A DNA stretch of 64,000 nt. Source: a plasmid. Positions 1 through 64,000 of this stretch are shown here, piece by piece. Location: assembly GCF_988243305.1 (NCBI RefSeq), contig NZ_OZ547139.1; one strand, given 5' to 3'. Numbering within the stretch: the stretch's first letter is position 1; each line of letters begins with the position of its first letter. The notes below the pieces were generated by a model that saw only the letters and a program-made list of their open reading frames with translations, was not told the DNA's origin and did no database searches. The translations under genes were made by a program, and so were the position numbers.

Positions 1-47
1 CAGCCCCTGCACTTATTGGCCGGGCTGTATTGCAATAGGGTACGCAT
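1..47 (-). CDS. Possible repB/repY-type leader peptide start (MRTLLQYSPANKCRG..., open to the left edge, toward an off-window repA)
   Basis: ATG at 47 (minus) with AAGGA about 10 nt upstream, just downstream of the RNAI target hairpin. The frame is open to position 1. Called by analogy with I-complex/IncL/M replicons; too short for the ORF track. Confidence 0.3.
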   Translation of the reverse strand, partial: MRTLLQYSPANKCRG

Positions 48-57
48 TTGCTATAAT
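30..57 (+). promoter_or_regulatory. sigma70-type promoter of the replication antisense RNA
   Basis: TTGCAA (30-35), 16 nt spacer, TATAAT (52-57), read directly. It fires into the hairpin at 84-133. Confidence 0.5.
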
Positions 58-61
58 CCTT

Positions 62-145
62 TCTGCCAGCAAGGCAGTTTGCGCCCCCTGATTTCATCTC
101 TGACCGGCCAAAGTGAGAGGATGAATCAGGGGGTTTTACTTTTTG
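62..145 (+). ncRNA. Replication-control antisense RNA (RNAI / Inc-RNA-like)
   Basis: Small 5' hairpin ctgcc-agcaa-ggcag (63-77). Long imperfect hairpin 84-133 (ccccctgatttcatctc / gagaggatgaatcaggggg) followed by T-runs at 134-145. The complementary mRNA loop reads UUGGCCGG, like the UUGGCG loop motif of I-complex replicons. Confidence 0.5.
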
Positions 146-297
146 TGGCTCCTGCCACACCCCAAGCGGTACATCTCCGGGCCGCTCTTCCCGTGCTAAA
201 TTCTGTAATAACCCCGTAAGGTTATGTAAACGCCGCTTAACATATCATGCGTTTCTAAGCGGGGCAATACCTGCGAACCCGCTTTTACATAGTAAGA

Positions 298-546
298 TCA
301 CTCTTCAGAATCGTCAAATTTCAATCCGTCGTAATAACTTTTGACAAGAAATTCAATGACTTCAGCCTGAGTGAGTTTTTTAACTTTTGTGATCTCTATC
401 AACATTCTTTTTGCATCTTTGGGGAGATAAAGGTTTAACTGGTCGTGTGTTTCCCGGATACGGTTCCGGTACTCTCTCTGGAACTCCGGGTTACTCTTCT
501 GTTCCTGGCGCTCAGTAACTCTGTTCACTACTTCCTCCCACAACAT
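298..546 (-). CDS. Small ribbon-helix-helix-like regulator at the RepC position of the replicon (82 aa from internal Met MLWEEVV...)
   Basis: The ORF 298-627 overlaps the excA terminator, so the start is moved to ATG 546. The LNLYLPKDAKRMLIEITKV...LTQAEVIEFLV pattern looks RHH/CopG-like. It sits directly upstream of the replication leader. Confidence 0.5.
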   Translation of the reverse strand: MLWEEVVNRVTERQEQKSNPEFQREYRNRIRETHDQLNLYLPKDAKRMLIEITKVKKLTQAEVIEFLVKSYYDGLKFDDSEE

Positions 547-572
547 ACGACTATAACCACTTGAGTATACAC

Positions 573-598
573 AAAAAACCCGCCATATTCGGCGGGTT
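573..598 (-). terminator. Rho-independent terminator after excA
   Basis: cccgcc-atattc-ggcggg hairpin (579-596) followed on the minus strand by T6. Confidence 0.7.
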
Positions 599-602
599 AA
601 AC

Positions 603-1256
603 TCAATAATTGCTGTTTATGAACCATCCAGCGTCTGTCAGTTTACTCTTCAGATGCTGATAGTTTTCATCCCTATTTTTATGCGTTCTGCAGATGATTT
701 CCATATCCCTGTACGCTTTATTGATATTTGGAGCTGTGATCGTTATCGTCGTAAGCCCCGTATTTCGCAGGTTTATGATTAACTCCCTGCCGACTGACTC
801 CCATGACTCGACTGTTTCGGCTTCAAAAAATAGCCGCTCACGTTTAATACTGGATGTGGCATACAGGGATGCTACTCCTATGATTCCAGTACTGAAGTCA
901 AAGCCGATGTAAGTTCTCCGGGCCAGGTCATAGTGCTCGCAGTCCTTATGAGGCTCGAAGAAACCAGAGTTCTTCATTGAAGCAGTTACTTGGTAGAGCT
1001 TGCGGCTCCTGAAGTCCTTTTTCAACATCCAGATCAGCACTGCATCGATCACAAAGATACCGACTGTACTAAACCAGTGCTCCTGAATTGAACCGTCTCT
1101 AACCGTCCAGTATAAGCCGCTCAGAAACACGAAAGCGCTAACGAACAGAAAGAGGAATACAAACATCATCCAGAGCCATGATGCGTAGTATCCAAGCCTT
1201 TTAGGACGCGCATTGTTACTAATTTTCTTAAAGTCAGTGTTTGATAACGCATTCAT
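603..1256 (-). CDS. excA: Entry-exclusion protein (ExcA position), membrane protein, 217 aa
   Basis: Last gene after traY, as in I-type transfer regions. The translation has two or three hydrophobic helices. The assignment is positional. Confidence 0.6.
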   Translation of the reverse strand: MNALSNTDFKKISNNARPKRLGYYASWLWMMFVFLFLFVSAFVFLSGLYWTVRDGSIQEHWFSTVGIFVIDAVLIWMLKKDFRSRKLYQVTASMKNSGFFEPHKDCEHYDLARRTYIGFDFSTGIIGVASLYATSSIKRERLFFEAETVESWESVGRELIINLRNTGLTTITITAPNINKAYRDMEIICRTHKNRDENYQHLKSKLTDAGWFINSNY

Positions 1257-1258
1257 AT

Positions 1259-3439
1259 TTAAGCTCCTTTGATGCCGTCCTTGCTCTTATCTACACCTGC
1301 GTCAGGATTAAATTGCTTAGGGTTGTTACGGTTCATATTTTTGGCTCCACGACCGAACGCAGCAAAGATGTCATGAACATGGTTCTGCATATCACCCAAC
1401 ACTGAATCGTTCATCTTCTGTCCAATCCAGTTTATAACATAGTTCGGCATCCTCGCAGGAAGTGCAAATACGCGAGCCACCATACCTGTGCAAAGCCTTG
1501 CATATAACATCAAAAATCCGATCGATGACAGCAGGCCAGTGAAAGAGTCAGACTGGACCTGTTCCATAGCGAATTTAAACATCATGTTTAACGCTGTTCC
1601 CAAAGCTACGATGGCCAGAGAAGCAAAAATAAACCCCATTACCATGAGCATCGGCCGAATCATTACATCGATAAGGAACACATAACCATATGTACTCCGC
1701 TCATCATTACTCTGGCCAATGTTGATATGGGTAGCTGCCCACAGGGAAGACGCCAATACACCTGTCATAAGCGTAACCAGCCAATCTGCCATAGCAACAA
1801 ACCAATAAATCATCGGTATAAACGGCAGCCAGATAGATAGTGCAAGACCGATACCAAAGAGGCTATAAAACAGCGGGTAAACCAAGAACGAAACCGATTC
1901 TAATACGCCAGCAATAGCATCTCGAATCCCTGTAAGTTTGTTCATCATTCCCGCAGCAAAACCGGGTAGACTCTTCCCTTCTGAAACCTTCACTGCAACA
2001 TTGATAGCGGTCCAACTGGCGAGTCCAACCTCAGCTACACCTAACGTGTAATCGCCGATAGCTTTCATTTTGAGTAAAGGGTTGGTCACGTCACTGTAAC
2101 CATCACCAGTGCCGTAGTTACTCGTTGCAAGCCAGTTTGTAACGTTGAAGTCGAAAATTTTTGTAATAAGGGACGTTCCGTCTCCAGTTGTGGCGGCATT
2201 TTCAAGGCTTTTTTGATCAATGTTCCTTGCAAGTGCGTTAGATTCGGTGCCAAGAGGCGGCGTATAATTACTATTTTTCAGTTGAGAATGGTAAGCCTGG
2301 AACAAGCCTTTAAAGTAATCGATAGAGCCGATATCGCCATCGTTACTCATTCCTGAAACTACCGGCTTCAGGTTAGCAACATCTTTCATCTCGGTATTCG
2401 CAGTAGCTAATGTGTGATAGTACACACCAAGATATAGCCACCCTTTCTCTTTGATATCCGACTCCATTTTTTGAACAATTTCGTCGTCACCGGCTGCTGA
2501 ATTAGCAGCATGTTGAACCTGAAGCTGGTAATCACGCGCAGCAGTCTGGATCGCGCTTTCAACATCTGGCAGCTCACCGTCCCCGGAACGCATTTTTGCC
2601 ATATATGCTGCATTAAACTGCTCTGCAGCAGTCTTCATTTTTCCCCACAACGTGTCCGTTGCTTGTTGCTGAACGCTGTAGACGGAATCCGCATAACCGC
2701 TAGCGAAGATAGAAGTCCATCCTGCTGGACGTTGTGGCAGCGAAACGGTCCCACATACAGCTGAGCCGTTGTTTACAGATATAGAATATGTGCTGTCACC
2801 TGTTTGGTATTGCATTCTGGCGTTATTCTCATAATGTTGGCCAGAAGCCTCCATTTGAGCAATCCCCTGATTTACACCCAAAGCACAAAGGTTTGTTTCA
2901 AACATCCCTTTTGCAACAGACGCCATTTCTGGCATAACAGGGGCTATATAGACAGCTTTACCACTCGCTAATTCCGAAGCCGTTTTATCTGCAATAACAT
3001 TGGCAGATCCTACGCCAATGATTGAACCGCACCATAGAAAAAGCAGCTGCGCCACAGACCAACCGACAACGGTAGGTACAAGCAACAACCACCCAAAAGT
3101 CGTTTTAACAATTTTGAATGCGTTATTGCCATCACCCTCAATGAAACTTCCCAACTGACCTGCCTGGTGAAGTTTCTTAATGCTGATTATCCCCATATAG
3201 ACAAGGGCAAGAATCGCGATAACTTCGTTGACAGTGAAGAAAACGTTATTAAGTAAGCCATCGCCGGAAGGGCTAAACGGATTATTAACTACCTCACCAA
3301 AAACGGTATGTAACATTTGACGCGATAGGTCACCTGAACGTTTAGCCGCTTCAGTTATGCCATCAATCCCCAAATCCGCTGAATATGAAGGCGACGCCAC
3401 AACGAAAAGAGATAGAAGCAACCTTTTTAATTTACTCAT
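1259..3439 (-). CDS. traY: TraY, DotA-like polytopic inner-membrane T4SS protein (726 aa from MSKLKRLLLSLFVVASPSYSA)
   Basis: Large multi-TM protein at the traX-traY-excA position. The start is moved to ATG 3439, which gives a signal-like N-terminus and overlaps the traX stop. Confidence 0.75.
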   Translation of the reverse strand: MSKLKRLLLSLFVVASPSYSADLGIDGITEAAKRSGDLSRQMLHTVFGEVVNNPFSPSGDGLLNNVFFTVNEVIAILALVYMGIISIKKLHQAGQLGSFIEGDGNNAFKIVKTTFGWLLLVPTVVGWSVAQLLFLWCGSIIGVGSANVIADKTASELASGKAVYIAPVMPEMASVAKGMFETNLCALGVNQGIAQMEASGQHYENNARMQYQTGDSTYSISVNNGSAVCGTVSLPQRPAGWTSIFASGYADSVYSVQQQATDTLWGKMKTAAEQFNAAYMAKMRSGDGELPDVESAIQTAARDYQLQVQHAANSAAGDDEIVQKMESDIKEKGWLYLGVYYHTLATANTEMKDVANLKPVVSGMSNDGDIGSIDYFKGLFQAYHSQLKNSNYTPPLGTESNALARNIDQKSLENAATTGDGTSLITKIFDFNVTNWLATSNYGTGDGYSDVTNPLLKMKAIGDYTLGVAEVGLASWTAINVAVKVSEGKSLPGFAAGMMNKLTGIRDAIAGVLESVSFLVYPLFYSLFGIGLALSIWLPFIPMIYWFVAMADWLVTLMTGVLASSLWAATHINIGQSNDERSTYGYVFLIDVMIRPMLMVMGFIFASLAIVALGTALNMMFKFAMEQVQSDSFTGLLSSIGFLMLYARLCTGMVARVFALPARMPNYVINWIGQKMNDSVLGDMQNHVHDIFAAFGRGAKNMNRNNPKQFNPDAGVDKSKDGIKGA

Positions 3440-4082
3440 GTGGCCCCCGCTCTTGACCAGCCTGCGAAAAATTAAATGTATTACGCACTCCCCCATCATT
3501 AAGGAAATAACGTAACGTACCTTGCTCTGCATCAGAGTGAGCCTGGTTTCGTAACTGCCACCCCATGAACTCACATGTGAGAGCCTTAATGAAAGTAAAG
3601 ATCCCAGCAGCAAACAGGACGCCACAGGTGAGAGTTGCTCTTAACAAGCTCATGTTCGGTGAGCCATTTAGAAGCAATCTGGCATAACCAGACGTTAAAA
3701 AAAGCAGAATGAGGACTAATGCAAAAAAACAACAAAGCCAGTATTTCTTGTATAAACTGGCCTTATCCAACAATTCTGATACAGGTCTATTGCTCCGTTT
3801 CATAACTTCGGCGAACGGCTGATTTGCATCAGAATCAACAGGTGGACCATCAAGGTTTTTTATTTGCTTCTTAACGAATGAAGCCCGCTGAAAGAGCAGG
3901 CTGAATGTTTGCTTTACTGACGCGATAATAAAATATATATCGCTGATGCCAGTAATATAATATATCGTTCGTTTAGCCTTCCCTTCCGGGAGGTCATTGA
4001 CACCTGTTACAACATCAAGGCCTTTTTTTAATTTCCCTGATTTGGCTGTGTCTTTATCCCCTGTTTTATTTTCGTCGGTCAT
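3432..4082 (-). CDS. traX: TraX, membrane protein of the I-type T4SS
   Basis: Synteny between traW and traY, with TM helices. Start and stop overlap the neighbouring genes. Confidence 0.6.
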   Translation of the reverse strand: MTDENKTGDKDTAKSGKLKKGLDVVTGVNDLPEGKAKRTIYYITGISDIYFIIASVKQTFSLLFQRASFVKKQIKNLDGPPVDSDANQPFAEVMKRSNRPVSELLDKASLYKKYWLCCFFALVLILLFLTSGYARLLLNGSPNMSLLRATLTCGVLFAAGIFTFIKALTCEFMGWQLRNQAHSDAEQGTLRYFLNDGGVRNTFNFSQAGQERGPHE

Positions 4083-5287
4083 TTTCTGGATACTCCCGCG
4101 TTCACACTCTCCAGCTGTGCTGCCAGCATCGGTTTGTATGTTTGATATGCGTCGTTCGCCAGGATCTGGCCAAGCAGCACATTTTGTTTCTCCAGCTGCT
4201 GTTTGGTTTTCAGCACTAACCAGTTGTTCAGATTGGCGATATTGATTTGCTCACGCATCAAATCTTCGGTGTTCTTGTTGGTCAGCGTCGCCTGGTAAGC
4301 AGGGTTGCTGTAACGGCGACCTACTTCGAATTCCTCAAACTCTCTGGCAGACATACGGTTAAGCTGTTTCGCCCTGTTACTGGCCGTCGCCTGGAAATAG
4401 GATTCGACTTCCGGCACTTTGCGCGCATCTGCAAGCGCGGCATCAGTGGCCGGGTTCGGTTTGGAGTTGGCGATCATTTCCATCTGAGGTTGTGCGGCCG
4501 CGTCGGTGAGCGCCTGGTATTGCTGAATCATGCCCAGGTAAATTCGCCCGCTGGCGCCTTTAACTTCCCCACGACTCAGCTGACGACCAGCACTGCGCAA
4601 CGCGGTATTTTTCATATAGCGCAGCGCCGCATCTGTCTGCTCATCTGTAAACGTCAGATCAGGTGCCTTGCCTTCTTTGCCGGCGCCATAAAGCAACGAG
4701 CTCAGCGACGTATCTGCCCGCGGCATGTCAGATACACTTGGGCAGAATGAAGTCCCACCAAATGCAGCATAATCCGAACTGTCGCAGTACTGGCTGTGAA
4801 CTTCGGCCGTTGAAGATGCATCCACGTCGGTTGCGCGTGCCGGCACTTCAAAAATAGCCTTAACATCTTTCGCAGAACTGGCGCTTCCCAGCGTTCGCTG
4901 ACCGCCAGCGGCCGCAGAGGATACCCCCGCGGCGCCACCGCCAATAGACTGCGCACAGATATCATCCGGAACACGGTACTTATCCTGTGCCTGCAGCAGC
5001 CGGTCATTACGTTTTTGCTCGACTTCGAACTGTCGGTTAGTTTCAGCCACCTGCTGCATTAATGCTGCCTGGCGATCGCCCTGCTGGCTGATTGCCGTAC
5101 CAATGTTAATCAGCGTGGCCTGGATATTACCTAACAGGCCATTAGCTGTGCTCAACGCCGGCATAACCTGCGTTGAGATGGGAATGCTGCTGTTAACGTT
5201 GACCGTATAGGCAAATGCTGACTGTACGCTGAAGGCCAGAATTGAAACGGCCATCACTGACCGTTTTGCTTTTCCGATTTTTATCAT
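4079..5287 (-). CDS. traW: TraW, exported T4SS protein (402 aa)
   Basis: Signal peptide MIKIGKAKRSVMAVSILAFSVQSAFA. Lies downstream of traU and is translationally coupled to it. Confidence 0.6.
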   Translation of the reverse strand: MIKIGKAKRSVMAVSILAFSVQSAFAYTVNVNSSIPISTQVMPALSTANGLLGNIQATLINIGTAISQQGDRQAALMQQVAETNRQFEVEQKRNDRLLQAQDKYRVPDDICAQSIGGGAAGVSSAAAGGQRTLGSASSAKDVKAIFEVPARATDVDASSTAEVHSQYCDSSDYAAFGGTSFCPSVSDMPRADTSLSSLLYGAGKEGKAPDLTFTDEQTDAALRYMKNTALRSAGRQLSRGEVKGASGRIYLGMIQQYQALTDAAAQPQMEMIANSKPNPATDAALADARKVPEVESYFQATASNRAKQLNRMSAREFEEFEVGRRYSNPAYQATLTNKNTEDLMREQINIANLNNWLVLKTKQQLEKQNVLLGQILANDAYQTYKPMLAAQLESVNAGVSRK

Positions 5288-8200
5288 CTGAATCCCCTTC
5301 TCACATCAGAAATGATTTCTTTAGCGAGCTTCATCGCCATAGTTTGTGATTCTTCTTCAGAATCACGCTCACCACCCTGATTGACCACCATTTCATCAAT
5401 GATACTTGATGCACTTCCCATAGGGAATCTATTTGCTAATTCTTCCCTTGCTTTTTTCGTTCCCAGCTCTTCATAAAGCACATCTCTGAGCGCTCTATCT
5501 TTTGCAGATGAGTTCAAAGCCCAAAGCAGTTTTGGTCCTAATGTGTTTTTCAGAATGTGGCAAATAAGACCACGTTTTGTTTTAAAAATACCGAGGAATG
5601 CAGTACCACTTCCGTCCGGATAAACCCCTTGCGGAAGCTGTCTGAAACGACGCAGGATATCGGCCGGGATGTTGATCTCTAATTGCTTCAGATACTCTTC
5701 ATCCCCTTCCGTCAGGCGCATCATAAACAGGCTGTTCATGGTTTTAAGCACACTCGAAGGCATATGGCTCAGATACTGAGACGAGAAGGCAGTACGGACG
5801 TTGAATTTACGATCTTCAAGGTCAGCGGTGTTCAGCGCATTTTGAATAAAGTCGATGCCGGCAAAGTTATGACACTCATCATAAAAGGTATGTTTAACCT
5901 CTTCTGAAAGCTCCCTGATGCGCGCCTGGTGATATGCCCTGTACTGCTCCGGTAAAGCAGGAATGAAGGTTTCTGCGGACTGAGGCAGGTAGTAGTTACG
6001 CACAGCCATCTGGCGCGCAAAAAGATACATAATGCCGGACTTGAGCTTACCTGCAGGTGTCGTTCTGTCACCGAGGACGTTTTGCATGTCCAGGATCGCA
6101 ATGCGAGTCTCCGGGCTGAAATCATAAACCGTTATCCCTGAGAAAATGGCATACTCAGCTGCAGCAGCCTGGAAGCAACGTGCAACGAAGCCTACTACAG
6201 GCTCACTCCCATTAACTTTTACGTCAGCGTATTGGTTTTTAAATGATTCAGTTTGTAGTTCAGCAATAAAATCGTGAATGGTTGGCACAGCATAACGCTG
6301 AGCAACCGTCGCAGCATGAAGATATTTTTTGGCAAACAGCTTATCAACGACTTCCCACCATGTAGCTCTTTCAAACCAGTCTTCACCAAGCTCTTTATCC
6401 AGACCTGATTCTTTCAGAGCTTCATTAATCACCGGGTCGTTATACTTAAACAAGTTAGCACTTGAATGCGCTTTTGCTTTGTATACGTTTGATACAACCT
6501 TACTGACGATTTGGCCAACGCTCATTGCATCTGGCGGCTGGCCAATTGCCGGATCAATACAGAATGCGTTAAGCATCTGCTTTAAGAATACTTCCTCAAA
6601 CTGCGTCAGATACCTTGAACCTAACTGCGTATCGCAGATGTTAATACAGTGCGATTCGTCATTGTTCAGGGTGATACTGGCAATCTGGTGACGTTTCTCT
6701 GACGGCAGCTCAGCGCTAATCAGATCGGCGATACCTTTTGCACTGTAGCCCTTATCAATGATGGTCAGATAAGGCAGTTTTTTATCAGCCCGGTAAATCG
6801 AACTCAGGTTAAGGCGGTTGGCCAGCACGCTTTTACCGGAACCAGGAACACCGGTGATGACATCGGTAAATTTCTCCTGCAGGGGACTGGCGATTTGATA
6901 GGGGAACAGCTTGCCATCGAGCGTGATGAAGTTGATATTGCCTTTACCATGCCAGGGACTGGCCGGACGTTCAAAAGGTAACATCCGCAAGCCTTCACTC
7001 AACGGCGGATAATGCAATGAGCCAGGTGTGGCCGTCGTCAGCCCCGGAACGGATGCAATCAGTGCGCTACCTGGATTGCCATATGTCTTGGACACACCTG
7101 ATACACCCCAGCCTTCAATCGCCTTAGTTAAAGCCGCCAGGTTGCGTTTGGCTTCATCCTTAGTGTCGCCCCAGGTGGCAAAGTTGATGGCCATGATAGC
7201 CGTTGGATCGGTTTCGCTCTGGGCCCGGACATAATCCATATCACGCGCGATATTACCGAGTGAGGGAATGAAACGAAGGAAAGATATGATTACTGATGGC
7301 CAGAACAGTGCTTTTTTGCCCCCGCCTATAAAGTCATATTTTATCCGGTACGGGATTTTCCGGTTAATCGCGTTGAATAACTGCTTAAATTTGACAGGGT
7401 GAAGTGGTGGTAACTCAAGGGCAACAGAGCCGTAATACTTACCATCACAGTAAATCAGGCCACCATCTTCTTCCAGTTCCCCTTCCATGATCTGGATATT
7501 CAGCCGCGGCGGCAGCACGGAGTCGATATTGTCTTTCCGTGGGGCGCCATAAATTCGCAGATTTTGGTCAAACGGCGTGCGAGGGTACCAGTTTTCTGAT
7601 GTTGAATTCCGGAACAGCATCTGACGCATCATTGCGCCAGCGTGTTTGACATCGAGGACATCAACCAGAAGCCCCATTCCTGATTCATCATCCCCCTGAA
7701 GCATACCAATCAGGCGCCACAGCATCGCGTCATGCGTGATCTTCAAACCTTCAAGCTGAAATTCGATTGGGTTCTGACTGAAGCGCGTCTGCGGGATATC
7801 CTTCAGTACGCCGGCAGCTTTTGCCTGTTCGTTTTTAAGTTCATCCTTCGCAATCATCCCCTTCGAGGTATACAGCACGATGTAAGCGCGTTCACGGCTG
7901 TAATGAGCGGCGATTTTTTTTGCGTCATCGGCGATCAGGTCTTTAATGTCTATCTGCAGACGCTCTATTGCTGCTACCTGCGGTTTATAAACATTATTCA
8001 GCTCTTCCTGGTTCTTGGTAAAGTCGCGTTCGAACACCACAGACAACTTATGGCCGCTGTTAATAAAGGAATTCGACAAGGAGTTTGATAGGTGCATGAT
8101 GAAGTCATTAAACGACTTCTCGTCAAACGATGATTTAGCGCCCTGAACCTCAATAACGGTAAGAAAATCGTTGTTCTTAGTGGTCAGAATGTACGGAGCC

Positions 8201-8334
8201 CTGATTTCAGGATGCTCAACGCGATCCTGCGACGTAAGCCCTACAACCGTTGTCAAATCACAGTATTTTAACGAGTCATTTGATGTCAGATTGCGTGAGA
8301 TACCTTCGATCACATCCTCAAAGAAAGAAATCAT
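5284..8334 (-). CDS. traU: TraU, DotO/IcmB(VirB4)-like T4SS ATPase (1016 aa)
   Basis: Size, Walker A GVPGSGKS, and position after the traR-traT-like genes. Confidence 0.85.
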   Translation of the reverse strand: MISFFEDVIEGISRNLTSNDSLKYCDLTTVVGLTSQDRVEHPEIRAPYILTTKNNDFLTVIEVQGAKSSFDEKSFNDFIMHLSNSLSNSFINSGHKLSVVFERDFTKNQEELNNVYKPQVAAIERLQIDIKDLIADDAKKIAAHYSRERAYIVLYTSKGMIAKDELKNEQAKAAGVLKDIPQTRFSQNPIEFQLEGLKITHDAMLWRLIGMLQGDDESGMGLLVDVLDVKHAGAMMRQMLFRNSTSENWYPRTPFDQNLRIYGAPRKDNIDSVLPPRLNIQIMEGELEEDGGLIYCDGKYYGSVALELPPLHPVKFKQLFNAINRKIPYRIKYDFIGGGKKALFWPSVIISFLRFIPSLGNIARDMDYVRAQSETDPTAIMAINFATWGDTKDEAKRNLAALTKAIEGWGVSGVSKTYGNPGSALIASVPGLTTATPGSLHYPPLSEGLRMLPFERPASPWHGKGNINFITLDGKLFPYQIASPLQEKFTDVITGVPGSGKSVLANRLNLSSIYRADKKLPYLTIIDKGYSAKGIADLISAELPSEKRHQIASITLNNDESHCINICDTQLGSRYLTQFEEVFLKQMLNAFCIDPAIGQPPDAMSVGQIVSKVVSNVYKAKAHSSANLFKYNDPVINEALKESGLDKELGEDWFERATWWEVVDKLFAKKYLHAATVAQRYAVPTIHDFIAELQTESFKNQYADVKVNGSEPVVGFVARCFQAAAAEYAIFSGITVYDFSPETRIAILDMQNVLGDRTTPAGKLKSGIMYLFARQMAVRNYYLPQSAETFIPALPEQYRAYHQARIRELSEEVKHTFYDECHNFAGIDFIQNALNTADLEDRKFNVRTAFSSQYLSHMPSSVLKTMNSLFMMRLTEGDEEYLKQLEINIPADILRRFRQLPQGVYPDGSGTAFLGIFKTKRGLICHILKNTLGPKLLWALNSSAKDRALRDVLYEELGTKKAREELANRFPMGSASSIIDEMVVNQGGERDSEEESQTMAMKLAKEIISDVRRGFR

Positions 8335-8825
8335 TTAAAACCTCTCTTACCCTTGTAAATTTCATTCCAGTCACTTACATCCGGCAATTCGTCTGACTCT
8401 GCAACAGAAGCGACAAACTCATCGTCAAAATTCATGGGAAGTAACTGATGGTGTTTTTTTATCAGGTGCAGTAAATCGTATCCATCATCACTGCCGGTTT
8501 CGTTTAGAACTACGTCAGTTGTGCTGAGCAATATCTGTTTAAGTTTCTTCGCCTTTTCACGGTAAGAATCGTCCGTTGACTTTTCCGCCTTTGCAATTGA
8601 ACGAAACAGCAGGCTGTAGAGTTTTCGGTTTGTATTTCTCTTCAGCAGAAGTCCGGTTTGAGTCTCTAGTTTCATTTTCTCCGGATGTTCGAGCGACAGG
8701 CATACAGAGCAAAGCATTCTCTCTTTCTGTCCATCTTCTGCGAGGGAGAAAACATCTTTGCTCTTTATCCCGCACACATGGCATCTGGCAGGTTGTTCAT
8801 TCCTGGTGAGCTTAAAATCTTTCAT
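8331..8825 (-). CDS. TraT-position protein, IcmJ/DotN-like Cys-rich (CxxC...CxxC) protein, 164 aa
   Basis: CHVCG...CSVCLSLEH pattern. The order traR-X-traU mirrors icmD-icmJ-icmB. The start is moved to ATG 8825 (GGAG upstream, after a hairpin). Confidence 0.5.
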   Translation of the reverse strand: MKDFKLTRNEQPARCHVCGIKSKDVFSLAEDGQKERMLCSVCLSLEHPEKMKLETQTGLLLKRNTNRKLYSLLFRSIAKAEKSTDDSYREKAKKLKQILLSTTDVVLNETGSDDGYDLLHLIKKHHQLLPMNFDDEFVASVAESDELPDVSDWNEIYKGKRGFK

Positions 8826-8870
8826 GAGGGAACTCCGGTATTGGCCCCGCAAGGCGGGGCCGAAGGGACA

Positions 8871-9260
8871 TTACAGGGTTGCGTCAACGCCAACAGTTGA
8901 ACCAACAGAAGAGATCCATGCGGTCAGGCCGACCAGGCAGGCACCAACAACCATTGACCAGAAGATGAAGCTGCCACTGATATCTTTCCCGCGTTTGTTT
9001 TTAAGGAAAAGAGAAACAAGCCCGACAATAAAGAACACAACACCAATGACTTTACCGCCGGTAATCAGACCAGGCTGGGTACTGGCAAGACCTTCCGTGA
9101 AGGTATTGATTTTCTCCCAGACAGTCGTTTCAGCCGCAGCCTCTTTGCTCAGTAATGCCAGCGGCAATACCACTAACGATTTTGCCACCGTTCCGCGCAG
9201 CTGATACGCTGCGATGGATGCAGATAATGCCTTGTCTTTGATAAGTTTAACAATTTTCAT
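8871..9260 (-). CDS. traR: TraR, IcmD/DotP-like small membrane protein
   Basis: 129 aa with 2-3 TM helices; assigned by synteny. Confidence 0.6.
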   Translation of the reverse strand: MKIVKLIKDKALSASIAAYQLRGTVAKSLVVLPLALLSKEAAAETTVWEKINTFTEGLASTQPGLITGGKVIGVVFFIVGLVSLFLKNKRGKDISGSFIFWSMVVGACLVGLTAWISSVGSTVGVDATL

Positions 9261-9276
9261 AAAGTATCCTTTTTGA

Positions 9277-9807
9277 TTACCAGTGAATGTTTAATGTGCT
9301 CTGCAACGCATCGAGCGTTTGTGTATCGAACATCAGAAGTAGTCCACATACAATTTTCACAATGGATGCCCCTCTCGTACCCGAAGCTGACAGCTCCGTA
9401 TGGCCCTCAAGGTAAGAGTCTTTCAACCCCTTTATACCCCTGTAAAAAAAGTATGCGCCGAGAATTCTAACAATCCCCAGCACTGCGTTGACTGCTGCGG
9501 CTCCCATGCCAAACGTAGATTCGCTCGCATAACTGACGGGTCCGAAGCTAACATCGCCAAATCCTAAAGTGGCACCGCCTGAGTTCATCTGTGCCTTCAA
9601 CGTGATGAGGCATACACAGAAGATGATACCGGCAAAAATTCTGCCAACTTCCACACCTTTTGTTGAATGCCTGGCCTGCTTCCGCAGGCTCATCAGATAT
9701 CCAATAACACCAATGATCCCAACGACTGCAGCGACACCTATGATTAGCCTTGTCAGCGGTTCCTGACCACCGTTAGCAACCTGAATTAATACCGATTCTA
9801 AATCCAT
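9277..9807 (-). CDS. traQ: TraQ, IcmC/DotE-like membrane protein
   Basis: 176 aa, polytopic; assigned by synteny. Confidence 0.6.
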   Translation of the reverse strand: MDLESVLIQVANGGQEPLTRLIIGVAAVVGIIGVIGYLMSLRKQARHSTKGVEVGRIFAGIIFCVCLITLKAQMNSGGATLGFGDVSFGPVSYASESTFGMGAAAVNAVLGIVRILGAYFFYRGIKGLKDSYLEGHTELSASGTRGASIVKIVCGLLLMFDTQTLDALQSTLNIHW

Positions 9808-9830
9808 AGTTTCGCCTTTTTGGGTCCTGT

Positions 9831-10541
9831 TTAGCGGATAAGGCCTTTACTTGTAGTAACGATTCTATTTTCAGTATCGATACCCGTAATGGTGACTCCG
9901 CCAAGTTGACTACCGACCTTCACAGCATACGTCTGGTTTTTGTATTTTACCCAAGCAAGATCGCCAGATAAATCATTAATTGAAAAACCTCTCAACAAAG
10001 GTAATGCCTGCGACGTTGCCCCAGAAATTGTTCCACTCTGATTACCAAATGAAGGCCCATAACCAGCGGATTTCATTTTCAGTTCCTGAACCTGATTGTT
10101 CAGATTTTTGATTTGTTCATTAGCGCTTTGTAACTGACTGGAAAGGATCATCATTCCATTTTTAGAAGTTGATTCTATCGCGTCCAGCCGTTCCTTTTGC
10201 TGCAGCAAAATCCCGGAAATTTGCTCGCGGAAGTCACCAGAATCCTGCCCGGCAGGGGCAGCCTGTACGTTCTGACGTTGCCCTGAAGACTGGATCGTGC
10301 CATTCCCGGCCGCAGGCGCAGTGTCACTATCGGAGCCCCCAAACAACCAGACTAAAAGCAGGATAGCTATGACAGCGATACCACCAATCCATGCATAGTC
10401 ACTAATCTTAAGCGGCTTTTTGTTTGCTTTTGCTGCTGGCGTCACTGTCGGTTTTGGCTTTTCAGCAGGCTTGGCAGACACCGGTTCCTGGGCAGGAGCT
10501 GCTTCGTTTTTATTGTCTTCTTCAAACAGATTCATTATCAA
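9831..10541 (-). CDS. traP: TraP, DotF/IcmG-like bitopic protein
   Basis: N-terminal Pro/Ala/Lys-rich tail, one TM helix, a coiled region and a C-terminal beta domain; assigned by synteny. Confidence 0.6.
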   Translation of the reverse strand: MIMNLFEEDNKNEAAPAQEPVSAKPAEKPKPTVTPAAKANKKPLKISDYAWIGGIAVIAILLLVWLFGGSDSDTAPAAGNGTIQSSGQRQNVQAAPAGQDSGDFREQISGILLQQKERLDAIESTSKNGMMILSSQLQSANEQIKNLNNQVQELKMKSAGYGPSFGNQSGTISGATSQALPLLRGFSINDLSGDLAWVKYKNQTYAVKVGSQLGGVTITGIDTENRIVTTSKGLIR

Positions 10542-10546
10542 TCTCC

Positions 10547-11896
10547 TTAACGGTAATACGGGTTACTGGAGCCATACCCGTAGCCGGGGTAGCTGGGAAA
10601 GTTTTGCTGAGGGTAATTTGGAGCCGGTGGTTGTGGCATCTGCTGAGGCGGCACACTGGTGAGTGTCGGAGTAGCTTGCTGCTGCGCCTGCTCTGCAGAA
10701 GCATTTTCCATATTCTCGCCACAGTCGCTTTCATACACCGGCGCGACAAACTGGATGCCTATGAGCTGATTACGGTCAACCGTAACCTGCTTCACCGGCA
10801 GACGGGCTGCATCGTCAGCCAGGACACGCCCTGCCTGTTCACCCATCCCGCCAATAATGGTACCGGCTACAGCCTTCCCGTTCGGTGTGCCAGTTGAGCG
10901 GTATGCGTTCCCGCCGTCAGTGATAATCATCTGCGAATTGCTGTCCGCATACAGCTGACCAGTTCGGCCTAATCCGTTAGCGACAGCCGGCAGAATAATA
11001 CGGCTGAACCAGCGGTTATTTACATTTGAGGAAACGGCCGCGCGCAACGAGTCGGAAGCCACGCCATACGCATCGACCTTACACTGCACTCCGTTCAGCT
11101 CCATGCCGGTGAAGTGAATTCGAATACCATCGCCGGCAAGACGGTTTTGGCCAGAATAGAATTTGGCGCCGGCCTGAGCTCCAGTTGGAACATGGGCAAT
11201 AGCAATACTGTTCTGATCGTCACTGTCCATCGCCGTATCCATTACTGCCGGCACAAGCGTGTAAGCCGATACAAGTCGGGCTCCTTTATCTTTGGCCTTA
11301 TTCTTCGCCCCCTGTTGTTTTTCAGCATCCGGCTTTTTGTTCTGCGGATAGACCGAATCGGTCCACCCTGAGAAGGTACCGCCGTTCTTGTCATTTCCTT
11401 CTGCTCCCAGAGGGGTTGCAAGAGCAACACCCGTGACAACTGGTGTTCTGGCCTGGTCTATTTTCTGCAGTAACGTAGCCACCGCTTTAGCCTGACGCTC
11501 ACGCTCTTTCTGCTCAGCATCATTCGCCTTACTGTTATCGCCCGACGGCTTTGCTGACGATTCCCACGAATATTTTGGTGGCGGTGCTTTGGTGCCGTAA
11601 TCAACGGCCACCGGATTACTGGCTGACAACGTGGAGATGAAGCTATCCCCTGTGAGAGCCGCTTTATCTGAATTATCAACATTCCACTCATTCAGCAGCT
11701 TGTTGTATTGGGGATCATTAGCTTTTTCCCTGCCAGTTTTCCCTTCCAGCCCCTGGGCTTTCACCTGCGACCCACCCGTTGCCGACTCATCTGATGAGCC
11801 AAACAACCAGTACCCTCCCAGAAGCGCCACCACTGCAGCAGCACCACCGACGTAGAGCATCATTTTTCTGGTTTCTTTACCTTTATCTGTAGCCAT
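10547..11896 (-). CDS. traO: TraO, DotG/IcmE (VirB10-like) core-complex protein
   Basis: 449 aa with an N-terminal TM helix and a C-terminal VirB10-like region ending in a Pro/Gln/Tyr-rich tail; assigned by synteny. Confidence 0.7.
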   Translation of the reverse strand: MATDKGKETRKMMLYVGGAAAVVALLGGYWLFGSSDESATGGSQVKAQGLEGKTGREKANDPQYNKLLNEWNVDNSDKAALTGDSFISTLSASNPVAVDYGTKAPPPKYSWESSAKPSGDNSKANDAEQKERERQAKAVATLLQKIDQARTPVVTGVALATPLGAEGNDKNGGTFSGWTDSVYPQNKKPDAEKQQGAKNKAKDKGARLVSAYTLVPAVMDTAMDSDDQNSIAIAHVPTGAQAGAKFYSGQNRLAGDGIRIHFTGMELNGVQCKVDAYGVASDSLRAAVSSNVNNRWFSRIILPAVANGLGRTGQLYADSNSQMIITDGGNAYRSTGTPNGKAVAGTIIGGMGEQAGRVLADDAARLPVKQVTVDRNQLIGIQFVAPVYESDCGENMENASAEQAQQQATPTLTSVPPQQMPQPPAPNYPQQNFPSYPGYGYGSSNPYYR

Positions 11897-11907
11897 CGTC
11901 GTTCCCC

Positions 11908-13059
11908 TTAATTCAGCTCAACTTCAACGTCACGCGCCTGACCATTAACAGAAAAAGTCAGCACTGGTGTTGCCGGCAGCACGTAAACATGTGTGCCATC
12001 GATAGCGGAAAGCGTTTTTTCAAACTCATCCTGCAGCTGCATGTTACTTCTGACGTAGAGCTCATCACCGATCTGCCAGACTTTGGTACTCCCTGGCGCG
12101 TTTTTAAGTTTCAACCGCTGAGCATCTTCAGGCGGGATGCCATCGAGCACGCTCTGCAGCTGCTTGTCATACAGTGAGATTTTTTTCTCAGGCGTAGCGG
12201 TATAAACCGGTGTGTCAGGACTGCGCTTCGGGATACGGAGATCCAGACGATAATCAACATCAACGGTTTTTGATTTAACGGAGGGTTCTGCCCCCTTCAC
12301 GTTAATAATGACCGGCGTGGCCAGCCCCTTCAGAAGCACTGTGATGTTCCCGCTGGCATAGGCATTGGTCGGCTGGATTGTGAATACCGCCGATCCTGGA
12401 ATATAGCCAACACACAGTTCACCACCTGAAGCACAGGGACTCGAATTATATGGAGGGGCACCTAATACCCAGGGGTGTCCGGTTGCATCTGAAAACGTCA
12501 CTGTCGTTGCCTGGTTTGGAAATACCCGTACCTGCGGAATGGATGCGCCAGCTGACAGTGATACCGTCTGGCTTGAAATTCGTGGGATCGGCGTTAATGG
12601 TGAGGTTTTGGCCGCCGCGCTCATATCTTCCATTGCGCTGCGGGCCGACCGCACCTGACCAGGGGTAATAGGCTGGATCTGCTGCAGAACAGGTGCAGGT
12701 AACTCTTCCAGTGTCTGCGGATTAACATGAGTAACCTGCTGCTGTGGTGGAGGAATCTGCGGCATGGGTGCAGGAGGCAGTGCAGTCGTTGGCCGCTGTT
12801 GGGCCTGTGCCTGTGGTTGTTGGCCTTGCGCCTGCTGCTGACCTTGTTCCTGTGCTGTTTGCTGTGGAGGCTGTTGCACCTGTGACTGCTGATTTACGGG
12901 CAACCCGGAACTGGCCTGCTGCCATTGAGCAATATCACCACCAGGCACAGCTGGCGCCGTTTGCTGCGGCGCTCCATTACCAGTCGGCGCATCAGCTGCA
13001 GATACAGAATTTGCCGAAAACAGTGCGGCCATAAGTACAGTTAACAGTTTAATCTTCAT
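11908..13059 (-). CDS. traN: TraN, DotH/IcmK-like outer-membrane core protein
   Basis: Signal peptide MKIKLLTVLMAALFSANSVSA, a Gln/Pro-rich linker, then a beta-rich C-terminus; assigned by synteny. Confidence 0.7.
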   Translation of the reverse strand: MKIKLLTVLMAALFSANSVSAADAPTGNGAPQQTAPAVPGGDIAQWQQASSGLPVNQQSQVQQPPQQTAQEQGQQQAQGQQPQAQAQQRPTTALPPAPMPQIPPPQQQVTHVNPQTLEELPAPVLQQIQPITPGQVRSARSAMEDMSAAAKTSPLTPIPRISSQTVSLSAGASIPQVRVFPNQATTVTFSDATGHPWVLGAPPYNSSPCASGGELCVGYIPGSAVFTIQPTNAYASGNITVLLKGLATPVIINVKGAEPSVKSKTVDVDYRLDLRIPKRSPDTPVYTATPEKKISLYDKQLQSVLDGIPPEDAQRLKLKNAPGSTKVWQIGDELYVRSNMQLQDEFEKTLSAIDGTHVYVLPATPVLTFSVNGQARDVEVELN

Positions 13060-13067
13060 GATTGACC

Positions 13068-13781
13068 TCAGTAGTTCCGGGGTTTGAGAATGGCCTGTGC
13101 TACTTGAATACCCCGTGGATCTTCGTCTTCTTTGACGCGGCGTACCTGAACCATCAAATCGTAAGGTTGCGGTCTGTAGTCCTGAGCCTGCCCAACAAGC
13201 TGAACAGTCACCGGAATGCGGTATTGCCAGGCATAGGTTTTGGTGCCACGGATAAGACCTTCCGTGATCAGGGTTCCAGGAGTTGTGGAAAGTTTTACGT
13301 TCAGACGTTTTTCACTGATATCTTTCAGCAGCCCACTATCGGACAGCGCTTTACGGAAACTAACGTACCCTTCAGCGCTAAAATCGCCGCGGACGCTGGT
13401 TAATTGGTTTTCGTAATTCACAAAGTTCAGTGAAAGCGATTTGATCATTGTACGGTTGGCAAAGTCCATCACCTCTTCCGCCGTGTAAGCGGGTTCATCG
13501 GTTGGATGAACTTCTGTGATCATGCCCCCATTCGTTGCAATATATTTGGTTTTTTTCTGGTGAAGCCAGTAACCCTGAAGACCAATGATAATGATTGCGA
13601 CTAATATGATTAGCGTTTGAATCAAAATTACTTTTAAACCATGTTTCGATACGATTTCTTGTACCGTTCGGTTACTCTCTTCAGCCAGAGCTGGAGCAAG
13701 GGCGTTGCTGTCATCATCAACGACTGAGTTTTGATCCGAGTCAGTTTGATCCATAATATTTTCACCATTTTGTGTTTTCAT
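13068..13781 (-). CDS. traM: TraM, DotI/IcmL-like bitopic protein
   Basis: Single TM helix (VILIQTLIILVAIIIIGL) plus a periplasmic domain. The start is uncertain (ATG 13781 or 13754) because the long ORF start overlaps the divergent hns-like gene. Confidence 0.6.
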   Translation of the reverse strand: MKTQNGENIMDQTDSDQNSVVDDDSNALAPALAEESNRTVQEIVSKHGLKVILIQTLIILVAIIIIGLQGYWLHQKKTKYIATNGGMITEVHPTDEPAYTAEEVMDFANRTMIKSLSLNFVNYENQLTSVRGDFSAEGYVSFRKALSDSGLLKDISEKRLNVKLSTTPGTLITEGLIRGTKTYAWQYRIPVTVQLVGQAQDYRPQPYDLMVQVRRVKEDEDPRGIQVAQAILKPRNY

Positions 13782-13848
13782 AGAGTTTCTCTTTTCAAAA
13801 GTTTGTGTTAGAAAATCACGCAGATCGTTAATGAACAATGAGGTATAC

Positions 13849-14259
13849 ATGAGCGAACATAATGATTACGAATCCTGTGCAGTTATCATGTGCGAACGAC
13901 GAAAAGCCACCGCCGTTTTGCGCAAAATCCCGCCAGAAAACCTTGAACAACTCATTAATATGTGGTCCGACATTGCACAGGGAATGATCGAGAAATTTAA
14001 GGAAGAACAGAAGGCCACTGAAGAGAAAGCCGCAGCCACAAAGCGGTTCATGGAAGAACACAATATTACGGCTGATGAAGCTCTCCAGATCTTCGAAAAT
14101 CTCTTTGGTCCGTCCACGAAAAGTAAATCCACTTTTGGAAAAGTGAAGTACCGGATCGAAGTTGATGGAAAGTCCATAACCTGGACAGGAAAAGGTCGCC
14201 GACCTGCAGCGTTTGCCGAGATGAGCGACGATGAGCTCAAAAAATATGAAATCAGCTGA
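13849..14259 (+). CDS. H-NS family nucleoid-associated protein (136 aa), opposite in orientation to the tra operon
   Basis: The C-terminus KYRIEVDGKSITWTGKGRRPAAFAEM matches the H-NS DNA-binding motif (TWTGQGRTP). N-terminal coiled coil. GAGGT Shine-Dalgarno before ATG 13849. Confidence 0.8.
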   Translation: MSEHNDYESCAVIMCERRKATAVLRKIPPENLEQLINMWSDIAQGMIEKFKEEQKATEEKAAATKRFMEEHNITADEALQIFENLFGPSTKSKSTFGKVKYRIEVDGKSITWTGKGRRPAAFAEMSDDELKKYEIS

Positions 14260-14443
14260 AGACTGGCTGCATACTGTCAGACGTTTCATGAATGAAGATT
14301 CGCTTGATACGTATGTAGACTCAAAACGTGATGTTCTACCTGCCACAGAATTTATGCGTTTACTAACCGCGGCGGAACACCGCCGCGTTGAAATACGAAC
14401 CGGCAAGCTATTCGATAAAATCCCGAAAGGACTCTTCCGGTAG
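14231..14443 (+). CDS. Small protein (65-70 aa) coupled to the hns-like gene; C-terminal AAEHRRVEIRTGKLFDKIP motif
   Basis: The ORF overlaps the hns-like stop. Its C-terminal motif is shared with the 76-aa product of 28897-29127. Function unknown. Confidence 0.5.
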   Translation: MSSKNMKSAEDWLHTVRRFMNEDSLDTYVDSKRDVLPATEFMRLLTAAEHRRVEIRTGKLFDKIPKGLFR

Positions 14444-14956
14444 TTACAAATGGAACGGGAATGCATCACTGTTTGCATCCTCACCACTTCCACTCGCAGC
14501 TGCCGGATTGTTTAATTGCACATTTTTAGAAGATGCGTTGGGCAGGATACCTGACGTATCTGGCAGTCGGGATGAAATCGTTGACCACGGGTCCAGCGTC
14601 GTATTAGTCAGGTTCCCCCACTTCTCATTAATCTTCGATTTAACCGTATTGCATACCTCATCCTTCACCTTATCAATAATGTCGCTGATAGACGGAAACT
14701 GTGGGATTTTAAGTGATACCGATAGCGACCCCAGGCACTGTCCGAGAGAATCAGACGTACTGGATTCGCTTTTTGCGGCGTTGTTAATCCTTTCCACTTC
14801 CTGCTTATAGGCAGCATCTGCACCAGCTTTTGCCAGTTCGTATGCTGCACAGGTCTGTGTTGCCGCAAATGAGCTCACAGAAATGCAGGAAAACCCTACT
14901 GCAACGAGTAGGGTTTTTGTTTTATGGCCGAGGCGCTGACTTTGCGACTGGTGCAT
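14444..14956 (-). CDS. traL: TraL-position exported protein
   Basis: Signal-like LLVAVGFSCISVSSFAA, downstream of the primase. Start uncertain (ATG 14956, 14977/14980 or 14998). Confidence 0.55.
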   Translation of the reverse strand: MHQSQSQRLGHKTKTLLVAVGFSCISVSSFAATQTCAAYELAKAGADAAYKQEVERINNAAKSESSTSDSLGQCLGSLSVSLKIPQFPSISDIIDKVKDEVCNTVKSKINEKWGNLTNTTLDPWSTISSRLPDTSGILPNASSKNVQLNNPAAASGSGEDANSDAFPFHL

Positions 14957-17900
14957 GAGTCTGTTCTCTCCTTTCATCATCTTTTCTTTTTGCAGCATTT
15001 GAAGGATGAAAAAGCTGCTTCATTACTGTTTTGTTTTTTACCTCATCTGAGGCCGCTTGTAAATGCTGAGGCTGTTTTTCATTTGCAATTGTGTTTTTGT
15101 AAAGCAAATTTTTACCCCCCTGATCTACATGTCCATAACCATGCAAAACAATTCCACTTTCGGCATTTTTATTGATTGCTGAAAGAGTCATATACGTTTT
15201 CCAGTTTCCGTCTTTATCAATACGCTTGTTCACTTTTCCAATCACGCTATGGTACTCACCGGACTCCTTATCCTTTGCGATCCCCTGCATGAATCCTTTA
15301 CGCGACTCAACAAGGAAATAATCTGGGCGTTCGCCTTTTTTATGCGGTGCGATCAGCAAAGGTGTACCCGCGGTTTTTGACTCTTGAGGGAGTTTATAGC
15401 CTGTGGGCTTTGTCATGCTTTCTGGAGCTGGCTTACCATTAGGCAGGAACCAGTACAGTTCTTTTTCAGGCACGGCCTCACGGCTGAGATCAACACCGGT
15501 AATCTGCTGAATTGTTGTGCGGAGCTTCTGGAAGGTTGCAGCATCATACGGAACCAGTTCAGAAGGCTTATAGGCCTGTTCATTCCCTGCTGTTGGCTGT
15601 GGGTATACAGGCTTTACTTCCCACTCATTACGTTTGGTCTGGATAGTTTCATAACGAACGATCTTGTTGCTTTCATCACGGACAGGTGCATTCACCTCAA
15701 CATCCACAAATCCCAGCTTTCTGACTGTAACAAGACGTTCTGTGTCTACACCAGCATCTTTAACCGCTCTCTCAAGGTCTTTCCCCCAGAGTGTCTTCTC
15801 TCCATGTTCATTTTTGAGGGTGACAAAGTAGTTCATGGATTCATCTTCTTTCCACTCATACTTAGCACGTCCATGCGCGACGATAACGCCTTTCTCCCAG
15901 GGTTCCCCTGCAGCTTTATCTTCCTTTTGAGTATCAGATGCATTCTGCTTCTTCGGCTGCACAGAGGCCGATTCTTCCCAGCGCATTCCATTCTGCTGAA
16001 CTGATGAATTTGTCTTTTCGTTTGCCCCTTCCTGCTTATTCGCATTTGAATCAGCAACATTTTCTTTTGCCGTTTCTTTTGCTGTTTCATTTGCTTTTTT
16101 GAGTTCGAGCAATTTAACCCTTTGTTCTGGGTTAGTCAGTTTCACCTCAATGTTGTATTCACTGATAAGGTTAAACACTCGCTCTTTAAATTCGTCACTG
16201 CCGGTGATTTCAATACCACGATGATGTTGCTTATCCGCGGTTAGAACGGCCGCCAGGATCATCTCGTCACTCTGGCTGGCTTCAGGGGTAGCCATACGCA
16301 GATGTGAGCCGTAATCGTAAAACGCATCCTGTCCATCAAGCGTATACGCCGTATAATCTTTCTCTGCTCTGTACCCAAACCGGGCAATTAACCCTTCCAG
16401 GTCTATACGTTCTTTTGGGGGCGTTTCTGCATTATCGTTGGTTGCCCAGCGTATGCCGTTTTCCAGTTCTTCGTTTGTTTTTTTCTTCTCCTCGGTTTCA
16501 TTTTCAGCCGGGGCGGTATTAGCTACAGATTCGCTGGGCGCTATCCTTTCAGGCTTTTGCTGAGCGGAGTCAGTTGTTTCACCGCCAAAGGCCATCATAG
16601 CGGCATACGCCTCAAGATCACTGGCGCTATTACTCTCTTCATCATCGCCGTCTCGATCTGTTGGTGCGGTGTATTCCGGTTCAGCAGCTGCAGGGGTGCT
16701 GGACACCGGCACAGCTTCCTCCGGTTCGGCAGCTGCAGGGGCGCTGGCCACCGGCGCGGTTTCCTCCGGTTCGGCAGCTGCAGGGGCGCTGGCCACCGGC
16801 GCGGTTTCCTCCGGTTCAGCAGCTGCAGGGGCGCTGGCCACCGGCGCGACTTCCACCGGTTCAGCAGCTGCAGGGGCGCTGGCCACCGGCGCGGTTTCCT
16901 CCGGTTCAGCAGCTGCAGGGGCGCTGGCCACCGGCGCGGCTTCCACCGCTTCAGCAGCTGCAGGGGCGCTGGCCACCGGCGCGGTTTCCTCCGGTTCGGC
17001 AGCTGCAGGGGCGCTGGCCACCGGCGCGACTTCCACCGGTTCATCAGCTGCAGGGGCGCTGGCCACCGGCGCGGCTTCCACCGCTTCAGCAGCTGCAGGG
17101 GCGCTGGCCACCGGCGCGGTTTCCTCCGGTTCGGCAGCTGCAGGGGCGCTGGCCACCGGCGCGGTTTCCTCCGGTTCGGCAGCTGCAGGGGCGCTGGCCA
17201 CCGGCGCGGCTTTTTCAGGATCTGCAACGGCAGCGCTGTCAGTCGAGCTGTGATTAACGTCAGTAATGTTCGGGTTATCAGTCGGCATAGTGTCTACCCT
17301 GTTCATTTGATTAATGGCTCCTTCTACCTGCAATCTGACTTGCTCCAGCCCTTCAGAGACATGCAAATCGTTGTAGTCAGTAAGCCCTTCTTTCGGGTTG
17401 CTAAAGGCAGGGACCAGAACATGGCCGGCAGTCAGCTCTGCAGCTTCTGTCGCTTTTTCTAGCCCAACGTTCTCGTCTTTATAAATGTCATTGTCAGCAA
17501 GGAAGTAATGAGTGCTGTTTGGAAAGGTGTCTTTCAGGCGGCCAGCAACTTCCACCATGTTGCCGGCATTAACCGTCATGATCACAGGCTGATTGATGGC
17601 TTCGCTGATACTGGCTGCTGTCGCATATCCCTCGGCATAAAGCAGGTTGTCACCATCCTTCAGTTGACCACCCACAACGAAAAAACTCCCCCATGCCTGG
17701 CCGTCTTTTTCAAGGTGTTTACTACCGTCGGACCAGATGCGCTCAAGGGTCCTGAACTCGCCATCAGCATTAAACAGAGGGATCACAACGTTGCCCCGCT
17801 CATCAGCTTTAAGGCCGTTAGCGGCAATGACCTGTTTGTTTTTCAGGTATGCCAGATCTCCCGTGGCATCCGGAAGCCGGTTATATTCTTCCATCAACCG

Positions 17901-18449
17901 GTTAGCGGTCTGATCAAACTTATCCGCTTGCGCTGCAGCTCTTTGTTCACGCCTTGCCGCAGCATCAGCACGGAGCATGGCCATTTGTTCAGGGTTAGGG
18001 GCTGCGCCGGTAGATACCCATTTCTGAATTTCACCACCGTTCTTATAGTCCCTGTACCACCCTGCAGGTCGGCCATCCAGAAAGGCGGCATACACCCCCT
18101 TTCTTGAACCAGCTTTACCGTCCACGGTATCGACATAATGCTTCTGGCCATCGAACTCTATGGGGTCTTTGATAATGGCACCGCGCTCTTCAAGCCACGC
18201 CGTAAATTCATCTTCAATGGCTTGAATATCCAGGGGCGGTTCTTCGATCACTTTATTGGGGTCAAAAATCCACTCTTTCAGCCGGCTCAGGTTGGCCCCC
18301 GGCTGTGCATACCACACCTTTTCTTCCTTCACGTAGTCCAGAGCATTACTGCCATCAGCCAGTTTGCCGGCCGCACGTATTGCACGTTGGCGATCGTCAA
18401 AGGGAATACTCAGACGGGTTCTTTCAGTTGCAATTTCAGGTTTCGCCAT
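14922..18449 (-). CDS. Sog/Pri-like conjugative DNA primase (1175 aa) with an internal 12 x 15-aa tandem-repeat linker
   Basis: N-terminal domain RTRLSIPFDDRQRAIRAAGKL...KVWYAQPG. TOPRIM-like region (YAEGYATAASI..., FLADNDIYKD). Lies at the sog position between traK and traL. Confidence 0.8.
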   Translation of the reverse strand: MAKPEIATERTRLSIPFDDRQRAIRAAGKLADGSNALDYVKEEKVWYAQPGANLSRLKEWIFDPNKVIEEPPLDIQAIEDEFTAWLEERGAIIKDPIEFDGQKHYVDTVDGKAGSRKGVYAAFLDGRPAGWYRDYKNGGEIQKWVSTGAAPNPEQMAMLRADAAARREQRAAAQADKFDQTANRLMEEYNRLPDATGDLAYLKNKQVIAANGLKADERGNVVIPLFNADGEFRTLERIWSDGSKHLEKDGQAWGSFFVVGGQLKDGDNLLYAEGYATAASISEAINQPVIMTVNAGNMVEVAGRLKDTFPNSTHYFLADNDIYKDENVGLEKATEAAELTAGHVLVPAFSNPKEGLTDYNDLHVSEGLEQVRLQVEGAINQMNRVDTMPTDNPNITDVNHSSTDSAAVADPEKAAPVASAPAAAEPEETAPVASAPAAAEPEETAPVASAPAAAEAVEAAPVASAPAADEPVEVAPVASAPAAAEPEETAPVASAPAAAEAVEAAPVASAPAAAEPEETAPVASAPAAAEPVEVAPVASAPAAAEPEETAPVASAPAAAEPEETAPVASAPAAAEPEEAVPVSSTPAAAEPEYTAPTDRDGDDEESNSASDLEAYAAMMAFGGETTDSAQQKPERIAPSESVANTAPAENETEEKKKTNEELENGIRWATNDNAETPPKERIDLEGLIARFGYRAEKDYTAYTLDGQDAFYDYGSHLRMATPEASQSDEMILAAVLTADKQHHRGIEITGSDEFKERVFNLISEYNIEVKLTNPEQRVKLLELKKANETAKETAKENVADSNANKQEGANEKTNSSVQQNGMRWEESASVQPKKQNASDTQKEDKAAGEPWEKGVIVAHGRAKYEWKEDESMNYFVTLKNEHGEKTLWGKDLERAVKDAGVDTERLVTVRKLGFVDVEVNAPVRDESNKIVRYETIQTKRNEWEVKPVYPQPTAGNEQAYKPSELVPYDAATFQKLRTTIQQITGVDLSREAVPEKELYWFLPNGKPAPESMTKPTGYKLPQESKTAGTPLLIAPHKKGERPDYFLVESRKGFMQGIAKDKESGEYHSVIGKVNKRIDKDGNWKTYMTLSAINKNAESGIVLHGYGHVDQGGKNLLYKNTIANEKQPQHLQAASDEVKNKTVMKQLFHPSNAAKRKDDERREQTHAPVAKSAPRP
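16676..17215. repeat. Tandem repeat, 12 x 45 bp (encodes EETAPVASAPAAAEP-type units inside the primase)
   Basis: Counted directly: the unit ccggttcggcagctgcaggggcgctggccaccggcgcggtttcct recurs head-to-tail with a few point variants. Confidence 0.95.
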
Positions 18450-18473
18450 ACTGTCTACCCCTGTAGTTATGTG

Positions 18474-18734
18474 TTATCGCTGAGAGCGCCGGTACCACCA
18501 CGGCCGCCCGGTAAGTTTTTTCCCGCGGATAACCCGGAGAATGACCTGGTACAGCACCGGTAACGTGTAGCCCATCATGGCCAGCAGAAAGTAAAAGAGA
18601 ACCACACAGGTGCAGATAACAAAGGTTTTTACTGACGGGAACGGAAACCAGATGAAGTACACAAGAAACGAGATAACAGGCACACCAAAAACCGTCAGTG
18701 GCCGGCCGGCATAACGCCATTTGTTAATGTCCAT
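18474..18734 (-). CDS. traK: TraK, IcmT-like small membrane protein (86 aa)
   Basis: Size, two TM helices, and position after traJ. Confidence 0.65.
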   Translation of the reverse strand: MDINKWRYAGRPLTVFGVPVISFLVYFIWFPFPSVKTFVICTCVVLFYFLLAMMGYTLPVLYQVILRVIRGKKLTGRPWWYRRSQR

Positions 18735-19887
18735 ACTTGCCCTCTTTTAACGCCAGATAGTCCATATATCCTGCGACCTCGATGACTTCCGCTTCGTCGA
18801 TCAAACCTTCCTGGTGCATTGCCCAGGCGTTCTGAATCAGACTGCGGTTTTCAGCGATCAACAGGTCGTCGATGTAGCGGCCCCACTTGCTGTAATCAAC
18901 GTCATAGAGTTTGCGGCGCAGGCTGTTATCAATGACGAGATATTCACGGACAGCCTTGCGCCGGCCGTCTTTTGTTTTAAGCAAGCGTTGCACGATGATG
19001 TAAGAAAGGATACTCAGCAGGTCAAAGGCGGCAGCTTCACGCATTTCCGGCGGATAGTTCTGCAATGATCGGGAAATGGCTTCTCCGACCGTTTTGACGT
19101 GCAGTGTGCCAAGACAAAAGTGGCCGGATTTACCTGCCAGTACAGCAGCTTCAAATGACAGGCGGTTAAGGAGCTCACCAACCCCCATAATCTTCGGAGA
19201 ACGACGGAGCCCGGAGAGAGTGATAAAATTGTGGAAGGAATCAATATCGCGCCCAATCTGTGACTGTGCCGGCGCCGGAGCAATCCAGTCTCGACTTCCC
19301 AGGCGATACTCGATGGGATCTTCAACCGTGATGATTTTCCGGTCCTGGTACGTTTCACCGCAATACTGGAAGATGCTGGCCATCAGGGTTGACTTGCCCG
19401 ATCCCGTCTCGCCGCATATCAGTCCGAGGCCGGCAGCCGGCAACAGAGAATTAAACAGGTCCGGCTCAATACCCATTTGTTTAAGCTGAGGAATAACCTC
19501 ATTCAGAACACGGAGTGTCAGAGACATTGCCGCTTCTGTTTTATAAATATCGGCCTGAGTAAAGTTCGCGCGGAACCGGCGGGTTTCGCCGCGGCCGAGT
19601 CCAATCGTGCCCGCTTCATCACCTCTTAGCTGGATAGCGGTATTAACGACCGCAGCACTTTTCAGCGTCCCTTTGATCTCCTGACCGAACACCTTATCAA
19701 CGGTACGTTCCAGCTCCAGGTTGTCGAGCGGGTAAGATGTCATGGGCAACTGGCGCCCATGACGTTCTACCCAGATTTTATCTCCGCCCTGCAACAGAAT
19801 ATCGGACACTTCATTGTTTGAGCAGTGTACGAGAAAACGTTCCAGCGTCTGGGGCGTCAGCGTTGGACCAAAATTGAATGCTTCCAT
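18724..19887 (-). CDS. traJ: TraJ, DotB-like (PilT/VirB11 family) secretion ATPase
   Basis: Walker A GETGSGKST, 387 aa; assigned by synteny. Confidence 0.85.
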   Translation of the reverse strand: MEAFNFGPTLTPQTLERFLVHCSNNEVSDILLQGGDKIWVERHGRQLPMTSYPLDNLELERTVDKVFGQEIKGTLKSAAVVNTAIQLRGDEAGTIGLGRGETRRFRANFTQADIYKTEAAMSLTLRVLNEVIPQLKQMGIEPDLFNSLLPAAGLGLICGETGSGKSTLMASIFQYCGETYQDRKIITVEDPIEYRLGSRDWIAPAPAQSQIGRDIDSFHNFITLSGLRRSPKIMGVGELLNRLSFEAAVLAGKSGHFCLGTLHVKTVGEAISRSLQNYPPEMREAAAFDLLSILSYIIVQRLLKTKDGRRKAVREYLVIDNSLRRKLYDVDYSKWGRYIDDLLIAENRSLIQNAWAMHQEGLIDEAEVIEVAGYMDYLALKEGKYGH

Positions 19888-19897
19888 CTACTGCCCC

Positions 19898-20677
19898 TTA
19901 ACGTATGGTCGGTTTCCAGCTGCGTTTGTTGATGTCAAACTCAGCTTGCTGCTTCATACGTTTCGTTTTATCGCCCAGCATGAGGCGGTTTTTATCCCCT
20001 GTAACTGTTTGCTGCTGCTGTGTGATGACTGGAGCCTTAATCATGCCCTGCTGCAGTAGCGTGCTGTAGCGCAACATGCCGGTGTAATCCCGTGTGAGGC
20101 GATTGAAATTAGCAGTGAATATCTCATCAGCTTTTTGGCGACCGTCAGACCAGCCCAGCGCGACAGCTTTTTTCCAGATATCACGTTGTTTCCCGTCCTT
20201 CGGCATTGCAGCCGGTTCAGGCAATTCGATCCGCTGCGCCATCAGCCCGGTCAGAAGATAGCTTTTCCAGGTCGGTGGGTTACTGACAAAGCGCGCCGGC
20301 ACCACAATGTCATAGGCACGGTTGGCCGTTCGGATTTGCTCATTGGTAATGTGTGCAACGTCTTTAGCTTCAGCAATGACCGGTGGCAGGTAGCCTTCAG
20401 AAGAGACCAGCGGCTGGAACGAATACATGTAATCAAGGTTGCTGCGCTGATTTTCCAGCGCGGCGCGAATTTCTTTAGCGCGTTCTGCCTTTCCGCCGCG
20501 AAATCCAATGGTGTGCGCTGCGTCGTTTAGCATACTGCCAGTAACATCGGCCTCATCGTCACTTTGGCTTGGCGGGTCCATGTAGTAATCCAGGCCTTTA
20601 ACATCGGAGTCGTCCGCGCGTGCAACGTTCGCAGCAAGCAGCGGTAACGTCAGAAGCACGATCAGTTTAAGTTTCAT
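19898..20677 (-). CDS. traI: TraI, DotC-like exported/lipoprotein
   Basis: Signal peptide, 259 aa, lies between traH and traJ. Confidence 0.65.
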   Translation of the reverse strand: MKLKLIVLLTLPLLAANVARADDSDVKGLDYYMDPPSQSDDEADVTGSMLNDAAHTIGFRGGKAERAKEIRAALENQRSNLDYMYSFQPLVSSEGYLPPVIAEAKDVAHITNEQIRTANRAYDIVVPARFVSNPPTWKSYLLTGLMAQRIELPEPAAMPKDGKQRDIWKKAVALGWSDGRQKADEIFTANFNRLTRDYTGMLRYSTLLQQGMIKAPVITQQQQTVTGDKNRLMLGDKTKRMKQQAEFDINKRSWKPTIR

Positions 20678-21174
20678 GGGCGGGTCCCTCTGAGGAATGA
20701 ACCTTTCTTCGATGGTGTGAGGTAAAGCAGCTGCAGTTCACCGGGTTTCTGGTTGATGGTGGCACGGTACTGCGTTTGTTGTCGGATCAGGGTCAGCAAC
20801 TGTTCAAACGTAACCTTCGAACCACCAACATCGATATTGAGTGGAAGCGGTAACTTGATCCCCTGACTGGTGAATTGAAGGCCACGCTGTTTAGCCAGTT
20901 GCTCCAGTAATTCGTAAGCATCACCCTGCCAGCTCACACGAACATACTGACTGTTTGCATTGATAATGGTAGGGAATTTGTAACGGGTCCTGTTAATGGC
21001 TCCAGCCTGGTAAAGCTCATCCTGTGCGAGTTTTATCTTAATGGCTTGCTCACGCAATTCCTGATCTACCAGCTGCTGTGCAGAGATTTGTTTTTCCTTT
21101 TCGCTTTGAGAGGCACACCCGGCAAGAGCTAACACAGAAACGGCCGCGAGGACCGTTTGCATTTTGATTTTCAT
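20674..21174 (-). CDS. traH: TraH, DotD-like lipoprotein
   Basis: Lipobox LALAGC, 166 aa, first gene after nikB. Confidence 0.65.
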   Translation of the reverse strand: MKIKMQTVLAAVSVLALAGCASQSEKEKQISAQQLVDQELREQAIKIKLAQDELYQAGAINRTRYKFPTIINANSQYVRVSWQGDAYELLEQLAKQRGLQFTSQGIKLPLPLNIDVGGSKVTFEQLLTLIRQQTQYRATINQKPGELQLLYLTPSKKGSFLRGTRP

Positions 21175-21187
21175 TTCTTACTCCATT

Positions 21188-23167
21188 TTACTTCGGATTG
21201 AATTTGTCGTCGCTTTCACTTCTGAATTGCATTTCATTTTTACTATTATTTTGCTCACGAATCAAACGATGTTTCTCGTTTTGAGCATACGCCTGCTGAG
21301 CGGCATCTGTGAAGGTAATGCCCTGCGCGACAGGGAGATTGTGGTTCACAGCTGCATCGACGATACGATTACAGCACAGTTCCTTAAACTCGCCGTCACC
21401 ATCAACACGAACAGATTTGGCTTTACCAGCAATCGTTAATGCAATTGCAAGGTCAGCCGTTTTCTCTTTGTCGATTCCATTACTTTCTGTCAGCACAATA
21501 TGACCACGATCAGCCGCTACCGGTTTACCATCGCGCTCAAAGATAACAGTACCGTCTTTCAAAAGCCGTGGCTTGACACCATGACGTGCTGAGGCCATTA
21601 CGGCCACATCATCACGATCATGACTGGTGATGGCGTTAAAGGTACGGTTGAACCCGATCTGCTCAACCAGTTGCTGTTTATACTTCTCCTTCTTCCTGGA
21701 GGAATAGGCAAAGCCCCTCATTTGGCTGAGCGCTGCCTTATCACCCTTCAGTGCTTCCTGTTCGACCCACTCCCGGTAAGAAAGCCGTGGGTTAGCCGCC
21801 CTGAAGCCGTTGCGTTCTTCACGCAAGCTAAGACGCAGATTGGCAACCGCCTGCAGGCGTTTGAACTCAGCCAGGTTGTACATCAGCTTTCTGGTATGAG
21901 GATCTGAAACAGAATGCCGGACGTTATTTTTCACCAACCGGGTATGTTGGGCAATTTTCCGGTATTCATCGGCGATGCGATCCTTATCCGGAGAATATAT
22001 CGGTAAATTGTTCCGGTAGGCGCGATAGCGACCCTTGAGCAGCATTCTTTCTTCTGCGCGCTCAATTTTACGCTGCAGACGTTTATTGGCATCTCGACGA
22101 TAAGCACCAGGGGTATATGCGGTTTTAAATACCGATACTTTGGCCGGTTCAATATGTGAAGGCTGGTATTCACCAAAGCGCTCTTCCATCGACTTCAGGG
22201 TATATTGTGCCTTGTTAAATACCAGACTCGCCTTAACAGCCGTCTTCTGGTTTTGATGTTCGTGGGTAATGACGTAGCCCTTTTTCCCCTGTGCTTTTTC
22301 GACACGAAGACCGATGTCTGCAAATGTCTTATGCACATCATCCCAGCTTTTGGCTTCACGAAGTCCAGCTGAAACATGGATCAAGTTTTGACGACTACCG
22401 CCTACTTGTTCATCACCAACGATATAGCGATAGAGCGTTTCAACCCCCTCTTTATTCTCCATCTTGTTGATGCGATCGAGTGAGCGCCAGTTGCCCCGCT
22501 CTTTCTTACTGTGAGGGTTCCGGACAATCTGTTGACGGTCATTAACCACATATGCGCCGTTTGAATGGGACCAACCATTCTTCAATTCCAGTAAGCGGCA
22601 CGCCTGATGAAGAGTGTCTTTGGTAAAGCTCGATGAGGCGGCTTTATATGTCTGGGGATTGATGCGGTTGACAGCAACATGCACATGCAGGTTATCTGTA
22701 TCCCGGTGGATGGCTGCAACATACTGGTGATCGGACATGCCCATAGAGGCAAGAGTGAACTTCACCGAATCGAACACCTGATCGTCATTCGGCTTCTCAT
22801 AGTCTGGCCATGAGAGAACATAATGCATGACCGGGTCTTTGCAGCGTGTGTTTTGCTGGGAAACAGAATTCATTTCCTGTGCTGCACCATCGAGCGAGAA
22901 GGTATTGTACTGGCAGGTAACATCACCAACCACAACACGCTGTACACCTGGCTCAACATCCACCGGTGTGCTGATCACTTTCTGTTTACGGATAAGGTAA
23001 TTGTTTAACCCTTCGAACATATCCGATTTAACAGCTAAAACCGTCTCAGGAGTAGGCTGAACAGTATCAGTCAACTCCTGAGACGGCTTGTCTGCCATGT
23101 ACTTAATCAGCTGACCAAAGCTGGATTTTTTATCCCTTCGGCCCTCAATGATTTTAGGTATCACCAT
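21188..23167 (-). CDS. nikB: NikB, MOBP-family relaxase (659 aa)
   Basis: His-triad motif AAIHRDTDNLHVHVAVNRINP. Follows nikA and lies adjacent to oriT. Confidence 0.85.
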   Translation of the reverse strand: MVIPKIIEGRRDKKSSFGQLIKYMADKPSQELTDTVQPTPETVLAVKSDMFEGLNNYLIRKQKVISTPVDVEPGVQRVVVGDVTCQYNTFSLDGAAQEMNSVSQQNTRCKDPVMHYVLSWPDYEKPNDDQVFDSVKFTLASMGMSDHQYVAAIHRDTDNLHVHVAVNRINPQTYKAASSSFTKDTLHQACRLLELKNGWSHSNGAYVVNDRQQIVRNPHSKKERGNWRSLDRINKMENKEGVETLYRYIVGDEQVGGSRQNLIHVSAGLREAKSWDDVHKTFADIGLRVEKAQGKKGYVITHEHQNQKTAVKASLVFNKAQYTLKSMEERFGEYQPSHIEPAKVSVFKTAYTPGAYRRDANKRLQRKIERAEERMLLKGRYRAYRNNLPIYSPDKDRIADEYRKIAQHTRLVKNNVRHSVSDPHTRKLMYNLAEFKRLQAVANLRLSLREERNGFRAANPRLSYREWVEQEALKGDKAALSQMRGFAYSSRKKEKYKQQLVEQIGFNRTFNAITSHDRDDVAVMASARHGVKPRLLKDGTVIFERDGKPVAADRGHIVLTESNGIDKEKTADLAIALTIAGKAKSVRVDGDGEFKELCCNRIVDAAVNHNLPVAQGITFTDAAQQAYAQNEKHRLIREQNNSKNEMQFRSESDDKFNPK

Positions 23168-23471
23168 CCATCTCCTGTTGCAGTTTCTGTGCGGCCTTTT
23201 TGACCTCGATCAGAATCTCTGAATACTCCTTGCTATGAACCCCGGCACCTTCGTTAAACAGATGTTTTTGAAGGGCTGTTATCTTTACAAGAGCGGCAAG
23301 TGCATTGTAATTACCTTTCGATTGAATGCGCTTTCCAAGCCCAGATTTGATAAGATATTGACTAAGACTAAGCCCTGCTTCATGGGCCTTTTCGGTGAGT
23401 TTAGCTTTCACTTCTGTGGAACATCTCACCTGGATTCGATCGTCTGTTTTTCTGCTCTCGCTACGGCTCAT
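23154..23471 (-). CDS. nikA: NikA, RHH relaxosome accessory protein (105 aa from MSRSESRK)
   Basis: RIQVRCSTEVKAKLTEKAHEAGLSLSQYL is a typical MobC/NikA RHH. The start is moved to ATG 23471 (GAGGT upstream). The upstream part of the ORF covers oriT. Confidence 0.75.
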   Translation of the reverse strand: MSRSESRKTDDRIQVRCSTEVKAKLTEKAHEAGLSLSQYLIKSGLGKRIQSKGNYNALAALVKITALQKHLFNEGAGVHSKEYSEILIEVKKAAQKLQQEMDGDT

Positions 23472-23489
23472 CAGATAGCTAACCTCGTT

Positions 23490-23580
23490 AGGGGGTGTCG
23501 GGGCTTGCCCTGACCAAGACGTTTTTGGACGGCCGCCGCGTGTCGGCGGTACTCCAAAAACACATCTTGTCCCGTACTTA
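23490..23580 (+). other. oriT: inverted repeats plus a MOBP-like nick motif (putative nic 23569/23570 on the plus strand)
   Basis: Imperfect IR ggtgtcggggc-tt-gccctgacc (23493-23517) and IR ccgccg-cgtgt-cggcgg (23533-23549). CACATCTTG|TCCCGT resembles the R64/RP4 nick region YATCCTG|Y (from memory). Confidence 0.55.
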
Positions 23581-23745
23581 AATACCTCATTGAATTCTAC
23601 CATCGGCGAGGTTTGAAAGCCAGCAGCGAAGGGCCTGGCAGGCAGAGCAATTGAATCGTGCCGGGCATCATGTAAAATCACCCGAATAGCCTGGGTCGAT
23701 TTTCTCCGGTTCAGCATGGCGATTTTGACATTATTGGGAGGGCAT

Positions 23746-24111
23746 ATGCCTGCAAAAAAGAAAGCATTTTATAGCAGTGAGGACATCGGAAAATTCAAAA
23801 GCATTCTCGACAACTTGCCTGATGTGACGTCAGAAAGGCTTGAGAAAAAGCACGTACTCGACGAGCTTAAGTCTGACATTAAGAAGCTGAAAGATTCGAA
23901 AGGATATGAAGATAAAGAGATACTGAAATTCCTCAACGATGCGGGTTTTTCAGACGTTACATTACGTGATATCAAGGACATTACTGCCGGACGAGTTGGA
24001 AAAAAAAGAACCAGCAACAGCCGAAAAAAAATCACTGGAGTTGACGAAGAGCAGCGCACACAAAATAGCTCTACCGCTCAGAATCCTGACGCTTCAGGTC
24101 CGCAGTATTAA
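23746..24111 (+). CDS. oriT-adjacent basic protein (121 aa from MPAKKK), divergent from nikA; possible relaxosome/mobilization accessory
   Basis: GGGAGGG Shine-Dalgarno before ATG 23746. Lys-rich with a disordered tail. The functional call rests on position only. Confidence 0.45.
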   Translation: MPAKKKAFYSSEDIGKFKSILDNLPDVTSERLEKKHVLDELKSDIKKLKDSKGYEDKEILKFLNDAGFSDVTLRDIKDITAGRVGKKRTSNSRKKITGVDEEQRTQNSSTAQNPDASGPQY

Positions 24112-24360
24112 CCTTCACCTTTCGCATATAGCATCCAACATTATGATATAGCTCCCGGCCTGACAGGCCGGGCATGGGTGCTGCCTGTTCGTGTAATTGA
24201 GCGTGCATACTTGTCACCGTTCCGGTGACAAGGGCACTCATTGGCCGGAAAAAAATTTCCGGTTCCGCTGCAATGCAGCGCTCAATGGTGCGCACGTTCA
24301 GGACCACGATCCGCCTTAGATCCCGATAAATTTACAGGGAAAGGAGTCCGGGCACGGATA

Positions 24361-24386
24361 TTAAAAAGGGGCGCTTACAGCGCCCC
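24361..24386 (-). terminator. Rho-independent terminator after the 46-aa ORF
   Basis: 7-bp GC stem ggggcgc/gcgcccc (24368-24386) followed on the minus strand by T5. Confidence 0.7.
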
Positions 24387-24401
24387 TGAGACAGTTACAG
24401 A

Positions 24402-24542
24402 TTACATCGCGGCTTCTTTAATCCGCCGGAACACTGCCAACCAGAAACGGAAGTGATCCCATTGCGCTGCGTTCATCGGATGCGACTTTGTTTGCACTCC
24501 GTTTGCGACATCTTCAGCATAGTGTATAATCCACAACGGCAT
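24402..24542 (-). CDS. Unannotated 46-aa ORF (MPLWIIHYAEDVANGVQTKSHPMNAAQWDHFRFWLAVFRRIKEAAM)
   Basis: GAGGT 6 nt before ATG 24542 and a strong terminator 15 nt after the TAA. Below the ORF-track cutoff. The plus-strand 88-aa ORF opposite it looks spurious. Confidence 0.45.
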   Translation of the reverse strand: MPLWIIHYAEDVANGVQTKSHPMNAAQWDHFRFWLAVFRRIKEAAM

Positions 24543-24605
24543 TTTGAACCTCACAATTTAAATTGCCTACCCAGCCGGATTGTTGGCGCAATCCGGCACC
24601 TTTTC
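24537..24605 (+). ncRNA. Candidate ~70-nt cis-antisense RNA covering the SD/start of the 46-aa ORF
   Basis: Promoter TTGCGA (24503-24508), 16 nt spacer, TATAAT (24525-24530). Hairpin gccggatt-GUUGGCGC-aatccggc (24574-24597) followed by TTTT. The loop carries the UUGGCG motif. Confidence 0.4.
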
Positions 24606-24611
24606 TGGATT

Positions 24612-25148
24612 TCAATGATTCATCACCTCCTTCACATCCAGAACCAAAAAGTTATCGTTAGCGTGACGCTGCCCTACGATGAAAACAGCATCAAAGCGAC
24701 TTACTGCAACTACGTTTAGTTTGCCTGTAACCTCCTTTCCGTTGATGTTGATGGTTTCATAGAGCACCTCGTATTCCTTCGCAGAATCGGAATACTTCTG
24801 CTCTTTCCAGTTTTCTATCTGTGCGATCAGCTCCGGGGCCAGCTGCTGACGAACACGGTTTAGTTCATAGTCACGATTGAGAATCAGGCGGTAATCTTTA
24901 ATTAGCTGGTTGATAACCTTGTTCTCATCCCACTCGGATAGCAGTGGGCACTGTTCGCACTGTATAACACCATCTTTAATCAGTTTTTCTCTGATGCCAT
25001 TAACAACCTGTACAGCACTTAATTCACTGTCGTAGTTCTTTTTAATTTCATCGCTTCCCGGATATACCATAGCGACATCATTAAAATGGCTTACGATTAA
25101 TTCTGACACAATAAGGGTATAAACCTCATAAGGGTATAAGGTCGCCAT
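24612..25148 (-). CDS. Leading-region protein of unknown function (178 aa, AT-rich gene)
   Basis: ORF with its own copy of the conserved leading-region promoter core. No motif recognised. Confidence 0.6.
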   Translation of the reverse strand: MATLYPYEVYTLIVSELIVSHFNDVAMVYPGSDEIKKNYDSELSAVQVVNGIREKLIKDGVIQCEQCPLLSEWDENKVINQLIKDYRLILNRDYELNRVRQQLAPELIAQIENWKEQKYSDSAKEYEVLYETININGKEVTGKLNVVAVSRFDAVFIVGQRHANDNFLVLDVKEVMNH

Positions 25149-25207
25149 AATATTCTCTCCACGTTATTTACAGAGCGTTTTAATCAATATCCACTTTTAA
25201 ACTTCAC

Positions 25208-25241
25208 GATTATTATACGTCTAATGAGCCATTGCAGGCAA
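25208..25241 (-). promoter_or_regulatory. Leading-region cassette copy 1 (promoter core only)
   Basis: Minus strand: TTGCCT, 18 nt spacer (..atggctcattagacg), TATAAT. Same core as the other copies but with a different UTR. Confidence 0.6.
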
Positions 25242-25280
25242 GAAAAAAATGCCCCTTTTCGAGGCATATTTTTAACCGGT

Positions 25281-25592
25281 TTACCACTCCCAAACGGTCA
25301 GTTCTGGCACCTGTTCTGCATCCCGGTCAAACCAAATCCAGTCGAACCCGGCACCATTTAACGCGGCTATATTATCCAAAGCACTTGCACTGATCCCCGC
25401 CCTGGCTAATTCCACACGCCATTGTTCAGTAGCAGAAATACGCAATATCCACCCATAGCGATTTTTCTCGATCCAGAACAAACCTTGACCGGACAAGTCA
25501 TCGTTACAGACCTTATCCAGTAGCTCCGCGTCTTCTTTTTTTACATGGCCGGTACTGACGACAGCCACCCGATATTGTTCACTGATATTCAT
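25281..25592 (-). CDS. Leading-region protein of unknown function (103 aa), co-transcribed with ssb
   Basis: ORF with a G-rich Shine-Dalgarno, 58 nt after the ssb stop. Confidence 0.6.
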   Translation of the reverse strand: MNISEQYRVAVVSTGHVKKEDAELLDKVCNDDLSGQGLFWIEKNRYGWILRISATEQWRVELARAGISASALDNIAALNGAGFDWIWFDRDAEQVPELTVWEW

Positions 25593-25650
25593 ACTCCCCC
25601 CCCTTCAGGGTTGGCGGCCCGCGCCCTGCGGGCCGTTCTAACTCAAATAC

Positions 25651-26085
25651 TCACTGCGGGTAATCATTCATATCCGGGAACGGCGGTTCATCATGATTTT
25701 CAGTGCCTCCCAGACCTTCAGCACTGGTGTTACGTGGCCCAGCTCCCGGCAGCATCTGCATTTCGCCGTTATTATCGATCACAATTTCCTTGTTACTGCG
25801 CATTTTGCCGTCTGTCCCTTGCCATTTGTTATTACGAATGCGCCCGACAAAATACAGCATCATACCCTTTTTGAAGTACTTCCCAGCTGCTTCGGCCTTC
25901 TTTCCAAAAATGACAACATCATGCCATTCCGTTTCTTTTTGCTCCTTCCCTTCGTTGTCGCTGTAGCTGATTTCTGTAGCCAGCGTCAGGCTCGCAATGG
26001 CCGTTCCGTTTGGGGTGTAACGCACTTCTGCATCTTTGCCAGCACGCCCCATCAGAATCACTTTGTTTTCGCCACGTTTCCACAT
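25651..26085 (-). CDS. ssb: Plasmid single-stranded DNA-binding protein (144 aa from MWKRGENKV)
   Basis: OB-fold N-terminus (NKVILMGRAGKDAEVRYTPNGTAIASLTLAT...WHDVVIFGK), Gly/Asn-rich linker and an acidic Pro-Phe tip (DEPPFPDMNDY). Confidence 0.85.
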   Translation of the reverse strand: MWKRGENKVILMGRAGKDAEVRYTPNGTAIASLTLATEISYSDNEGKEQKETEWHDVVIFGKKAEAAGKYFKKGMMLYFVGRIRNNKWQGTDGKMRSNKEIVIDNNGEMQMLPGAGPRNTSAEGLGGTENHDEPPFPDMNDYPQ

Positions 26086-26156
26086 AATACACCTCATATA
26101 TTTGATGTTTATCAGTAAAAAATGGGAGGATTAAGGGGGATTTCTCCCCCTCTTTA

Positions 26157-26378
26157 TCAGTAAAACTTCACGTTCGATTTCAGGGCTTTTTCAAAGTCTT
26201 TTACAAAGGAATTTGCAAAAGTGTAATCACGATGAATAAGCTGTTTTGTTTTAGGATTTCGCCACTCAACCTGCACTGATTCGGCTGAGTATTCGATCAC
26301 CTCGATTTGATTTTTTACACCGAGATAATCAGCAATTGCCATTACGGCATTCACTTTTTTTTGGTCTGCTTCTTTCAT
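26157..26378 (-). CDS. Leading-region protein of unknown function (73 aa)
   Basis: ORF immediately preceded by a full promoter+UTR cassette. Confidence 0.6.
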   Translation of the reverse strand: MKEADQKKVNAVMAIADYLGVKNQIEVIEYSAESVQVEWRNPKTKQLIHRDYTFANSFVKDFEKALKSNVKFY

Positions 26379-26383
26379 TTCAA

Positions 26384-26468
26384 CTCCTTCGCCAGTCGGG
26401 GCGCTACCGCGAAAGACTCAACTGCCTTTCGATGTAATAATTATACGTCTAATGAGCCACTTTATCAA
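26384..26468 (-). promoter_or_regulatory. Leading-region cassette copy 2 (promoter + UTR + SD)
   Basis: Minus strand: TTGATA, 18 nt spacer, TATAAT, then atcgaaagg..tctttcg, then ggtagcgccccgactggcgaaggag, then ATG. Confidence 0.65.
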
Positions 26469-26497
26469 CTCATCAGACGTATTTTTTTATTTAATTT

Positions 26498-26513
26498 TGT
26501 TCAAATATGAACA
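26498..26513. promoter_or_regulatory. 16-bp palindrome TGTTCA-AATA-TGAACA (copy 1 of 2)
   Basis: Perfect inverted repeat, identical (as reverse complement) to 41080-41095. Confidence 0.4.
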
Positions 26514-26531
26514 TTTATTGATGCTAAATAT

Positions 26532-26816
26532 CTAACATAATGGCTTGAATTTGGCCTTGTTGTAGGTGATCCGGTAGTCTTTGCACTTCCCGTTCTGCCG
26601 CAGGAACTCCAGCGAGACAACGTTAGCAGCGGCAAAATTGATGCACATAATGCTTTCCAGCGCCTCGAACAGGTCGGCCCCATTGGCAAGCGGAAACCAC
26701 AGATCGTTGTCGCTACCGCTTAATTTTTCATGCAGACAGAAATGCACAGCACGCACGCCGCCAAATTCCGTAACCAGCACCGTATTGCTGGCGCGAATAT
26801 CAGTTAGTGTTAACAT
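26532..26816 (-). CDS. Leading-region protein of unknown function (94 aa from MLTLTDIRAS), co-transcribed with klcA
   Basis: The start is moved to ATG 26816, which lies after the post-klcA hairpin and a GGGGGA Shine-Dalgarno. Confidence 0.55.
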   Translation of the reverse strand: MLTLTDIRASNTVLVTEFGGVRAVHFCLHEKLSGSDNDLWFPLANGADLFEALESIMCINFAAANVVSLEFLRQNGKCKDYRITYNKAKFKPLC

Positions 26817-26859
26817 TTTTCCCCCTGTCAGTATTGGCCCCCTCGCGGGGGCCGCCGTT

Positions 26860-27300
26860 TCAGTCAATCGCGCGGTAAATCAAACCGGCTTCGGCGTGCT
26901 GGTCGGCATATAATTTGAGTTTTTCCTGCTGGGTGATCAGCATGTCGCAGATGTGCTGATAGCCTTCTTCATGTGCGTGCCAGATCATGCGGTTCAGGGT
27001 GAACAGGGTCAGCACGATACCGGTAGCTTCTGCGGACAATTCCCCTTCGAACCAGTTACCGCTAACCGATACCGTGAAGCGCTCTGCGCTCAGTGGGTAC
27101 ATGAAGCCGCTACCGCAAGACAGTTCGACGAACTCCCAGGAACCGCCTTGATAATCGGCGCAGAGAGAACGTGCGTGGTTGTAGACACCGGCCTCACCTG
27201 TGAGATACCAGGCGCCGAACAGGCGTGGCAGAAAGGCCATGCGGCGGTTATTGGGGATAATGCGTGCAGTGATGGCGGGTTGATTCAGTTCAGTAGACAT
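26860..27300 (-). CDS. klcA: KlcA/ArdB-family antirestriction protein (146 aa)
   Basis: Colinear with RK2 KlcA as remembered (..FLPRLFG..GE.GVY...LC..Y.GG.W.F..., GELSAEATGIVLTLF, C-terminal IYRAID). Confidence 0.85.
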   Translation of the reverse strand: MSTELNQPAITARIIPNNRRMAFLPRLFGAWYLTGEAGVYNHARSLCADYQGGSWEFVELSCGSGFMYPLSAERFTVSVSGNWFEGELSAEATGIVLTLFTLNRMIWHAHEEGYQHICDMLITQQEKLKLYADQHAEAGLIYRAID

Positions 27301-27308
27301 TTTCTGTA

Positions 27309-27395
27309 CTCCTGCGCCAGTCGGGGCGCTACCGTCGAAAGACCGGATTGCCTTTCGATGTGATTATTATACGTCTAATGAGCCATACCAATCAA
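27309..27395 (-). promoter_or_regulatory. Leading-region cassette copy 3 (full) driving klcA
   Basis: TTGATT, 18 nt spacer, TATAAT, then aatcacATCGAAAGGCAATCCGGTCTTTCGACGGTAGCGCCCCGACTGGCGCAGGAG, then ATG. Confidence 0.7.
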
Positions 27396-27500
27396 GCAAA
27401 ATATTCCCGCCTACCTGAATATTTTCAGGCGGTAGAACTCTTTCCCCTGTCCATTTTTGGGGGCAGGATCACGCCTGCCCCCTTCTGATTCACATGATTA

Positions 27501-27806
27501 CTATGACTTTGTTTCAGCGTTAAAGTGTACGGCTGCGATCCTGACCAACGGGATCACCGCGCTTTCCTCATCGAGCACACGAAAATTTATCGCTTCCCCC
27601 AGGTGCATCAGGTTAGCGATAAAATCAACGATGATTTCGGAAACCGGGTGTCCGTCGCAGTCCTGCTCATTCAGGCGCGCAAACAGCGCCAGCGCCTTAG
27701 CGGCCTTGATTGCCCGCTCTTCGTTTTCTTCGTCCATACTGCCGAAACACCATTGCCCCTTTTCAATCAGGGCCAGCGTGTCGTAATAGGCTTCATTCTG
27801 GGACAT
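27501..27806 (-). CDS. Leading-region protein of unknown function (101 aa)
   Basis: ORF preceded by the conserved translation-initiation module only. Confidence 0.6.
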   Translation of the reverse strand: MSQNEAYYDTLALIEKGQWCFGSMDEENEERAIKAAKALALFARLNEQDCDGHPVSEIIVDFIANLMHLGEAINFRVLDEESAVIPLVRIAAVHFNAETKS

Positions 27807-27813
27807 GTTTTTT

Positions 27814-27840
27814 CCTCCTGCGCCAGTCGGGGCGCTACCG
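27814..27840 (-). promoter_or_regulatory. Leading-region cassette copy 4 (translation-initiation module only)
   Basis: cggtagcgccccgactggcgcaggagg follows directly after the upstream stop codon. No promoter part is present. Confidence 0.6.
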
Positions 27841-27867
27841 TGAAAGTTCGCTGCGTTACTGCATGAA

Positions 27868-28278
27868 TTAGCCGTTAATCACCTTCGTGATGCACTCCAG
27901 CGCCTCAGACTCCTGCGGATAAAGTCGGCGTGCAGCTCCTTCACCAGACTGGATTTCTTCCAGCCGGATAAACTGCGCCGCCAGCGCCACGACTTTTTGC
28001 AGCGCCTCGGCATTGACCTCTATCTTTCGATCGCGGGCGGCATCTTCGCGCACCTGCTTTGCCAGGCTCCAGACGGTATCTTTTCCGACGCCATAACGGC
28101 TGTGTGAACTGCATTCCGCGATTTCTGCCAGAACGGCTTCGGCCTCATCGTCAGTGAGGTTCATATCACTGGTGCAGTCATGGACATCTTCAGCAGTCCA
28201 GATCAGAAGGCTGATCCGCTGCTGTGGTTCAAAACTATCGAGAAGCCTTGCGCAAATTTCATTTACGTTACCGTGCAT
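27868..28278 (-). CDS. Leading-region protein (136 aa), possibly DUF1380-like
   Basis: LLIWTAEDVHDC...LTDDEAEAVLAEIAE resembles the plasmid leading-region DUF1380 family (memory, low certainty). Confidence 0.55.
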   Translation of the reverse strand: MHGNVNEICARLLDSFEPQQRISLLIWTAEDVHDCTSDMNLTDDEAEAVLAEIAECSSHSRYGVGKDTVWSLAKQVREDAARDRKIEVNAEALQKVVALAAQFIRLEEIQSGEGAARRLYPQESEALECITKVING

Positions 28279-28285
28279 TGTAAAA

Positions 28286-28370
28286 CTCCTGCGCCAGTCG
28301 GGGCGCTGCCGCGAAAGACCGGATGCCTTTCGATGTGATTATTATACGTCTAATGAGCCATATCAATCAA
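28286..28370 (-). promoter_or_regulatory. Leading-region cassette copy 5 (full)
   Basis: Same architecture as the other full copies. Its -35 TTGATT overlaps the last codons of the upstream gene. Confidence 0.65.
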
Positions 28371-28599
28371 GCGATTTTTCACGCTCATAGCTGCTACAGG
28401 CAACGCTGTAGCAGTTTGCATCCAGTTCTGAAGGCCAGTCGTCACGCCCGCAACCTGACAGCAGGCAGGCGCTGAGGTGCCCAGGGCGATAGTCGAGATG
28501 CTGGCATGAGGCGCAAAGGTCATCATCTGAGATTGAGCGGCCTGCACAGATAGGCGGCGCGCCATCAGTGGGAATTTCTCGAATATGCAGCGTTGTCAC
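28363..28599 (-). CDS. Cys-rich leading-region protein (78 aa, GTG start)
   Basis: GTG 28599 lies 7 nt after the conserved AGGAG module. 8 Cys residues in 78 aa. The alternative 28350-28565 frame lacks the module. Confidence 0.5.
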   Translation of the reverse strand: MTTLHIREIPTDGAPPICAGRSISDDDLCASCQHLDYRPGHLSACLLSGCGRDDWPSELDANCYSVACSSYEREKSLD

Positions 28600-28607
28600 T
28601 TTTTTTA

Positions 28608-28634
28608 CTCCTGCGCCAGTCGGGGCGCTGCCGG
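28608..28634 (-). promoter_or_regulatory. Leading-region cassette copy 6 (translation-initiation module only)
   Basis: ccggcagcgccccgactggcgcaggag. Confidence 0.6.
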
Positions 28635-28670
28635 TTAGCGATGCAGGGGGCTGTCGCCCCCTGCGGCGGT

Positions 28671-28784
28671 TCAGTCCTTACCCTTATCCTTCATGACTTT
28701 AATCAGCCCGGTAATGGCTGTAATGAGGGCGGCCACGGCCGTGATAATCTGAGGGAGGTTATGGAGGATTTCAGAAGAGGTCAT
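28671..28784 (-). CDS. Unannotated 37-aa single-TM peptide (MTSSEILHNLPQIITAVAALITAITGLIKVMKDKGKD)
   Basis: ATG 28784 lies after AGGTG, with TGA at 28671-28673. It has its own copy of the conserved promoter core and a hairpin at 28643-28664 downstream. Below the ORF-track cutoff. Confidence 0.45.
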   Translation of the reverse strand: MTSSEILHNLPQIITAVAALITAITGLIKVMKDKGKD

Positions 28785-28812
28785 AATGCACCTGTAAGGC
28801 TGTTTAGGAAGG

Positions 28813-28864
28813 TACTGATTTGAATCAGTAAAAACATTATACGTCTAACGAGCCATATATGCAA
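28813..28864 (-). promoter_or_regulatory. Promoter (cassette copy 7, core only) with an 18-bp palindrome at the predicted +1
   Basis: TTGCAT (28864-28859), 17 nt spacer, TATAAT (28841-28836). Palindrome TACTGATT-TG-AATCAGTA at 28813-28830. Confidence 0.55.
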
Positions 28865-28896
28865 GCAAAAAAACGCCCCTTGTAGGGGCGCTGTGA

Positions 28897-29127
28897 TTAT
28901 TTTACATACTGCCAGACATGCGGCGGGATCTTATCCCAGATGCGTCCCGATGCCAGCTCTGCGCGGCGATGGTCGGCGGCAGCCTCAAAAGCCTCGGTGT
29001 CCTCCGGCGGCACCTGTCCACGATCCCGCATGGATTCGTACATTTTTTCCAGTGTGTCCGGGTTACGACTGCGCCGAAAACGGAGAAGGTAAAAACGCCT
29101 CCGTGCCTGATAAACTGTTTCCGCCAT
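28897..29127 (-). CDS. Small protein (76 aa) with C-terminal AADHRRAELASGRIWDKIP motif
   Basis: ORF whose motif is shared with the 14231-14443 product. Confidence 0.55.
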   Translation of the reverse strand: MAETVYQARRRFYLLRFRRSRNPDTLEKMYESMRDRGQVPPEDTEAFEAAADHRRAELASGRIWDKIPPHVWQYVK

Positions 29128-29224
29128 GTATCTGCGTCCTGAGCGCCTTGTTATTTCGCATAGTATTCACGTTTTGGTTGAATAAGTCTTCGACTATACG
29201 CCCCTTGCGGGGCGTAGCAGGCGG

Positions 29225-29563
29225 TCAGCCCCAGGTGCTGTAAAAATGGCTTTCGTTAGGATCGGTCTTATAAGCCTGTTCGTACTCGTCAATGCTGACA
29301 GACGGATGCTCATGGTTTTCACAGATGCGACGGGTCACGGGTTCGCCTTTAAAGTCGTTCAGTACCGGCTTTAACTCGCCAGACATTGCACTGTCTGCTT
29401 TCACCTGCTGCGCAGCGATGCGGCGCAGTACGGCGGTTTTCTTACCGCGCAGGGCGATCACCTGATAAAAACAGGTATTTGTCTGCTCATAACCCCAGCT
29501 GGAAACAAAAACATCACCAAGAGAAACGGAGCCGTTACGGAACTGAAGGGATTGAATAGCCAT
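29225..29563 (-). CDS. Leading-region protein of unknown function (112 aa)
   Basis: ORF preceded by a full cassette. Confidence 0.6.
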   Translation of the reverse strand: MAIQSLQFRNGSVSLGDVFVSSWGYEQTNTCFYQVIALRGKKTAVLRRIAAQQVKADSAMSGELKPVLNDFKGEPVTRRICENHEHPSVSIDEYEQAYKTDPNESHFYSTWG

Positions 29564-29571
29564 GTTTATTA

Positions 29572-29657
29572 CTCCTGCGCCAGTCGGGGCGCTACCGCGA
29601 AAAGCCTCATTGCCTTTCGATGTAATTATTATGCGTCTAATGAGCCATATTAATCAA
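29572..29657 (-). promoter_or_regulatory. Leading-region cassette copy 8 (full; -10 is CATAAT)
   Basis: TTGATT, 18 nt spacer, CATAAT, then a UTR variant (tcgaaaggcaatgaggcttttcg), then ggtagcgccccgactggcgcaggag. Confidence 0.6.
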
Positions 29658-29752
29658 GCAATAAATACATGCCCGGCATGATTTTCTCAGGCCGGGGAAT
29701 ACTTCCTTTCCCTGTTTATATTTCAGGCCGCAAATGCGGCCTGCCGTCTGCA

Positions 29753-30613
29753 TTACACGCGAGGGGGTAACATTCCGGGATAGTGACTGGCAACCAGATT
29801 ATTGATCTTCTCAACCAGCTCCGGGCGTTTAAACGTAATGTGCGCGCTGCCCTTTTTGTAATATCGCACGCTGAAGTAATCACACTCGAACACCTTACCG
29901 TTGAACTGGTTTTCACTGAAAAAGGCATCCAGTTTGGCACCGTCAGAAACACGGTAATCAGGCACGTTACGCCCGTCCAGCACGTAGAACGGCCGCGCCA
30001 GATCGTCAATTTTGGTGTGCCCGTCTGAGCTGAAGCGCACCCAGCCACTGCGCCAGACATCGAGCAACGGCGCGATGATGATACGCTTGCCAAACATGCA
30101 GGGGTTATTGGTTTTATAATCCCACGACAGGGATTTAAAGATATCAATCAGCCCTTGCGTGAAGGTATCGGCCTTACTTGCGTTCAGGTGCCGGAACGTG
30201 CTCATAACGTTCTCCAGCGTTATCGGCGGCATTTCTTCGCCTGCCACCTGCCGATCCCATTCCTGACGTTGTTTGTTGCTCATCAGCGTATACATGCCGG
30301 TTTCCGACATCAGCCGATCCCAGATTTTTCCGTCGATAACGCGGGAAATAGCCGTTTCGGCCTGGTCTGGTCTGGTGTCGCTCCATTTGATCGCGCTCTC
30401 TACGGCTTTGTCGTAGTCATACAGGTACTGACAGCCTCCGGCCTGCTGCATCAGATCGCGCGCTTTTCGCAGCTTGTCTATGCCGTCGAGATAGACGCGA
30501 ATACCTTCATTCCGCAACGAGATAATGCGCTCAATAGCAATGGACGGGATCACTTCACCGCCATGCTGGCAGGACATCAGATCGACCGACGGGAGAGTTT
30601 TTTCAGATGACAT
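29753..30613 (-). CDS. Leading-region protein of unknown function (286 aa from MSSEKTLPSVD)
   Basis: The start is set to ATG 30613 just after the conserved module. The long ORF start at 30682 would overlap the module. No catalytic motif recognised. Confidence 0.6.
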   Translation of the reverse strand: MSSEKTLPSVDLMSCQHGGEVIPSIAIERIISLRNEGIRVYLDGIDKLRKARDLMQQAGGCQYLYDYDKAVESAIKWSDTRPDQAETAISRVIDGKIWDRLMSETGMYTLMSNKQRQEWDRQVAGEEMPPITLENVMSTFRHLNASKADTFTQGLIDIFKSLSWDYKTNNPCMFGKRIIIAPLLDVWRSGWVRFSSDGHTKIDDLARPFYVLDGRNVPDYRVSDGAKLDAFFSENQFNGKVFECDYFSVRYYKKGSAHITFKRPELVEKINNLVASHYPGMLPPRV

Positions 30614-30619
30614 TTCAGA

Positions 30620-30645
30620 CTCCTGCGCCATGCGGGGCGCTACCG
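30620..30645 (-). promoter_or_regulatory. Leading-region cassette copy 9 (translation-initiation module, variant loop)
   Basis: cggtagcgccccgcatggcgcaggag. Confidence 0.55.
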
Positions 30646-30685
30646 TAAGGGGTGAACAGGGCTGGCAATGCCAGCCCATCAATGA

Positions 30686-30865
30686 TTATTTGCAGCGCTG
30701 AAGCAGTTTACTGACCTGCTCGGCCAGCGCATACGTGGACGCATACGGGCCACTTAAACGACGGTTAGGGATTTCGTTGAGGGCATACAGGCACGCCTTC
30801 AGCAGCGCATCTTTCTGCGTGTCCAGTTCAGCTTTAAGCTGGGAGGGGGTCAGTGCTTTACTCAT
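30686..30865 (-). CDS. Unannotated 59-aa protein (MSKALTPSQLKAELDTQKDALLKACLYALNEIPNRRLSGPYASTYALAEQVSKLLQRCK)
   Basis: ATG 30865 follows a full cassette; TAA at 30686-30688. One residue below the ORF-track cutoff. Confidence 0.55.
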   Translation of the reverse strand: MSKALTPSQLKAELDTQKDALLKACLYALNEIPNRRLSGPYASTYALAEQVSKLLQRCK

Positions 30866-30874
30866 AATTTGTTA

Positions 30875-30960
30875 CTCCTGCGCCAGTCGGGGCGCTACCG
30901 CGAAAAGCCTCATTGCCTCTCGATGTGATTATTATACGTCTAATGAGCCACATCAATCAA
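30875..30960 (-). promoter_or_regulatory. Leading-region cassette copy 10 (full)
   Basis: TTGATT, 18 nt spacer, TATAAT, then UTR and module. Confidence 0.65.
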
Positions 30961-31015
30961 GCGTTATCTGATTAATTTTCTTTGTTTTTTCCCGGACTCC
31001 TTTCCCTGTAAATTT

Positions 31016-31472
31016 TGCTTTTCAGATCCCCATCAGCCCGATGAAGGTGCTTTGCCGGCATGGTGCAGGGGTTCAGGCATCAGACACTAGCGATAGCCCG
31101 AAACCCCGCAGGGGGTTCGGCGGAGCTGCCAGGCCTTGCCTGGCTAGCGGAGTGTGGCTGACGACTGCCCGACGGGCAGGAGCCGAAGGGGCCCAGAGGT
31201 GTTTTAGTACGGCAGGCCTGCCAGAAAACGCCGGCAACTGAGCAGAAATGAACAGGGAAGACACGCTGTGCGGGCGTCAAAATTAAGTTAACTGGCAGAC
31301 ACCAGGGCGGGATCACATCAGAAAGGGCCAGAATAGGGGGCAGGACTCGTCAAAGTCACAAAAACGATGATGGGTACAGGTTTTTTAAATGCGCGCCCAG
31401 AGAGCGGCTCAGAGCGTTTCAGGGCAATACGGGTTCGATGCCCGTATTGCCCTGCAGGCGGCAACCACCGCG
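31016..31472 (-). other. Hairpin-rich GC-rich non-coding stretch downstream of the DGQHR gene (candidate structured RNA or ssDNA element)
   Basis: No ORF with a credible SD. Perfect 14-bp hairpin cagggcaatacggg/cccgtattgccctg (31421-31455). At least five further short GC stems lie between 31095 and 31225. Confidence 0.3.
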
Positions 31473-32756
31473 TCAGCCTTCAGCTCCGGCCAGATAGCGG
31501 CTTAGCCCCTCACGGGAAGCCAGCACCGACGCTCTGAACTGCGGTTCGCCGTCACCCAGCGCCTTCAGCTTCTCCACGATATTGATCATCGGCGCGGCAG
31601 TACGCTGCTTATAATTCTCGATGTCGGCTGCATATTTCAGTAATGCCATATCACTCGCCTCCTCAGCTGGCAGGTAATCACGCAACCACAGCGCATCTGC
31701 GAACGGATCTATCAGCTTTTGCAACGCTTCAGCCGTTGCTTCGAGCGCCCGCCTGTCGGTTTTGATGGTGCCTGTCTCCGGATCAACACACTTCCCTTCC
31801 CAGCACTCAGGTACAAACGACTCCCGGTAATGAAAACCGTTGTCACCGTTTTCCGCACAGGCCAGTAGGTTCTCGATGCTTTCAGGGGTTCTGTGCCGTA
31901 ACATCCTGGCCGTTGCCATACCGATCGCATTAATCATGATGCCATGCAGTCCCAGCGCCTCCTGACGGTACTCCGCGGCGATATCATCCTGGGCAATATC
32001 ATTCCAGCGCATCGCCTGCGCCCAGGCAGTCCAGAGTCTTTCTGCCATATCACGCTGTTGCGGCGAGGGAATGCTGTTGGCCCGCAGGTTGAGCATTTTT
32101 TTCGTCGCATCGTTCAGCGCTTTAAAGCTGATAAGCCGTGAGCTTTTTGCCGGGACCACGTTGTGTTCAAAATCCACTGTGCCCGCCAGCCCGGTGACGG
32201 TTCGGGCCAGATGCATTGCCAGCTGGTTGACCGGATCATTGTTGTTATATGCCATACTGATCGCCGCTGCCGGTTTGCTCGCGTTGTTATTAATATCAGC
32301 GAAAAACTGCTGGCGTAACTCAAGTGGCAGGCCAACGGTAAGCAATAAGCTGATCGTATCTTCCGTGTTGGAATAATCGCGTACAAATTCAAAAATACCC
32401 AGCGCACGGTGCTGGCCATCGAATAATTTTAAATCAGCGTCCATCGGAATTTTAAGAATACCGACTGCCGGCGAGAGTTCGCTGGGAAGGAATTCAACAT
32501 GACTATCAATATTTCCGGTAATTGACGGCAAAATATAGGGAGCTCGTTTTGATGTTGCGCCGGCAACATAATTCCGTATTTTTTTGGCCCGCGTTTTGTT
32601 CGCTTCTCGCTGGCTGCGATCCATAACATCGCCATCATTGTCCATTGCGAGAATACGACGTAACACGACCATAGGAACCGTCAGCATGTATTGTTCTATG
32701 CCGCCCTGTATTCCGCGTGTGGCCGGGACTCTGAAAAAATAGTTATCAGTATTCAT
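31473..32756 (-). CDS. DGQHR-domain (DndB-like, ParB/Srx superfamily) protein, 427 aa
   Basis: Literal motif KLFDGQHRALG. The upstream RSQREANKTRAKKIRNY and downstream QFFADINNNASKP fit the DndB-like family as remembered. Confidence 0.7.
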   Translation of the reverse strand: MNTDNYFFRVPATRGIQGGIEQYMLTVPMVVLRRILAMDNDGDVMDRSQREANKTRAKKIRNYVAGATSKRAPYILPSITGNIDSHVEFLPSELSPAVGILKIPMDADLKLFDGQHRALGIFEFVRDYSNTEDTISLLLTVGLPLELRQQFFADINNNASKPAAAISMAYNNNDPVNQLAMHLARTVTGLAGTVDFEHNVVPAKSSRLISFKALNDATKKMLNLRANSIPSPQQRDMAERLWTAWAQAMRWNDIAQDDIAAEYRQEALGLHGIMINAIGMATARMLRHRTPESIENLLACAENGDNGFHYRESFVPECWEGKCVDPETGTIKTDRRALEATAEALQKLIDPFADALWLRDYLPAEEASDMALLKYAADIENYKQRTAAPMINIVEKLKALGDGEPQFRASVLASREGLSRYLAGAEG

Positions 32757-32819
32757 AATATTTCCTTCGTATATCCGATACGTTCAGGAAGCACGTTTGC
32801 GCGTCGGTGTTTTGCGCGG

Positions 32820-33086
32820 CTATTTCCAGATCGGCGGTAAGCCGGCATCGATGCATAGGACACACCAGACGGAATACGCGATGTCACTTTCTCCGTTCAC
32901 CCAGCGGCGCACCGTTCTGCCGTTCACGCCAACATGTCGCGCCAGCCCCTCCTGACTGAGGTTGAGCACATTTTCCAGCAGATAGCGGAGTTCATCCCCC
33001 GTCGGCGGGGTCCATTTATCAGCGGGACGGAAACAACTTTCGCGGATCGCGCCCACGTTAAGCGGCACGGTATATTTATTGCCCAT
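32820..33086 (-). CDS. HTH transcriptional repressor, KorC-like (88 aa from MGNKYTV)
   Basis: HTH LSQEGLARHVGVNGRTVRRWVNG. GGAGG before ATG 33086. A KorC-type palindrome lies in the operon promoter. Confidence 0.6.
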   Translation of the reverse strand: MGNKYTVPLNVGAIRESCFRPADKWTPPTGDELRYLLENVLNLSQEGLARHVGVNGRTVRRWVNGESDIAYSVWCVLCIDAGLPPIWK

Positions 33087-33130
33087 AGCAAGCCTCCAGA
33101 GCCGGCCGCACCACTGTGCGGCCGCGGTTA

Positions 33131-33580
33131 TCAAATCAGACCATGTTCAGCAAAAGAGTAAATATCGCTGCCGCCCACAATCAGGTGATCGAGGACTTTG
33201 ACATCAACCATCCCCAGCACCTGCGCCAGACGCTCGGTGATCAGCTTGTCAGCCTGGCTGGGTGCAGTGTTAGCGGAAGGATGGTTATGCGCCAGTACCA
33301 CGGCGGCGGCATTATGATGCAGGGCGCGTTGCAGGACGATACGCGGATGAACGGTGACGCTGCTGATAGTTCCCTTAAACAGTTCTTCAAACGCAATCAC
33401 GCCGTTGTGGCAGTTAAGAAAGAACGCGCAGAATGATTCGCGTGGTTCTGCAGCAAGACGAAACCGCAGTAAGGAACGCGCGGCGTCGGCGCCGGTGATA
33501 AAATCCGTTGTGGTAATTTTACCGGCAATAATGGCGTCCGCCTGGCGGATAATGTTGAGTTCTTCTGCTGAAAATTTCAT
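33131..33580 (-). CDS. radC: RadC-like JAB-domain protein (149 aa)
   Basis: JAMM-type motif VVLAHNHPSANTAPSQAD and C-terminal DHLIVG. Confidence 0.8.
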   Translation of the reverse strand: MKFSAEELNIIRQADAIIAGKITTTDFITGADAARSLLRFRLAAEPRESFCAFFLNCHNGVIAFEELFKGTISSVTVHPRIVLQRALHHNAAAVVLAHNHPSANTAPSQADKLITERLAQVLGMVDVKVLDHLIVGGSDIYSFAEHGLI

Positions 33581-33628
33581 ATATTTCCCTCGTTAGGGGA
33601 CCTGAGCACCATGCCCGGCCACAAATAT

Positions 33629-33657
33629 ATAATAGGACATTTTGTCCTAGATGTAAA
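33629..33657 (-). promoter_or_regulatory. Promoter with embedded 17-bp KorC-type operator
   Basis: TTTACA (33657-33652), 17 nt spacer, TATTAT (33634-33629). The spacer holds the palindrome TAGGACAAAATGTCCTA (33633-33649), which resembles the RK2 OC operator TAGGGCATAATGCCCTA (memory). Confidence 0.55.
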
Positions 33658-33701
33658 TACAGTTAAATATAAAAAAGCCCGATTTAACGGGCTTTTATGG
33701 T

Positions 33702-34064
33702 CTATTTCTGTCCCCCTGCAATAACTTCCAGTTCCGTCTCTGAAAGCATAATTTTCAGGCAGGGTTTGGTACGGCTGAGAAGTTCAATCGACCTCGGATC
33801 GAGGTCCAGGGATTCGCAAAAATCATCTCCGCCACAGGCATCACGCATCCGGTCCCAGAGCTCGTCAAAATCCGTTGTATCCGGATTGAAACCATTGGCG
33901 TAACAGACATTGTGCATCCCATTACTGTTTTTCTCACCTTTCGCCGCCATCACATACACGCCATGATCTTTGACAAAAAGAAGCGGGCAATTAAAACGCT
34001 TAACTTCAGCAATAACGACGTTGAGCATAGGATCAGTAAAAACAAGTTCTGATTGCATGGTCAT
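33702..34064 (-). CDS. Leading-region protein of unknown function (120 aa)
   Basis: ORF followed by a strong terminator (aaaagcccgttaaatcgggctttttt on the minus strand). Confidence 0.6.
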   Translation of the reverse strand: MTMQSELVFTDPMLNVVIAEVKRFNCPLLFVKDHGVYVMAAKGEKNSNGMHNVCYANGFNPDTTDFDELWDRMRDACGGDDFCESLDLDPRSIELLSRTKPCLKIMLSETELEVIAGGQK

Positions 34065-34085
34065 AGTGTATTTACTCCCTGAAAG

Positions 34086-34349
34086 CTATTTGTTGACCGC
34101 AGCGGCGGTGAGAATGTCAGAAAGCGACCCCAGCAGGTATAATTCGGTGAGCTCGCCTGTTTCATTCAGAAGAAATAGCCCTGCAGGTCGGCCATTATGA
34201 AAAATAATGGCTTCATGCGATTGATGTAATTCACACTGACACAGCGAGAAATAAATAAGTGACCATTCAGGGGAAATAACGGTTTTATTGCCATGTTCCC
34301 GGATATAGCGGGCAACATCAGCCTGTTGCTGAGAATTGAGAGCAGTCAT
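34086..34349 (-). CDS. Leading-region protein of unknown function (87 aa)
   Basis: ORF preceded by a full cassette. Confidence 0.6.
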   Translation of the reverse strand: MTALNSQQQADVARYIREHGNKTVISPEWSLIYFSLCQCELHQSHEAIIFHNGRPAGLFLLNETGELTELYLLGSLSDILTAAAVNK

Positions 34350-34356
34350 AAGGTGA

Positions 34357-34443
34357 CTCCTGCGCCGGTCGGGGCGCTACCGTCGAAAGACCGGATTGCC
34401 TTTCGATGTGATTATTATACGTCTAACGAGCCATATAAATCAA
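34357..34443 (-). promoter_or_regulatory. Leading-region cassette copy 11 (full, near-identical to the klcA copy)
   Basis: TTGATT, 18 nt spacer, TATAAT, then ATCGAAAGGCAATCCGGTCTTTCGACGGTAGCGCCCCGACCGGCGCAGGAG. Confidence 0.7.
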
Positions 34444-34466
34444 GTTAATTTTGTTATTTTCCTGGT

Positions 34467-34877
34467 TTAAGGAGACTCTTTCCCCTGTAAATTTTGCATC
34501 ACAAGCGCACCGTTCGGGCGCTGCAGGCGAATAATATCGTTCTGGCGAGCGTCTTTTTCCCGGATGATCCGCCAGGTTTCGGTGACGGCGCCGGCTGGCT
34601 GATACAGTCTGACCTTCACCTCGGAACGCTCTGCAGACAGCACAATGCAGCCTTTCTCATCTTGTGCAGCTGCGTGCCGGGCTTCATCTTTATCCCGCGG
34701 GCAGTCATCAAATCCTGATATTCGGACCGGATGGCCATCGATATCAACCTGATAGCCGGGCGAAATCACGGGCACGGGCTGTGGCACATTCGGGAAATAA
34801 TCAGCCAGATCACACCCTGTCAGGGCTACGGGCACAAGGCAGGCATACAGCATTAACATTCGGCGTGTGGTGATCAT
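34467..34877 (-). CDS. Lipoprotein of unknown function (136 aa)
   Basis: Lipobox VALTGC. Confidence 0.6.
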   Translation of the reverse strand: MITTRRMLMLYACLVPVALTGCDLADYFPNVPQPVPVISPGYQVDIDGHPVRISGFDDCPRDKDEARHAAAQDEKGCIVLSAERSEVKVRLYQPAGAVTETWRIIREKDARQNDIIRLQRPNGALVMQNLQGKESP

Positions 34878-34905
34878 AAAGGGTCCTCTCTGGTCGCCGC
34901 GGGCC

Positions 34906-35385
34906 TTATTTCACCTTCTCAACCAGCTGCAGTGAAGGATGCTCACCGGCCAGCAGTAACAGGAAATTGAATTCCCCGGTCTTGAGCTTTACGCCGCGCT
35001 GAGCAGCCTTTTCTTTGGTCTGCCATGACGCCGGTTTATAGCCAAACAGCGCTGCAATTTCAGCGTGCTTCAGCCCCAGCGCCAGACGCAGGCGGCGAAC
35101 GTCTTCGGCCGTGGCGGGATCTTTGACCATATCATCCGGACTGAATGCCCTGTTCAGGCGGTAATCAGGATGCACGCCGGCGATCAGCATCAGCATGTTA
35201 TATTCGCCTGGGCGAAGACTGGTCTTGTTGTACTGGCTGAGATCGTCGCTGATAGCTTCCTTACGCTGCCAGGCGCGCAGTTCGTACCCCATGACGGCCC
35301 CTAATGCGGTTTCAGTCATGCCCATTTTTTCCCGGAGCGTCTTCACTGTTTCCGGCTGCGGAACGACGCTAACCATCTTAATCAT
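34906..35385 (-). CDS. Tandem double-HTH DNA-binding protein (159 aa)
   Basis: Internal duplication: TLREKMGMTETALGAVMGYELRAWQRKE...GEYNMLMLIAGVHP versus RRLRLALGLKHAEIAALFGYKPASWQTKE...GEFNFLLLLAGEHP. Confidence 0.6.
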   Translation of the reverse strand: MIKMVSVVPQPETVKTLREKMGMTETALGAVMGYELRAWQRKEAISDDLSQYNKTSLRPGEYNMLMLIAGVHPDYRLNRAFSPDDMVKDPATAEDVRRLRLALGLKHAEIAALFGYKPASWQTKEKAAQRGVKLKTGEFNFLLLLAGEHPSLQLVEKVK

Positions 35386-35884
35386 TACCCTTCTCCCAGA
35401 AGTCTGAATTCAGAAAAATTTTCACCTGGCGTGTGCGGGGATAGTCCTGGTGCTTCAGCCCCTCCCGCGTGTCAGACAGGTACTGCGTTTCCTGCTGCAC
35501 CTTGTTGATTTTGCCATTCCATTTGCGGGCCAGCGCCCGGTAACTCCCGTTCTCCAGCTGATAAACTTCAAACGTATACTTGTTCGGACCGCTCCAGCCT
35601 TCGTTGTAATAGACCTGTTTCATAGGATCTGCCTGATCGATGCGCCCCGTAAACATGACATCCCGGCTGCATTGCCTGAACCAGTAACCGCGGGGCATAG
35701 CCGGTGGCCGGTCGCTTATTTCCCGTCTGGATAGCGTGCCGAAAGGCTGTGAGCGCAGGTGACAACCTGATCTCAGGTCAATCGGGCATGACGTGTTGTG
35801 CAGGGACCAGCGCCGCTGCCGCAGACAATGGCTCAGGGTGATCACAGGAACGACACGGGAAACGAACAGGGGGAATGATTGCAT
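35378..35884 (-). CDS. Leading-region protein of unknown function (168 aa)
   Basis: ATG 35884 follows cassette copy 12. The stop overlaps the next gene's start. Confidence 0.5.
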   Translation of the reverse strand: MQSFPLFVSRVVPVITLSHCLRQRRWSLHNTSCPIDLRSGCHLRSQPFGTLSRREISDRPPAMPRGYWFRQCSRDVMFTGRIDQADPMKQVYYNEGWSGPNKYTFEVYQLENGSYRALARKWNGKINKVQQETQYLSDTREGLKHQDYPRTRQVKIFLNSDFWEKGND

Positions 35885-35891
35885 GGTTTTA

Positions 35892-35961
35892 CTCCTTCGC
35901 CAGTCGGGGCGCTACCGAAAAATGAGCCTTGATAATACGACGAATGAGCCATATAAATCAA
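35892..35961 (-). promoter_or_regulatory. Leading-region cassette copy 12 (shortened UTR variant)
   Basis: TTGATT, 18 nt spacer, TATTAT, then ..cggtagcgccccgactggcgaaggag. Confidence 0.6.
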
Positions 35962-36001
35962 GTTAAAAATCAGGCGGCAGAGTTTCTGCCGCTGCTGTAG
36001 G

Positions 36002-36565
36002 TCAGTACCGTGGAGCCACGTCCTTTCCTTCGCCCCATAAACGGGAAAACTCGTTCACGTAGGCTTCAGTTACTGCAGGCGCGCCGCTGATCAGCACCAC
36101 ATTTTCCGCATTACGACTGTCTGCGCTGGCGCTGAAGTTAAACGAGCCGGTCAATACGGCGCGGCGGTCAAAGACCATGAATTTATCATGCATGGCCTCG
36201 TAGTTATCGTTGATCCGCACCGCCACGCGGTTATTGGCCAGAAAGTTCACTTCGGTGTACCGGTTGTCGTTCGCTTTGCGATCGGCCACCACCACCACCG
36301 ATACGCCCCGTTTTTTTGCGGCACGCAACGCGCCGGCAACAGGACGACTGGTCAGGCTGTACGCGGCAACCAGAATCTCATGCTGCGCGTGGTCGATTGA
36401 ATCCAGAACCAGATTTAATGCGGTCCCGCCGGGTGAAAACCCGGTTTTCACTTCAGTCGCAGCTTGCGCCTGGACATCGCCGGCAATATTGCCGGCCGCT
36501 GTTACCGGGTTTGCTGCCACGGCGCCGGCGATGAGGGTCAGGGTTAACAGCACATATTTTTTCAC
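36002..36565 (-). CDS. nuc: Nuc, PLD-family (HKD) periplasmic endonuclease
   Basis: Signal peptide plus HKD motif MHDKFMVFD...GSFNFS. Confidence 0.85.
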   Translation of the reverse strand: MKKYVLLTLTLIAGAVAANPVTAAGNIAGDVQAQAATEVKTGFSPGGTALNLVLDSIDHAQHEILVAAYSLTSRPVAGALRAAKKRGVSVVVVADRKANDNRYTEVNFLANNRVAVRINDNYEAMHDKFMVFDRRAVLTGSFNFSASADSRNAENVVLISGAPAVTEAYVNEFSRLWGEGKDVAPRY

Positions 36566-36574
36566 GCAGCCCCC

Positions 36575-37018
36575 TTAATCATCATCCGGGAACAGATGCT
36601 GGACGTTCTTACGGGTTTCTTCCAGATTCCTATCCTCCGGTGCGGCCGGTTCGGGAGTCACGGCGGGACTGTTTTCCGGCGCAGCGCCGCCTGCCGGCGA
36701 CACCGTATTGCTGCCACCGCCGGTGGCCTGCAGAAACGCCTCAACCAGGCGTGCCATCTCTCCTGTATCCTGCTGCGGCAGCGTACTGCTGATGATCCGC
36801 TGAATATCCTGCATCGAGGTGCTCTCCGTCAGAAATTCAGCGATCAGGAACGGCAGGCGTTCGTCTTGTTTCATCAACGCGGCACCACAGAGCATCATGG
36901 CGCGCATCGCGCGGCCACGCTCTTTCTGAGGCAGTTTCTCAAGAAAGCCGTCTGCTACCCGGTCCGCCGCATTGCGCTCCGGGTAGATATAAAACGAGCA
37001 CTTACGGTTATCAGTCAT
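36575..37018 (-). CDS. parR: ParR-like centromere-binding adaptor (147 aa)
   Basis: The N-terminus resembles R1 ParR (..LPQKERGRAMRAMMLCGAAL..). Lies directly after parM. Confidence 0.65.
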   Translation of the reverse strand: MTDNRKCSFYIYPERNAADRVADGFLEKLPQKERGRAMRAMMLCGAALMKQDERLPFLIAEFLTESTSMQDIQRIISSTLPQQDTGEMARLVEAFLQATGGGSNTVSPAGGAAPENSPAVTPEPAAPEDRNLEETRKNVQHLFPDDD

Positions 37019-37020
37019 AC

Positions 37021-37995
37021 TCAGCCCTTCATTGCCACCATACCCAGAACCAGATCGAACTGCGGGTTATCACTGACGAAGAAACGATCGTCACTCACCC
37101 CCGTTGCCTGCTTCACTGCGCCGGCGACCAGGCTGGCACCGCCACCGACCACCATGACGTGCGTGAAGCCGGCAAAGCGGCCAACTGAATCGGTGACACG
37201 GTGCGTCAGGGCTTTTTCCCGCTCATGCAGTACCTTCATCACCTGGGCCCGCTGGTCAGCATTCTGGAGGTAACGGGAAAGAAACGTTTCGTCATTTCGC
37301 GCCTGGATCAGACGGTCGGCAAAATACGAACTGGTACGGGTGCTCACGCTGGTATCCAGTGCATGTTTTACGGCTTCGGTGATGATGGATACGCCAGTTT
37401 TAGGATCGCAATGCGTCTTGGTGAAGCCGGACATTTTGCTGCGAACGTGCGCGATATCCAGCGTGGTTCCACCGATATCCACAATCAGCAGGGAGTCCAG
37501 ATCGTCCAGATCCTTCAGCACACTGAAGCCTGCAGGGACCGACTCTGGCAGTACGCTGACTTTACGCACGGTAAAGCTCTCACGCCCCTGAACGGCCACC
37601 GCACGCTTCACGTTCGCTTTTTTCCGCTCGATGTTGGCCATATTAGGCTGATCGTTTTCATCCAGGTACTCGCCCAGCGGCAGCGTCACCACAACATCAA
37701 CCGGCTGCGGTTCAATGCCGGACTGCATCAGGGCATGGTGGATAGCGACGACATTCACATCACTGTACTGATAGCGGGTTTCCGTGGTGCGCACGGCATC
37801 CGGGCTCAGCTGGTCAAAGCTGTACTTTTCCCCGTCAATTTCATAGTTGGCGGAAGCCGGCACCGATGAATCTGTCAGCAATGTCATGGACCATTCGGGC
37901 TTGAAGCTGTTCGGACTGATCAACGTTTTCACTGCGCCTTCTTCCATCCAGGCCAGTTTGATGTTGGTGGAACCGTCATCAACAAAAATACGCAT
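37021..37995 (-). CDS. parM: ParM/StbA actin-like segregation ATPase (324 aa from MRIFVDDGSTNIKL)
   Basis: Colinear with R1 ParM as remembered (FVDDGSTNIKL, ISPNSF, SDVNVVAIHHAL, DIGGTTLDI, HVMVVGGGA). The start is moved to ATG 37995. Confidence 0.85.
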   Translation of the reverse strand: MRIFVDDGSTNIKLAWMEEGAVKTLISPNSFKPEWSMTLLTDSSVPASANYEIDGEKYSFDQLSPDAVRTTETRYQYSDVNVVAIHHALMQSGIEPQPVDVVVTLPLGEYLDENDQPNMANIERKKANVKRAVAVQGRESFTVRKVSVLPESVPAGFSVLKDLDDLDSLLIVDIGGTTLDIAHVRSKMSGFTKTHCDPKTGVSIITEAVKHALDTSVSTRTSSYFADRLIQARNDETFLSRYLQNADQRAQVMKVLHEREKALTHRVTDSVGRFAGFTHVMVVGGGASLVAGAVKQATGVSDDRFFVSDNPQFDLVLGMVAMKG

Positions 37996-37999
37996 TTTG

Positions 38000-38145
38000 A
38001 ACCTCACATTGTTTAGAAAAAAACCGTAGAAATCAGGAAAAATACAGCTTTCAAATGGATTATTACGCATCTCTGCTGACGTGTAAAGACAAAAAGATGC
38101 ACCAATATAGAAAAATACAGAAAAATACCGAATAAAAATCAACAA
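38000..38145. promoter_or_regulatory. Candidate parC-like centromere/promoter region
   Basis: Repeated gaaaaataca(g)-type motifs (38035-38047, 38110-38140) upstream of parM. The repeat structure was not rigorously resolved. Confidence 0.35.
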
Positions 38146-38235
38146 AAGACGGTCAGACCGTCCTGAAAACGGTCTGACATAGAAAGAAAAGGGATTTATT
38201 TAGATTTATACGGAAATATCAGGGAGGGATACAGA

Positions 38236-38976
38236 TTATTCCGGGAGCGTTAAATGACTGTCTGGCAGGCTGAATCGGACGCCATACTGACGACCAACAT
38301 CGAGCGCAAACACGCGCGTGTAGGTTTCTGTGGTTTCCAGCCGGGAATGCCCGGCATAAGCCTGTACAACTTTCAGCGGAACCCCATGCTGGATCAGGTG
38401 CATACAGAAGCTGTGACGGAACGTGTGGCAGGTAACAGGGATACTAAAAGTGACAGAGTCACGTTTTGCGAGGTCCAGTGCCTTCCTGATCCAGTTACGC
38501 GGCGTGTTATCACTCTGCACCGGCCAGAGCAGCTGCTGTTTACCAATACGCAGGGTGGTCAGAAATTCACGCACCTTCCTGACATATTGAGGATCGGTCA
38601 GAGGAACAAGACGGAACACCTCTTCATCCTTGCCCGGCCTGCCGCGGCCACGCTGACGCTGTTTAAGCGTCTTCAGCCGGACAAACGGCCGGGAACCGTC
38701 AAGCTGAAAGCTGGCGCCGGTCAGCGCCAGCGCCTCATTAATACGCGCGCCCGTGTTCCAGAGGGTATCGAAAAGGACCTGCTGGCGCAGGTCTGGCACA
38801 TACCGCAGAAACACCGACACCTCCGGGGCCAGCAGGTATTTGGGTAAATCAGCCTGGCTGGCCATCTCCCGCAGCGCCAGCGCATCGGCATAATCGAAGT
38901 AGGCATATGTCACGCGCCCGGTCCCGATGGCGTCGCTACGTGAATTCTGGGAAATTTGCAGGGGGAAAGTGTTCAA
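38236..38976 (-). CDS. Tyrosine recombinase (XerD/ResD-like), probable multimer resolvase
   Basis: Catalytic-region motifs HTFRHSFCMHL and GHSRLETTETYTRV. Confidence 0.8.
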   Translation of the reverse strand: MNTFPLQISQNSRSDAIGTGRVTYAYFDYADALALREMASQADLPKYLLAPEVSVFLRYVPDLRQQVLFDTLWNTGARINEALALTGASFQLDGSRPFVRLKTLKQRQRGRGRPGKDEEVFRLVPLTDPQYVRKVREFLTTLRIGKQQLLWPVQSDNTPRNWIRKALDLAKRDSVTFSIPVTCHTFRHSFCMHLIQHGVPLKVVQAYAGHSRLETTETYTRVFALDVGRQYGVRFSLPDSHLTLPE

Positions 38977-38994
38977 TTTTTTAAAATCCGCTAA

Positions 38995-39243
38995 TCAGCC
39001 GTCAGGCGACTGAATTTTATGAAATTTCTCGCTGAATTCGACCGCATCCTGCATATCAAACGTCATACTGCGGGTGGAGGCGGTCGAGCTCCAGCTTTTC
39101 CCGCCTTCGATTCTGTAAGGGGGTAGGGTCAGTCCGCGTAAAGGCTTGTCATGCCGGGCTGCAAAAACCAGCTGCCCGGCAGATACTTTTAACATCATAG
39201 CAAACATATCCGCGCTGATTCGGCGGCCTTTCAATCCACTCAT
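38995..39243 (-). CDS. Unknown 82-aa protein, 5th gene of the Mrr-like operon
   Basis: ORF with a 4-nt start/stop overlap with the upstream gene. Confidence 0.5.
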   Translation of the reverse strand: MSGLKGRRISADMFAMMLKVSAGQLVFAARHDKPLRGLTLPPYRIEGGKSWSSTASTRSMTFDMQDAVEFSEKFHKIQSPDG

Positions 39244-39725
39244 AACAACCTGTAACTGAATCCTGTACCACGACTTTTGTTGTAAATCTGCTGACCAGAC
39301 TGACCTTCATCTTCACTGAATACCACCATACGGCGGCCGTTAGTCAGTGAATCCATTTTACGCTGTGCGCCATTATCGTCATAACGCACAGGCAGGCACG
39401 CACCTTTATGGCTGTTTTCACTCTCGACGCGGAACACCCTTACCCTGACGGCGTTCTTCCGCACCTGGTCAGGATCTTCACCACTGACCACGCCCGTCAG
39501 TTTCTGAAGCGTATCTGCCGGACTGCTGTACTCAGCCTGGCTGAGATAGCGGCCGTTCGGGGTTAACCAGAAATCCTGGCTGTCACTGACACGGTAGGTT
39601 TCGCCGTGGCTGGCGATGCCTGAGACGTTACAGAAGCGGTCATAATCGGTGGGCTGTCCGGGGAGCATGGCGCACCCTGTCAGCAGCAGTGCCGGCAGGG
39701 CGGCGACGTATCCTTTGAATTTCAT
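39240..39725 (-). CDS. Lipoprotein (161 aa), 4th gene of the operon
   Basis: Lipobox LLLTGC; overlaps its neighbours. Confidence 0.6.
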   Translation of the reverse strand: MKFKGYVAALPALLLTGCAMLPGQPTDYDRFCNVSGIASHGETYRVSDSQDFWLTPNGRYLSQAEYSSPADTLQKLTGVVSGEDPDQVRKNAVRVRVFRVESENSHKGACLPVRYDDNGAQRKMDSLTNGRRMVVFSEDEGQSGQQIYNKSRGTGFSYRLL

Positions 39726-40309
39726 GTTGTCTCCTGTTCAGGATGAACCATTTCGGTCGGTGGCCGGTATCCCGGATACGGGATAAACGGCGCATCGGTG
39801 GCAATAAGGTCTAGCAGCTTCTGGCCACTGACCAGGATCATGCGGCTGTCTCCGCGAATGAGCGATTTGGTGCCTTCGCGCGTTTTGCCGGTATGGCAGA
39901 AAAAACCGCGGGCACCGGTGGCGTTCAGCAGGTCGCTGAAGTCACGGACGTGGCCAACGGCAATATAGCTGGTATAGCGTTTGGCCTGGATAAGCCAGGT
40001 CTGGCCATCAATCTTCACACGGCCATCAATCCCGCCGTCACCGGTATACCGGCGGTTACGGATCACTTCAAAGCCCCGGCGTTCAAAGCCTTCAAGCAGC
40101 AGCTCTTCGAACACAAACGGGTCAATCTTGCGCAGATAGGCAATTTTCTGCCCGAAATGCGGAAACGTATTAATTTTATCGATCACACGTACCGCGCTGG
40201 CCTGTTTCCGTTCGTGCCGGCGCCGGCGTCGCCGTGTACCCTGCCAGAGGCCATACAGCAGGATACCCGCAAGGATAAAAGAGCCGACAACATGGATGGA
40301 CTCATTCAT
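39722..40309 (-). CDS. Membrane-anchored Mrr_cat-type restriction-endonuclease-fold protein (195 aa)
   Basis: N-terminal TM helix plus an Arg-rich stop-transfer segment, then FEELLLEGFERRGFEV...YTGDGGIDGRV...WLIQAKRY (PD-(D/E)xK Mrr-like core). Confidence 0.7.
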   Translation of the reverse strand: MNESIHVVGSFILAGILLYGLWQGTRRRRRRHERKQASAVRVIDKINTFPHFGQKIAYLRKIDPFVFEELLLEGFERRGFEVIRNRRYTGDGGIDGRVKIDGQTWLIQAKRYTSYIAVGHVRDFSDLLNATGARGFFCHTGKTREGTKSLIRGDSRMILVSGQKLLDLIATDAPFIPYPGYRPPTEMVHPEQETT

Positions 40310-40550
40310 TATCGATCCTCAGCACTTCATACTTCAGCTGCCGCAGCAGCCTGTCTTTGCTCATGGTTTTCAGGGTGGGCCATTCCGCTTTCAGCGTCAG
40401 CGCGACGGTGGCAAGTTGTATGGTCCGGGGTACTGTCTCACCGTCCTCATATTTTACCAGGCTGGTACGGCTGATACCGAGCTCAGCCGCGGCGCGTTCC
40501 TGGGTCCAGTTCAGGCCCCGTCGCCACAGGATCAAGTCAAAGCCGGTCAA
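40302..40550 (-). CDS. XRE-family HTH protein (82 aa), 2nd gene of the operon
   Basis: LNWTQERAAAELGISRTSLVKYEDGE. Confidence 0.7.
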   Translation of the reverse strand: MTGFDLILWRRGLNWTQERAAAELGISRTSLVKYEDGETVPRTIQLATVALTLKAEWPTLKTMSKDRLLRQLKYEVLRIDNE

Positions 40551-41008
40551 TCCGCCGCACTCCCATGCTCAGTGCCGGGCTTCGTGCCGGCGGGTACGGC
40601 CTCTTTCCCCTGTGCCTTTTTTTCCGCCGGGGCCGGGTAGGCCGAGGCCAGTTGTGCCCGGAAATCACGCCACGCTGACAGCCAGAGCGCATCAGATACC
40701 TGGTCAGACGACAGATTAAGGACCGCATTGCGGTCACGCCAGTGGCTAAATGTCTGAGCCGGAAGGCCGGCACGCCGGCGCAACTGCTGCTCGTCGAAAT
40801 AGGCACACTGAACCAGGAGGTGTCTGACGTTCTGCGGGACAACTTCATCTCTGGCCCCTTCCGGCACAGCCAGCATCCCGGCGCTGCATATACCCTGAAT
40901 GCCCGCCTCGGTATAAATCTGCTGCAGATTGGTATCATCAACCTGCGCAGCGCCGGCGGTGTGCGCCACAACCAGCATGATGCCGGCAATAAGTGGTTTC
41001 TTTATCAT
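40547..41008 (-). CDS. Exported protein of unknown function (153 aa), 1st gene of the operon
   Basis: Signal peptide MIKKPLIAGIMLVVAHTAGAA and an Ala/Pro/Lys-rich tail. Confidence 0.55.
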   Translation of the reverse strand: MIKKPLIAGIMLVVAHTAGAAQVDDTNLQQIYTEAGIQGICSAGMLAVPEGARDEVVPQNVRHLLVQCAYFDEQQLRRRAGLPAQTFSHWRDRNAVLNLSSDQVSDALWLSAWRDFRAQLASAYPAPAEKKAQGKEAVPAGTKPGTEHGSAAD

Positions 41009-41077
41009 GCGTACTCAGCTCCTGGCCGAATCCTGGTGGACTGGCCTGTTATAATCTGCCTGTATTTATAGCCTGAA

Positions 41078-41097
41078 AATGTTCATATTTGAACATT
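41078..41097. promoter_or_regulatory. Palindrome AATGTTCA-TATT-TGAACATT in a divergent intergenic region (copy 2 of 2)
   Basis: Perfect 8-bp arms; the core is identical to 26498-26513 in the inverse orientation. Confidence 0.45.
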
Positions 41098-41148
41098 TTT
41101 TATGTATATTAATTCGACAAATTCGTCATAAACACAACAGGAGACGCG

Positions 41149-41598
41149 ATGGATATCAACTACTACGATAAACATCAGGAAGAATTTGAGGCGGTCACGC
41201 TGGCGCTGAAAGCCAATCTGGAAGAAGTTTGGGGCAGCAGCCTGAAAAATCAGGGGGAAAGCCTGGATGATCAGGTGACGTATATGAAGCTATTTGAAGA
41301 GCTGCAATACAACCTCAATCCGTACTACTTCAAGGAGAACACCTCAGCAAAAGAGATGGATGAAGATAAAGTAGCGGCCTTTGTGGCCAGAACCCGCGAC
41401 TATAAGTACGGCATTACCATTAAATCCTGGCCGGGACTCCCGCAGAAATGGCTGAAAGGCCGAATCAAACCTCTTCATCCTGTGGAAGGCACAAACCTGT
41501 GCTGGATCGACACGTCCAACATTGTGCATATCGGTGCCGATAGGCAGTTTGACGATCAATATTACCTCACCGTGACCACACAGAACGGTCAGAGTTAC
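41149..41598 (+). pseudogene. Unknown backbone gene, 3'-truncated by IS26
   Basis: The reading frame runs into the IS26 terminal IR at 41599, so the last 8 codons of the ORF-track protein are IS26 sequence. Confidence 0.6.
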
Positions 41599-42418
41599 GG
41601 CACTGTTGCAAATAGTCGGTGGTGATAAACTTATCATCCCCTTTTGCTGATGGAGCTGCACATGAACCCATTCAAAGGCCGGCATTTTCAGCGTGACATC
41701 ATTCTGTGGGCCGTACGCTGGTACTGCAAATACGGCATCAGTTACCGTGAGCTGCAGGAGATGCTGGCTGAACGCGGAGTGAATGTCGATCACTCCACGA
41801 TTTACCGCTGGGTTCAGCGTTATGCGCCTGAAATGGAAAAACGGCTGCGCTGGTACTGGCGTAACCCTTCCGATCTTTGCCCGTGGCACATGGATGAAAC
41901 CTACGTGAAGGTCAATGGCCGCTGGGCGTATCTGTACCGGGCCGTCGACAGCCGGGGCCGCACTGTCGATTTTTATCTCTCCTCCCGTCGTAACAGCAAA
42001 GCTGCATACCGGTTTCTGGGTAAAATCCTCAACAACGTGAAGAAGTGGCAGATCCCGCGATTCATCAACACGGATAAAGCGCCCGCCTATGGTCGCGCGC
42101 TTGCTCTGCTCAAACGCGAAGGCCGGTGCCCGTCTGACGTTGAACACCGACAGATTAAGTACCGGAACAACGTGATTGAATGCGATCATGGCAAACTGAA
42201 ACGGATAATCGGCGCCACGCTGGGATTTAAATCCATGAAGACGGCTTACGCCACCATCAAAGGTATTGAGGTGATGCGTGCACTACGCAAAGGCCAGGCC
42301 TCAGCATTTTATTATGGTGATCCCCTGGGCGAAATGCGCCTGGTAAGCAGAGTTTTTGAAATGTAAGGCCTTTGAATAAGACAAAAGGCTGCCTCATCGC
42401 TAACTTTGCAACAGTGCC
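41599..42418 (+). mobile_element. IS26 copy 1 (820 bp)
   Basis: 14-bp terminal IRs ggcactgttgcaaa (41599-41612) and tttgcaacagtgcc (42405-42418) flank the tnp26 sequence. Confidence 0.95.
41662..42366 (+). CDS. tnpA: IS26 transposase Tnp26 (234 aa, reference-type G184)
   Basis: [34 protein letters not shown]... recognised as Tnp26. Confidence 0.95.
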   Translation: MNPFKGRHFQRDIILWAVRWYCKYGISYRELQEMLAERGVNVDHSTIYRWVQRYAPEMEKRLRWYWRNPSDLCPWHMDETYVKVNGRWAYLYRAVDSRGRTVDFYLSSRRNSKAAYRFLGKILNNVKKWQIPRFINTDKAPAYGRALALLKREGRCPSDVEHRQIKYRNNVIECDHGKLKRIIGATLGFKSMKTAYATIKGIEVMRALRKGQASAFYYGDPLGEMRLVSRVFEM

Positions 42419-42675
42419 CTAAATCGCTGGCGAAGCAACTGGCCCCTAAAGGGATCCGTGTAAATGCTGTCGCGCCTGGGCCGTACTGGACGGTATTGCA
42501 GTGCTGCGGCGGCCAACCACAGGAAAAAATTGAGAAATTTGGTGCAAATGCGCCGCTTGGTCGCCCTGGCCAACCGGTAGAAATTGCTCCGCTGTATGTC
42601 ACTTTAGCGGCTGAAGAGAACAGCTATACATCCGGTCAGGTATGGTGTTCTGACGGGGGGACCGGAACCCTCTGA
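42419..42675 (+). pseudogene. 3' fragment of a short-chain dehydrogenase/reductase gene cut by IS26
   Basis: The SDR C-terminal pattern GIRVNAVAPGP...ITGQ-like (YTSGQVWCSDGG) starts right at the IS26 boundary. Confidence 0.7.
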
Positions 42676-42770
42676 CGTTTATGCCCCCGAAGTCGAAACG
42701 TCTGAGGGGGAAAGCCAGCCCGGACAATATTGTATAAGGGCAGGGGGCGGCATATACCGCTCCCTGAACA

Positions 42771-43418
42771 TTAACCCATGACAGCGATACCAAGACGTTC
42801 CAGGAGCAACGATGCCTGGTAGCTGTCCAGTTTGACGCCTTGCAAATCAACCCCGCGGATATCTAAATCGCCCAGTTCCGAATTGGTCAAATCACAGTGC
42901 GTAACGTTTGCTGCTCGCCAGTCGAAGGATGAAAACTCGCCGCCAGAGAGGTCTGATCCACTGAACGTTGCGCCCAGCACCTGAGTACCCATCCAGCGGT
43001 TTTCCCACAGCTCGCACTTTTCCAGTACGACTTTTGAAAAGTTGGCGTAGCTTAAGTTGGTATTGGTGATATAGGCGCTACAAAACCAGGTGCGGGTGGT
43101 GATCATATTCATAAAACTTGCGCCGCGAAAATCTGACCCTTGTGCCCGGCAGTGGCGAATTTCGATTCCCAGCGCATTGATATTCCTGAAATCAGCCATG
43201 GAGAGATCACAACTTTTGAAAATGGCATCTTTCAGGTTAGCGCGACTAAAATTACATCCTTTCTGACTTTCTCGATCATAAAACTGGCAGCCAATAAATT
43301 CAGTGCCGCTAAGGTCGGCACCCGAAAAATCACAGTTGAAAAATGTGCTATTTTCAACTTTTTCACCGGTGAACCTGTTTCTGTCAATTTTTTCGCCAAC
43401 TAACGCCAGAGTCATCAT
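42771..43418 (-). CDS. qnrB: QnrB pentapeptide-repeat quinolone-resistance protein (QnrB4-like by context; allele not verified)
   Basis: MMTLALVGEKIDRNRFTGEKVENSTFFNCDFSGADLSG... is the QnrB family; linkage to the psp operon and blaDHA is typical of qnrB4. Confidence 0.9.
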   Translation of the reverse strand: MMTLALVGEKIDRNRFTGEKVENSTFFNCDFSGADLSGTEFIGCQFYDRESQKGCNFSRANLKDAIFKSCDLSMADFRNINALGIEIRHCRAQGSDFRGASFMNMITTRTWFCSAYITNTNLSYANFSKVVLEKCELWENRWMGTQVLGATFSGSDLSGGEFSSFDWRAANVTHCDLTNSELGDLDIRGVDLQGVKLDSYQASLLLERLGIAVMG

Positions 43419-43425
43419 GATTAAC

Positions 43426-43441
43426 CTGTTTTTTTATACAG
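43426..43441. promoter_or_regulatory. LexA box upstream of qnrB
   Basis: CTG-N10-CAG (ctgtttttttatacag) lies 8 nt upstream of the start. SOS regulation of qnrB is established. Confidence 0.8.
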
Positions 43442-43497
43442 TGATTGCAACATGGTAAACTGTTTTAACTCTCGCGTCCAACGTCTGCCCCTGCACG

Positions 43498-44472
43498 CTA
43501 AATTTGGTGTTTCTTCAGTAATGCGCGGAGTTGATGGTAGGTCAGACCTAATAATTCAGCGGCTTTTTTCTGATTAAATTTCGCCTGCTGTAAGCTGGTT
43601 TGCAAAAATTCCTTCTCCTGCTGCTGTTGGAATTCACGCAGATCCAGCGGTAGGGTTACTGATGTATGTCTGGTTTCTTGCGCCAGCGGCGGTGCGGCGT
43701 GACGCCTGAACGGGTCAATCACAATCTCATTCAGTGGGTAATCGCTGGTCCCGTGTCGGTATACCGAACGCTCCACGACGTTTTTCAGTTCACGAATATT
43801 GCCCGGCCAACGGTAGTGGAGGAGCGTTTCTTTGGCCTCATCGGTGAACCCAGGAAACAACGGTAACCCGATCTCACGGCACATCTGAATGGCAAAATGT
43901 TCAGCCATTAACATGATATCGCTTTGACGTTCGCGTAACGGGGGAAGTTGCACCACGTCAAAGGCCAGACGATCCAGCAGGTCGGCGCGGAACGTGCCTT
44001 CACTCACCATGCGTGGCAGGTCGGCGTTGGTTGCGCAAACCAGTCTTACATTGACCTGCAGAGGTTGGCTACCGCCTACGCGTTCCAGCTCTCCGTACTC
44101 AATAACGCGCAGCAGTTTTTCCTGTACCAGCATCGGGGCGGTTGCCAGTTCATCAAGAAACAGTGTGCCGCCATCGGCGCGCTCGAACCGACCTGGGTGA
44201 CGTTTCTGCGCGCCGGTAAAGGCGCCCGCTTCGTGCCCAAAGAGTTCGGAATCAAGTAAATTTTCGTTGAGCGCGGCGCAGTTAAGTGAAATAAACGGGC
44301 CTTGCCAACGGGTTGAGAGGTAGTGCAGGCGGTTGGCGATAAGCTCTTTCCCTGTTCCTCGTTCCCCAATGACCAGCACAGGTTTATCCAGCGGCGCGAG
44401 ACGAGAAACCTGCTCCAGCACTTCAATAAAGCTGTTCGCTTCGCCCAGCAGATTATCTTTGTATCCTGCCAT
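43498..44472 (-). CDS. pspF: PspF sigma54-dependent activator (324 aa from MAGYKDNLLGE)
   Basis: Near-colinear with E. coli PspF (GERGTGKE, GAFTGA, C-terminal HTH). Confidence 0.9.
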   Translation of the reverse strand: MAGYKDNLLGEANSFIEVLEQVSRLAPLDKPVLVIGERGTGKELIANRLHYLSTRWQGPFISLNCAALNENLLDSELFGHEAGAFTGAQKRHPGRFERADGGTLFLDELATAPMLVQEKLLRVIEYGELERVGGSQPLQVNVRLVCATNADLPRMVSEGTFRADLLDRLAFDVVQLPPLRERQSDIMLMAEHFAIQMCREIGLPLFPGFTDEAKETLLHYRWPGNIRELKNVVERSVYRHGTSDYPLNEIVIDPFRRHAAPPLAQETRHTSVTLPLDLREFQQQQEKEFLQTSLQQAKFNQKKAAELLGLTYHQLRALLKKHQI

Positions 44473-44571
44473 GATGAAATTCACCATTTGTTAGTGTTAT
44501 TCACCAATTTACCCTATTTATCCCGACAGGTAAAATTAGTTATTTTCAAATATTTCAATGAATTAAAAAGT

Positions 44572-44587
44572 TGGCATGCGAAGTGCA
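44572..44587 (+). promoter_or_regulatory. sigma54 -24/-12 promoter of pspA
   Basis: TGGCAT-gcgaag-TGCA matches the TGGCAC-N5-TTGC pattern. Confidence 0.75.
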
Positions 44588-44591
44588 TTAG

Positions 44592-45311
<720 letters not shown>

Positions 45312-45365
45312 TAATATCTGGCGGTGCCCGAACGCGCCGCCGCTCATCACCTGTAAGGAGTACTC

Positions 45366-45590
45366 ATGAGCGCGCTATTTCTGGCCATCCCGTTAACCAT
45401 CTTTGTGCTGTTCGTCTTACCGATTTGGCTCTGGCTGCATTACAGCAATCGTTCCAGTCGCGGCGAGCTGGCGCAAAGTGAACAACAGCGTCTGGTAGAA
45501 CTTAACCAGGACGCACAGCGGATGCGTGAGCGCATTCAAGCGCTGGAAGACATCCTTGATGCTGAACATCCAAACTGGAGGGACCGCTAA
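45366..45590 (+). CDS. pspB: PspB
   Basis: 74 aa, MSALFLAIPLTIFVLFVLPIWLWLHY. Confidence 0.9.
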   Translation: MSALFLAIPLTIFVLFVLPIWLWLHYSNRSSRGELAQSEQQRLVELNQDAQRMRERIQALEDILDAEHPNWRDR

Positions 45591-45949
45591 TGGGGGGCGT
45601 TAATCTGAATAAAAAACTGTGGCGTATACCGCAGCAGGGCATGGTGAAAGGGGTTTGCGCGGGTATTGCGCATTATCTCGATGTTCCTGTGAAACTGGTG
45701 CGGATCCTGGTGGTGCTGTCCATCTTTTTTGGTCTGGCCTTTTTCACCTTTGTCGCCTACATCGTACTGACGTTTGTGTTGGATCCGATGCCAGACAACG
45801 TGGTTTCCGGAGAACAGCAGCCATCAAGCGGTGAGCTATTGGATGCTGTCGATCGTGAACTGGCTGCAAGTGAAAAGCGTTTGCGTGAGATGGAGCGTTA
45901 TGTAACGTCTGATACTTTTACATTACGCAGCCGCTTCCGCCAATTGTGA
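45590..45949 (+). CDS. pspC: PspC
   Basis: 119 aa, [29 protein letters not shown]. Confidence 0.9.
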
Positions 45950-45957
45950 GGTTAGAA

Positions 45958-46188
45958 ATGAATAATCGCTGGCAACGTGCCGGGCAAAGGGTTAAGCCGG
46001 GCATTAAAATAGCAGGTAAGCTGGTGCTACTGACTGCGCTGCGCTATGGCCCGGCTGGGGTAGCAGGGTGGGCGGTGAAGTCCGTGGCCCGACGTCCGCT
46101 AAAAATGTTGCTGGCGTTAGTATTGGAACCTTTGTTGAGCCGGGCAGCGACAAAATTGTCGAAACGCTATTCAGGTAATCAACCCTGA
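45958..46188 (+). CDS. pspD: PspD
   Basis: [38 protein letters not shown]. Confidence 0.85.
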
Positions 46189-46350
46189 TATCCGAAACAA
46201 CAAAAGCAAGCAACATTTAGTCAACATTCCCCCAGTTAATTTGCGGCAGAGTAGTCTCTTGTGTCATGGGATCGCTACCAATAGAAATGAAGGTGAAAGC
46301 GACAGACTCCATTATGCAGGTATCGGTGTGAATTACGCATTCTAAAATGC

Positions 46351-46380
46351 ACTGGGGCATTGTTATGCCCCAGTTTTTAT
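46351..46380 (+). terminator. Rho-independent terminator downstream of the psp operon
   Basis: 10-bp stem actggggcat/atgccccagt followed by T5. Confidence 0.7.
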
Positions 46381-46522
46381 ACCAGTGAGTCGGCTAACGA
46401 TATTTGTGTACCCACGGTGATATTTTGTAAACCTTTCTCACCGGCAATCAGGCTAAATAATAAATTACAGCTTTGTTCGCCGAGCTGCTGGGTTGGGACA
46501 TCAATGCCTCCCGGCACGGGCG

Positions 46523-47344
46523 TCAGCATAAATGACAACAGTTCATTACAGTGACGGTATACGGCACCGGCTTGCCGTCACGGGTCATAGACAGACGCGA
46601 TTCCAGATTTTTGACATCAGCGGGGGCATTGAAGGTCAGGCCGATAATGGCGTGTTTTTTCATCGGATCTTGCGGATCCTGATAGAACTCCGCCCGGCCG
46701 CCGCGATAATAAAACTCAGGGGTGGTAAAGGTTTTTTGTTTCTCTGTTAACGCCACCTGCGGAGCCAGCAGTGTTTTGGCATCCATATCGACGGTGTAGG
46801 TTTTCCCCATCGGGAAGGTTTTTTTCGCCGTGAATACCAGCTTACGGTCATTACGCCACTGCCACTCACCTTCCATTGCGGGGGTCAGGGTAATACCGGC
46901 GGTGACCGGTTTACCGATCAGCGTTACCGGTGCGGCAGAGCGGGAGAATGTCACCACCACAATCTGCGCTGAATTATCATCACGGTTATAATTAACCGCC
47001 GAAGGGCGCTGCACAGACGCGGAAATATCCTGCACCACCAGCGGCGCAACATCCACCGGCTTCGGTTTGTTCTGATACCAGTGCCAGGTGTAATAACTGC
47101 CCGCTGCCACCGCAGCAGTCAGTAATAATAAGGCAGATATGGTTTTCGGATAGCGGTTGCCCCCCCGCTCCAGCCGGGCAAGCTGATTACCGGCAAAGGT
47201 CACCCAGCCCGGCACCGCCCAGCGGATCCGTCCGGTGAACGGGCGCAGCAGAAAACCCAGCAGAGTAAAGAGATAAACAAGACTGCGAGCCGCCAGACGC
47301 AGCAAAATAAAAGGTAAGCGGAGGATAAAACGCAGAACGTCCAT
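46523..47344 (-). pseudogene. N-terminal fragment (~265 aa) of a large membrane-anchored protein, truncated at about 46550; family uncertain (possibly alpha-2-macroglobulin/YfaS-like)
   Basis: N-terminal TM helices followed by beta-rich repeats. The ORF ends in junk codons (..VMNCCHLC). Family assignment is a weak recollection. Confidence 0.4.
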
Positions 47345-47538
47345 GACAACATTTTCCTCTGTGTGTTGAGACTGACATCAGTTTGCCGCAGCACACAGTG
47401 AAATCCGGTTCAGCCGGAAGCTGTCAGTGCCCGATACTCTCATCCTCCATAAAACAGCCCATAAAGCAAATTATTGCATAAGGAATAATCTTAAATTACG
47501 GCCCCGGCGTATCCGCAGGGGCCTGTTCAGGAAAAAAA

Positions 47539-49000
<1,462 letters not shown>

Positions 49001-51059
49001 GAAAAAACGGCTCCGCTCGCTGAAGGATCTGGATAAATCTGCATTGGCGCTCGCCAGCGCATGTTCGTACCTGCTGAAAGAAGAAACACCGGACGAATCG
49101 ATTCGTGCTGAGGTGTTCAGCTACATCCCAAGGCAAAAGCTGGCTGAAATCATCACGCTTGTCCGTGAAATTGCCCGGCCCTCAGACGATAATTTTCATG
49201 AAGAAATGGTGGAGCAGTACGGGCGCGTTCGTCGTTTCCTGCCCCATCTGCTGAATACCGTTAAATTTTCATCCGCACCTGCCGGGGTTACCACTCTGAA
49301 TGCCTGTGACTACCTCAGCCGGGAGTTCAGCTCACGGCGGCAGTTTTTTGACGACGCACCAACGGAAATTATCAGTCGGTCATGGAAACGGCTGGTGATT
49401 AACAAGGAAAAACATATCACCCGCAGGGGATACACGCTCTGCTTTCTCAGTAAACTGCAGGATAGTCTGAGGCGGAGGGATGTCTACGTTACCGGCAGTA
49501 ACCGGTGGGGAGATCCTCGTGCAAGATTACTACAGGGTGCTGACTGGCAGGCAAACCGGATTAAGGTTTATCGTTCTTTGGGGCACCCGACAGACCCGCA
49601 GGAAGCAATAAAATCTCTGGGTCATCAGCTTGATAGTCGTTACAGACAGGTTGCTGCACGTCTTTGCGAAAATGAGGCTGTCGAACTCGATGTTTCTGGC
49701 CCGAAGCCCCGGTTGACAATTTCTCCCCTCGCCAGTCTTGATGAGCCGGACAGTCTGAAACGACTGAGCAAAATGATCAGTGATCTACTCCCTCCGGTGG
49801 ATTTAACGGAGTTGCTGCTCGAAATTAACGCCCATACCGGATTTGCTGATGAGTTTTTCCATGCTAGTGAAGCCAGTGCCAGAGTTGATGATCTGCCCGT
49901 CAGCATCAGCGCCGTGCTGATGGCTGAAGCCTGCAATATCGGTCTGGAACCACTGATCAGATCAAATGTTCCTGCACTGACCCGACACCGGCTGAACTGG
50001 ACAAAAGCGAACTATCTGCGGGCTGAAACTATCACCAGCGCTAATGCCAGACTGGTTGATTTTCAGGCAACGCTGCCACTGGCACAGATATGGGGTGGAG
50101 GAGAAGTGGCATCTGCAGATGGAATGCGCTTTGTTACGCCAGTCAGAACAATCAATGCCGGACCGAACCGCAAATACTTTGGTAATAACAGAGGGATCAC
50201 CTGGTACAACTTTGTGTCCGATCAGTATTCCGGCTTTCATGGCATCGTTATACCGGGGACGCTGAGGGACTCTATCTTTGTGCTGGAAGGTCTTCTGGAA
50301 CAGGAGACCGGGCTGAATCCAACCGAAATTATGACCGATACAGCAGGTGCCAGCGAACTTGTCTTTGGCCTTTTCTGGCTGCTGGGATACCAGTTTTCTC
50401 CACGCCTGGCTGATGCCGGTGCTTCGGTTTTCTGGCGAATGGACCATGATGCCGACTATGGCGTGCTGAATGATATTGCCAGAGGGCAATCAGATCCCCG
50501 AAAAATAGTCCTTCAGTGGGACGAAATGATCCGGACCGCTGGCTCCCTGAAGCTGGGCAAAGTACAGGTTTCAGTGCTGGTCCGTTCATTGCTGAAAAGT
50601 GAACGTCCTTCCGGACTGACTCAGGCAATCATTGAAGTGGGGCGCATCAACAAAACGCTGTATCTGCTTAATTATATTGATGATGAAGATTACCGCCGGC
50701 GCATTCTGACCCAGCTTAATCGGGGAGAAAGTCGCCATGCCGTTGCCAGAGCCATCTGTCACGGTCAAAAAGGTGAGATAAGAAAACGATATACCGACGG
50801 TCAGGAAGATCAACTGGGCACACTGGGGCTGGTCACTAACGCCGTCGTGTTATGGAACACTATTTATATGCAGGCAGCCCTGGATCATCTCCGGGCGCAG
50901 GGTGAAACACTGAATGATGAAGATATCGCACGCCTCTCCCCGCTTTGCCACGGACATATCAATATGCTCGGCCATTATTCCTTCACGCTGGCAGAACTGG
51001 TGACCAAAGGACATCTGAGACCATTAAAAGAGGCGTCAGAGGCAGAAAACGTTGCTTAA
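49001..51059 (+). pseudogene. tnpA: Tn3-family (Tn1/2/3-type) tnpA, 5'-truncated by IS26 (C-terminal ~685 codons)
   Basis: The frame opens at the IS26 boundary and the C-terminus runs into the 38-bp Tn3 IR. Confidence 0.85.
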
Positions 51060-51092
51060 CGTGAGTTTTCGTTCCACTGAGCGTCAGACCCC
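51055..51092. mobile_element. 38-bp terminal inverted repeat of Tn1/2/3 (tnpA end)
   Basis: cttaacgtgagttttcgttccactgagcgtcagacccc is the reverse complement of GGGGTCTGACGCTCAGTGGAACGAAAACTCACGTTAAG. Confidence 0.9.
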
Positions 51093-51130
51093 TTATTTGA
51101 GTAAATGCGATTTCTGCCAGAAGGGCGGCA

Positions 51131-51205
51131 CAAAAAAACCCGACTGGTGAGATCGGGTTTTTATGTTTTGCCCCGGATGGAGGCGGGAACACCTAAACAA
51201 TTGAC
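51131..51205 (-). ncRNA. Candidate ~75-nt sRNA antitoxin (divergent from the toxin; its 5' part is complementary to the toxin leader repeat)
   Basis: Promoter TTGCAT (51240-51235), 17 nt spacer, TAATAT (51217-51212). Terminator hairpin aaacccga/tcgggttt (51136-51160) followed by U7. The body contains the reverse complement of repeat A, which is nearly the complement of repeat B (51359-51395). Confidence 0.45.
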
Positions 51206-51463
51206 GGTTAAATATTACGCCATGAGTGCAGTAAATGCAAACCACCCGGAATAGGGTATACTGCGCGGGTCAATCTGTTGACGTTCTTCTCCAGCCCCCG
51301 CTTACGCGGCGTGAACGGATTAAAGCCCTGGTTGAAAAACAGGTGGTGCTGTTTCAATGCCCTGGCTGGAGTGGGAACATCTAAACAATTGACGTGAGGT
51401 AGCCGCTGTGACAGGCAATGTAAGGGCGATCAGCGGTGTTCCTGCTCTGTATGGAGCAAACGG

Positions 51464-51559
51464 ATGATTAACTTGTTAATCGTCGTTCTGCGGGCTGTTG
51501 TTGCAGTGTCTAACGCTGTGATAGCGGTCCTGGAGCTGATCCGGCAGTATTTTGACTGA
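51464..51559 (+). CDS. Candidate type I toxin, 31-aa hydrophobic peptide MINLLIVVLRAVVAVSNAVIAVLELIRQYFD (DinQ/ZorO-like)
   Basis: GGAG 8 nt before the ATG. A bidirectional terminator at 51575-51604 follows. The core VIAVLELIR resembles DinQ LIALLELIR and ZorO LIAVLELL (from memory). Below the ORF-track cutoff. Confidence 0.5.
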   Translation: MINLLIVVLRAVVAVSNAVIAVLELIRQYFD

Positions 51560-51613
51560 CCGGAAACGTAACTAAAGGCGGGGGGACCACTCCCCGCCTT
51601 TTAACACAAACCT

Positions 51614-52123
51614 TCAGTTTACAGTCTGTTTAGCGGCCGACACCCACTTATACAGACACCCAACCGACAGGTTCAGATCAGCAGCAATTGCCTTAACTTT
51701 TTCCCCCGTTACTTTTCTGGCCTCCATCCTTTTCACGGCTTCAGCCCTGAGCGCTTCTGGTACCACTTTCACTACTGGCGAGTGCTTCCAGATCTGATGT
51801 GTCTGCGCTACGTTTCGCGCAGCCACTTTATGCAGCCTGGTGCTGGTTGCACGTTCCGGGGCGTGCTTCCTTCCTTCAGCCATGAGCGCGAGCTGTTCAT
51901 CGGGATTAATCTCGCCTCGCCGTATGCGGTTCAATACATTCTCTCTGCACTGACGGGAATGGCTGACGCTGGCAAGGGGGGTGTGTAACGGAATAGCCCA
52001 GCGTTCGCGGTATTCCCTGGCGTTCATCTGATGGGTTTTGTTCAGGTGCGGAGCCAGGAACGAGAAGTATTTTCCTCACTCCAGGCATTGAATTTTTTCC
52101 GTTAATTCTTCTTTATCAGCCAT
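51614..52123 (-). pseudogene. Ros/MucR-like zinc-finger regulator fused to a C-terminal HTH, interrupted by an in-frame TGA (52076-52078)
   Basis: AGGAGG then ATG 52123. MADKEELTEKIQCLE*GKYFSFLAPHLNKTHQMNAREYRERWAIPLHTPLAS aligns with Ros [41 protein letters not shown]. The stop codon sits at the second Cys. The ORF track shows only the 137-aa downstream part. Confidence 0.6.
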
Positions 52124-52170
52124 CGTTTGGCCTCCTGATTAACAACGCCGGCAAACGCCGGCGTTCAGGG

Positions 52171-54258
52171 TTACATCTCGATCATCGGAAACAGATCGTC
52201 TTCCTGGTGGTAAAGCACGTCGTCTGTGTCCGTCCCATCAAGCCAGTCAGCGAACAGTTCAAACAGGCACACCGACATTTCCTCCGGTGAAATTGCGCCA
52301 CACTGCAGCTCGTAGAAGACCTCAATTTTTTCCAGCAGGCTGTTGGCCGCTTTGTCGTAGCCGAACAGCTTGATCGGCGGGAAGTGCATTGCATCCGGGT
52401 TCGTTTCCGCCAGTTCATCATCCTTACGTTCCGGATAGATGCTGTACAGCGTCGCCGGCGATGGCGGTAATACCTCGATAAAGCGGTTTATCCGCATCGG
52501 CAGTTCGCTGGAAAACTTCTCATTGTCCGGAATGTAAAACGCTGCGCTGCGTACCAGGGCATCCTGGAAAGAAATTACCCCCTGACCTTCGGTCTGCTTA
52601 CGCAGCTCACGAATGTTCACGCGGTCCTTTTCACGGATTTGGTACAGATCCCCTTCCCGGACCGTTTTGGAAAACGTGCCGTGTTCGGCTTCCTGCCCGG
52701 AGAGCTCTGAATAATAATCCTGGCCGACGGTTTCGCGCAGTATTTCAAAGGTTTTCCGGTCTTCAATCGACTCAAAATATTTCACGCGGGTGTTGGCGAT
52801 CAGCGAATCCACCTCGCCGTTCGCGCCGCGGGCGAGCGACGGGTGATCCTGGGAGGAAAATACGCCCATTTTTTCCAGTGAACGCATCTGCGCACTCAGC
52901 GTATCCATACCGCTGGTGAAATACTGGCCCAGCTCGTCATAAATCAGCCCGTATGGCGCCTGATTATTCAGCGCGTGAGTGAGCAGGACTTCCTCTTTTT
53001 TCCCTTCCAGCTGGTAGCCCAGGTCCTTACTGATGGTCATTCGCTGCAGCGTCACATATAAACGGCCAAGCGTGGCCGCTTCACCGCGTGACAGCTCCAG
53101 CGACGGGATCATGACGATGAGAATGCGGTCATTGTGGAAAATATCGTCCATCCGGATATCGCCGCTGTCTTCCGGAAAAACATGGCCATAAGTTTCATTG
53201 AACAGGGAGAGCGTCTTCAGGAACTGACGGCTCATGTAGTTATGCTGTTCGAAGGCGCGGGCTTCCCACGTTTCCGGGTATTCCGCGTTGGCCAGCAGGA
53301 AGCCTGGTGTATTTTCCAGATAACTTTCCAGCGCGGCGTAACCCTCGCTGTGCCAGCCGTTTTTCTTTGCCTCAACGTACAGCGCGGCCATTGCCGGCAG
53401 CGACATGTTTTTCTGAATAGTGCGCTGTGACAAAAGCAGTTCGCCGCGGGCGCGCTTATAACACAGGGCATTGATCAGCGCCGACATCATGGCTTTTGCC
53501 GTATCCTGCCACTGTGCCGAATCTCCGCCCACCTGGGGGAGCATGGATTCCATCAACTGGATGATGAAGGTCGGCGGGGCAACGCTGAAGAGGTTGACTG
53601 AGTTGGATTGCGCGGGGATGCTTTCCTGCTTCACCAGGTTCACGAACCTGTCAATACTGCCGGTCAGCAGGTTGAGGACGTAATAATCATCCTCACGGCC
53701 GAAACGGCGCGCCAGCGACCAGGTGGCGAAGGCCAGCTTGTTATCTGCTTTACCGTCTGAGAGGCAGTAGCCACGGCACCACAGCAGGAAGTTAACGATA
53801 AACCCATAGAAGGTTTCGGTTTTACCCGACCCGGTGGTACCAAAAAATACCATGTGGCGCAGCAGGTCCGTCATGTTCAGCCACAGCTCGCGGCCGAACA
53901 GGCGTCCCCGCTCATACCCGACATATAAAATTCCCTTCGCTTTCTTTCGCTCCCGGACCTTATGCGGGATGCGAATGGGCCCCAGACGGTATTCCGCCTG
54001 GGTTTCCGTGGTCAGGGTGTCGTCGAACATTTCGCAGTCTTTCGGCATTCGCAGCGGTGGCCGGAATTTACGATCCGTGAATGCCACCATCAGCGGCGGA
54101 AGGATGAGGATGCTCAGCAGCATGGTAAAGGGGAGAAACAGACCCAGCACGGTCAGTATGGCCAGCAGGCCAAACTGTACGTTCGGAGTGAGGAACCACT
54201 CCATGAACGAACCATCTGGGCGGATGACTTTTTTACTGTCTACAGATTCCTGTTGCAT
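52171..54258 (-). CDS. trbC: TrbC, DotL/IcmO-like type IV coupling protein (695 aa)
   Basis: N-terminal TM helices and Walker A FFGTTGSGKTE. Follows trbA-trbB as in I-type systems. Confidence 0.8.
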   Translation of the reverse strand: MQQESVDSKKVIRPDGSFMEWFLTPNVQFGLLAILTVLGLFLPFTMLLSILILPPLMVAFTDRKFRPPLRMPKDCEMFDDTLTTETQAEYRLGPIRIPHKVRERKKAKGILYVGYERGRLFGRELWLNMTDLLRHMVFFGTTGSGKTETFYGFIVNFLLWCRGYCLSDGKADNKLAFATWSLARRFGREDDYYVLNLLTGSIDRFVNLVKQESIPAQSNSVNLFSVAPPTFIIQLMESMLPQVGGDSAQWQDTAKAMMSALINALCYKRARGELLLSQRTIQKNMSLPAMAALYVEAKKNGWHSEGYAALESYLENTPGFLLANAEYPETWEARAFEQHNYMSRQFLKTLSLFNETYGHVFPEDSGDIRMDDIFHNDRILIVMIPSLELSRGEAATLGRLYVTLQRMTISKDLGYQLEGKKEEVLLTHALNNQAPYGLIYDELGQYFTSGMDTLSAQMRSLEKMGVFSSQDHPSLARGANGEVDSLIANTRVKYFESIEDRKTFEILRETVGQDYYSELSGQEAEHGTFSKTVREGDLYQIREKDRVNIRELRKQTEGQGVISFQDALVRSAAFYIPDNEKFSSELPMRINRFIEVLPPSPATLYSIYPERKDDELAETNPDAMHFPPIKLFGYDKAANSLLEKIEVFYELQCGAISPEEMSVCLFELFADWLDGTDTDDVLYHQEDDLFPMIEM

Positions 54259-54270
54259 AGCGGCTCCGGG

Positions 54271-55221
54271 TTATTCTCCTATTGCCTGCTGCAGGCGGGC
54301 ATCGTCTTTGACGACGGAAACCGGGATCACATCACCCGAATCGGCAACGATGGACGGGGTGCCGATAAACCCGAATTTCGCAAATGCCATATTGTTCGCG
54401 TCAACCAGGCGGGCGCCGGTGGTATCCGGGGCTGTTTTCGGATCGTCAATTTTCGGGTTCATGGTGGTGTATCCCATGTTAATCGTGTCTTCCCAGCTTT
54501 TCAGTCGGGTATCTTTCCCGGTATCGAGTACAGGAGCGGCGCGGACCATCGAGCGCAGGTCGCCATAAACGGACACGGGGAAAATCTCGACGTTATAGCG
54601 TTTGCTCAGTTCCTGCAGCCGGGGTTCCAGCGCGCGGCAGTGCGGGCACATCGGATCGGAAAACACATACAGGGTGTGTTTATGCCCGGTTGAAAGCGAG
54701 ATCGTAAAGCGTCCGCTGGTGACGGCATCTTTCAGTGACAGCAAGTCGTTATCAGCCAGTTTTTTAGGGGCTTCAGGTGCTGCCTGAACCTGCAGCTGCT
54801 CCGGCGCAGTGACAGGCTGCTGCAGACCCGGCGCGGGAGCATACGAGTTTGCCTGCAGTGGCTGTGCCGGCTGATGCATATTCATCAACGCGCCGTTGAT
54901 GGAGACGATAAAGCCCAGCGCGGCGACTGGCCAGAAGATAAAGTTAGACAGCCGGCGCACGGCATTGAGTCCGCGCTGCTGTTTCAGCTTTTTACGGATA
55001 TTGTTCAGCGCCTCGATGGCCTGATATTCGTTTTCAAAGCGGAACAGCTGCACCGCTTCACCAGAAAACGTATTGTGCGTCAGGATGTGGCCGCTGCCGG
55101 CATCATGGCCAAGTCCAAAATGACAGGCTGACAGGGGGAAGGAGTGCAGGGCTTGTTCCTGGTAGCTTCCGTCAGCGGAAAGATAAAGTGTGTTGCGATC
55201 GGTTTTTACGGTGAGTTTCAT
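54271..55221 (-). CDS. trbB: TrbB, DsbC/thioredoxin-like periplasmic protein (316 aa from MKLTVKT)
   Basis: CPHC active-site motif (SDPMCPHCRALEP). The start is moved to ATG 55221 (GAGGA upstream). Confidence 0.7.
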   Translation of the reverse strand: MKLTVKTDRNTLYLSADGSYQEQALHSFPLSACHFGLGHDAGSGHILTHNTFSGEAVQLFRFENEYQAIEALNNIRKKLKQQRGLNAVRRLSNFIFWPVAALGFIVSINGALMNMHQPAQPLQANSYAPAPGLQQPVTAPEQLQVQAAPEAPKKLADNDLLSLKDAVTSGRFTISLSTGHKHTLYVFSDPMCPHCRALEPRLQELSKRYNVEIFPVSVYGDLRSMVRAAPVLDTGKDTRLKSWEDTINMGYTTMNPKIDDPKTAPDTTGARLVDANNMAFAKFGFIGTPSIVADSGDVIPVSVVKDDARLQQAIGE

Positions 55222-55231
55222 ACTTCCTCGC

Positions 55232-56539
55232 TTAGAGTTCCAGGTGATCGGGACGGGTTGCCGGCTGAGGTTTAGCCGGCGTCGGTTCATCGTCTGTCAG
55301 TCGCAGACTGTTGTTCGGGGTGTCGTGCGGAGCTGCAGGCGGCGTAGCCGGCTCGTCTTCCGCTTCAGCGTCAGATTCAAATGCAAATGGCGGTATAACG
55401 TCTTCCTGCCAGTGAGCGACCGGAATGGCGGGATCGCGGCGGTCAATATGGCGGTAATGGAGCAGATCCAGCTCAAGGCCCAGCACGGCCGCCCGCACGG
55501 TTGGCGGGAATTTCGCCGCCTTTTCTTCATCGAGCGTCAGCCGGTAACTTTCGCACTGACTCCAGGCAATAACGCCACCTCCTTCAATGAAGAACTTCCC
55601 GCGGCCGGCGCTTGAAAGTGCATACCATAACGTGCGGTCCACGCCTTTCAGCCACCGGAAATTTGCGGATGGCAGCTGCAGGTCATCATCGAACAGCGCG
55701 TAGAGTAGCGAACGGGAGCTGCGGCGCCCCTTTGCAAATTCTCTGAACGCTTCGCACTGGCTGGCGACGGTCCAGAGCCCGGCGGCCAGCGAATAATCAG
55801 GGAAGCCGTCTTTAGTCCGCAGGCAGGAACGGTTGAGATCGTCGAGAATGGATTTAGCCGTTGGCCGGTCGCCCATAAACCGCAGATGTACAAACGAGGC
55901 TGCGAGTGCTTTTTCCCAGGGTGCCAGGGAAAGGGCCGCCCCTTCGGGAGCCAGGTTTACCTGTGACAGGAATACCTTATGTGCGGCTTTTTTACGGAGG
56001 CGGCGTTTAGCGGTATCAATCAGGTTATGTTCCTGGGCAAACTCAACGGGTGACTGCGCGCTGCGTGCTTCTTCCGGATCTTCATTCAGCAGCAGCTGAT
56101 CGAGGTGGCCAAACCGGGCGAGGATATGGGCTATCCCCGGATAGTTTTTTACCATCACCCAGGGCAGGTTCCGGATGGTCAGTTTACGGGTCAGACGGTA
56201 GTAAGGATTGCGCGAGATAACCCAGACGAACAACCCGATGATTAAAATGAACAGGGGAAAGAGCACGCTGGCCGTGTCGTTCATCACGCTGATAAAGTCC
56301 CACAGCGAAACCTGGTGATTATACCGCGCCGCCGACAGCAGCATGTCCCGGCGCTCGGTCGCATTACCCGGTGTAATGGCGTCCGGCAGTACACCGTAGA
56401 TCCAGTAAAGCAGGCGACAGGCTCCGTAAATCACATAATCACGAAAGCCAAACCACATCACTGTGATCATGATGAGAAGGGCCCCGATAATCATCAGGCC
56501 ATCATCCCCTCCCCCTTTCCGTTGTGGCTGGTTTTGCAT
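55232..56539 (-). CDS. trbA: TrbA, DotM/IcmP-like membrane protein (435 aa)
   Basis: N-terminal TM helices; assigned by synteny with trbB/trbC. Confidence 0.65.
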   Translation of the reverse strand: MQNQPQRKGGGDDGLMIIGALLIMITVMWFGFRDYVIYGACRLLYWIYGVLPDAITPGNATERRDMLLSAARYNHQVSLWDFISVMNDTASVLFPLFILIIGLFVWVISRNPYYRLTRKLTIRNLPWVMVKNYPGIAHILARFGHLDQLLLNEDPEEARSAQSPVEFAQEHNLIDTAKRRLRKKAAHKVFLSQVNLAPEGAALSLAPWEKALAASFVHLRFMGDRPTAKSILDDLNRSCLRTKDGFPDYSLAAGLWTVASQCEAFREFAKGRRSSRSLLYALFDDDLQLPSANFRWLKGVDRTLWYALSSAGRGKFFIEGGGVIAWSQCESYRLTLDEEKAAKFPPTVRAAVLGLELDLLHYRHIDRRDPAIPVAHWQEDVIPPFAFESDAEAEDEPATPPAAPHDTPNNSLRLTDDEPTPAKPQPATRPDHLEL

Positions 56540-56934
56540 CAGAACCTCAGAGAATTTTGGTAAACCTTCCCGATATACCAGGCCTTACGCGCCGGCGTAT
56601 TGGAGTGATAGCGGCCGACACCCTGCCAGAAATCCCCCCCTTCGAGAATGATGTTGTATTTGAGGATGTAGGCACTGGCCATTGCAGAGGCGCAAAAGTC
56701 GTGCTGCAGCTGCTCCGCTCTCACACCAAAATCAGCCGCCAGCTTATTCGCCCAGATGGTGTTTATCTGGAATGCGCCGTAATCGTAAGTACCGTTTTTG
56801 TTTTTATTTTTCATTCCCGGTTTCCCGCCTTCAGTCAGCCACAAGGCGAGGAATCCACGGAGAGGAATGTGATAAATCTGTGCTGCTTCAACCATGCAGG
56901 TTGGCAGCGGGATTGAGGGCGGGGCATCAACCAT
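56539..56934 (-). CDS. trbN: TrbN, lytic transglycosylase-like protein (131 aa)
   Basis: SLT-like pattern (YDYGAFQINTIW...GRYHS). First gene of the trb cluster. Confidence 0.65.
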   Translation of the reverse strand: MVDAPPSIPLPTCMVEAAQIYHIPLRGFLALWLTEGGKPGMKNKNKNGTYDYGAFQINTIWANKLAADFGVRAEQLQHDFCASAMASAYILKYNIILEGGDFWQGVGRYHSNTPARKAWYIGKVYQNSLRF

Positions 56935-57038
56935 AACAATCTCCTAATGATTTCTATTTCGAGTAAAAAATATACCATCAAAAGGAGATTTTTTTAAATC
57001 ATTTTGGTGCGCATAATTGAGAGGGTGTCAGAGGAATT

Positions 57039-57389
57039 TTATTTGCCTTCGACAGAGACAATGTTGCCCTCATTCGCATTTTCCCATGTCGGGATTTCGC
57101 CACTCAGCGTGCAGCGAAGCGTCTCTTTTCCGACGGTAAGCCGTGCGCCACTGCTGTAGTAATGACTTTCATACAGGCAGGCGGTTTTCTTTTGTTCCGG
57201 GGTCAGTGTAAGACTGGCATTCTGATCCTTTGCCAGCAGTTGTACAAGATGTTGGTTTGTCTGTACCTGTTCACCCAGAATGCTGCTGAGCAACGAATCG
57301 GTTTTCGGCGCGGATACACTCTGAGCAAAGGCACTGCAACTGATTACGGATGCGGTCAGAATGAGAGCAATCTTCGTGTTGGATTTCAT
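57039..57389 (-). CDS. Small exported protein of unknown function (116 aa from MKSNTKIAL)
   Basis: Signal peptide MKSNTKIALILTASVISCSAFA. Confidence 0.55.
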   Translation of the reverse strand: MKSNTKIALILTASVISCSAFAQSVSAPKTDSLLSSILGEQVQTNQHLVQLLAKDQNASLTLTPEQKKTACLYESHYYSSGARLTVGKETLRCTLSGEIPTWENANEGNIVSVEGK

Positions 57390-57501
57390 TTCACTTTCTC
57401 CATTAAAAAAATCGGTAATCATTTTCTGGATCATTTAAATTAGGTCTGAAAACCGGCCTGAGTGTCAAGCCGATTCTGTTTAAAAATTAACAGGGGATAA
57501 A

Positions 57502-58155
57502 ATGATTCAGTCACGTAATAAATATCTGCAATTTATGCTGGTTCTGCTGGCAGCCTGGGCCATAGCCTGGGGGGCCCTGTTTGTCATGGGGCAGACCGTT
57601 CTGCTCTATGGGCTGGGGAAAAATACGCTGTTCTTCATTCATGGTGCTGTTCTGGTGTACCTGCTGTGTGTGTTCCTGGTTTACCGCCGCTGGGTCGCAC
57701 CGCTACCGGTTGTTGGCCAGCTGCGTAACGTTGGCGCACCGTGGCTGGTCGGTGCGATGGCCGTGGTGTATGTCGGAGAATTTCTGCTGGGTAAAGTGCT
57801 GGACCTGCCCGCTGAGCCGTTTATGACGAAACTTTTTGCCGATAAATCCATACCCGACGTGATCCTGACGTTGCTGGCCATCTTTATCCTTGCACCGCTG
57901 AATGAGGAAACGCTGTTCCGGGGGATCATGCTGAACGTCTTCCGTTCACGGTACCGCTGGACGATGTGGCTGGGGGCGCTGATAACGTCATTGCTGTTCG
58001 TCGCCGCGCACAGCCAGTATCAGAACCTGCTGACCCTGGCAGAACTGTTCCTGGTGGGGTTGATTACATCAGCTGCCCGGATCAGAAGCGGCGGCCTGCT
58101 GCTGCCGGTATTGCTGCATATGGAAGCAACCGCGCTGGGTTTACTGTTTGGCTGA
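57502..58155 (+). CDS. CPBP-family (CAAX/Abi) intramembrane metalloprotease (217 aa)
   Basis: Motifs PLNEETLFRG, FVAAHSQY and LLHMEATA in a polytopic protein. Confidence 0.75.
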   Translation: MIQSRNKYLQFMLVLLAAWAIAWGALFVMGQTVLLYGLGKNTLFFIHGAVLVYLLCVFLVYRRWVAPLPVVGQLRNVGAPWLVGAMAVVYVGEFLLGKVLDLPAEPFMTKLFADKSIPDVILTLLAIFILAPLNEETLFRGIMLNVFRSRYRWTMWLGALITSLLFVAAHSQYQNLLTLAELFLVGLITSAARIRSGGLLLPVLLHMEATALGLLFG

Positions 58156-58247
58156 AAGTTATATTTTTATTAAACATTGCGCGTTAAAGCCTGGTATGTT
58201 TTTTTAGTGGATGTTATATTTAAATATAACTTTTATGGAGGTGAACA

Positions 58248-58505
58248 ATGCATACCACCCGACTGAAGAAGGTTGGCGGCTCAGTTATGCTGACCGTTCC
58301 ACCGGCACTGCTGAATGCGCTGTCGCTGGGTACAGATAATGAAGTTGGCATGGTCATTGATAATGGCCGGCTGATTGTGGAGCCGCACAGACGCCCGCAG
58401 TATTCACTGGCTGAGCTACTAGCGCAGTGCGATCCGAATGCTGAAATCTCGGCTGAAGAACGTGAATGGCTGGATGCGCCGGTGGCTGGTCAGGAGGAAA
58501 TCTGA
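58248..58505 (+). CDS. pemI: PemI antitoxin (MazE/AbrB fold)
   Basis: MHTTRLKKVGGSVMLTVPPALLNALSLGTDNEVGMVIDNGRLIVEP, near-identical to R100 PemI as remembered. Confidence 0.9.
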   Translation: MHTTRLKKVGGSVMLTVPPALLNALSLGTDNEVGMVIDNGRLIVEPHRRPQYSLAELLAQCDPNAEISAEEREWLDAPVAGQEEI

Positions 58506-58506
58506 C

Positions 58507-58839
58507 ATGGAAAGAGGGGAAATCTGGCTTGTCTCGCTTGACCCTACCGCAGGTCATGAGCAGCAGGGAACGCGGCCGGTGCTGATTGTCACGCCGGCTG
58601 CTTTTAACCGCGTGACCCGTCTGCCTGTTGTTGTGCCCGTGACCAGCGGAGGCAATTTTGCCCGCACTGCTGGCTTTGCGGTGTCGCTGGACGGCGCCGG
58701 CATACGTACCACCGGCGTTGTGCGTTGCGATCAACCCCGGACGATCGATATGAAAGCCCGCGGCGGCAAACGACTCGAACGGGTGCCAGAGGCTATCATG
58801 GATGACGTTCTTGGTCGTCTGGCCACGATTCTGACTTGA
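58507..58839 (+). CDS. pemK: PemK toxin (MazF-family endoribonuclease, 110 aa)
   Basis: MERGEIWLVSLDPTAGHEQQGTRPVLIV...; the ATG lies 1 nt after the pemI stop. Confidence 0.9.
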   Translation: MERGEIWLVSLDPTAGHEQQGTRPVLIVTPAAFNRVTRLPVVVPVTSGGNFARTAGFAVSLDGAGIRTTGVVRCDQPRTIDMKARGGKRLERVPEAIMDDVLGRLATILT

Positions 58840-58864
58840 CCCATTGTTTCGACAGAGAACCATC

Positions 58865-59092
58865 ATGATGAAATCAGGAAATTTGATAAGGTATTTGTGG
58901 TTTTTTATCTGCGTTGTCACATGCCTGGTGATGGCGTATTTATGCAGCATGGTTAATCCATATGATGACAGAACTTTGTCCTCCGCCTTTACCAGCTTTC
59001 TGAGGCCAATCGGGGCCGGGTTTGGTACGGCGATTGTCCTTATCCTGATCACTAGCATTGCGCGAGAGCTGCGGTGTTTCTGCAATAAATAA
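58865..59092 (+). CDS. Small two-TM membrane protein of unknown function (75 aa)
   Basis: ORF with hydrophobic helices; start uncertain (58844 or 58865). Confidence 0.45.
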   Translation: MMKSGNLIRYLWFFICVVTCLVMAYLCSMVNPYDDRTLSSAFTSFLRPIGAGFGTAIVLILITSIARELRCFCNK

Positions 59093-59148
59093 AAGCGTGC
59101 CGGCCCGATATTTATGCCGGCATTGCCTGTTTCCTGAAGTCTGCAATA

Positions 59149-59168
59149 TACTGTATATAAAAACAGTT
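59149..59168. promoter_or_regulatory. LexA box of mucAB
   Basis: TACTGTATATAAAAACAGTT (CTG-N10-CAG), 16 nt upstream of mucA. Confidence 0.85.
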
Positions 59169-59183
59169 ATTGGAGGCTAGATT

Positions 59184-59618
59184 ATGGCGCTGGATCTCGT
59201 TTATCCCCGGCCTTCAGTGGAAGGCGCCGCACTTCCTTTTTTTGCCGAACCCGTTGCGGCCGGCTTTCCCAGTCCGGCCGCAGGCTATGAGGCAAATGAA
59301 CTTAACCTGCATGATTACTGCGTGCGGCGTCCGGCCGCAACGTACTTCTTGCGTGTGTCCGGAGATTCTATGCGTGATGCCCGCATTCATGATGGCGATG
59401 TGCTGGTCGTCGATCGGGCAGAAGAGCCCCGGCACGGCAGCATCGTGATTGCCAGCATCGATAATGAATTTACGGTCAAGCAGCTGCAGCTCCGCCCTTA
59501 CCCCTGCCTGATGCCGCTGAATCCGGCTTTTCCGCCAATCAGGTTTGATCCGGAGGCGCTGCAGATATGGGGTGTGGTTACGTTCACTGTTATGAGTCAC
59601 CGCCCGTGTACGCCTTAA
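59184..59618 (+). CDS. mucA: MucA (UmuD-like, S24 self-cleaving peptidase)
   Basis: [30 protein letters not shown]. Confidence 0.9.
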
Positions 59619-60871
59619 TCGACGTCAATTCGATGTACTGCAGCTGCGAAGAGGCGTTCCGCCCTGATTTGCGGGGGCGCCCTGTGGTCGTCCTCAGCAA
59701 CAACGACGGGGCGCTTGTTGCGGTCAATCGCGCGGCGAAAGCGCTGGGAGTGCGCCGCGGGGAACCCTATTTCCGCTGCCGTCGCCTGCTGGAACAGCAT
59801 AACGTCGCCGTATTCAGTTCCAACTACACCCTTTACGCCTCATTCTCCGCCAGATTTGCAACCGTAGTGGAAAGTCTGGCGCCGCGGACGTTTGTTTACT
59901 CAATTGATGAGCTCTTTGCGGATGCGTCTCACATGGAGGGCGTGATGTCGCCGCAGGCGTTTGGCCAGCTTTTGCGGGCTGAAGTGCTGCGCCAGACAAC
60001 GCTCACCTGTGGAGTGGGCGTCGCGCCAACGAAGACGCTGGCCAAGCTGTGCAACCACGCCGCAAAGACGTGGCCTGCCACCGGGGGGGTTGTGGCGCTC
60101 AGTGATCCTGTGAGACTGAAAAGGCTGATGAGCCTGGTGTCGGCCGGCGATGTGTGGGGGGTTGGCCATCGTACCGAAAAAGGGCTGGCGACAATGGGGA
60201 TCAAAACGGCGCTGGCGCTCGCAGAGATGGATATCCGACTTGCACGCCGGCTGTACGGTGTGACGCTGGAACGGACCATCCGTGAGCTGCGTGGCGAGGC
60301 CTGCTTTGCCCTGGAAGAAGGTACCGGCGCGAAACAGCAGCTTGTTGTATCCCGCTCGTTTGGATCGCGGGTCACGCAACTGGCGCAGATGCAGCAGGCG
60401 GTGACTAAATATGCCACACGGGCAGGGGAAAAGTTGCGCCAGGAAAACCGTCTGGCGAAGGTGGTAACGGTCTTTATCCGCAGCAGTGCTTATGACGCCG
60501 GCGGTGTGCCCTACAGTAACCAGGCTACGGAAGTGCTTTCCGTGCCAAGCCAGGATACCCGCGACATCATCGCCGCGGCGCAGCTGGGGCTGTCGCGTAT
60601 CTGGCGTGAGGGTGTGCGGTATGCAAAAGCCGGCGTGATGCTCAGCGATCTGCAGGGACATGAAACCCAGCTGGATCTGTTTGCGCCGGCTGCAGTGCGG
60701 CCGGGCAGCGAAAAACTGATGGCCACCATCGACAAAATAAACAGGGAAGGAAGGTCAAGGGTCTTCTTCGCCGGGGAAGGTATTGATCCGGAATATGCCA
60801 TGCGCCGTGAAATGTTGTCTCCGGCCTACACCACGCAGTGGAAGGATATTCCCGCGGCGTTTATGCGATAA
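59606..60871 (+). CDS. mucB: MucB (UmuC-like Y-family polymerase, GTG start, 421 aa)
   Basis: (V)[34 protein letters not shown] aligns with the UmuC N-terminus. Overlaps the mucA end. Confidence 0.9.
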
Positions 60872-60893
60872 CAGCGATGTGCAGGCCAGTCTG

Positions 60894-61742
60894 TCAGCCC
60901 TGCAGCCGTTCCTGCTCCTGCAGCAATGCCAGATGGTATGCGGCAATGGCGTTCACCACCCCGGCCGTCATCCGTGCATCGGCGATTGCCGAGTGTGCCT
61001 CCCCTTCCCAGGCCAATGCTGCCTGACTGGCCGCGCTGGCCAGCGAAATGGTGCCATAGCGATTGGTGGCCCCAAAATACCCTGCTGCCAGCTCCATCGC
61101 GCAATATACTGTCAGTTCTCCCAGCCAGTCGGCCGGATCGCCATGTGCGGCGGCCGTCTGTTTCAGAATGCGGGTATCAAAGGGGGCGTTAAAGATAATC
61201 ACTGGCCGGTCCCCGATGGCGTGTCGCAGCTGCAGCGCCACATCTGGCCAGGATGGTGCGCCGCTGAGTGCCGGCTCATCGATACCATGCACGGCGGCGG
61301 CCTGCGCCTCGATGGCGACCGTCGGCTTCAGGCGGGTTTCAAATATCACCCGGCCGGCCGCATCGGTCAGGCCGATTTCCAGCGCTTCTGCGGTATTACC
61401 CAGCCCCGTCGTTTCGGTATCCAGAAAGAGCGGCGCCAGACTCAGCCAGTCGTGTGCCCGCCGTGCCATCCGGCCACTGGTGCTGTTAAGCCGGGACAGG
61501 ACGGAAAGACGCAGGCCGGCCTGCTGCTGCTTCTCGGTCGGCGGCCGTTTTTCCCGCATCGGAACACAGTCTGCAATGCGGTATACGGCGTACTTGCCGC
61601 CATAGGCGCTTTTGTACCATTTCACCGGCTCAGCACCGGGAGCCGGCTTCATTCTGAATTCATCGCGCAGGCGCCCTTTCGTGAAGCACCGATCGCCGGC
61701 TATCGCCTCTGCGCGTCGTGTGGCCAGCTCATCATTCTTCAT
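60894..61742 (-). CDS. DEDDh (DnaQ-like) 3'-5' exonuclease with a ~95-aa N-terminal extension (282 aa)
   Basis: Exo motifs LFLDTETTGL, VIIFNAPFDTRIL, HSAIADA. Confidence 0.8.
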   Translation of the reverse strand: MKNDELATRRAEAIAGDRCFTKGRLRDEFRMKPAPGAEPVKWYKSAYGGKYAVYRIADCVPMREKRPPTEKQQQAGLRLSVLSRLNSTSGRMARRAHDWLSLAPLFLDTETTGLGNTAEALEIGLTDAAGRVIFETRLKPTVAIEAQAAAVHGIDEPALSGAPSWPDVALQLRHAIGDRPVIIFNAPFDTRILKQTAAAHGDPADWLGELTVYCAMELAAGYFGATNRYGTISLASAASQAALAWEGEAHSAIADARMTAGVVNAIAAYHLALLQEQERLQG

Positions 61743-61744
61743 GG

Positions 61745-62065
61745 TTATTCCATCTCCGTCAGGCGTTTGTGATAAACCTCTCTGGCGATCTCCAGGCCTG
61801 CCTCTGTCAGCCCAAACGCGAGCGTCAGTGACTGATTATCCCGGTATTTGCTGAGCAGGCCGTGACGGTTCAGCGTATGGCAGGAGCGACGAAAATTGGT
61901 ATCGGCAACGGGCTGGAGGCGTCCCTTATTGAGGATGCTGAAAAGCTGCATCGCCGGGAACGGGCCCGCCAGCTGACGTTCTGCCAGACCATACAGAACA
62001 AACAATACGTCTTTTTGCACACCGGAGAGCCGCATCGAGGGGGCTTTACTTTGCATCTTATTCAT
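61745..62065 (-). CDS. Winged-helix DNA-binding protein (106 aa), coupled to the exonuclease gene
   Basis: The stop lies 2 nt before the exonuclease ATG. Two palindromes sit in its upstream region. Confidence 0.55.
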   Translation of the reverse strand: MNKMQSKAPSMRLSGVQKDVLFVLYGLAERQLAGPFPAMQLFSILNKGRLQPVADTNFRRSCHTLNRHGLLSKYRDNQSLTLAFGLTEAGLEIAREVYHKRLTEME

Positions 62066-62209
62066 GTGTCACGTCATTAAGGAATTAATGACAAAGTAAC
62101 CTAATTGATGTGAGACATCAATAATATTGTGTTCATAACGGGAAATCAGGAGTCCGAAAAAGAAAATGCCGCTCTTGACGGCGGCTTGTTTTCCCTGGTG
62201 TCGGGAGAA

Positions 62210-62902
62210 TTATGGTTTCTGGTCTGGGTCAATGCGCAGGGCGCTGTCTGTGAGCAAATCCAGTGCTGCCGTCAGATGCTGACTCCGCCCGCCGTGATAA
62301 TCCGGCCACGGAAGAAAGGGTTTTGACGTATCAGACATGAACATGATACCGGTCGGGCAGCGCCACTCCGTGGGGGTTCCCTTGTTGTAATGAACCAGCA
62401 GTACTGAACGGTCACACTGCACGTCATTACTGTCATCGTTGTTCAGTACAAAAGTGGCCACGATGCCGGCATCGGGCCTGGACACAAAAAGCAGGCTGTT
62501 GGCAAAAATAACGGCAATCACCACTGAGGCAATGGCCGCACCGGTATACCAGAAACGGCCGTTTTTCCAGGCCCGATAGCCATACAGAATGCACAGCAGA
62601 ATGGCGGCAGCGATACCTGCCCACTGCGCACCGACTGACAGGCGGGAGAGTGCATCCATCGATAACGGCCGGCTCAGCGCATAAAATGTGACAAGGAAAG
62701 GTGAAGCCAGCGCCAGCGTCAGCAGAACGAAAACGAGGGGTAAGAAGCGGTTGCCGGTATAGCTCCCATTGCCAAGCGCCGTCATCGTGCGGATCATCTC
62801 ACTGAACGCCATGATCATCATAAAGCAGCATAAAGCCATGTATAACATTAAAACATCCCCAAACTGTCCGCGTGATATGGCCGGATTTTCGGCCTGTTCC
62901 AC
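62210..62902 (-). CDS. Polytopic membrane protein with a C-terminal soluble domain (230 aa), unknown function
   Basis: 4-5 hydrophobic helices in the translation. Confidence 0.55.
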   Translation of the reverse strand: MEQAENPAISRGQFGDVLMLYMALCCFMMIMAFSEMIRTMTALGNGSYTGNRFLPLVFVLLTLALASPFLVTFYALSRPLSMDALSRLSVGAQWAGIAAAILLCILYGYRAWKNGRFWYTGAAIASVVIAVIFANSLLFVSRPDAGIVATFVLNNDDSNDVQCDRSVLLVHYNKGTPTEWRCPTGIMFMSDTSKPFLPWPDYHGGRSQHLTAALDLLTDSALRIDPDQKP

Positions 62903-62916
62903 ATAGTCCCGACCCC

Positions 62917-63126
62917 TTATCGGGGTGCATAGCCCTCTTCAGCCAGTGCTTTCATGATCTGGTTGATTCCATCCATCATCAGATATGCCTCAATATCTGA
63001 CGTCGCCAGGCCGCGGCAGTCACTGAATCCCAGCCGCTTAACCAGTTGCGCCAGAGCCTGCGCTTCTCTGTGTGTCAGCTGTATATTCACTTCAACGGGT
63101 TTTTCGTGGCGAATTTCATCTTTCAT
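62917..63126 (-). CDS. Small protein of unknown function (69 aa from MKDEIRHEKP)
   Basis: The internal Met start fits the stop of the upstream gene at 63129. Confidence 0.45.
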   Translation of the reverse strand: MKDEIRHEKPVEVNIQLTHREAQALAQLVKRLGFSDCRGLATSDIEAYLMMDGINQIMKALAEEGYAPR

Positions 63127-63128
63127 GG

Positions 63129-63347
63129 TCAGAGTCCTTTTTTGATGTTTCGTGAAATGTACCAGGCTTCTTTTGCCTGAGCTACAGCCCAGATCCAGAC
63201 GAGAGTTGACACAATGCACAGCCCCGTCATGTTCCAGAAATGACCTGTCGTATATTCATGGCCATGAAGCAGGAGGCCGGCGCCGGCCGCCAGGCTCATG
63301 ACCAGGAAAAGGACGGCTGCGCCGGCGTGATAAATGATGCTGAACAT
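63129..63347 (-). CDS. Small two-TM membrane protein (72 aa)
   Basis: Hydrophobic ORF. Confidence 0.45.
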   Translation of the reverse strand: MFSIIYHAGAAVLFLVMSLAAGAGLLLHGHEYTTGHFWNMTGLCIVSTLVWIWAVAQAKEAWYISRNIKKGL

Positions 63348-63391
63348 GTAAAACCCCCTTCTGGCGACGGTAGCGCCAGTCTCTGTCTGTA

Positions 63392-64000
63392 TTAAATGGT
63401 CGCCGCCTGCCGGGCGTCTGCCTGCATCATGGCGTCAATCAGGGCGCCGGCGCAGGCAATATTCAGGCACGTCATGTTCGATTTCAGGGTCGCCATCATG
63501 TCCGCGCGGCTTCTTTTCAGAAACGGCTGCAGCGGACCACGATAGCCCTGTGAGGTCACGATAATCAGCTGAGTGGCCGCATCATGCAGTGCCGACACGC
63601 CGGCCAGAATATCCTGCTCAGCCGCGCTGATATACACGGGTGAACCGGCGATCACAAAGCGATCGTCCGGGCAGCGTTGCATCAGCTCAGCCAGGGAGGC
63701 GCAGCGGCCCGCCAGCGGGGGCCGTGCCGTCAGTGAGCCCCAGACGGTCGCCGGCGCGAAGGGCATGGCGTGAAACGTTGCCTCATACGCGACCGCCGGA
63801 TCGGTATGGTGGCGCAGCCCCAGACCGGCCGACATGGCCCACAGCTCGATGCCCGGCCACCGCGCCGCGATACCGCGGGCACGCAGCCAGTGTGCGCCCC
63901 GGTAAAGCTCTCCCGTTTCCAGCACCCTGCCAGGACGGCGGGCAGCCTGGGCGATCAGCCTGTACCAGCCGTCAAAGGCGTCATCAAGGGAAGCGTCGCC
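63392..64000 (-). CDS. Protein of unknown function, 5'-partial (frame open to the right edge)
   Basis: The frame has no stop between 63925 and 64000, so the listed GTG start is probably internal. Confidence 0.5.
   Translation of the reverse strand, partial: GDASLDDAFDGWYRLIAQAARRPGRVLETGELYRGAHWLRARGIAARWPGIELWAMSAGLGLRHHTDPAVAYEATFHAMPFAPATVWGSLTARPPLAGRCASLAELMQRCPDDRFVIAGSPVYISAAEQDILAGVSALHDAATQLIIVTSQGYRGPLQPFLKRSRADMMATLKSNMTCLNIACAGALIDAMMQADARQAATI

Follow-up and report, generated by a model that had tools for sequence, protein, structure and literature searches.

How is the three-gene operon in the leading region of an IncL/M resistance plasmid controlled, and why can its second gene, korC, not be lost from the related plasmid pOXA-48? 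Among the major vehicles of carbapenemase and ESBL genes are IncL/M plasmids such as pOXA-48, pNDM-HK and pCTX-M3. The indispensability of korC in pOXA-48 emerged from two studies of 2025, which left its reason open (PMC12365149; PMC12361523). The window analysed here, a 64-kb stretch of DNA, belongs to an IncL/M conjugative resistance plasmid whose operon region is 100% identical to that of pNDM-HK (typed as IncL/M, MOBP, MPF_I). It is an IncM-type relative of pOXA-48, in which the equivalent region is approximately 98% identical. The operon lies on the minus strand, in the gene order radC-like (orf24), korC and DGQHR/DndB-like (orf25).

A promoter upstream of these genes, proposed by a sequence-only reading at 33657-33629 on the minus strand, was confirmed. 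Indeed, the best sigma-70-like match on this strand within 31200-34200 (10 of 12 positions) combines a -35 hexamer TTTACA (33652..33657) with a -10 hexamer TATTAT (33629..33634), both supported by the sequence and a promoter scan and separated by a spacer of 17 nt. Fifteen of the 17 spacer bases, together with the first two bases of the -10 hexamer, are covered by a putative KorC operator of the OC type, TAGGACAAAATGTCCTA (33633..33649, minus strand), recognized by comparison with IncP-1 sites. This element had been described as a perfect 17-bp palindrome; it is in fact a 7+3+7 dyad, with arms TAGGACA and TGTCCTA around an AAA centre, and its reverse complement is TAGGACATTTTGTCCTA. The RK2-type operator had been correctly given as TAGGGCATAATGCCCTA, a sequence of which the kle promoters of pBS228, an IncP-1alpha plasmid, contain two copies, and its identity to the window site amounts to 14 of 17 positions rather than the 13 first counted. 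Within the window, TAGGACAAAATGTCCTA is the sole site within three mismatches of the operator pattern, and the promoter at 33657-33629 would be the only one of this plasmid under KorC control. The KorA operator GTTTAGCTAAAC is absent from the window, which argues against co-repression by KorA.

The identification of the palindrome as a KorC-type operator held on comparison with other plasmids. The identical 17-mer (17/17) lies between the -35 and -10 hexamers of the klcA and kleA promoters in two non-alpha IncP-1 plasmids (L002 and L003), so that the window site is more than a chance occurrence. Operators of IncP-1alpha (TAGGGCATAATGCCCTA), IncU-like (TAGGCCAAAATGGCCTA) and Neisseria (TAGGATAATTTATCCTA) plasmids carry substitutions that are mirrored in both arms, as expected for a site bound by a dimer. 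The whole cassette was retrieved in 26 of the 120 metagenome loci containing the 17-mer (36 sites), and the position of the operator relative to the two hexamers was constant in these 36 sites. Among nine diverged IncL/M-type promoter variants, the operator was unchanged in eight and the -35 hexamer TTTACA was kept in eight, with TTTGCA in one; the operator also persists in IncL/M-type variants whose upstream DNA has wholly diverged. In one natural variant the operator is damaged and the -35 hexamer is weakened as well, and the natural operator variant in L014 reads TAGGACAAATTGACCTA. In the pOXA-48 comparison (L004), operator, both hexamers and leader are identical to those of the window. A literature search for the operator string returned no match in published papers.

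The conserved part extends into the 5' leader, where a hairpin GGCCGGGC-loop-GCUCAGGUC (33599..33620, minus strand) lies close to, if not at, the transcript's 5' end. Its pattern occurs once in the window, and the same element is found 3' of OC promoters in IncP-1, IncU-like and other plasmids; the alignment folds into seven pairs, and the substitutions within them turn G-C into G-U and, in one case, C-G into U-A. Rfam searches of 31000-34500 and 30600-31500 assigned no family to the leader hairpin. They yielded two rimP-leader matches overlapping the terminator and the promoter, which were sub-threshold and were taken as chance. The -35 hexamer, the 17-bp KorC operator in the spacer, the -10 hexamer and the leader hairpin together make up a portable promoter cassette that is common to IncP-1 klcA and kleA.

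The presumed ligand of this site is encoded by korC (32820..33086, minus strand), whose 88-aa product is a KorC homologue and a predicted HTH repressor. It shares 39% identity over 82 residues with IncP-1 KorC (pairwise BLASTP, E = 7e-19) and 45% with KorC of pBS228; the homology to the approximately 85-aa IncP-1 protein is full-length, 15 positions are invariant in a family alignment of seven KorC homologues, and tblastn matches are annotated as KorC in IncP plasmids. The cognate TAGG-N9-CCTA dyad is present in the promoter of the korC operon. Pfam scores lay under the cut-offs (HTH_3, 21.7 bits versus 23; HTH_31, 19.7 versus 27), a PDB sequence search gave only non-significant matches to the HTH of AcrIF24, and a search for related loci with the single window KorC protein retrieved IncL/M-type contigs only. 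The KorC protein of pOXA-48 is identical to that of the window. On the comparative evidence, KorC very likely binds at this single promoter, and autorepression of the operon would be the natural reading of an operator located inside the promoter of korC's own operon. The earlier suggestion that the 88-aa protein is the likely autorepressor agrees with its homology and with the place of the operator.

The surroundings of the promoter are consistent with a self-contained transcription unit. Immediately upstream, the DUF3085 gene (orf23) ends in an intrinsic terminator (33673..33696, minus strand; a nine-pair stem followed by a T run), which is predicted to insulate the operon promoter against read-through. 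The gaps between the operon genes are 44 nt (radC-korC) and 63 nt (korC-DGQHR). Folding of the former places in it a G+C-rich 9-bp hairpin (33103..33124, minus strand) that has no T run and folds not significantly better than shuffled sequences (z = -1.2), and the promoter scan detected no consensus promoter inside radC. With gaps this short, and with neither a T-run terminator nor a consensus promoter in radC, the three genes are inferred to be co-transcribed. A perfect 14-bp hairpin, again with no T run, was found by folding 19 nt past the DGQHR stop codon (31420..31454, minus strand; z = -4.3, equalled by none of 200 shuffles) and is the probable 3' end or stabilizer of the operon transcript. 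Further downstream, a Frpo-like single-strand promoter was sought in the 600-nt gene-free stretch 30866-31472, where the single-stranded DNA fold was unremarkable (z = -1.2).

On a larger scale, the relaxase genes are located at approximately 21.2-23.7 kb of the window, with oriT presumably beside them, and ssb, klcA and the radC-korC-DGQHR operon are all oriented toward them. This orientation fits the position in the leading region that had been assumed for the operon. Strong promoter cassettes of a repeated type surround the operon, with 9-10 copies in the window. Delver and Belogurov reportedly described, in 1997, CUP-controlled leading-region genes of IncN plasmids (pKM101/R46). The window resembles this organization in that small units make up its leading region and each of them follows a strong promoter cassette of the repeated type, and an IncN-like plasmid carries a DGQHR homologue behind a promoter of such a repeated type. 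The radC-korC-DGQHR operon differs in having the IncP-type KorC cassette in place of a repeated one.

The core of these observations, an operator in the korC promoter and autoregulation, is already known from pOXA-48, as Baffert et al. (2025, Nat Commun 16:7734, PMC12365149) located a putative KorC site in the orf24-korC promoter, between its -35 and -10 hexamers, and proposed autoregulation. The operator and family assignments contain nothing new beyond the literature or the RefSeq annotation. The KorC consensus used for pOXA-48 reportedly stems from Ludwiczak et al. 2013 (Plasmid 70:131), whose title presents KorC of the IncU plasmid RA3 as a global regulator of three backbone modules. An IncU-type segment (L005) indeed encodes a KorC homologue and displays three OC-type sites that share their architecture and leader with the window site, although its operator arms (TAGGCCA/TGGCCTA) differ from those of the window (TAGGACA/TGTCCTA). 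Three points are omitted by Baffert et al. 2025 (PMC12365149): the identity with IncP-1 sites, the common leader hairpin and the gene that makes korC essential.

The likeness to IncP-1 plasmids (RK2/RP4 and R751-type) is extensive. KorC is homologous (39-45% identity) and korC belongs to the operon that it represses; the operator is identical (non-alpha, L002 and L003) or shares 14 of 17 positions (IncP-1alpha), its place in the promoter is the same, and so is the leader hairpin downstream of it. However, the OC promoters of IncP-1 plasmids number two or three and bear a KorA operator as well, whereas the window has one OC and no KorA operator. The cargo also differs, being klcA/klcB and kle in IncP-1 and the radC-like and DGQHR genes in the window. 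Moreover, the klcA homologue of the window plasmid is without OC, unlike IncP-1 klcA.

A KorC dimer on the operator would occlude RNA polymerase and, korC being the second gene of the operon that it controls, would establish negative autoregulation, so that a low steady-state expression of the operon is expected in established hosts. Entry into a KorC-free recipient would be followed by a transient burst of the RadC-like, KorC and DGQHR proteins (zygotic induction), ended by KorC itself. In RP4, klcA, which is repressed by KorA and KorC, is induced approximately 120- to 220-fold in new transconjugants (PMC7314908). The indispensability of korC in pOXA-48 could then be explained if derepression over-expresses a harmful product of the operon, the likeliest candidate being the RadC-like JAB protein encoded upstream of korC rather than the DGQHR protein. 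Taken as a whole, we hold this explanation (a single KorC-autorepressed cassette promoter, with korC essential owing to a harmful operon product, most likely the RadC-like one) with high confidence.

The essentiality of korC is taken from published screens of pOXA-48. In the Tn-seq study no transposon insertion was recovered in korC, for which Baffert et al. count only three TA sites (PMC12365149); from three sites alone, the chance of an insertion-free gene would be about 6%. We counted 10 TA dinucleotides in the 267-bp korC, so the published gene model or way of counting differs. Silencing of korC by CRISPRi led to plasmid loss (Calvo-Villamanan et al. 2025, PMC12361523). As for orf24, insertions were tolerated at 86% of its TA sites (PMC12365149), and the genes with significant CRISPRi effects include korC and not orf24 (PMC12361523). 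Polarity was noted in both screens: orf19 insertions were judged polar on orf20 (PMC12365149), and CRISPRi was polar on downstream genes, with orf19 guides phenocopying those of orf20 (PMC12361523). We read these Tn-seq and CRISPRi patterns as pointing to the RadC-like gene as the harmful product held down by KorC. The tolerance of orf24 to insertions and its lack of a CRISPRi effect would also be expected if a separate promoter within radC drove korC. The operon promoter itself was free of insertions in the data of Baffert et al. (PMC12365149). A pure 'RadC is toxic' model predicts that promoter insertions are tolerated, unless the transposon reads outward.

The RadC-like gene (orf24; 33131..33580, minus strand) encodes a 149-aa JAB/MPN protein, and its assignment was borne out by a PF04002 match (E = 3.6e-40) spanning the full profile (positions 3-121), as well as by similarity to PDB entry 2qlc (E = 2.9e-22). 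The JAMM metal-binding motif H-x-H-x7-S-x2-D is intact (HNHPSANTAPSQAD, from residue 98). The protein does not possess the N-terminal HhH domain and aligns to positions 81-212 only of the RadC equivalog; its scores fall below the cut-offs for full-length RadC (NF000642/TIGR00608: 143.9 versus 180 and 126.9 versus 133.85 bits). In a metagenomic element that is otherwise unrelated, an OC cassette is immediately followed by a RadC-like gene with 38% identity. This arrangement, and the natural variant in which operator damage coincides with a weakened -35, were counted in favour of a harmful RadC-like product. The literature search found no relevant report of RadC or JAB toxicity.

The third gene (orf25; 31473..32756, minus strand) encodes the 427-aa protein that had been read as DGQHR/DndB-like with a ParB/Srx fold, an assignment that profile searches confirmed (PF14072: E = 3.7e-58, 197.6 bits versus a cut-off of 29.1, residues 11-347; TIGR03187: 231.1 bits versus 58.85). 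It displays an N-terminal ParB/sulfiredoxin-type fold and a helical C-terminal part, and the DGQHR motif occupies residues 113-117; all 51 homologues compared keep D113, G114 and Q115, and at least 90% of them keep H116 and R117. DndB shares this motif, the PF14072 domain and the type of fold. The protein nevertheless shares only 29-37% identity with annotated DndB, has approximately 80 extra C-terminal residues and scores 159.6 bits against the DndB equivalog TIGR03233 (cut-off 328), and it resembles phrog_7901, a phage family whose function is unknown (E = 8.8e-89), more than it resembles DndB; a PDB sequence search returned no match. The sequence-only reading was right that dnd or dpt partners are missing nearby: no dnd or dpt gene (dndCDE and dndA included) is annotated within approximately 12 kb to the left or right of the operon. 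In four other mobile elements, too, the homologues stand alone, and L012 is the only case in which a homologue (35% identity) is accompanied by a PAPS-reductase protein. In the leading regions of other plasmids, orphan homologues adjoin ardA, klcA, ardR and psiA, and one is found in the early region of a prophage. A 72%-identical copy in another plasmid has a different promoter and no korC, which indicates that the DGQHR gene is not tied to KorC control. In pOXA-48 an IS1 copy splits the gene behind codon 107, ahead of the DGQHR motif, while it is intact in the window; orf25 insertions in pOXA-48 in Escherichia coli were classed as non-essential (NE), except that the second of two condition blocks lists the 5' fragment as growth-advantage (GA) (PMC12365149). 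As korC is essential in pOXA-48 despite this split, the harmful product would be the RadC-like protein and not the DGQHR one.

Other readings of the locus fare less well against these data. That the palindrome is a chance inverted repeat or a small terminator-like hairpin, and no protein site, is suggested by the terminator scan, which lists a 7-pair stem followed by a T-rich stretch. Only three pairs of the stem, however, are G-C, and what looks like a T-rich tail is the -10 hexamer; moreover, the comparative data (exact identity with operators in IncP-1 promoters, the fixed place in 36 metagenomic sites and the mirrored substitutions across plasmid families) contradict such an origin, to which we attach next to no weight. 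The sequence-only reading had also made the DGQHR protein the point of the operon, as a DndB-like regulator or decoy produced in a burst on entry and directed against Dnd/Dpt or ParB-type systems of the recipient. The genuine DGQHR/ParB-Srx fold, the recurrence of orphan homologues in early-expressed regions of mobile elements and the role of DndB as a DNA-binding repressor of dnd operons (PMC4507180) are all compatible with this role. Against it stand the score under the DndB equivalog cut-off (160 versus 328 bits), the better match to phrog_7901, the 72%-identical copy free of KorC control and the IS1 inactivation in the successful pOXA-48 lineage without visible cost, and the NE/GA calls. 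The DndB-type box TACG-N10-CGTA is absent from the window, which argues against the DGQHR protein as an autorepressor acting through a DndB-like site; orphan DGQHR proteins are not mentioned by Samuel et al. 2024, and the literature offered no link to counter-defence. We therefore regard a decoy function as improbable.

A stronger competitor, which we still consider unlikely, is that the operon serves plasmid retention rather than mainly establishment, as an addiction module of the toxin-antitoxin or kil-kor kind: KorC would be short-lived, and after plasmid loss the RadC-like protein would be over-made or would outlast KorC and harm the cell. The behaviour of korC in both screens, similar to that of the antitoxin gene pemI and the regulator gene orf20 (PMC12365149; PMC12361523), favours such a module, as do the first definition of 'kor' genes as overriding host-lethal 'kil' genes (noted in PMC12365149) and the stronger plasmid loss upon korC silencing after pemK deletion (PMC12361523). 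Yet korC silencing results in plasmid loss and not in retention (PMC12361523), which suggests a cost that selects plasmid-free cells instead of killing them. In addition, loss of the target DNA would leave a repressor nothing to act on, unless RadC mRNA or protein is stable enough to remain in the cell. Searches for toxin or antitoxin families with the RadC-like and KorC proteins gave no match save a weak one to a YdaS-like HTH.

Autorepression of an operon with a harmful product remains our preferred reading, and the comparative evidence together with the published screens narrows the search for the harmful target of KorC to one gene, the radC-like one. More tentatively, and with more doubt than conviction, we propose that pOXA-48-type plasmids cannot dispense with korC because the RadC-like JAB protein acts as their 'kil' product. 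The operon would then be a kil-kor unit that, through its autorepression, releases two establishment factors in a single burst in new hosts: a JAB hydrolase and, if its gene is intact, an NTP-binding DGQHR protein of the orphan ParB-fold type, the latter representing an unrecognized class of early-expressed mobile-element cargo. For IncL/M plasmids, blocking KorC is suggested as a lever for plasmid curing.

Downstream of the DUF3085 gene (34064-33702) and its intrinsic terminator (33696-33673), both on the minus strand, lies a promoter of the same strand with a -35 box TTTACA (33657-33652), a 17-nt spacer and a -10 box TATTAT (33634-33629). The inverted repeat TAGGACAAAATGTCCTA (33649-33633) takes up the spacer and runs two bases into the -10; taken for a perfect 17-bp palindrome in the sequence-only reading, it in fact consists of 7-bp arms separated by an AAA centre. 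Three genes follow, encoding a RadC-like JAB protein of 149 aa (33580-33131) with an intact H-x-H-x7-S-x2-D motif, an HTH protein of 88 aa (33086-32820; ribosome-binding site GGAGG) and a DGQHR protein of 427 aa (32756-31473; motif at residues 113-117), named in RefSeq as JAB domain-containing, helix-turn-helix regulator and DGQHR domain-containing, respectively. Judging from sequence, these genes are likely to be co-transcribed, since the intergenic gaps are short (44 and 63 nt) and free of T-run terminators, no consensus promoter was found inside radC, and a perfect 14-bp hairpin lies 3' of the last stop codon. The approximately 600 nt without annotated gene (30866-31472) between the DGQHR gene and ccgA1 (30865-30686) are G+C-rich, with several local hairpins, no Rfam match and a single-strand fold that is not outstanding.

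By its sequence, the 88-aa protein is homologous to KorC: over 82 residues, it is 39% identical to IncP-1 KorC (E = 7e-19), its tblastn matches in IncP plasmids bear the KorC annotation, and 15 positions are invariant among seven KorC homologues. The RK2 operator given in the sequence-only reading, TAGGGCATAATGCCCTA, was correct, as pBS228, an IncP-1alpha plasmid, has it in both of its kle promoters, but it agrees with the window site at 14/17 positions rather than 13/17. The exact window 17-mer is found in two further IncP-1 plasmids, in the promoters of klcA and kleA, again placed between -35 and -10 and with its last TA opening the -10. Variants were found in KorC-encoding plasmids of an IncU-like type (TAGGCCAAAATGGCCTA) and from Neisseria (TAGGATAATTTATCCTA), both with substitutions mirrored between the two arms, as should be expected for the site of a dimeric repressor. 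KorC homology, identical IncP-1 promoter sites and mirrored variants thus bear out the KorC-type operator reading, with better support than the sequence alone could offer. Within the 64-kb window, neither a further operator (up to three mismatches) nor a KorA operator was found.

An exact-match scan of metagenome contigs for the 17-mer returned 120 loci, of which 26 (36 sites) had the complete cassette of -35, operator, -10 and leader hairpin; the remaining loci are probably chance matches. Of nine distinct IncL/M-type promoter versions, two of which differ completely in their upstream DNA, eight have the operator unaltered; the ninth combines two changes in one operator arm with a weakened -35. 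This last version (L014, Enterobacter sp. contig NZ_JBGKEB010000021.1, 3438-3454; variant operator TAGGACAAATTGACCTA, -35 TTTGCA) has a 100% identical KorC, and may represent an operator-down change offset by a promoter-down one.

The leader hairpin, GGCCGGGC-loop-GCCCAGGUC (33620-33599), lies approximately 7-11 nt downstream of the -10 across copies, at or near the transcript 5' end. It was found after the operator-bearing promoters of all compared plasmids but that of Neisseria, with copies in the non-alpha IncP-1 plasmids L002 (1524-1545 and 3642-3663) and L003, in the IncU-like segment L005 and in L007 and L009. Its seven pairs include G-C pairs that change to G-U and one C-G that changes to U-A, and it matches no Rfam family. 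Downstream of the hairpin, IncP and IncU copies share a conserved translation start region, ACCGGAGA..CCGATG, absent from the window copy. As the leader is common to these plasmids, the entire promoter, operator and leader unit, and not the operator alone, is on this comparison homologous among IncP-1, IncU-like and IncL/M plasmids. A stabilizing effect of the hairpin on the mRNA 5' end is our guess.

KorC bound across the spacer would bar RNA polymerase, and the operon would form a negative autoregulatory circuit, because korC sits within it under its own operator. RP4 klcA, repressed by KorA and KorC, increases approximately 120- to 220-fold in fresh transconjugants (PMC7314908); by analogy, the operon would fire in a burst in a KorC-free recipient, then shut down. 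Genes directly behind such cassettes elsewhere make up a typical establishment cargo, including those for KleA, antirestriction proteins of KlcA/ArdB type, DUF2688 proteins and small proteins of unknown nature. In L074, an unrelated, G+C-rich metagenomic element (contig Ga0209370_1000365, 12435-13827), two KorC-type cassettes in tandem directly precede genes for a DUF4942 protein (29% identity to window orf26, 29753-30613) and a RadC-like JAB protein (38% identity to that of the window); the locus breaks off too early to show whether korC follows.

The 2.8-kb operon region matches pNDM-HK and many further IncL/M plasmids at 100% identity and, among the matches listed, 58-66-kb IncL plasmids at approximately 98%; the latter are those which exact operator and KorC sequence matches in L004 confirm as pOXA-48-type. 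It matches 1282 PLSDB records, mostly from Klebsiella and mostly conjugative. The window counterparts of the pNDM-HK relaxase genes are at approximately 21.2-23.7 kb, which presumably puts oriT next to them; ssb, a klcA-type antirestriction gene and the radC-korC-DGQHR operon are all oriented towards this region, as expected of leading-region genes (Samuel et al. 2024). Between 25212 and 35966 (minus strand), 9-10 copies of a promoter-plus-leader cassette of approximately 95 nt (TTGATT-17 nt-TATAAT, then ...GGTAGCGCCCCGACTGGCGCAGGAG ahead of ATG) precede small leading-region genes, at approximately 25212, 26377-26471, 27303-27397, 27804, 28278-28372, 28597, 28836, 29565-29659, 30609, 30868-30962, 34351-34445 and 35881-35966. 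Within this stretch, the operon has the KorC cassette in place of the repeat. The repeats resemble the CUP repeats of IncN plasmids. Their repressor might, at a guess, be the XRE protein Orf20 (34906-35385, minus strand), 159 aa with two similar Xre/MqsA-like HTH halves, whose pOXA-48 homologue is, as KorC, essential in both 2025 studies (PMC12365149, PMC12361523).

The third protein is a genuine member of the DGQHR-domain family (TIGR03187, 231 bits), but its 160 bits against the DndB equivalog model fall far short of the cut-off of 328 bits, and phrog_7901, a phage family of unknown function, beats every DndB model (E = 8.8e-89). Its homologues come in two forms. In an IncN-like plasmid, the plasmid form (approx. 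425-440 aa) has ardA, klcA and ardR as neighbours, is under another promoter and lacks an accompanying korC. Two further enterobacterial plasmids have this form directly upstream of psiA (L016, 6001-8060, where the two overlap; L011, 5073-7066), the slot of psiB in F-like and IncI plasmids. The second form (approx. 355 aa) has an abundant example, P0061, in a lambdoid prophage early region, beside an HTH_ParB protein. A role in establishment or counter-defence is plausible, as homologues recur in early-expressed regions of mobile elements. Only one distant homologue has a DndC-like PAPS reductase partner, the 64-kb window contains no DndB-type box, and nothing points specifically to phosphorothioation.

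In pOXA-48, korC yielded zero transposon insertions (PMC12365149), and its silencing by CRISPRi leads to plasmid loss (Calvo-Villamanan et al. 2025, PMC12361523). This need for korC is not due to the DGQHR protein: in L004 (NC_023027.1, 4331-6390), as in the 63-65-kb pOXA-48-type plasmids, IS1B interrupts its gene after codon 107, ahead of the DGQHR motif, yet korC cannot be disrupted in pOXA-48. The pOXA-48 lineage thus manages without an intact DGQHR gene, which is retained in the window, pNDM-HK and some 58-59-kb IncL plasmids. In orf24 (radC-like), insertions are tolerated at 86% of TA sites; the authors of that study considered orf19 insertions to have polar effects on orf20, an essential gene (PMC12365149). 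In the CRISPRi screen, with five guides per gene, silencing is polar on downstream genes, and targeting the gene upstream of orf20 produces the orf20 phenotype, but the significant genes include korC and not orf24 (PMC12361523). A block of the whole operon would then be harmless, and one at korC harmful, the repressor being lost while radC is still transcribed from the derepressed promoter. On this simplest reading, the RadC-like JAB protein is the likely 'kil' product.

A promoter of korC's own inside the operon would explain the same data, accounting equally for the insertion and CRISPRi patterns. Chance also bears on the insertion result: with the three TA sites counted in the paper, zero insertions in korC would arise with a probability of approximately 6%, whereas we count 10 TA dinucleotides in the gene. 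Insertions were likewise not seen in the operon promoter (PMC12365149).

The core finding restates work on pOXA-48 and is already known, being covered by Baffert et al. (2025), Calvo-Villamanan et al. (2025) and the RefSeq annotation. The former reported that pOXA-48 KorC is 39% similar to RP4 KorC, applied to pOXA-48 the KorC consensus of Ludwiczak et al. for IncL/M plasmids, with a putative site located between -35 and -10 of the orf24-korC promoter that suggests autoregulation, and listed Orf24 and Orf25 as RadC and DndB superfamily members (table S1; PMC12365149). What is added here is an operator exactly identical to that of IncP-1 plasmids, with symmetrical changes in other plasmid families, a leader hairpin common to several of these families, the exclusion of the DGQHR gene as the cause of korC essentiality and, in the RadC-like gene, a specific and testable candidate for that cause.

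Follow-up and report, generated by a model that had tools for sequence, protein, structure and literature searches.

The Mrr protein of Escherichia coli, a type IV restriction endonuclease whose cleavage depends on DNA modification, is a soluble enzyme that carries an N-terminal winged-helix DNA-recognition domain. Osa of the IncW plasmid pSa, a nuclease of ParB/Srx fold, reportedly blocks the transfer of rival DNA at VirD4. IncN plasmids encode a protein annotated as ‘Mrr’ (pIMP-SZ1510, WP_015344958; R46/pKM101-type), in which a transmembrane (TM) helix and a basic segment precede the Mrr_cat domain; its gene lies beside kikA and T4SS genes and near the EcoRII restriction-modification system, and we found no functional study of it in the literature. 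The closest functional precedent is Epona, a single-gene anti-phage protein from Vibrio cholerae integron cassettes, which combines Mrr_cat with a holin-like N-terminal domain containing two TM helices (bioRxiv 10.1101/2024.07.02.601686). Finally, the plasmids pCTX-M3 (IncM) and pOXA-48 (IncL) carry the genes orf14–orf18 and resD, named after Table S1 of Baffert et al. 2025 (PMC12365149), in which Orf15 is labelled ‘HTH-XRE’, Orf16 ‘Restriction nuclease / Host defense’ and ResD ‘XerD superfamily’. For these genes that study provides labels and non-essentiality only, without topology, family analysis or a link to the coupling protein.

The five genes considered here are orf14–orf18 of pCTX-M3/pOXA-48, and the window, that is the whole stretch of 64,000 nucleotides analysed, is the backbone of an IncL/M conjugative plasmid. 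DNA identity amounts to 100% relative to one IncL/M plasmid and to 99.8% relative to the 63.5-kb pOXA-48-type plasmids, and 1,369 PLSDB records match the locus. The orf14–orf18/resD locus itself is the same as in pCTX-M3/pOXA-48, with no sequence difference, whereas the divergent neighbour orf13 is interrupted by IS26 in the window. Orf16 shares Pfam Mrr_cat and the D...QxK active-site variant with E. coli Mrr, but a membrane anchor takes the position of the recognition domain, which was not found by Pfam, PADLOC or AF2. Its identity to the IncN protein is ~60% over stalk and catalytic domain, and the nuclease gene of IncN is followed by a small open reading frame homologous to orf18; however, the IncN locus is devoid of relatives of Orf14, Orf15 and Orf17 and of an adjacent recombinase gene. 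Compared by description, Orf16 resembles Epona in joining an Mrr_cat nuclease to an N-terminal membrane domain, but it has one TM helix, no holin match in Pfam, and resides on conjugative elements rather than in an integron cassette. The likeness to Osa is conceptual only: like Osa, Orf16 would be a plasmid-borne nuclease that intervenes in conflicts among plasmids at the coupling protein or inner membrane, but the folds are unrelated and Osa lacks such a TM anchor.

The orf14–resD operon and its control region

A sequence-only reading of this DNA had described a translationally coupled operon of five minus-strand genes. Coupling and gene calls are borne out by the ORF list and the sequence, with stop/start overlaps from orf14 to orf18 of TTGA (4 nt), ATGAATGA (8 nt), ATGA (4 nt) and ATGA (4 nt), and with GGAG/AGGA-type ribosome sites 6–10 nt upstream of the starts of orf15, orf16 and orf17. 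The unit does not end there, however, but continues into resD, which starts 18 nt after orf18 (end at 38995). The gap between both genes contains no terminator-like site, and the first strong hairpin is found at 38178-38152. Thus, orf14-orf15-orf16-orf17-orf18-resD is a six-gene backbone operon (Table 1). The description of the locus as not being a standard plasmid maintenance module overlooked that these are known backbone ORFs whose unit is shared with the resolution recombinase gene resD. Each of the five ORFs shows purifying selection (dN/dS 0.06–0.45 for orthologues at dS ~1) and hence is a real gene. As to the start of orf18, some RefSeq records annotate a shorter form of 67 aa; the 82-aa form, whose start overlaps the orf17 stop, is backed by homologues whose alignment covers its very N-terminus, and is annotated in other records too.

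Table 1. Features of the orf14–resD unit, its control region and related sites.
Feature	Position	Strand	Description
orf14	40547..41008	-	153 aa, ATG start; exported, signal peptide, two conserved Cys
orf15	40302..40550	-	82 aa, TTG start; XRE-family helix-turn-helix
orf16	39722..40309	-	195 aa, ATG start; membrane-tethered Mrr_cat nuclease (predicted)
orf17	39240..39725	-	161 aa, ATG start; lipoprotein, lipobox LLTGC
orf18	38995..39243	-	82 aa, ATG start; small cytoplasmic protein
resD	38236..38976	-	tyrosine recombinase, multimer resolution; sixth and last gene of the unit
terminator-like hairpin	38152..38178	-	12-bp stem followed by T run; ends unit ahead of parA promoter/centromere
orf14/orf13 divergent intergenic control region	41009..41148		candidate overlapping promoters
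perfect inverted repeat AAAATGTTCA-AATA-TGAACATTTT	41076..41099		10-nt arms, 4-nt spacer
promoter-like site TTCATA-17-TATATT	41082-41110	+	promoter scan
promoter candidate TTCAAA-17-TATAAA	41093-41065	-	read by eye; below scan threshold
second exact operator core TGTTCAAATATGAACA	26498..26513		upstream of promoter cassette of 73-aa gene/ssb operon
orf13	41149..41625	+	divergent, shares control region; truncated by IS26 (41599-42418) after codon 150/181

The perfect palindrome noted earlier in the divergent region is indeed present as a 10-4-10 inverted repeat, for which the chance expectation is 0 matches, and it overlaps both candidate promoters. Orf15, likewise recognized correctly as an XRE-type protein, matches Pfam HTH_3 (E=2e-7) and phrog_6962 (E=7.5e-21), whereas a match to the RstR family (34 bits) falls under the curated cut-off. 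The features of an autoregulated XRE operon are present, namely an HTH_3 protein encoded within the operon and an inverted repeat across promoter-like sites as putative binding site. Orf15 is probably an autorepressor and the inverted repeat its probable operator. The latter assignment builds on position and on operator turnover with divergence of the HTH protein: the repeat is kept in two loci in which Orf15 is at least 80% identical (L002, L007), and other inverted repeats occur instead in locus L011, where Orf15 is 39–40% identical. Alternatively, Orf8 or Orf20, the other XRE proteins of the plasmid, could bind the palindrome. The operator core recurs in a second exact copy, located 14.5 kb away and inverted relative to the first; with up to 1 mismatch allowed, the chance expectation is 0.18 matches. 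The KorC site was reported to be unique and to be located elsewhere.

Orf16 and the TM-Mrr_cat family

Orf16 matches Pfam Mrr_cat (PF04471) over the entire model (positions 1–115/115) with 74.7 bits at a cut-off of 21 (E=8.2e-21), NA-iREase1 being the only other Pfam match. Residues E68/E69, D91/D95 and Q108-x-K110 are invariant across 48 homologues sharing 41–99% identity, in whose alignment R31 and H32 are almost invariant as well, and dN/dS is 0.07–0.23. The AF2 model (pLDDT 90.5; core >90) comprises a single helix spanning residues 3–46 and an alpha-beta-beta-beta-alpha-beta core, for which Foldseek returned EcoT38I, FokI, AF1548, Ecl18kI and Hjc, each with probability 1.00. Orf16 is a member of the Mrr_cat / PD-(D/E)xK superfamily: domain, active-site residues and core fold are present, and catalysis is predicted.

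The N-terminal TM helix that had been proposed for this protein is supported by a hydrophobic stretch (residues 8–22) followed by RRRRRRHERK. The same architecture of TM helix, basic cluster and Mrr_cat is shared by 101 of the 120 nearest homologue clusters, in which a hydrophobic 18-mer near the N-terminus is preceded by 0 K/R and usually followed by 4–8 K/R; the remainder are mostly partial or have other N-termini. According to the positive-inside rule and the AF2 model, the anchor is predicted to adopt an N-out/C-in orientation, placing the catalytic domain in the cytoplasm and leaving at most ~7 residues outside.

As judged from its sequence, Orf16 is a minimal Mrr-type PD-(D/E)xK nuclease without a DNA-recognition domain. 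This bears on whether it could be a classical type IV restriction enzyme of the Mrr kind, which would cut incoming DNA that bears methylation or other modifications, irrespective of its location in the cell. The D...QxK motif within Mrr_cat is typical of Mrr, the label in Table S1 of PMC12365149 reads ‘restriction nuclease / host defense’, and PADLOC-DB v2 returned a match to mREase_IV. The latter is weak, however (E=2.8e-8), and covers model positions 169–291/317 only; together with PDC-S02 it represents the sole PADLOC match of Orf16, in both cases to part of the nuclease domain. Moreover, an N-terminal recognition domain is lacking, Orf16 has merely 195 aa, ~45 of which are taken by anchor and stalk in the AF2 model, and members of the family associate with conjugation modules, not with islands of restriction-modification or defence genes. 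We consider a classical type IV enzyme improbable.

The link to conjugation emerges from the family as a whole, which we define by an N-terminal TM helix, a basic cluster (RRHxRKQ) and Mrr_cat within a total of ~165–245 aa. This TM-Mrr_cat family is large, uncurated and essentially restricted to conjugative plasmids and ICEs. A conjugation marker is present within 10 kb in 59 of 80 species-level loci; the T4CP gene lies within 10 kb in 54 and within 1.5 kb in 46 of them. Of 2,617 matching PLSDB plasmids, 2,027 are predicted to be conjugative, and not one TM-Mrr_cat nuclease was found in 50,697 phage records. In MPF_G ICEs of Serratia and Salmonella, the gene order is SLT-DUF2859-[Mrr_cat]-x-T4CP with 4-nt overlaps, that is, the nuclease gene is embedded in the transfer operon, which argues for co-expression with the transfer genes. 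Further afield, the gene is located between the T4CP/Fic genes and the relaxase gene on a Rhizobium plasmid, adjoins the genes for T4CP and TrwC relaxase in Sphingobium and the T4CP gene in Crocinitomix and Aquimarina, and is found ~6 kb from the T4CP gene in a Bacteroidota element. The IncL/M plasmid is itself conjugative, but orf16 resides in its resD/par region, far from the T4CP gene; the family-level linkage may therefore not carry over to IncL/M.

These data raise the possibility, which we put forward tentatively, that Orf16, the IncN ‘Mrr’ and the product of the gene between DUF2859 and T4CP in many MPF_G ICEs represent an unrecognized, widespread T4CP partner that polices DNA at the transfer channel and owes its specificity to its position at the membrane rather than to DNA sequence or modification. 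Its targets could be the DNA of rival or mobilisable elements, leading to fertility inhibition or exclusion, or phages that enter via the conjugative apparatus. Tight linkage to the T4CP gene could just as well point to a function in DNA transfer by the element itself. In that case the nuclease would be a donor-side conjugation accessory, which acts with the T4CP on own or co-resident DNA, either by clearing branched or stalled DNA at the T4CP or, in an Osa-like fertility inhibition, by destroying substrates of rivals that have docked there. The adjacency to the T4CP gene (46 of 80 loci), the location inside the MPF_G transfer operon, the Sphingobium, Crocinitomix and Aquimarina neighbourhoods and a fold like that of Hjc junction resolvases would all fit. 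However, insertions in orf16 did not reduce transfer of pOXA-48 (log2FC +0.71, adjusted p 0.25; PMC12365149), and neither IncL/M nor IncN plasmids have the gene next to that of the T4CP. In addition, ICEclc lacks the gene at the corresponding position according to its gene table and yet transfers; hence the nuclease is not a core transfer component. A donor-side function thus appears rather unlikely.

Separability and dispensability of the genes

The exported protein and the lipoprotein announced by the sequence-only reading carry the predicted signals. As read from the sequence, Orf14 starts with a Sec-type signal peptide (MIKKPLIAGIMLVVAHTAGA followed by AQ) ending in an A-x-A motif; it has no match to any family searched and none in PADLOC. 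Its 61 homologue clusters apparently derive from IncL/M-type contigs, and orf14 is the fastest-evolving gene of the unit (dN/dS 0.25–0.45). Orf17 has a signal peptide with a lipobox at its end (MKFKGYVAALPALLLTG followed by C), of which G17 and C18 are invariant in seven aligned full-length homologues; Cys32 and Cys110 are conserved as a pair, and the fold is a small beta-barrel. Ala at position +2 suggests that it probably resides in the outer membrane. The Orf17 family is tiny, and Orf17 and Orf14 are limited to IncL/M-like plasmids.

Orf18 is homologous to the ORF directly downstream of the IncN mrr gene (phmmer E=2.9e-5; L003 4545-4751) and to a domain that is fused to an Hha/YmoA domain in another locus (E=3.6e-4; L004 4598-4999). 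Profile searches retrieved its relatives in IncL/M and IncN-type loci only, and they are absent beside most members of the nuclease family. Orf18 has no match in Pfam or PDB and, like Orf17, none in PADLOC; it is possibly a small DNA-binding protein. ResD matches Pfam Phage_integrase (E=9e-19), and its full 246-aa form is kept in diverged homologues.

The sequence-only reading had regarded the nuclease and its exported partners as one device and had named missing co-conservation as an argument against it. All five genes occur together only within the IncL/M lineage. In this lineage and related plasmids, the order orf15-orf16-orf17-resD is kept down to ~70% nuclease identity, which, like the translational coupling and the presence of a lipoprotein gene directly ahead of mrr in the IncN/W-like plasmids L004 and L005, would be compatible with a five-protein defence or exclusion device spanning the envelope, in which Orf14 and Orf17 sense or gate envelope events and control the nuclease. 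However, ~288 IncFII/MPF_I plasmids have retained the promoter, orf15, orf17 and resD and have lost orf14, orf16 and orf18 by three separate deletions, that of orf16 being in frame between TTTATCC repeats, so that Orf17 persists without Orf16. In locus L010, unrelated membrane proteins take the place of Orf14. Conversely, in IncN plasmids the nuclease is accompanied by an Orf18-like gene alone and in ICEs it stands by itself, and relatives of Orf14 and Orf17 are missing beside it there and in other phyla. The nuclease domain is predicted to be cytoplasmic, with almost nothing of Orf16 in the periplasm, and therefore the periplasmic Orf14 and the lipoprotein Orf17 can hardly touch it. Searches with PADLOC, as had been proposed, matched no system model beyond the bare nuclease and HTH domains; Orf14 and Orf17 remained without a match. 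We give little credence to a single five-protein device.

The same distribution speaks to a role of the nuclease as helper of ResD, in which an Hjc-like, junction-cutting Orf16 and a DNA-bending Orf18 would aid multimer resolution, with the palindrome serving as the res site. Co-transcription with resD is predicted, the fold is like that of Hjc resolvases, and the palindrome can also be read as a 9-6-9 arrangement resembling the core site of a tyrosine recombinase. However, the IncFII/MPF_I lineage keeps resD while orf16 and orf18 are deleted, and the nuclease genes of IncN plasmids and ICEs are not beside a tyrosine recombinase gene. If it were a recombination site, the inverted core copy 14.5 kb away would drive inversion, and a membrane tether would presumably serve no evident purpose in multimer resolution. 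This is the least probable of the readings weighed here.

The genes are also dispensable. In Tn-seq, orf14–orf18 were non-essential for insertions in donors as well as in transconjugants, with log2FC values of +0.6 to +1.0 that resemble those of other non-transfer genes (PMC12365149). In the text of a CRISPRi screen, the genes listed as significant do not include the operon. According to these published Tn-seq data and the CRISPRi text, orf14–orf18 are not required for maintenance, transfer or fitness. This is relevant to a toxin-antitoxin system, in which Orf16 as toxin would be held in check by Orf15 and/or Orf18 and stabilise the plasmid next to resD and parAB. A small HTH gene upstream and a small ORF downstream of the nuclease gene are reminiscent of many type II toxin-antitoxin or restriction-controller layouts, IncL/M and IncN share the combination of mrr and an Orf18-like gene, and the unit lies beside stability genes. 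However, transposon insertions in orf15 and orf18 were tolerated in donors and transconjugants (PMC12365149), the effects reported for CRISPRi do not include any from silencing this operon, and most family members have no Orf18-like neighbour. A toxin-antitoxin function is highly improbable.

Proposed role of Orf16

Inter-plasmid competition, exclusion or DNA processing at the envelope are the best guesses for the function of the nuclease. Our preferred explanation, which we judge to have about an even chance of being correct as a whole, infers from these features an accessory role for the nuclease Orf16, namely the cleavage of foreign DNA at the inner membrane for the sake of exclusion, defence or plasmid rivalry. 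Transcription would start at the promoter overlapped by the 10-4-10 repeat, most likely the operator of Orf15, a second copy of which precedes the ssb operon. The operon would be a bundle of separable functions rather than one machine: the envelope proteins Orf14 and Orf17, resolution by ResD, and a nuclease unit of Orf16 and Orf18 that is common to IncN. The N-terminal helix would keep the catalytic domain at the cytoplasmic face of the inner membrane. Since tethering limits its reach, Orf16 may cut DNA that crosses or is docked at the inner membrane, that is, the DNA of a rival element at the coupling protein or entry site or, alternatively, the genome of a phage that depends on a pilus or T4SS. 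Nucleoid and resident plasmid would for the most part escape cleavage, tethering being the only means of self-sparing in this proposal. Orf16 would thus be an accessory to the conjugation apparatus that serves competition, exclusion or defence and that the plasmid can do without. Otherwise, the locus amounts to a set of backbone ORFs that are dispensable and have been catalogued before.

Among the major carriers of carbapenemase genes are pOXA-48 and IncN plasmids, whose backbone genes mostly lack a known role. If rival plasmids, mobilisable elements or phages specific for pili are restricted by the nuclease, this would help to explain plasmid coexistence, and it would bear on the success or failure of phage- or conjugation-based tools directed against pOXA-48 and IncN plasmids. 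The adjacency to the T4CP gene across the family makes the idea testable in pOXA-48, pKM101/R46 and SPI-7/ICEclc-type ICEs. If true, discrimination of self from non-self by position, through a nuclease confined to the point of DNA entry or exit, would be added to the modes that rely on DNA sequence and modification.

Gene layout and transcription unit

We re-examined the locus by ORF scanning and inspection of the minus-strand sequence. Both agree with the sequence-only reading that five consecutive minus-strand genes, here orf14 to orf18, overlap at their stop and start codons, namely by 4, 8, 4 and 4 nt (coordinates in the table). Shine-Dalgarno-like motifs precede orf15, orf16 and orf17. 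Comparison with orthologues at dS ~1 revealed purifying selection on all five ORFs (dN/dS 0.06-0.45), and hence none of them is spurious. The domain calls made earlier were likewise right, as Pfam returned HTH_3 for Orf15 and Mrr_cat for Orf16, while the signal peptide of Orf14 and the lipobox of Orf17 could be read directly. The proposed extent of five genes holds in so far as all five are real; however, no terminator-like site was found in the 18-nt gap between orf18 and resD, and the first strong hairpin with a T-run follows only downstream of resD. Therefore, the unit runs on through resD and comprises six genes.

Features of the orf14 locus, of other parts of the window and of comparison loci
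Feature	Location	Strand	Remarks
orf14	40547-41008	minus	153 aa; Sec-type signal peptide …HTAGA|AQ, read from sequence
orf15	40302-40550	minus	82 aa, TTG start; XRE-type HTH, Pfam HTH_3 E=2e-7
orf16	39722-40309	minus	195 aa; full-length Mrr_cat domain, Pfam E=8e-21
orf17	39240-39725	minus	161 aa; lipobox LLTG|C, read from sequence
orf18	38995-39243	minus	82 aa
resD	38236-38976	minus	tyrosine recombinase gene, 18 nt after orf18
Terminator-like hairpin and T-run	38178-38152	minus	first strong one downstream of orf14-resD
Inverted repeat AAAATGTTCA-AATA-TGAACATTTT	41076-41099		control region orf14/orf13
Second exact 16-nt operator core TGTTCAAATATGAACA	26498-26513		~25 nt upstream of repeated promoter cassette ahead of a 73-aa gene and ssb
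Promoter-plus-leader cassette, region	25212-35966	minus	~95 nt, six to ten copies
Cassette copies, examples	26377-26471, 27303-27397, 28278-28372, 29565-29659, 30868-30962, 34351-34445, 35881-35966	minus	
IS26, two copies	41599-42418, 48181-49000		first copy interrupts orf13
Pentapeptide-repeat (Qnr-like) gene	42771-43418		between IS26 copies; identity read from translation only
Sigma-54 activator-like (PspF-like) gene	43498-44487		between IS26 copies; identity read from translation only
Lipoprotein gene, IncN/W-like plasmids	L004 3582-3896, L005 2636-2953		~104 aa; just 5' of mrr homologue
Truncated version of this lipoprotein	L003 3610-3843		77 aa
Gene between TM-Mrr_cat and coupling-protein genes	L016/L017 8633-9406, L020 8586-9365		~257 aa; MPF_G ICEs of Serratia/Salmonella; 4-nt overlap with both neighbours in L016/L017

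Over 2.3 kb, the locus shares 100% identity with an IncL/M plasmid of Salmonella Senftenberg and 99.8% with the pOXA-48 plasmids of 63.5 kb; 1,369 PLSDB records match, nearly all of them conjugative. In pCTX-M3/pOXA-48 the genes are named orf14, orf15 ('HTH-XRE'), orf16 ('Restriction nuclease / Host defense'), orf17 and orf18, followed by resD, parA, parB and nuc (Table S1, PMC12365149). As the locus is already catalogued and labelled, orf14-orf18 themselves are not new. The known transfer regulators orf35/orf36 of pCTX-M3 are located elsewhere on the plasmid and were dismissed as part of the locus.

The inverted repeat and its candidate repressor

The palindrome noticed earlier in the divergent upstream region was confirmed as an inverted repeat not expected by chance. 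It overlaps the promoter-like site of the plus-strand gene orf13 and also a weaker minus-strand promoter candidate, TTCAAA-17-TATAAA, read by eye. The repeat is conserved in the comparison loci L002 and L007, that is where Orf15 is at least 80% identical, and is replaced by other inverted repeats in L011, whose Orf15 is only 39-40% identical. We infer that Orf15 binds the repeat and regulates two or more promoters, with further XRE proteins of the plasmid as possible binders. In the second exact operator core, the spacer has the opposite orientation to that of the copy at 41080-41095; its presence suggests that the ssb operon may be modulated by this repressor too. Two further candidate roles of the palindrome were considered. 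A KorC operator was rejected because the KorC consensus occurs only once, in the korC promoter, according to the pOXA-48 Tn-seq paper. A ResD core site was judged unlikely because a second copy lies in inverted orientation at a distance of 14.5 kb and because operator turnover follows the divergence of Orf15.

The repeated cassette stands ahead of successive minus-strand operons and is absent from the orf14 operon. On the minus strand it reads TTGATT-17-TATAAT, followed by a conserved leader that contains a hairpin-like segment CGAAAGGC…CTTTCG and GCGCAGGAGT before the ATG, and it recalls the 'CUP' upstream regions that are repeated in IncN plasmids. On the other side of the control region, the first IS26 copy interrupts orf13 after codon 150 of 181, and the new end consists of 8 IS26-encoded residues.

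Conservation of the operon in other replicons

The sequence-only reading regarded the five genes as one envelope-associated system and named their co-conservation in other replicons as a test. The comparative data answer in the negative. The order HTH–nuclease–161-aa lipoprotein–(small ORF)–recombinase–ParM–ParR is indeed kept in metagenomic and genomic IncL/M-like contigs at nuclease identities of 79%, 72% and 70%, but parA of these contigs has diverged about as much (52-61% identity), and the kept order is thus backbone synteny. Orf14 is only 42% identical where the remaining proteins reach ~78-82%; in L011 it measures 217 aa, and in L010 unrelated multi-TM proteins take its place. About 288 IncFII/MPF_I plasmids (e.g. 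NZ_CP034126, our locus L002) have the same promoter and palindrome and keep orf15 (93%), orf17 (89%), resD (97%) and parAB, while orf14, orf16 and orf18 are gone through three separate deletions, with scars at L002 4950-6000. In orf16, the deletion runs in frame between two TTTATCC direct repeats, and the 31-codon remnant retains its overlap with the orf17 start. That precisely these three genes were lost may hint at a joint function or may represent simple reductive decay.

The families also differ in breadth. Orf17 is narrow (19 clusters among 5.8 billion proteins; 21 matches among 1.84 billion representatives), and so is Orf14, with 61 clusters that apparently derive from IncL/M-type contigs. 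The nuclease family is large, comprising 812 homologue clusters and matching 2,617 PLSDB plasmids. It is found with different neighbours in IncN plasmids, where the gene is annotated mrr (~60% identical), and with different neighbours again in a P. syringae plasmid and an MPF_F Citrobacter plasmid. A 'five-gene envelope system' is not supported, and an integrated five-protein device ranks among the less likely explanations. In the comparison locus L014 (NZ_OV753989), divergence from window 36002-41008 is mosaic, dS being 0.2-0.4 for orf14, orf16, orf17 and orf18, 0.03 for orf15 and 0.04-0.08 for resD-parA-parB-nuc, a pattern that points to recombination breakpoints inside the operon.

Outside IncL/M, Orf18 is the sole partner with which the nuclease is found again. 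Its homologue in IncN plasmids is encoded by the small ORF immediately 3' of mrr (phmmer E=2.9e-5), an Orf18-like domain is fused to an Hha/YmoA domain in one IncN-type plasmid, and a profile search gave matches in IncL/M and IncN-type loci only. Owing to this recurrence, Orf16 and Orf18 look like an old two-gene unit that has either gained orf17 by insertion or lost it. The sequence pattern of Orf18 would suggest an excisionase/MerR-like winged helix; a profile search against PDB and a per-member Pfam scan were both empty. PADLOC, NCBIfam, PHROGs and Pfam searches with the five proteins and Orf13 recognised the HTH and Mrr_cat domains alone, returning no match for Orf14, Orf17, Orf18 or Orf13. 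The lipoprotein encoded just 5' of the mrr homologue in IncN/W-like plasmids combines a coiled-coil segment with a CYL(D/G)GQPY…GRIC motif at its C-terminus. As it is unrelated in sequence to Orf17, the presence of a lipoprotein beside the nuclease in both plasmid groups may be coincidence.

A predicted membrane-anchored nuclease of conjugative elements

Across 48 homologues (41-99% identity), the invariant residues of Orf16 include E68/E69, D91/D95 and Q108-x-K110. A D…QxK active site is the variant typical of Mrr. The AlphaFold model is confident (pLDDT 90.5) and comprises a single unbroken helix spanning residues 3-46 and, after it, an alpha-beta-beta-beta-alpha-beta core that Foldseek groups with EcoT38I, FokI, AF1548, Ecl18kI and Hjc resolvases; a sequence search against PDB chains gave no match, and the fold search alone succeeded. 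Nuclease activity is thus far only predicted. No DNA-recognition domain was found in Orf16. The PADLOC model of type IV enzymes matches through the catalytic part only; classical type IV restriction is a less likely role. At the N-terminus, seven basic residues follow the hydrophobic stretch (RRRRRRHERK) and none precedes it, a charge pattern found in 101 of 120 homologue clusters. By the positive-inside rule, the anchor is predicted to be N-out/C-in, which would place the catalytic domain on the cytoplasmic side, on a helical stalk ~20 residues long. This is an answer by prediction to the question of localisation raised in the sequence-only reading. With such a topology it is implausible that the nuclease directly touches Orf14 in the periplasm or the lipoprotein Orf17.

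Where long contigs are available, distant relatives lie within conjugation modules. Chromosomes of Serratia and Salmonella show the order lytic transglycosylase–DUF2859–[TM-Mrr_cat]–x–coupling protein (TraD)–DUF4400, after which come the remaining genes of an MPF_G (ICEclc/SPI-7-type) transfer operon, with 4-nt overlaps; the gene at position x has no Pfam match. The TM-Mrr_cat gene lies between T4CP/Fic genes and the relaxase gene in a Rhizobium plasmid, ~6 kb downstream of the T4CP gene in a Bacteroidota element, after T4CP and TrwC relaxase in Sphingobium, and after T4CP in Crocinitomix and Aquimarina. A pattern scan covering a single genome for each species yielded 311 loci, 80 of which were retrieved with 10-kb flanks, and all flanking ORFs were clustered without prior assumptions. 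The commonest neighbours were the coupling protein (44 loci), DUF2859 (41), DUF4400 (39), the SLT transglycosylase and topoisomerase III (30). Marker searches detected T4CP within 10 kb in 54/80 loci, and within 1.5 kb in 46/80, with at least one conjugation marker in 59/80; several of the remaining loci are IncL/M or IncN-type plasmid contigs. In the phage collection, no record encodes an Orf16 relative. In ICEclc, T4CP directly follows DUF2859 (gene table, PMC10018362), and the nuclease is accordingly an accessory insertion rather than a core transfer gene.

The tight T4CP linkage favours the main rival explanation, in which the nuclease would act on the donor side, at the coupling protein, by clearing DNA or by inhibiting co-resident rivals in the manner of Osa. 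However, the neutral Tn-seq result for transfer speaks against a part in self-transfer: insertions in orf14-orf18 all scored non-essential in donors and transconjugants alike, and transconjugant/donor log2FC values of +0.6 to +1.0 were similar to those of other non-transfer genes, e.g. blaOXA-48. A plasmid-wide CRISPRi screen in clinical strains does not list the orf14 operon among the significant-effect genes in its text. A toxin-antitoxin module and a ResD helper are also less likely. Our literature search found no functional study of pOXA-48 orf16/orf14-orf18, IncN mrr or TM-Mrr nucleases on conjugative elements. The sole precedent was Epona, an anti-phage protein that, by its description, shares the TM+Mrr_cat layout of Orf16.

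Taken together, the best-supported reading is that of a repressor-controlled backbone operon in which separable accessory genes are grouped with resD. Among these, Orf16 would act as an autonomous, membrane-tethered, non-specific Mrr-type nuclease, whose anchor would let it reach only DNA at the membrane's inner face and which may serve the conjugative element in a dispensable competition, exclusion or defence function. This mechanism is speculative; the reading is preferred because the family is restricted to conjugative elements, is patchy and was cleanly lost in one lineage, and because the gene is dispensable in standard assays and Epona provides a precedent. Beyond existing annotation, the analysis adds the predicted topology of Orf16, an Orf16/Orf18 unit common to IncL/M and IncN plasmids, and a large conjugative-element-specific TM-Mrr_cat family that usually adjoins the coupling-protein gene. 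The latter link, of which we found no description in the literature, is the most interesting result, and the orf16 locus represents a concrete, testable lead in clinically important plasmids.

Follow-up and report, generated by a model that had tools for sequence, protein, structure and literature searches.

Among the closest described relatives of the locus considered here are the chromosomal dinQ-agrAB module of Escherichia coli (Weel-Sneve 2013; Kristiansen 2016, PMC5066626) and the dqlB family, which was defined and named, together with its leader architecture, by Kristiansen et al. in 2016 (PMC5066626). The dqlB-agrB module of pOXA-48 has been validated by Baffert et al. (Nat Commun 2025, PMC12365149), who reported toxicity on arabinose/PBAD induction with the appearance of ghost cells, rescue by agrB in trans, a 4-nt mismatch and a compensatory mutant in the pairing region, post-segregational killing, and rescue from the killing induced by CRISPR curing. 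In the same work, Tn-seq on pOXA-48 revealed that no transposon insertions were tolerated in agrB or the agrB promoter region (PMC12365149). Toxin-antitoxin and stability functions have been independently shown for dqlB-agrB of the IncX3 plasmid pOXA-484 (PMC12317039), and a CRISPRi screen found the silencing of agrB to be strongly deleterious (PMC12361523).

The available evidence is that the locus at 51093-51612 in the window (i.e. the whole 64-kb stretch of DNA that was analysed) is, with little room for doubt, the dqlB-agrB type I toxin-antitoxin (plasmid addiction) module of IncL/M plasmids. Its 520 nt have 100% identity with pCTX-M3 (NC_004464.2), which bears a RefSeq dqlB annotation; the label given to the ORF there, and on >1000 other plasmids, is "dqlB: DinQ-like type I toxin DqlB", and a near-identical locus is present in 1125 plasmid records. 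A sequence-only reading of the window had proposed an unannotated type I toxin-antitoxin candidate with a dinQ-agrB-like architecture, and took such a locus to be without annotation on this plasmid family. The type I assignment and the architecture are upheld by a match to the NCBIfam DqlB model, the RefSeq name, and the published pOXA-48 experiments. The claims of novelty do not survive, in that RefSeq has dqlB at the same position on NC_004464.2, the family dates from 2016, and dqlB-agrB is carried by 95.5% of IncM plasmids (PMC12365149). Thus, being named, annotated in RefSeq, and experimentally shown on a nearly identical plasmid, the dqlB-agrB module here is already known and is not new. 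Likewise, the tests of toxicity, sRNA rescue, and compensatory mutation that had been suggested for the locus are already published, with positive outcomes, for pOXA-48 (PMC12365149).

The similarity to the IncL plasmid pOXA-48 extends to every functional element: the peptide (WP_004206884.1), the AgrB pairing region and its target, both promoters, the Shine-Dalgarno (SD) sequence, and both terminators are identical, with an overall nucleotide identity of 98-99%. Only 4 substitutions separate the two from the agrB terminator to the dqlB terminator, i.e. in AgrB between the seed and the terminator, between the promoters, in the leader, and, synonymously, in the ORF. Toxicity, agrB antitoxin activity, dependence on base pairing, and post-segregational killing, all experimental on pOXA-48, may by analogy be expected here, given that the functional elements are the same. 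The left boundary of the module is also shared, and dqlB converges on tra/trb in both plasmids. By contrast, the flanks differ: a 38-bp Tn3-family terminal inverted repeat (51055-51092), identified by sequence reading, adjoins the locus in the window, where pOXA-48 has repA-side sequence, and, unlike in pOXA-48, a MucR-family regulator gene lies between dqlB and trbC. The homology to pOXA-48 starts at 51093 and ends at the dqlB terminator; the Tn3 insertion therefore leaves the locus intact, as first supposed; its repeat ends 39 bp from the U-run of the agrB terminator. In a related plasmid, L018, the copy of the locus is cut by IS26 exactly at the ATG. The proximity of the Tn3 repeat, and such a disrupted copy, could be taken to mean that on this plasmid the module is in decay and no longer functions, e.g. 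with expression disturbed by the adjacent Tn3/IS26 resistance region, but this is very improbable and was rejected; the insertion lies outside the module, every functional element is identical to that of the experimentally active pOXA-48 locus, and the dqlB ORF is intact and under purifying selection, as described below. Furthermore, since a plasmid that lost agrB but kept dqlB would kill its host, the intact state of the toxin gene implies that the antitoxin works.

The dqlB ORF (51464-51559, plus strand; ORF list, NCBIfam, RefSeq), which had been noted from the outset together with its upstream GGAG, encodes the 31-residue peptide MINLLIVVLRAVVAVSNAVIAVLELIRQYFD. Direct reading finds in it the DqlB signature, comprising ~30 residues, a hydrophobic single helix of the type I toxin kind, an LELIR motif, and a polar tail. 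The peptide matches the NCBIfam model NF041473 over positions 1-31 of 31 (73.5 bits, E = 8.7e-21; cutoff 35). A weak second match, to the DinQ model NF041472, covers the LELIR core (19.6 bits, below the cutoff of 30); no further NCBIfam model was matched in the peptide profile search at E <= 1, and the peptide belongs to no Pfam family. DinQ proper, the SOS-regulated chromosomal toxin, was thus rejected as the identity of the peptide on this score and on the lack of a LexA operator in 51200-51300. BLASTP gave no alignment between DqlB and a plasmid DinQ, and homology to DinQ proper consequently rests on the profile match, the leader, and the sRNA.

The comparison covered 13 loci on IncN, IncX1/3/4, IncI, IncK/Z, and IncF plasmids, one of them a plasmid dinQ. 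Across these diverged loci, the ORF always has 31 codons, or 27 in the plasmid dinQ, and 15 aligned DqlB homologues are all of 31 residues with L/ELIR conserved. The pooled pN/pS of the 13 coding sequences is 0.17, with pS of up to 0.79. The dqlB ORF is thus intact and, to judge from these sequences, under purifying selection, for which the sequence-only reading had suggested that a search be made.

Upstream of the ORF are two repeats of ~37 nt, with perfect blocks GGGAACA (7 nt) and CTAAACAATTGACG (14 nt), confirmed as initially described. Repeat A (51170-51207) is DNA coding for the target-recognition (5') part of AgrB; repeat B (51359-51395, plus strand), 69-105 nt upstream of the dqlB ATG, is the AgrB target in the dqlB leader. 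They align with 32 matches, 5 mismatches, and 1 indel, and a 22-nt core occurs only at A and B in the 64-kb window (0 expected by chance). Repeat B is identical to, and corresponds with, the 35-nt pairing region that compensatory mutation revealed in pOXA-48. The ~75-nt minus-strand RNA complementary to the toxin leader that had been postulated is borne out as a predicted agrB sRNA at 51131-51205 (minus strand, 51205->51131), the fold of which has z = -3.2, and whose 5' ~38 nt form with repeat B a duplex of -63.5 kcal/mol with two interruptions only. Duplex energies were computed on the 5' 42 nt of AgrB, as an RNAduplex run with the whole sRNA gave an unrealistic full-length duplex that included the terminator.

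Paired repeats of this type might alternatively be protein-binding sites, iteron-like or regulatory, tied to the neighbouring replication region, with the small ORF being fortuitous; the IncL locus does indeed lie just downstream of repA, between repA and trbC. That reading is most improbable, is already contradicted, and was rejected, because the same arrangement of repeats, ORF, and terminator is found away from rep genes on the unrelated IncN, IncX, IncI, IncK, and IncF replicons, because the repeats differ from lineage to lineage and yet remain complementary to the leader and to the alternative helices, because compensatory RNA mutations restore function (PMC12365149), and because the ORF has the low pN/pS given above.

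The agrB promoter (51212-51240, minus strand) comprises a -35 TTGCAT (51240-51235), a 17-nt spacer, and a -10 TAATAT (51217-51212). These hexamers and the spacer are as originally read, but the description of the promoter as good is not sustained, since it matches the sigma-70 consensus at only 7/12 positions; it is better described as conserved, in that most of the 13 loci in the alignment have TTGC in the -35 and TAnnAT in the -10, with their distance to the seed conserved. The agrB terminator (51132-51157, minus strand) has a stem at 51139-51157, with CCCGA/UCGGG extended by A/U pairs, around the 9-nt loop UCUCACCAG, followed by U7 at 51138-51132; both sequence reading and folding thus agree with the proposal that a hairpin plus U-run ends the minus-strand RNA. 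A terminator scan missed it, as the loop exceeds the 3-8-nt limit of the scan, and folding recovered it. The sRNA promoter, single-stranded 5' seed, and terminator are conserved across the 13 loci.

The Rfam family that scores best against the window sRNA is AgrB (RF02891), whose model is covered in full (1-84) by 51131-51211 of the minus strand, with 22.1 bits (E = 0.41) and hence below the gathering threshold of 40. Same-position sRNAs in 10 other lineages score 47.7-69.3 bits, above this threshold. The window AgrB is ~18 nt shorter and is without the central stem-loop seen in other lineages; the AgrB RNAs of IncX3, IncI, IncK, and IncX plasmids keep this stem-loop and pass the threshold, whereas the window AgrB does neither. 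Its position is that of an orthologue, in that it is divergent beside the toxin gene, its 5' region is complementary to the leader, and its promoter and terminator align with those of the other-lineage sRNAs. The AgrB of IncL/M/N plasmids is a shortened form that does not reach the Rfam threshold, and an antitoxin that the AgrB model misses in this way will escape automated RNA annotation.

The sRNA terminator also matches the 3' hairpin of Rfam OrzO-P, including its CUCACCAG loop, with 21.5 bits, and the sequence-only reading had likened the peptide to ZorO as well as to DinQ, recalling a similar LIAVLELL motif in ZorO. The affinity with DinQ stands. By contrast, membership of the ZorO-OrzO family, rather than that of DinQ/AgrB, is highly unlikely and was rejected; the OrzO-P match covers model positions 47-75 only, i.e. 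just the terminator, and is far under the 60-bit threshold, NCBIfam gives the DqlB and DinQ models with no ZorO-family match, and the leader architecture aligns with that of the plasmid dinQ locus (L017).

On the plus strand, the dqlB promoter has a -10 TATACT (51257-51262) and a putative -35 ATGCAA (51235-51240), with a 16-nt spacer; all 13 diverged loci have TATA[AC]T at the -10 position. The -35 hexamers of both promoters are weak, and the two divergent promoters have one palindromic -35 hexamer in common (ATGCAA/TTGCAT, 51235-51240). A generic sigma-70 promoter scan of 50900-51900 returned no site, both promoters being below its cutoff of 9 of 12, and their assignment therefore rests on conservation across loci. 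The dqlB rho-independent terminator (51574-51605, plus strand; inverted repeat and terminator scan) comprises AAAGGCGGGG...CCCCGCCTTT plus Ts, with covariation in its stem among the loci compared. The -10 and the terminator together predict a primary transcript of ~337 nt (51269-51605, plus strand); the E. coli dinQ +1 transcript is 331 nt. No LexA box (CTGT-N8-ACAG, <=1 mismatch) is present in 51200-51300, and SOS control of the chromosomal dinQ type thus does not apply; SOS regulation carried over from dinQ was rejected for this plasmid. For the dqlB of another plasmid, a LexA-like '-119' site has been reported, its position being in the leader.

The leader contains four elements. Element 1 (51269-51296), at the predicted 5' end of the mRNA, is an imperfect inverted copy of repeat B; element 2, GGAGUGGGAA (51368-51377), lies within repeat B; element 3, UGUUCCUGCUCU (51437-51448), is an anti-SD sequence with two alternative partners, the SD (3:4 hairpin, 51444-51457) and element 2 (2:3 helix); and the dinQ-type element 4 is the SD itself, GGAG (51453-51456), which by sequence reading is 7 nt before the ATG and is invariant in the 13 loci. 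In the minimum free energy fold of the full-length RNA (z = -5.8), nt 1-28 are paired with the target region; this is the 1:2 lock, with an SD pairing probability of 0.87-1.0. With 5' truncation by 44-50 nt, the 2:3 helix forms and SD pairing falls to 0.17-0.60, an opening that is only partial in silico; when the AgrB target is masked, the SD recloses (P = 0.88-1.0). The exclusive 1:2, 2:3, and 3:4 pairings obtained by this computation are those that characterise the dql mRNA family (Kristiansen 2016), as are, apart from the weak -35, the invariant -10, spaced SD, and covariant terminator.

The conservation of the alternative helices, like the homology of the locus and the co-evolution of sRNA and target, was established by computation. 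Across the 13 loci, the share of paired cells is 96.6% for the 2:3 helix and 96.2% for the 3:4 helix, i.e. ~96% across lineages compared with 29-72% when the partners are slid; in the 2:3 helix, compensatory changes are seen, with 16 cells being changed on both sides, a value reached in 0/500 shuffles. These alignments point to conservation of mutually exclusive leader helices, as in the dinQ switch. In the MAFFT alignment, the variable target region of the IncL/M clade is 3 columns out of register with the others, which prevents scoring by column, and the 1:2 and AgrB:2 pairings were therefore scored by matrices of cognate and non-cognate duplexes. For element 1, the mean duplex energy is -30.4 kcal/mol for cognate and -21.7 kcal/mol for non-cognate pairs, with the cognate partner best in only 4/13 loci, a weaker support than that for AgrB. 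The AgrB-target duplexes average -60.6 kcal/mol for cognate and -37.3 kcal/mol for non-cognate pairs, and the cognate target is the best partner in 11/13 loci. The repeat sequence varies between lineages but A and B match within a locus (85% identity cognate, 67% non-cognate). Thus, the AgrB sRNA and its target have evolved together within each lineage, and the co-variation between repeats A and B, whose investigation had been suggested, is present, in both identity and duplex energy, across the 13 loci.

Taken with the E. coli dinQ precedent, these features suggest how the module may operate. The plus strand would give a ~337-nt dqlB mRNA, starting at ~51269 and ending at the terminator at 51574-51605, by analogy with the ends of E. 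coli dinQ RNA. This mRNA encodes the hydrophobic helical peptide of 31 residues, which acts by damaging the inner membrane. As first transcribed, the mRNA is likely inert, with element 1 paired with the leader segment 51359-51395 that includes element 2; this pairing would leave the anti-SD element 3 free to sequester GGAG in a small hairpin. Once a processing step proposed on the model of dinQ has removed ~40-50 nt from the 5' end, element 2 would be free, and may then form the 2:3 helix with the anti-SD, opening the SD for translation. The divergent AgrB (51205->51131), pairing via its 5' ~38 nt with element 2, would allow the SD hairpin to reclose, so blocking toxin synthesis while the plasmid supplies AgrB. 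On plasmid loss, AgrB is presumed, by analogy, to decay faster than the dqlB mRNA, such that DqlB would be made and the segregant would die.

The AgrB-leader duplex is probably also a substrate of RNase III, again as in E. coli dinQ, and it may be that, within the same module, AgrB acts mainly via RNase III cleavage of this long duplex and degradation of the mRNA, with SD reclosure being secondary. This is a possibility of some weight, though not the favoured one; the predicted duplex, being of ~38 bp at -63.5 kcal/mol, is a plausible RNase III substrate, but E. coli agrB needed only to bind for the SD to close and translation to stop in vitro (PMC5066626), and masking of the target recloses the SD in silico here. 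RNase III cleavage and SD reclosure are compatible mechanisms and not exclusive.

The module resembles E. coli dinQ-agrAB in having a divergent sRNA that pairs ~70-105 nt upstream of the start codon, four leader elements with 1:2, 2:3, and 3:4 alternative helices, a primary transcript of ~335 nt, the LELIR motif, and the arrangement of terminators. It differs in that its peptide is of 31 rather than 27 residues and belongs to a separate NCBIfam equivalog, in that the window has a single agr gene (no agrA), no LexA box, and an sRNA ~18 nt shorter, and in that dqlB-agrB is plasmid-borne and an addiction module. In the latter regard it is similar to hok/sok of plasmid R1, also a type I addiction system with a small membrane toxin, an inert full-length mRNA that is activated by processing, and ghost cells; the peptide and RNAs are, by contrast, unrelated. 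Sok of R1 is a cis-encoded, overlapping antisense RNA acting via the mok reading frame, and hok mRNA is activated by 3' processing, where that of the dqlB type would be activated by 5' processing.

The loci of IncX3 pOXA-484 and of IncI, IncK, and IncX plasmids have the same architecture and the same 31-residue peptide family as the window, with nucleotide identities of ~71-75%; their recognition sequences differ from that of the window, so placing them in separate specificity classes. It is tentatively proposed that the AgrB recognition segment and its target have diversified into lineage-specific classes, with an IncL/M and IncN clade that has a stripped-down ~75-nt AgrB without the central stem-loop, that partial cross-neutralisation of toxins might occur between co-resident IncN and IncL/M plasmids, and that the -35 shared by both promoters could couple toxin and antitoxin transcription. 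In silico, IncM and IncN cross-pairs reach -55 and -53 kcal/mol, compared with about -64 kcal/mol for the cognate pairs; given such strong cross-pairing, a co-resident IncN plasmid might partly neutralise the toxin of an IncL/M plasmid, or the reverse. If true, this would amount to RNA-level anti-addiction or cross-immunity between resistance plasmids.

The points that the present analysis adds, i.e. the shortened AgrB of IncL/M/N plasmids and the lineage-specific classes of sRNA-target pairs, are incremental only. The window otherwise provides confirmation, being from an IncM plasmid with an intact copy that has the same functional elements as the validated locus, and in which the adjacent Tn3/IS26 resistance region has left the dqlB-agrB module untouched. 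Previous publications have already established how much dqlB-agrB, a major determinant of stability, matters to the carbapenemase and ESBL plasmids of the IncL/M type. In pOXA-48, PemIK leaves part of the killing of plasmid-cured cells unexplained; this part is due to dqlB-agrB, which for that reason is of relevance to plasmid-curing and anti-plasmid strategies.

All of the elements described in the sequence-only reading are present in 51093-51612. The 31-codon ORF (51464-51559, +), which encodes MINLLIVVLRAVVAVSNAVIAVLELIRQYFD and is preceded by a Shine-Dalgarno (SD) sequence, GGAG (51453-51456, +; ATG 7 nt downstream), is already named in RefSeq, including in pCTX-M3, as 'dqlB: DinQ-like type I toxin DqlB' (WP_004206884.1). 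Against the NCBIfam equivalog NF041473 (cutoff 35) the peptide reaches 73.5 bits; thus the locus, first taken to be unannotated, is neither unannotated nor unknown. The DinQ model gives a weak second match in the LELIR core, at 19.6 bits, below the cutoff of 30, and a Pfam search with the peptide returned no family. The 520-nt stretch matches 1125 plasmid records in all, with 100% identity in the IncM plasmid pCTX-M3 (NC_004464.2) and 98-99% identity in hundreds of pOXA-48-type IncL plasmids. ORF length is constant at 31 residues in every dqlB locus examined (15 loci and the window), and pooled pN/pS is 0.17 across 13 dqlB coding sequences, despite pS of up to 0.79, which shows the purifying selection on the peptide that had been proposed as a check.

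Repeat A (51170-51207), the recognition part of agrB, and repeat B (51359-51395), the AgrB target in the dqlB leader, align with 32 matches, 5 mismatches and one indel, and have in common the perfect blocks GGGAACA and CTAAACAATTGACG, as originally described. Their 22-nt core occurs within the 64-kb window at these two sites only, where chance expectation is none. The minus-strand promoter before repeat A (TTGCAT 51240-51235, 17-nt spacer, TAATAT 51217-51212) exists as outlined, but its description as good was generous, in that 7/12 consensus positions are matched and a generic promoter scan did not pick it up. A terminator hairpin lies downstream of repeat A (-; stem 51157-51139, then U7, 51138-51132). 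The predicted agrB RNA, of 75 nt, folds better than shuffles (z = -3.2), and its proposed complementarity to the toxin leader is borne out by a calculated duplex of -63.5 kcal/mol between its 5' ~38 nt and repeat B. As read from the sequence, one palindromic 6-bp hexamer (TTGCAT/ATGCAA, 51235-51240) appears to serve as the putative -35 of both the agrB and the dqlB promoter, possibly such that RNA polymerase binding for toxin and for antitoxin transcription might be mutually exclusive. A common -35 may also occur in other lineages with 187-194-nt A-to-B spacing, judging from the spacing, with the window as the sequence examined.

In dinQ, four leader elements make mutually exclusive helices (Kristiansen et al. 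2016, PMC5066626). Full-length RNA, which has 1:2 and 3:4 formed and a closed SD, is inert; the 5'-processed +44 RNA, with 2:3 formed and an open SD, is translatable; and AgrB, by binding element 2, closes the SD again and makes RNase III cleavage possible (PMC5066626). The modelled behaviour of the dqlB leader reproduces this mechanism computationally. The -10 box TATA[AC]T, invariant in 13/13 loci (window copy 51257-51262), places the predicted mRNA start near 51269. The predicted ~337-nt RNA, extending to the terminator, folds with z = -5.8, and in its MFE structure the first 28 nt are paired with the AgrB target region and the SD is sequestered by GCUCU/GGAGC (51444-51457). When 44-50 nt are cut from the 5' end in silico, GGAGUGGGAA (51368-51377) pairs with UGUUCCUGCUC and the SD pairing probability falls from 0.87-1.0 to 0.17-0.60; with the AgrB target masked in silico, it returns to 0.88-1.0. 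Pairing across 13 loci amounts to 96.6% in the 2:3 helix (48-72% with partners slid), where 16 cells are changed on both sides, a value reached by 0/500 shuffles, and to 96.2% in the competing 3:4 SD hairpin (slid, 29-56%).

Homology between the window and pOXA-48 begins at 51093, directly past a 38-bp Tn3-family inverted repeat (51055-51092), and ends at ~51606, directly past the dqlB terminator. Within the module, bounded by the agrB and dqlB terminators, the two sequences differ by four substitutions. AgrB has one, in the stretch from pairing region to terminator; a second falls between the divergent promoters; a third is in the leader but clear of the pairing elements; and the fourth, in the ORF, is synonymous. 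Identity is complete in the AgrB recognition region, repeat B, both sets of -10/-35 boxes, SD, anti-SD and peptide, so the pOXA-48 results should, on grounds of sequence, be directly applicable to the window locus. Baffert et al. 2025 validated dqlB-agrB on pOXA-48, where DqlB induction is toxic, leading to ghost cells, and agrB in trans rescues (PMC12365149). Rescue is lost with a 4-nt mismatch in agrB and regained with a compensatory change in the leader; agrB by itself is enough to rescue cells from the killing caused by CRISPR curing of pOXA-48; and zero transposon insertions were recovered in agrB or its promoter (PMC12365149). The same work reports dqlB in 99.3% of IncL and 95.5% of IncM plasmids (PMC12365149). 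IncX3 dqlB-agrB has been validated independently (PMC12317039), and in clinical strains targeting agrB with CRISPRi guides is strongly deleterious (PMC12361523). Experimental support for the type I toxin-antitoxin interpretation thus comes from a locus whose functional elements are identical to those of the window.

The diverged loci compared, from IncN, IncX1, IncX3, IncX4, IncI-gamma/K1, IncK2/Z and IncF-type plasmids together with a plasmid-borne dinQ, are about 71-87% identical to the window in nucleotide sequence. In the 13 loci where the repeat pair was mapped, one copy is 70-110 nt ahead of the ATG and the second a further 187-246 nt upstream. The anticipated co-variation of A and B is apparent, in that the repeat sequence varies between lineages yet agrees within each locus: cognate pairs are 85% identical versus 67% for non-cognate pairs, mean predicted duplex energies are -60.6 and -37.3 kcal/mol, respectively, and the cognate partner gives the best duplex in 11/13 loci. 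Three parts of the sRNA gene can be aligned from lineage to lineage: its promoter, the unstructured recognition region at the 5' end, and the terminator with its loop CUCACCAG. The same-position sRNA passes the Rfam AgrB threshold (40) in ten loci (47.7-69.3 bits). AgrB is also the best family for the window sRNA, aligning end to end, but at 22.1 bits; the IncL/M and IncN clade has lost ~18 nt forming the central stem-loop.

Some plasmids carry two tandem dqlB copies, e.g. a Shigella dysenteriae IncI plasmid (NZ_CP026778.1; L012 944-1039 and 1628-1723). A second AgrB-like RNA in one IncK2/Z plasmid (L016 402-489) scores 37.4 bits, just under the Rfam threshold, and its presence recalls the chromosomal agrA/agrB pair. 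In an Enterobacter asburiae IncFIB plasmid (NZ_CP109697.1; L018 2501-2874), an IncL/M-type copy of the locus matches as far as the dqlB start codon, with IS26 alongside (transposase gene annotation beginning at 2927). This copy has kept agrB and the entire leader but not the toxin ORF, and so is an orphan antitoxin remnant.

Compared with chromosomal dinQ-agrAB, the window locus differs in peptide length (31 versus 27 residues), in having a single agr gene and a shortened sRNA, and in that no LexA operator was found at the dqlB promoter. The suggested affinity with ZorO/OrzO was not upheld, resemblance being confined to peptide type in general and to the terminator hairpin of the sRNA. In the window (51134-51162, -) and in five comparison loci (L007, L008, L010, L015, L016), that hairpin, its CUCACCAG loop included, matches the one at the 3' end of Rfam OrzO-P, the zorO antitoxin; the two sRNA families may have a common terminator module or a common origin.

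Downstream of dqlB, a MucR-family regulator gene (51614-52123, -), found in IncM plasmids and missing from IncL plasmids of the pOXA-48 type, is cut short by a stop at codon 16, where TGA replaces a cysteine of the CLEC zinc finger, leaving a 137-residue ORF from an internal ATG. The stop arises from T at 52076, where NC_004464.2 has A; the best-scoring plasmid records are 99.8% identical over this stretch, and none among the matches listed is identical to the window. Co-linearity between the window and NC_004464.2 breaks down upstream of about 49000 (~47093-49000), so the resistance-region structure differs, and the two differ at two bases (54398 and 54400) in a trbC-like 695-residue ORF; the window therefore comes from a pCTX-M3 relative or another sequence version, not from NC_004464.2. 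Exact LexA-box-like CTGT-N8-ACAG palindromes (e.g. CTGTATATAAAAACAG) occur at 43426-43441, 58320-58335 and 59151-59166, the last just upstream of plus-strand ORFs starting at 59170 and 59184; their total on the plasmid stretch is not above chance.

The dqlB-agrB system is not new, the dinQ-like (dql) genes of enterobacterial chromosomes and plasmids having been defined, and split into dqlA and dqlB, in 2016 (Kristiansen et al., PMC5066626), annotated in RefSeq and validated in 2025. Two points keep some mild interest: the short AgrB variant, which falls below the Rfam threshold, and the division of the recognition sequences into lineage-specific classes, with IncM/IncN cross-pairing being possible.
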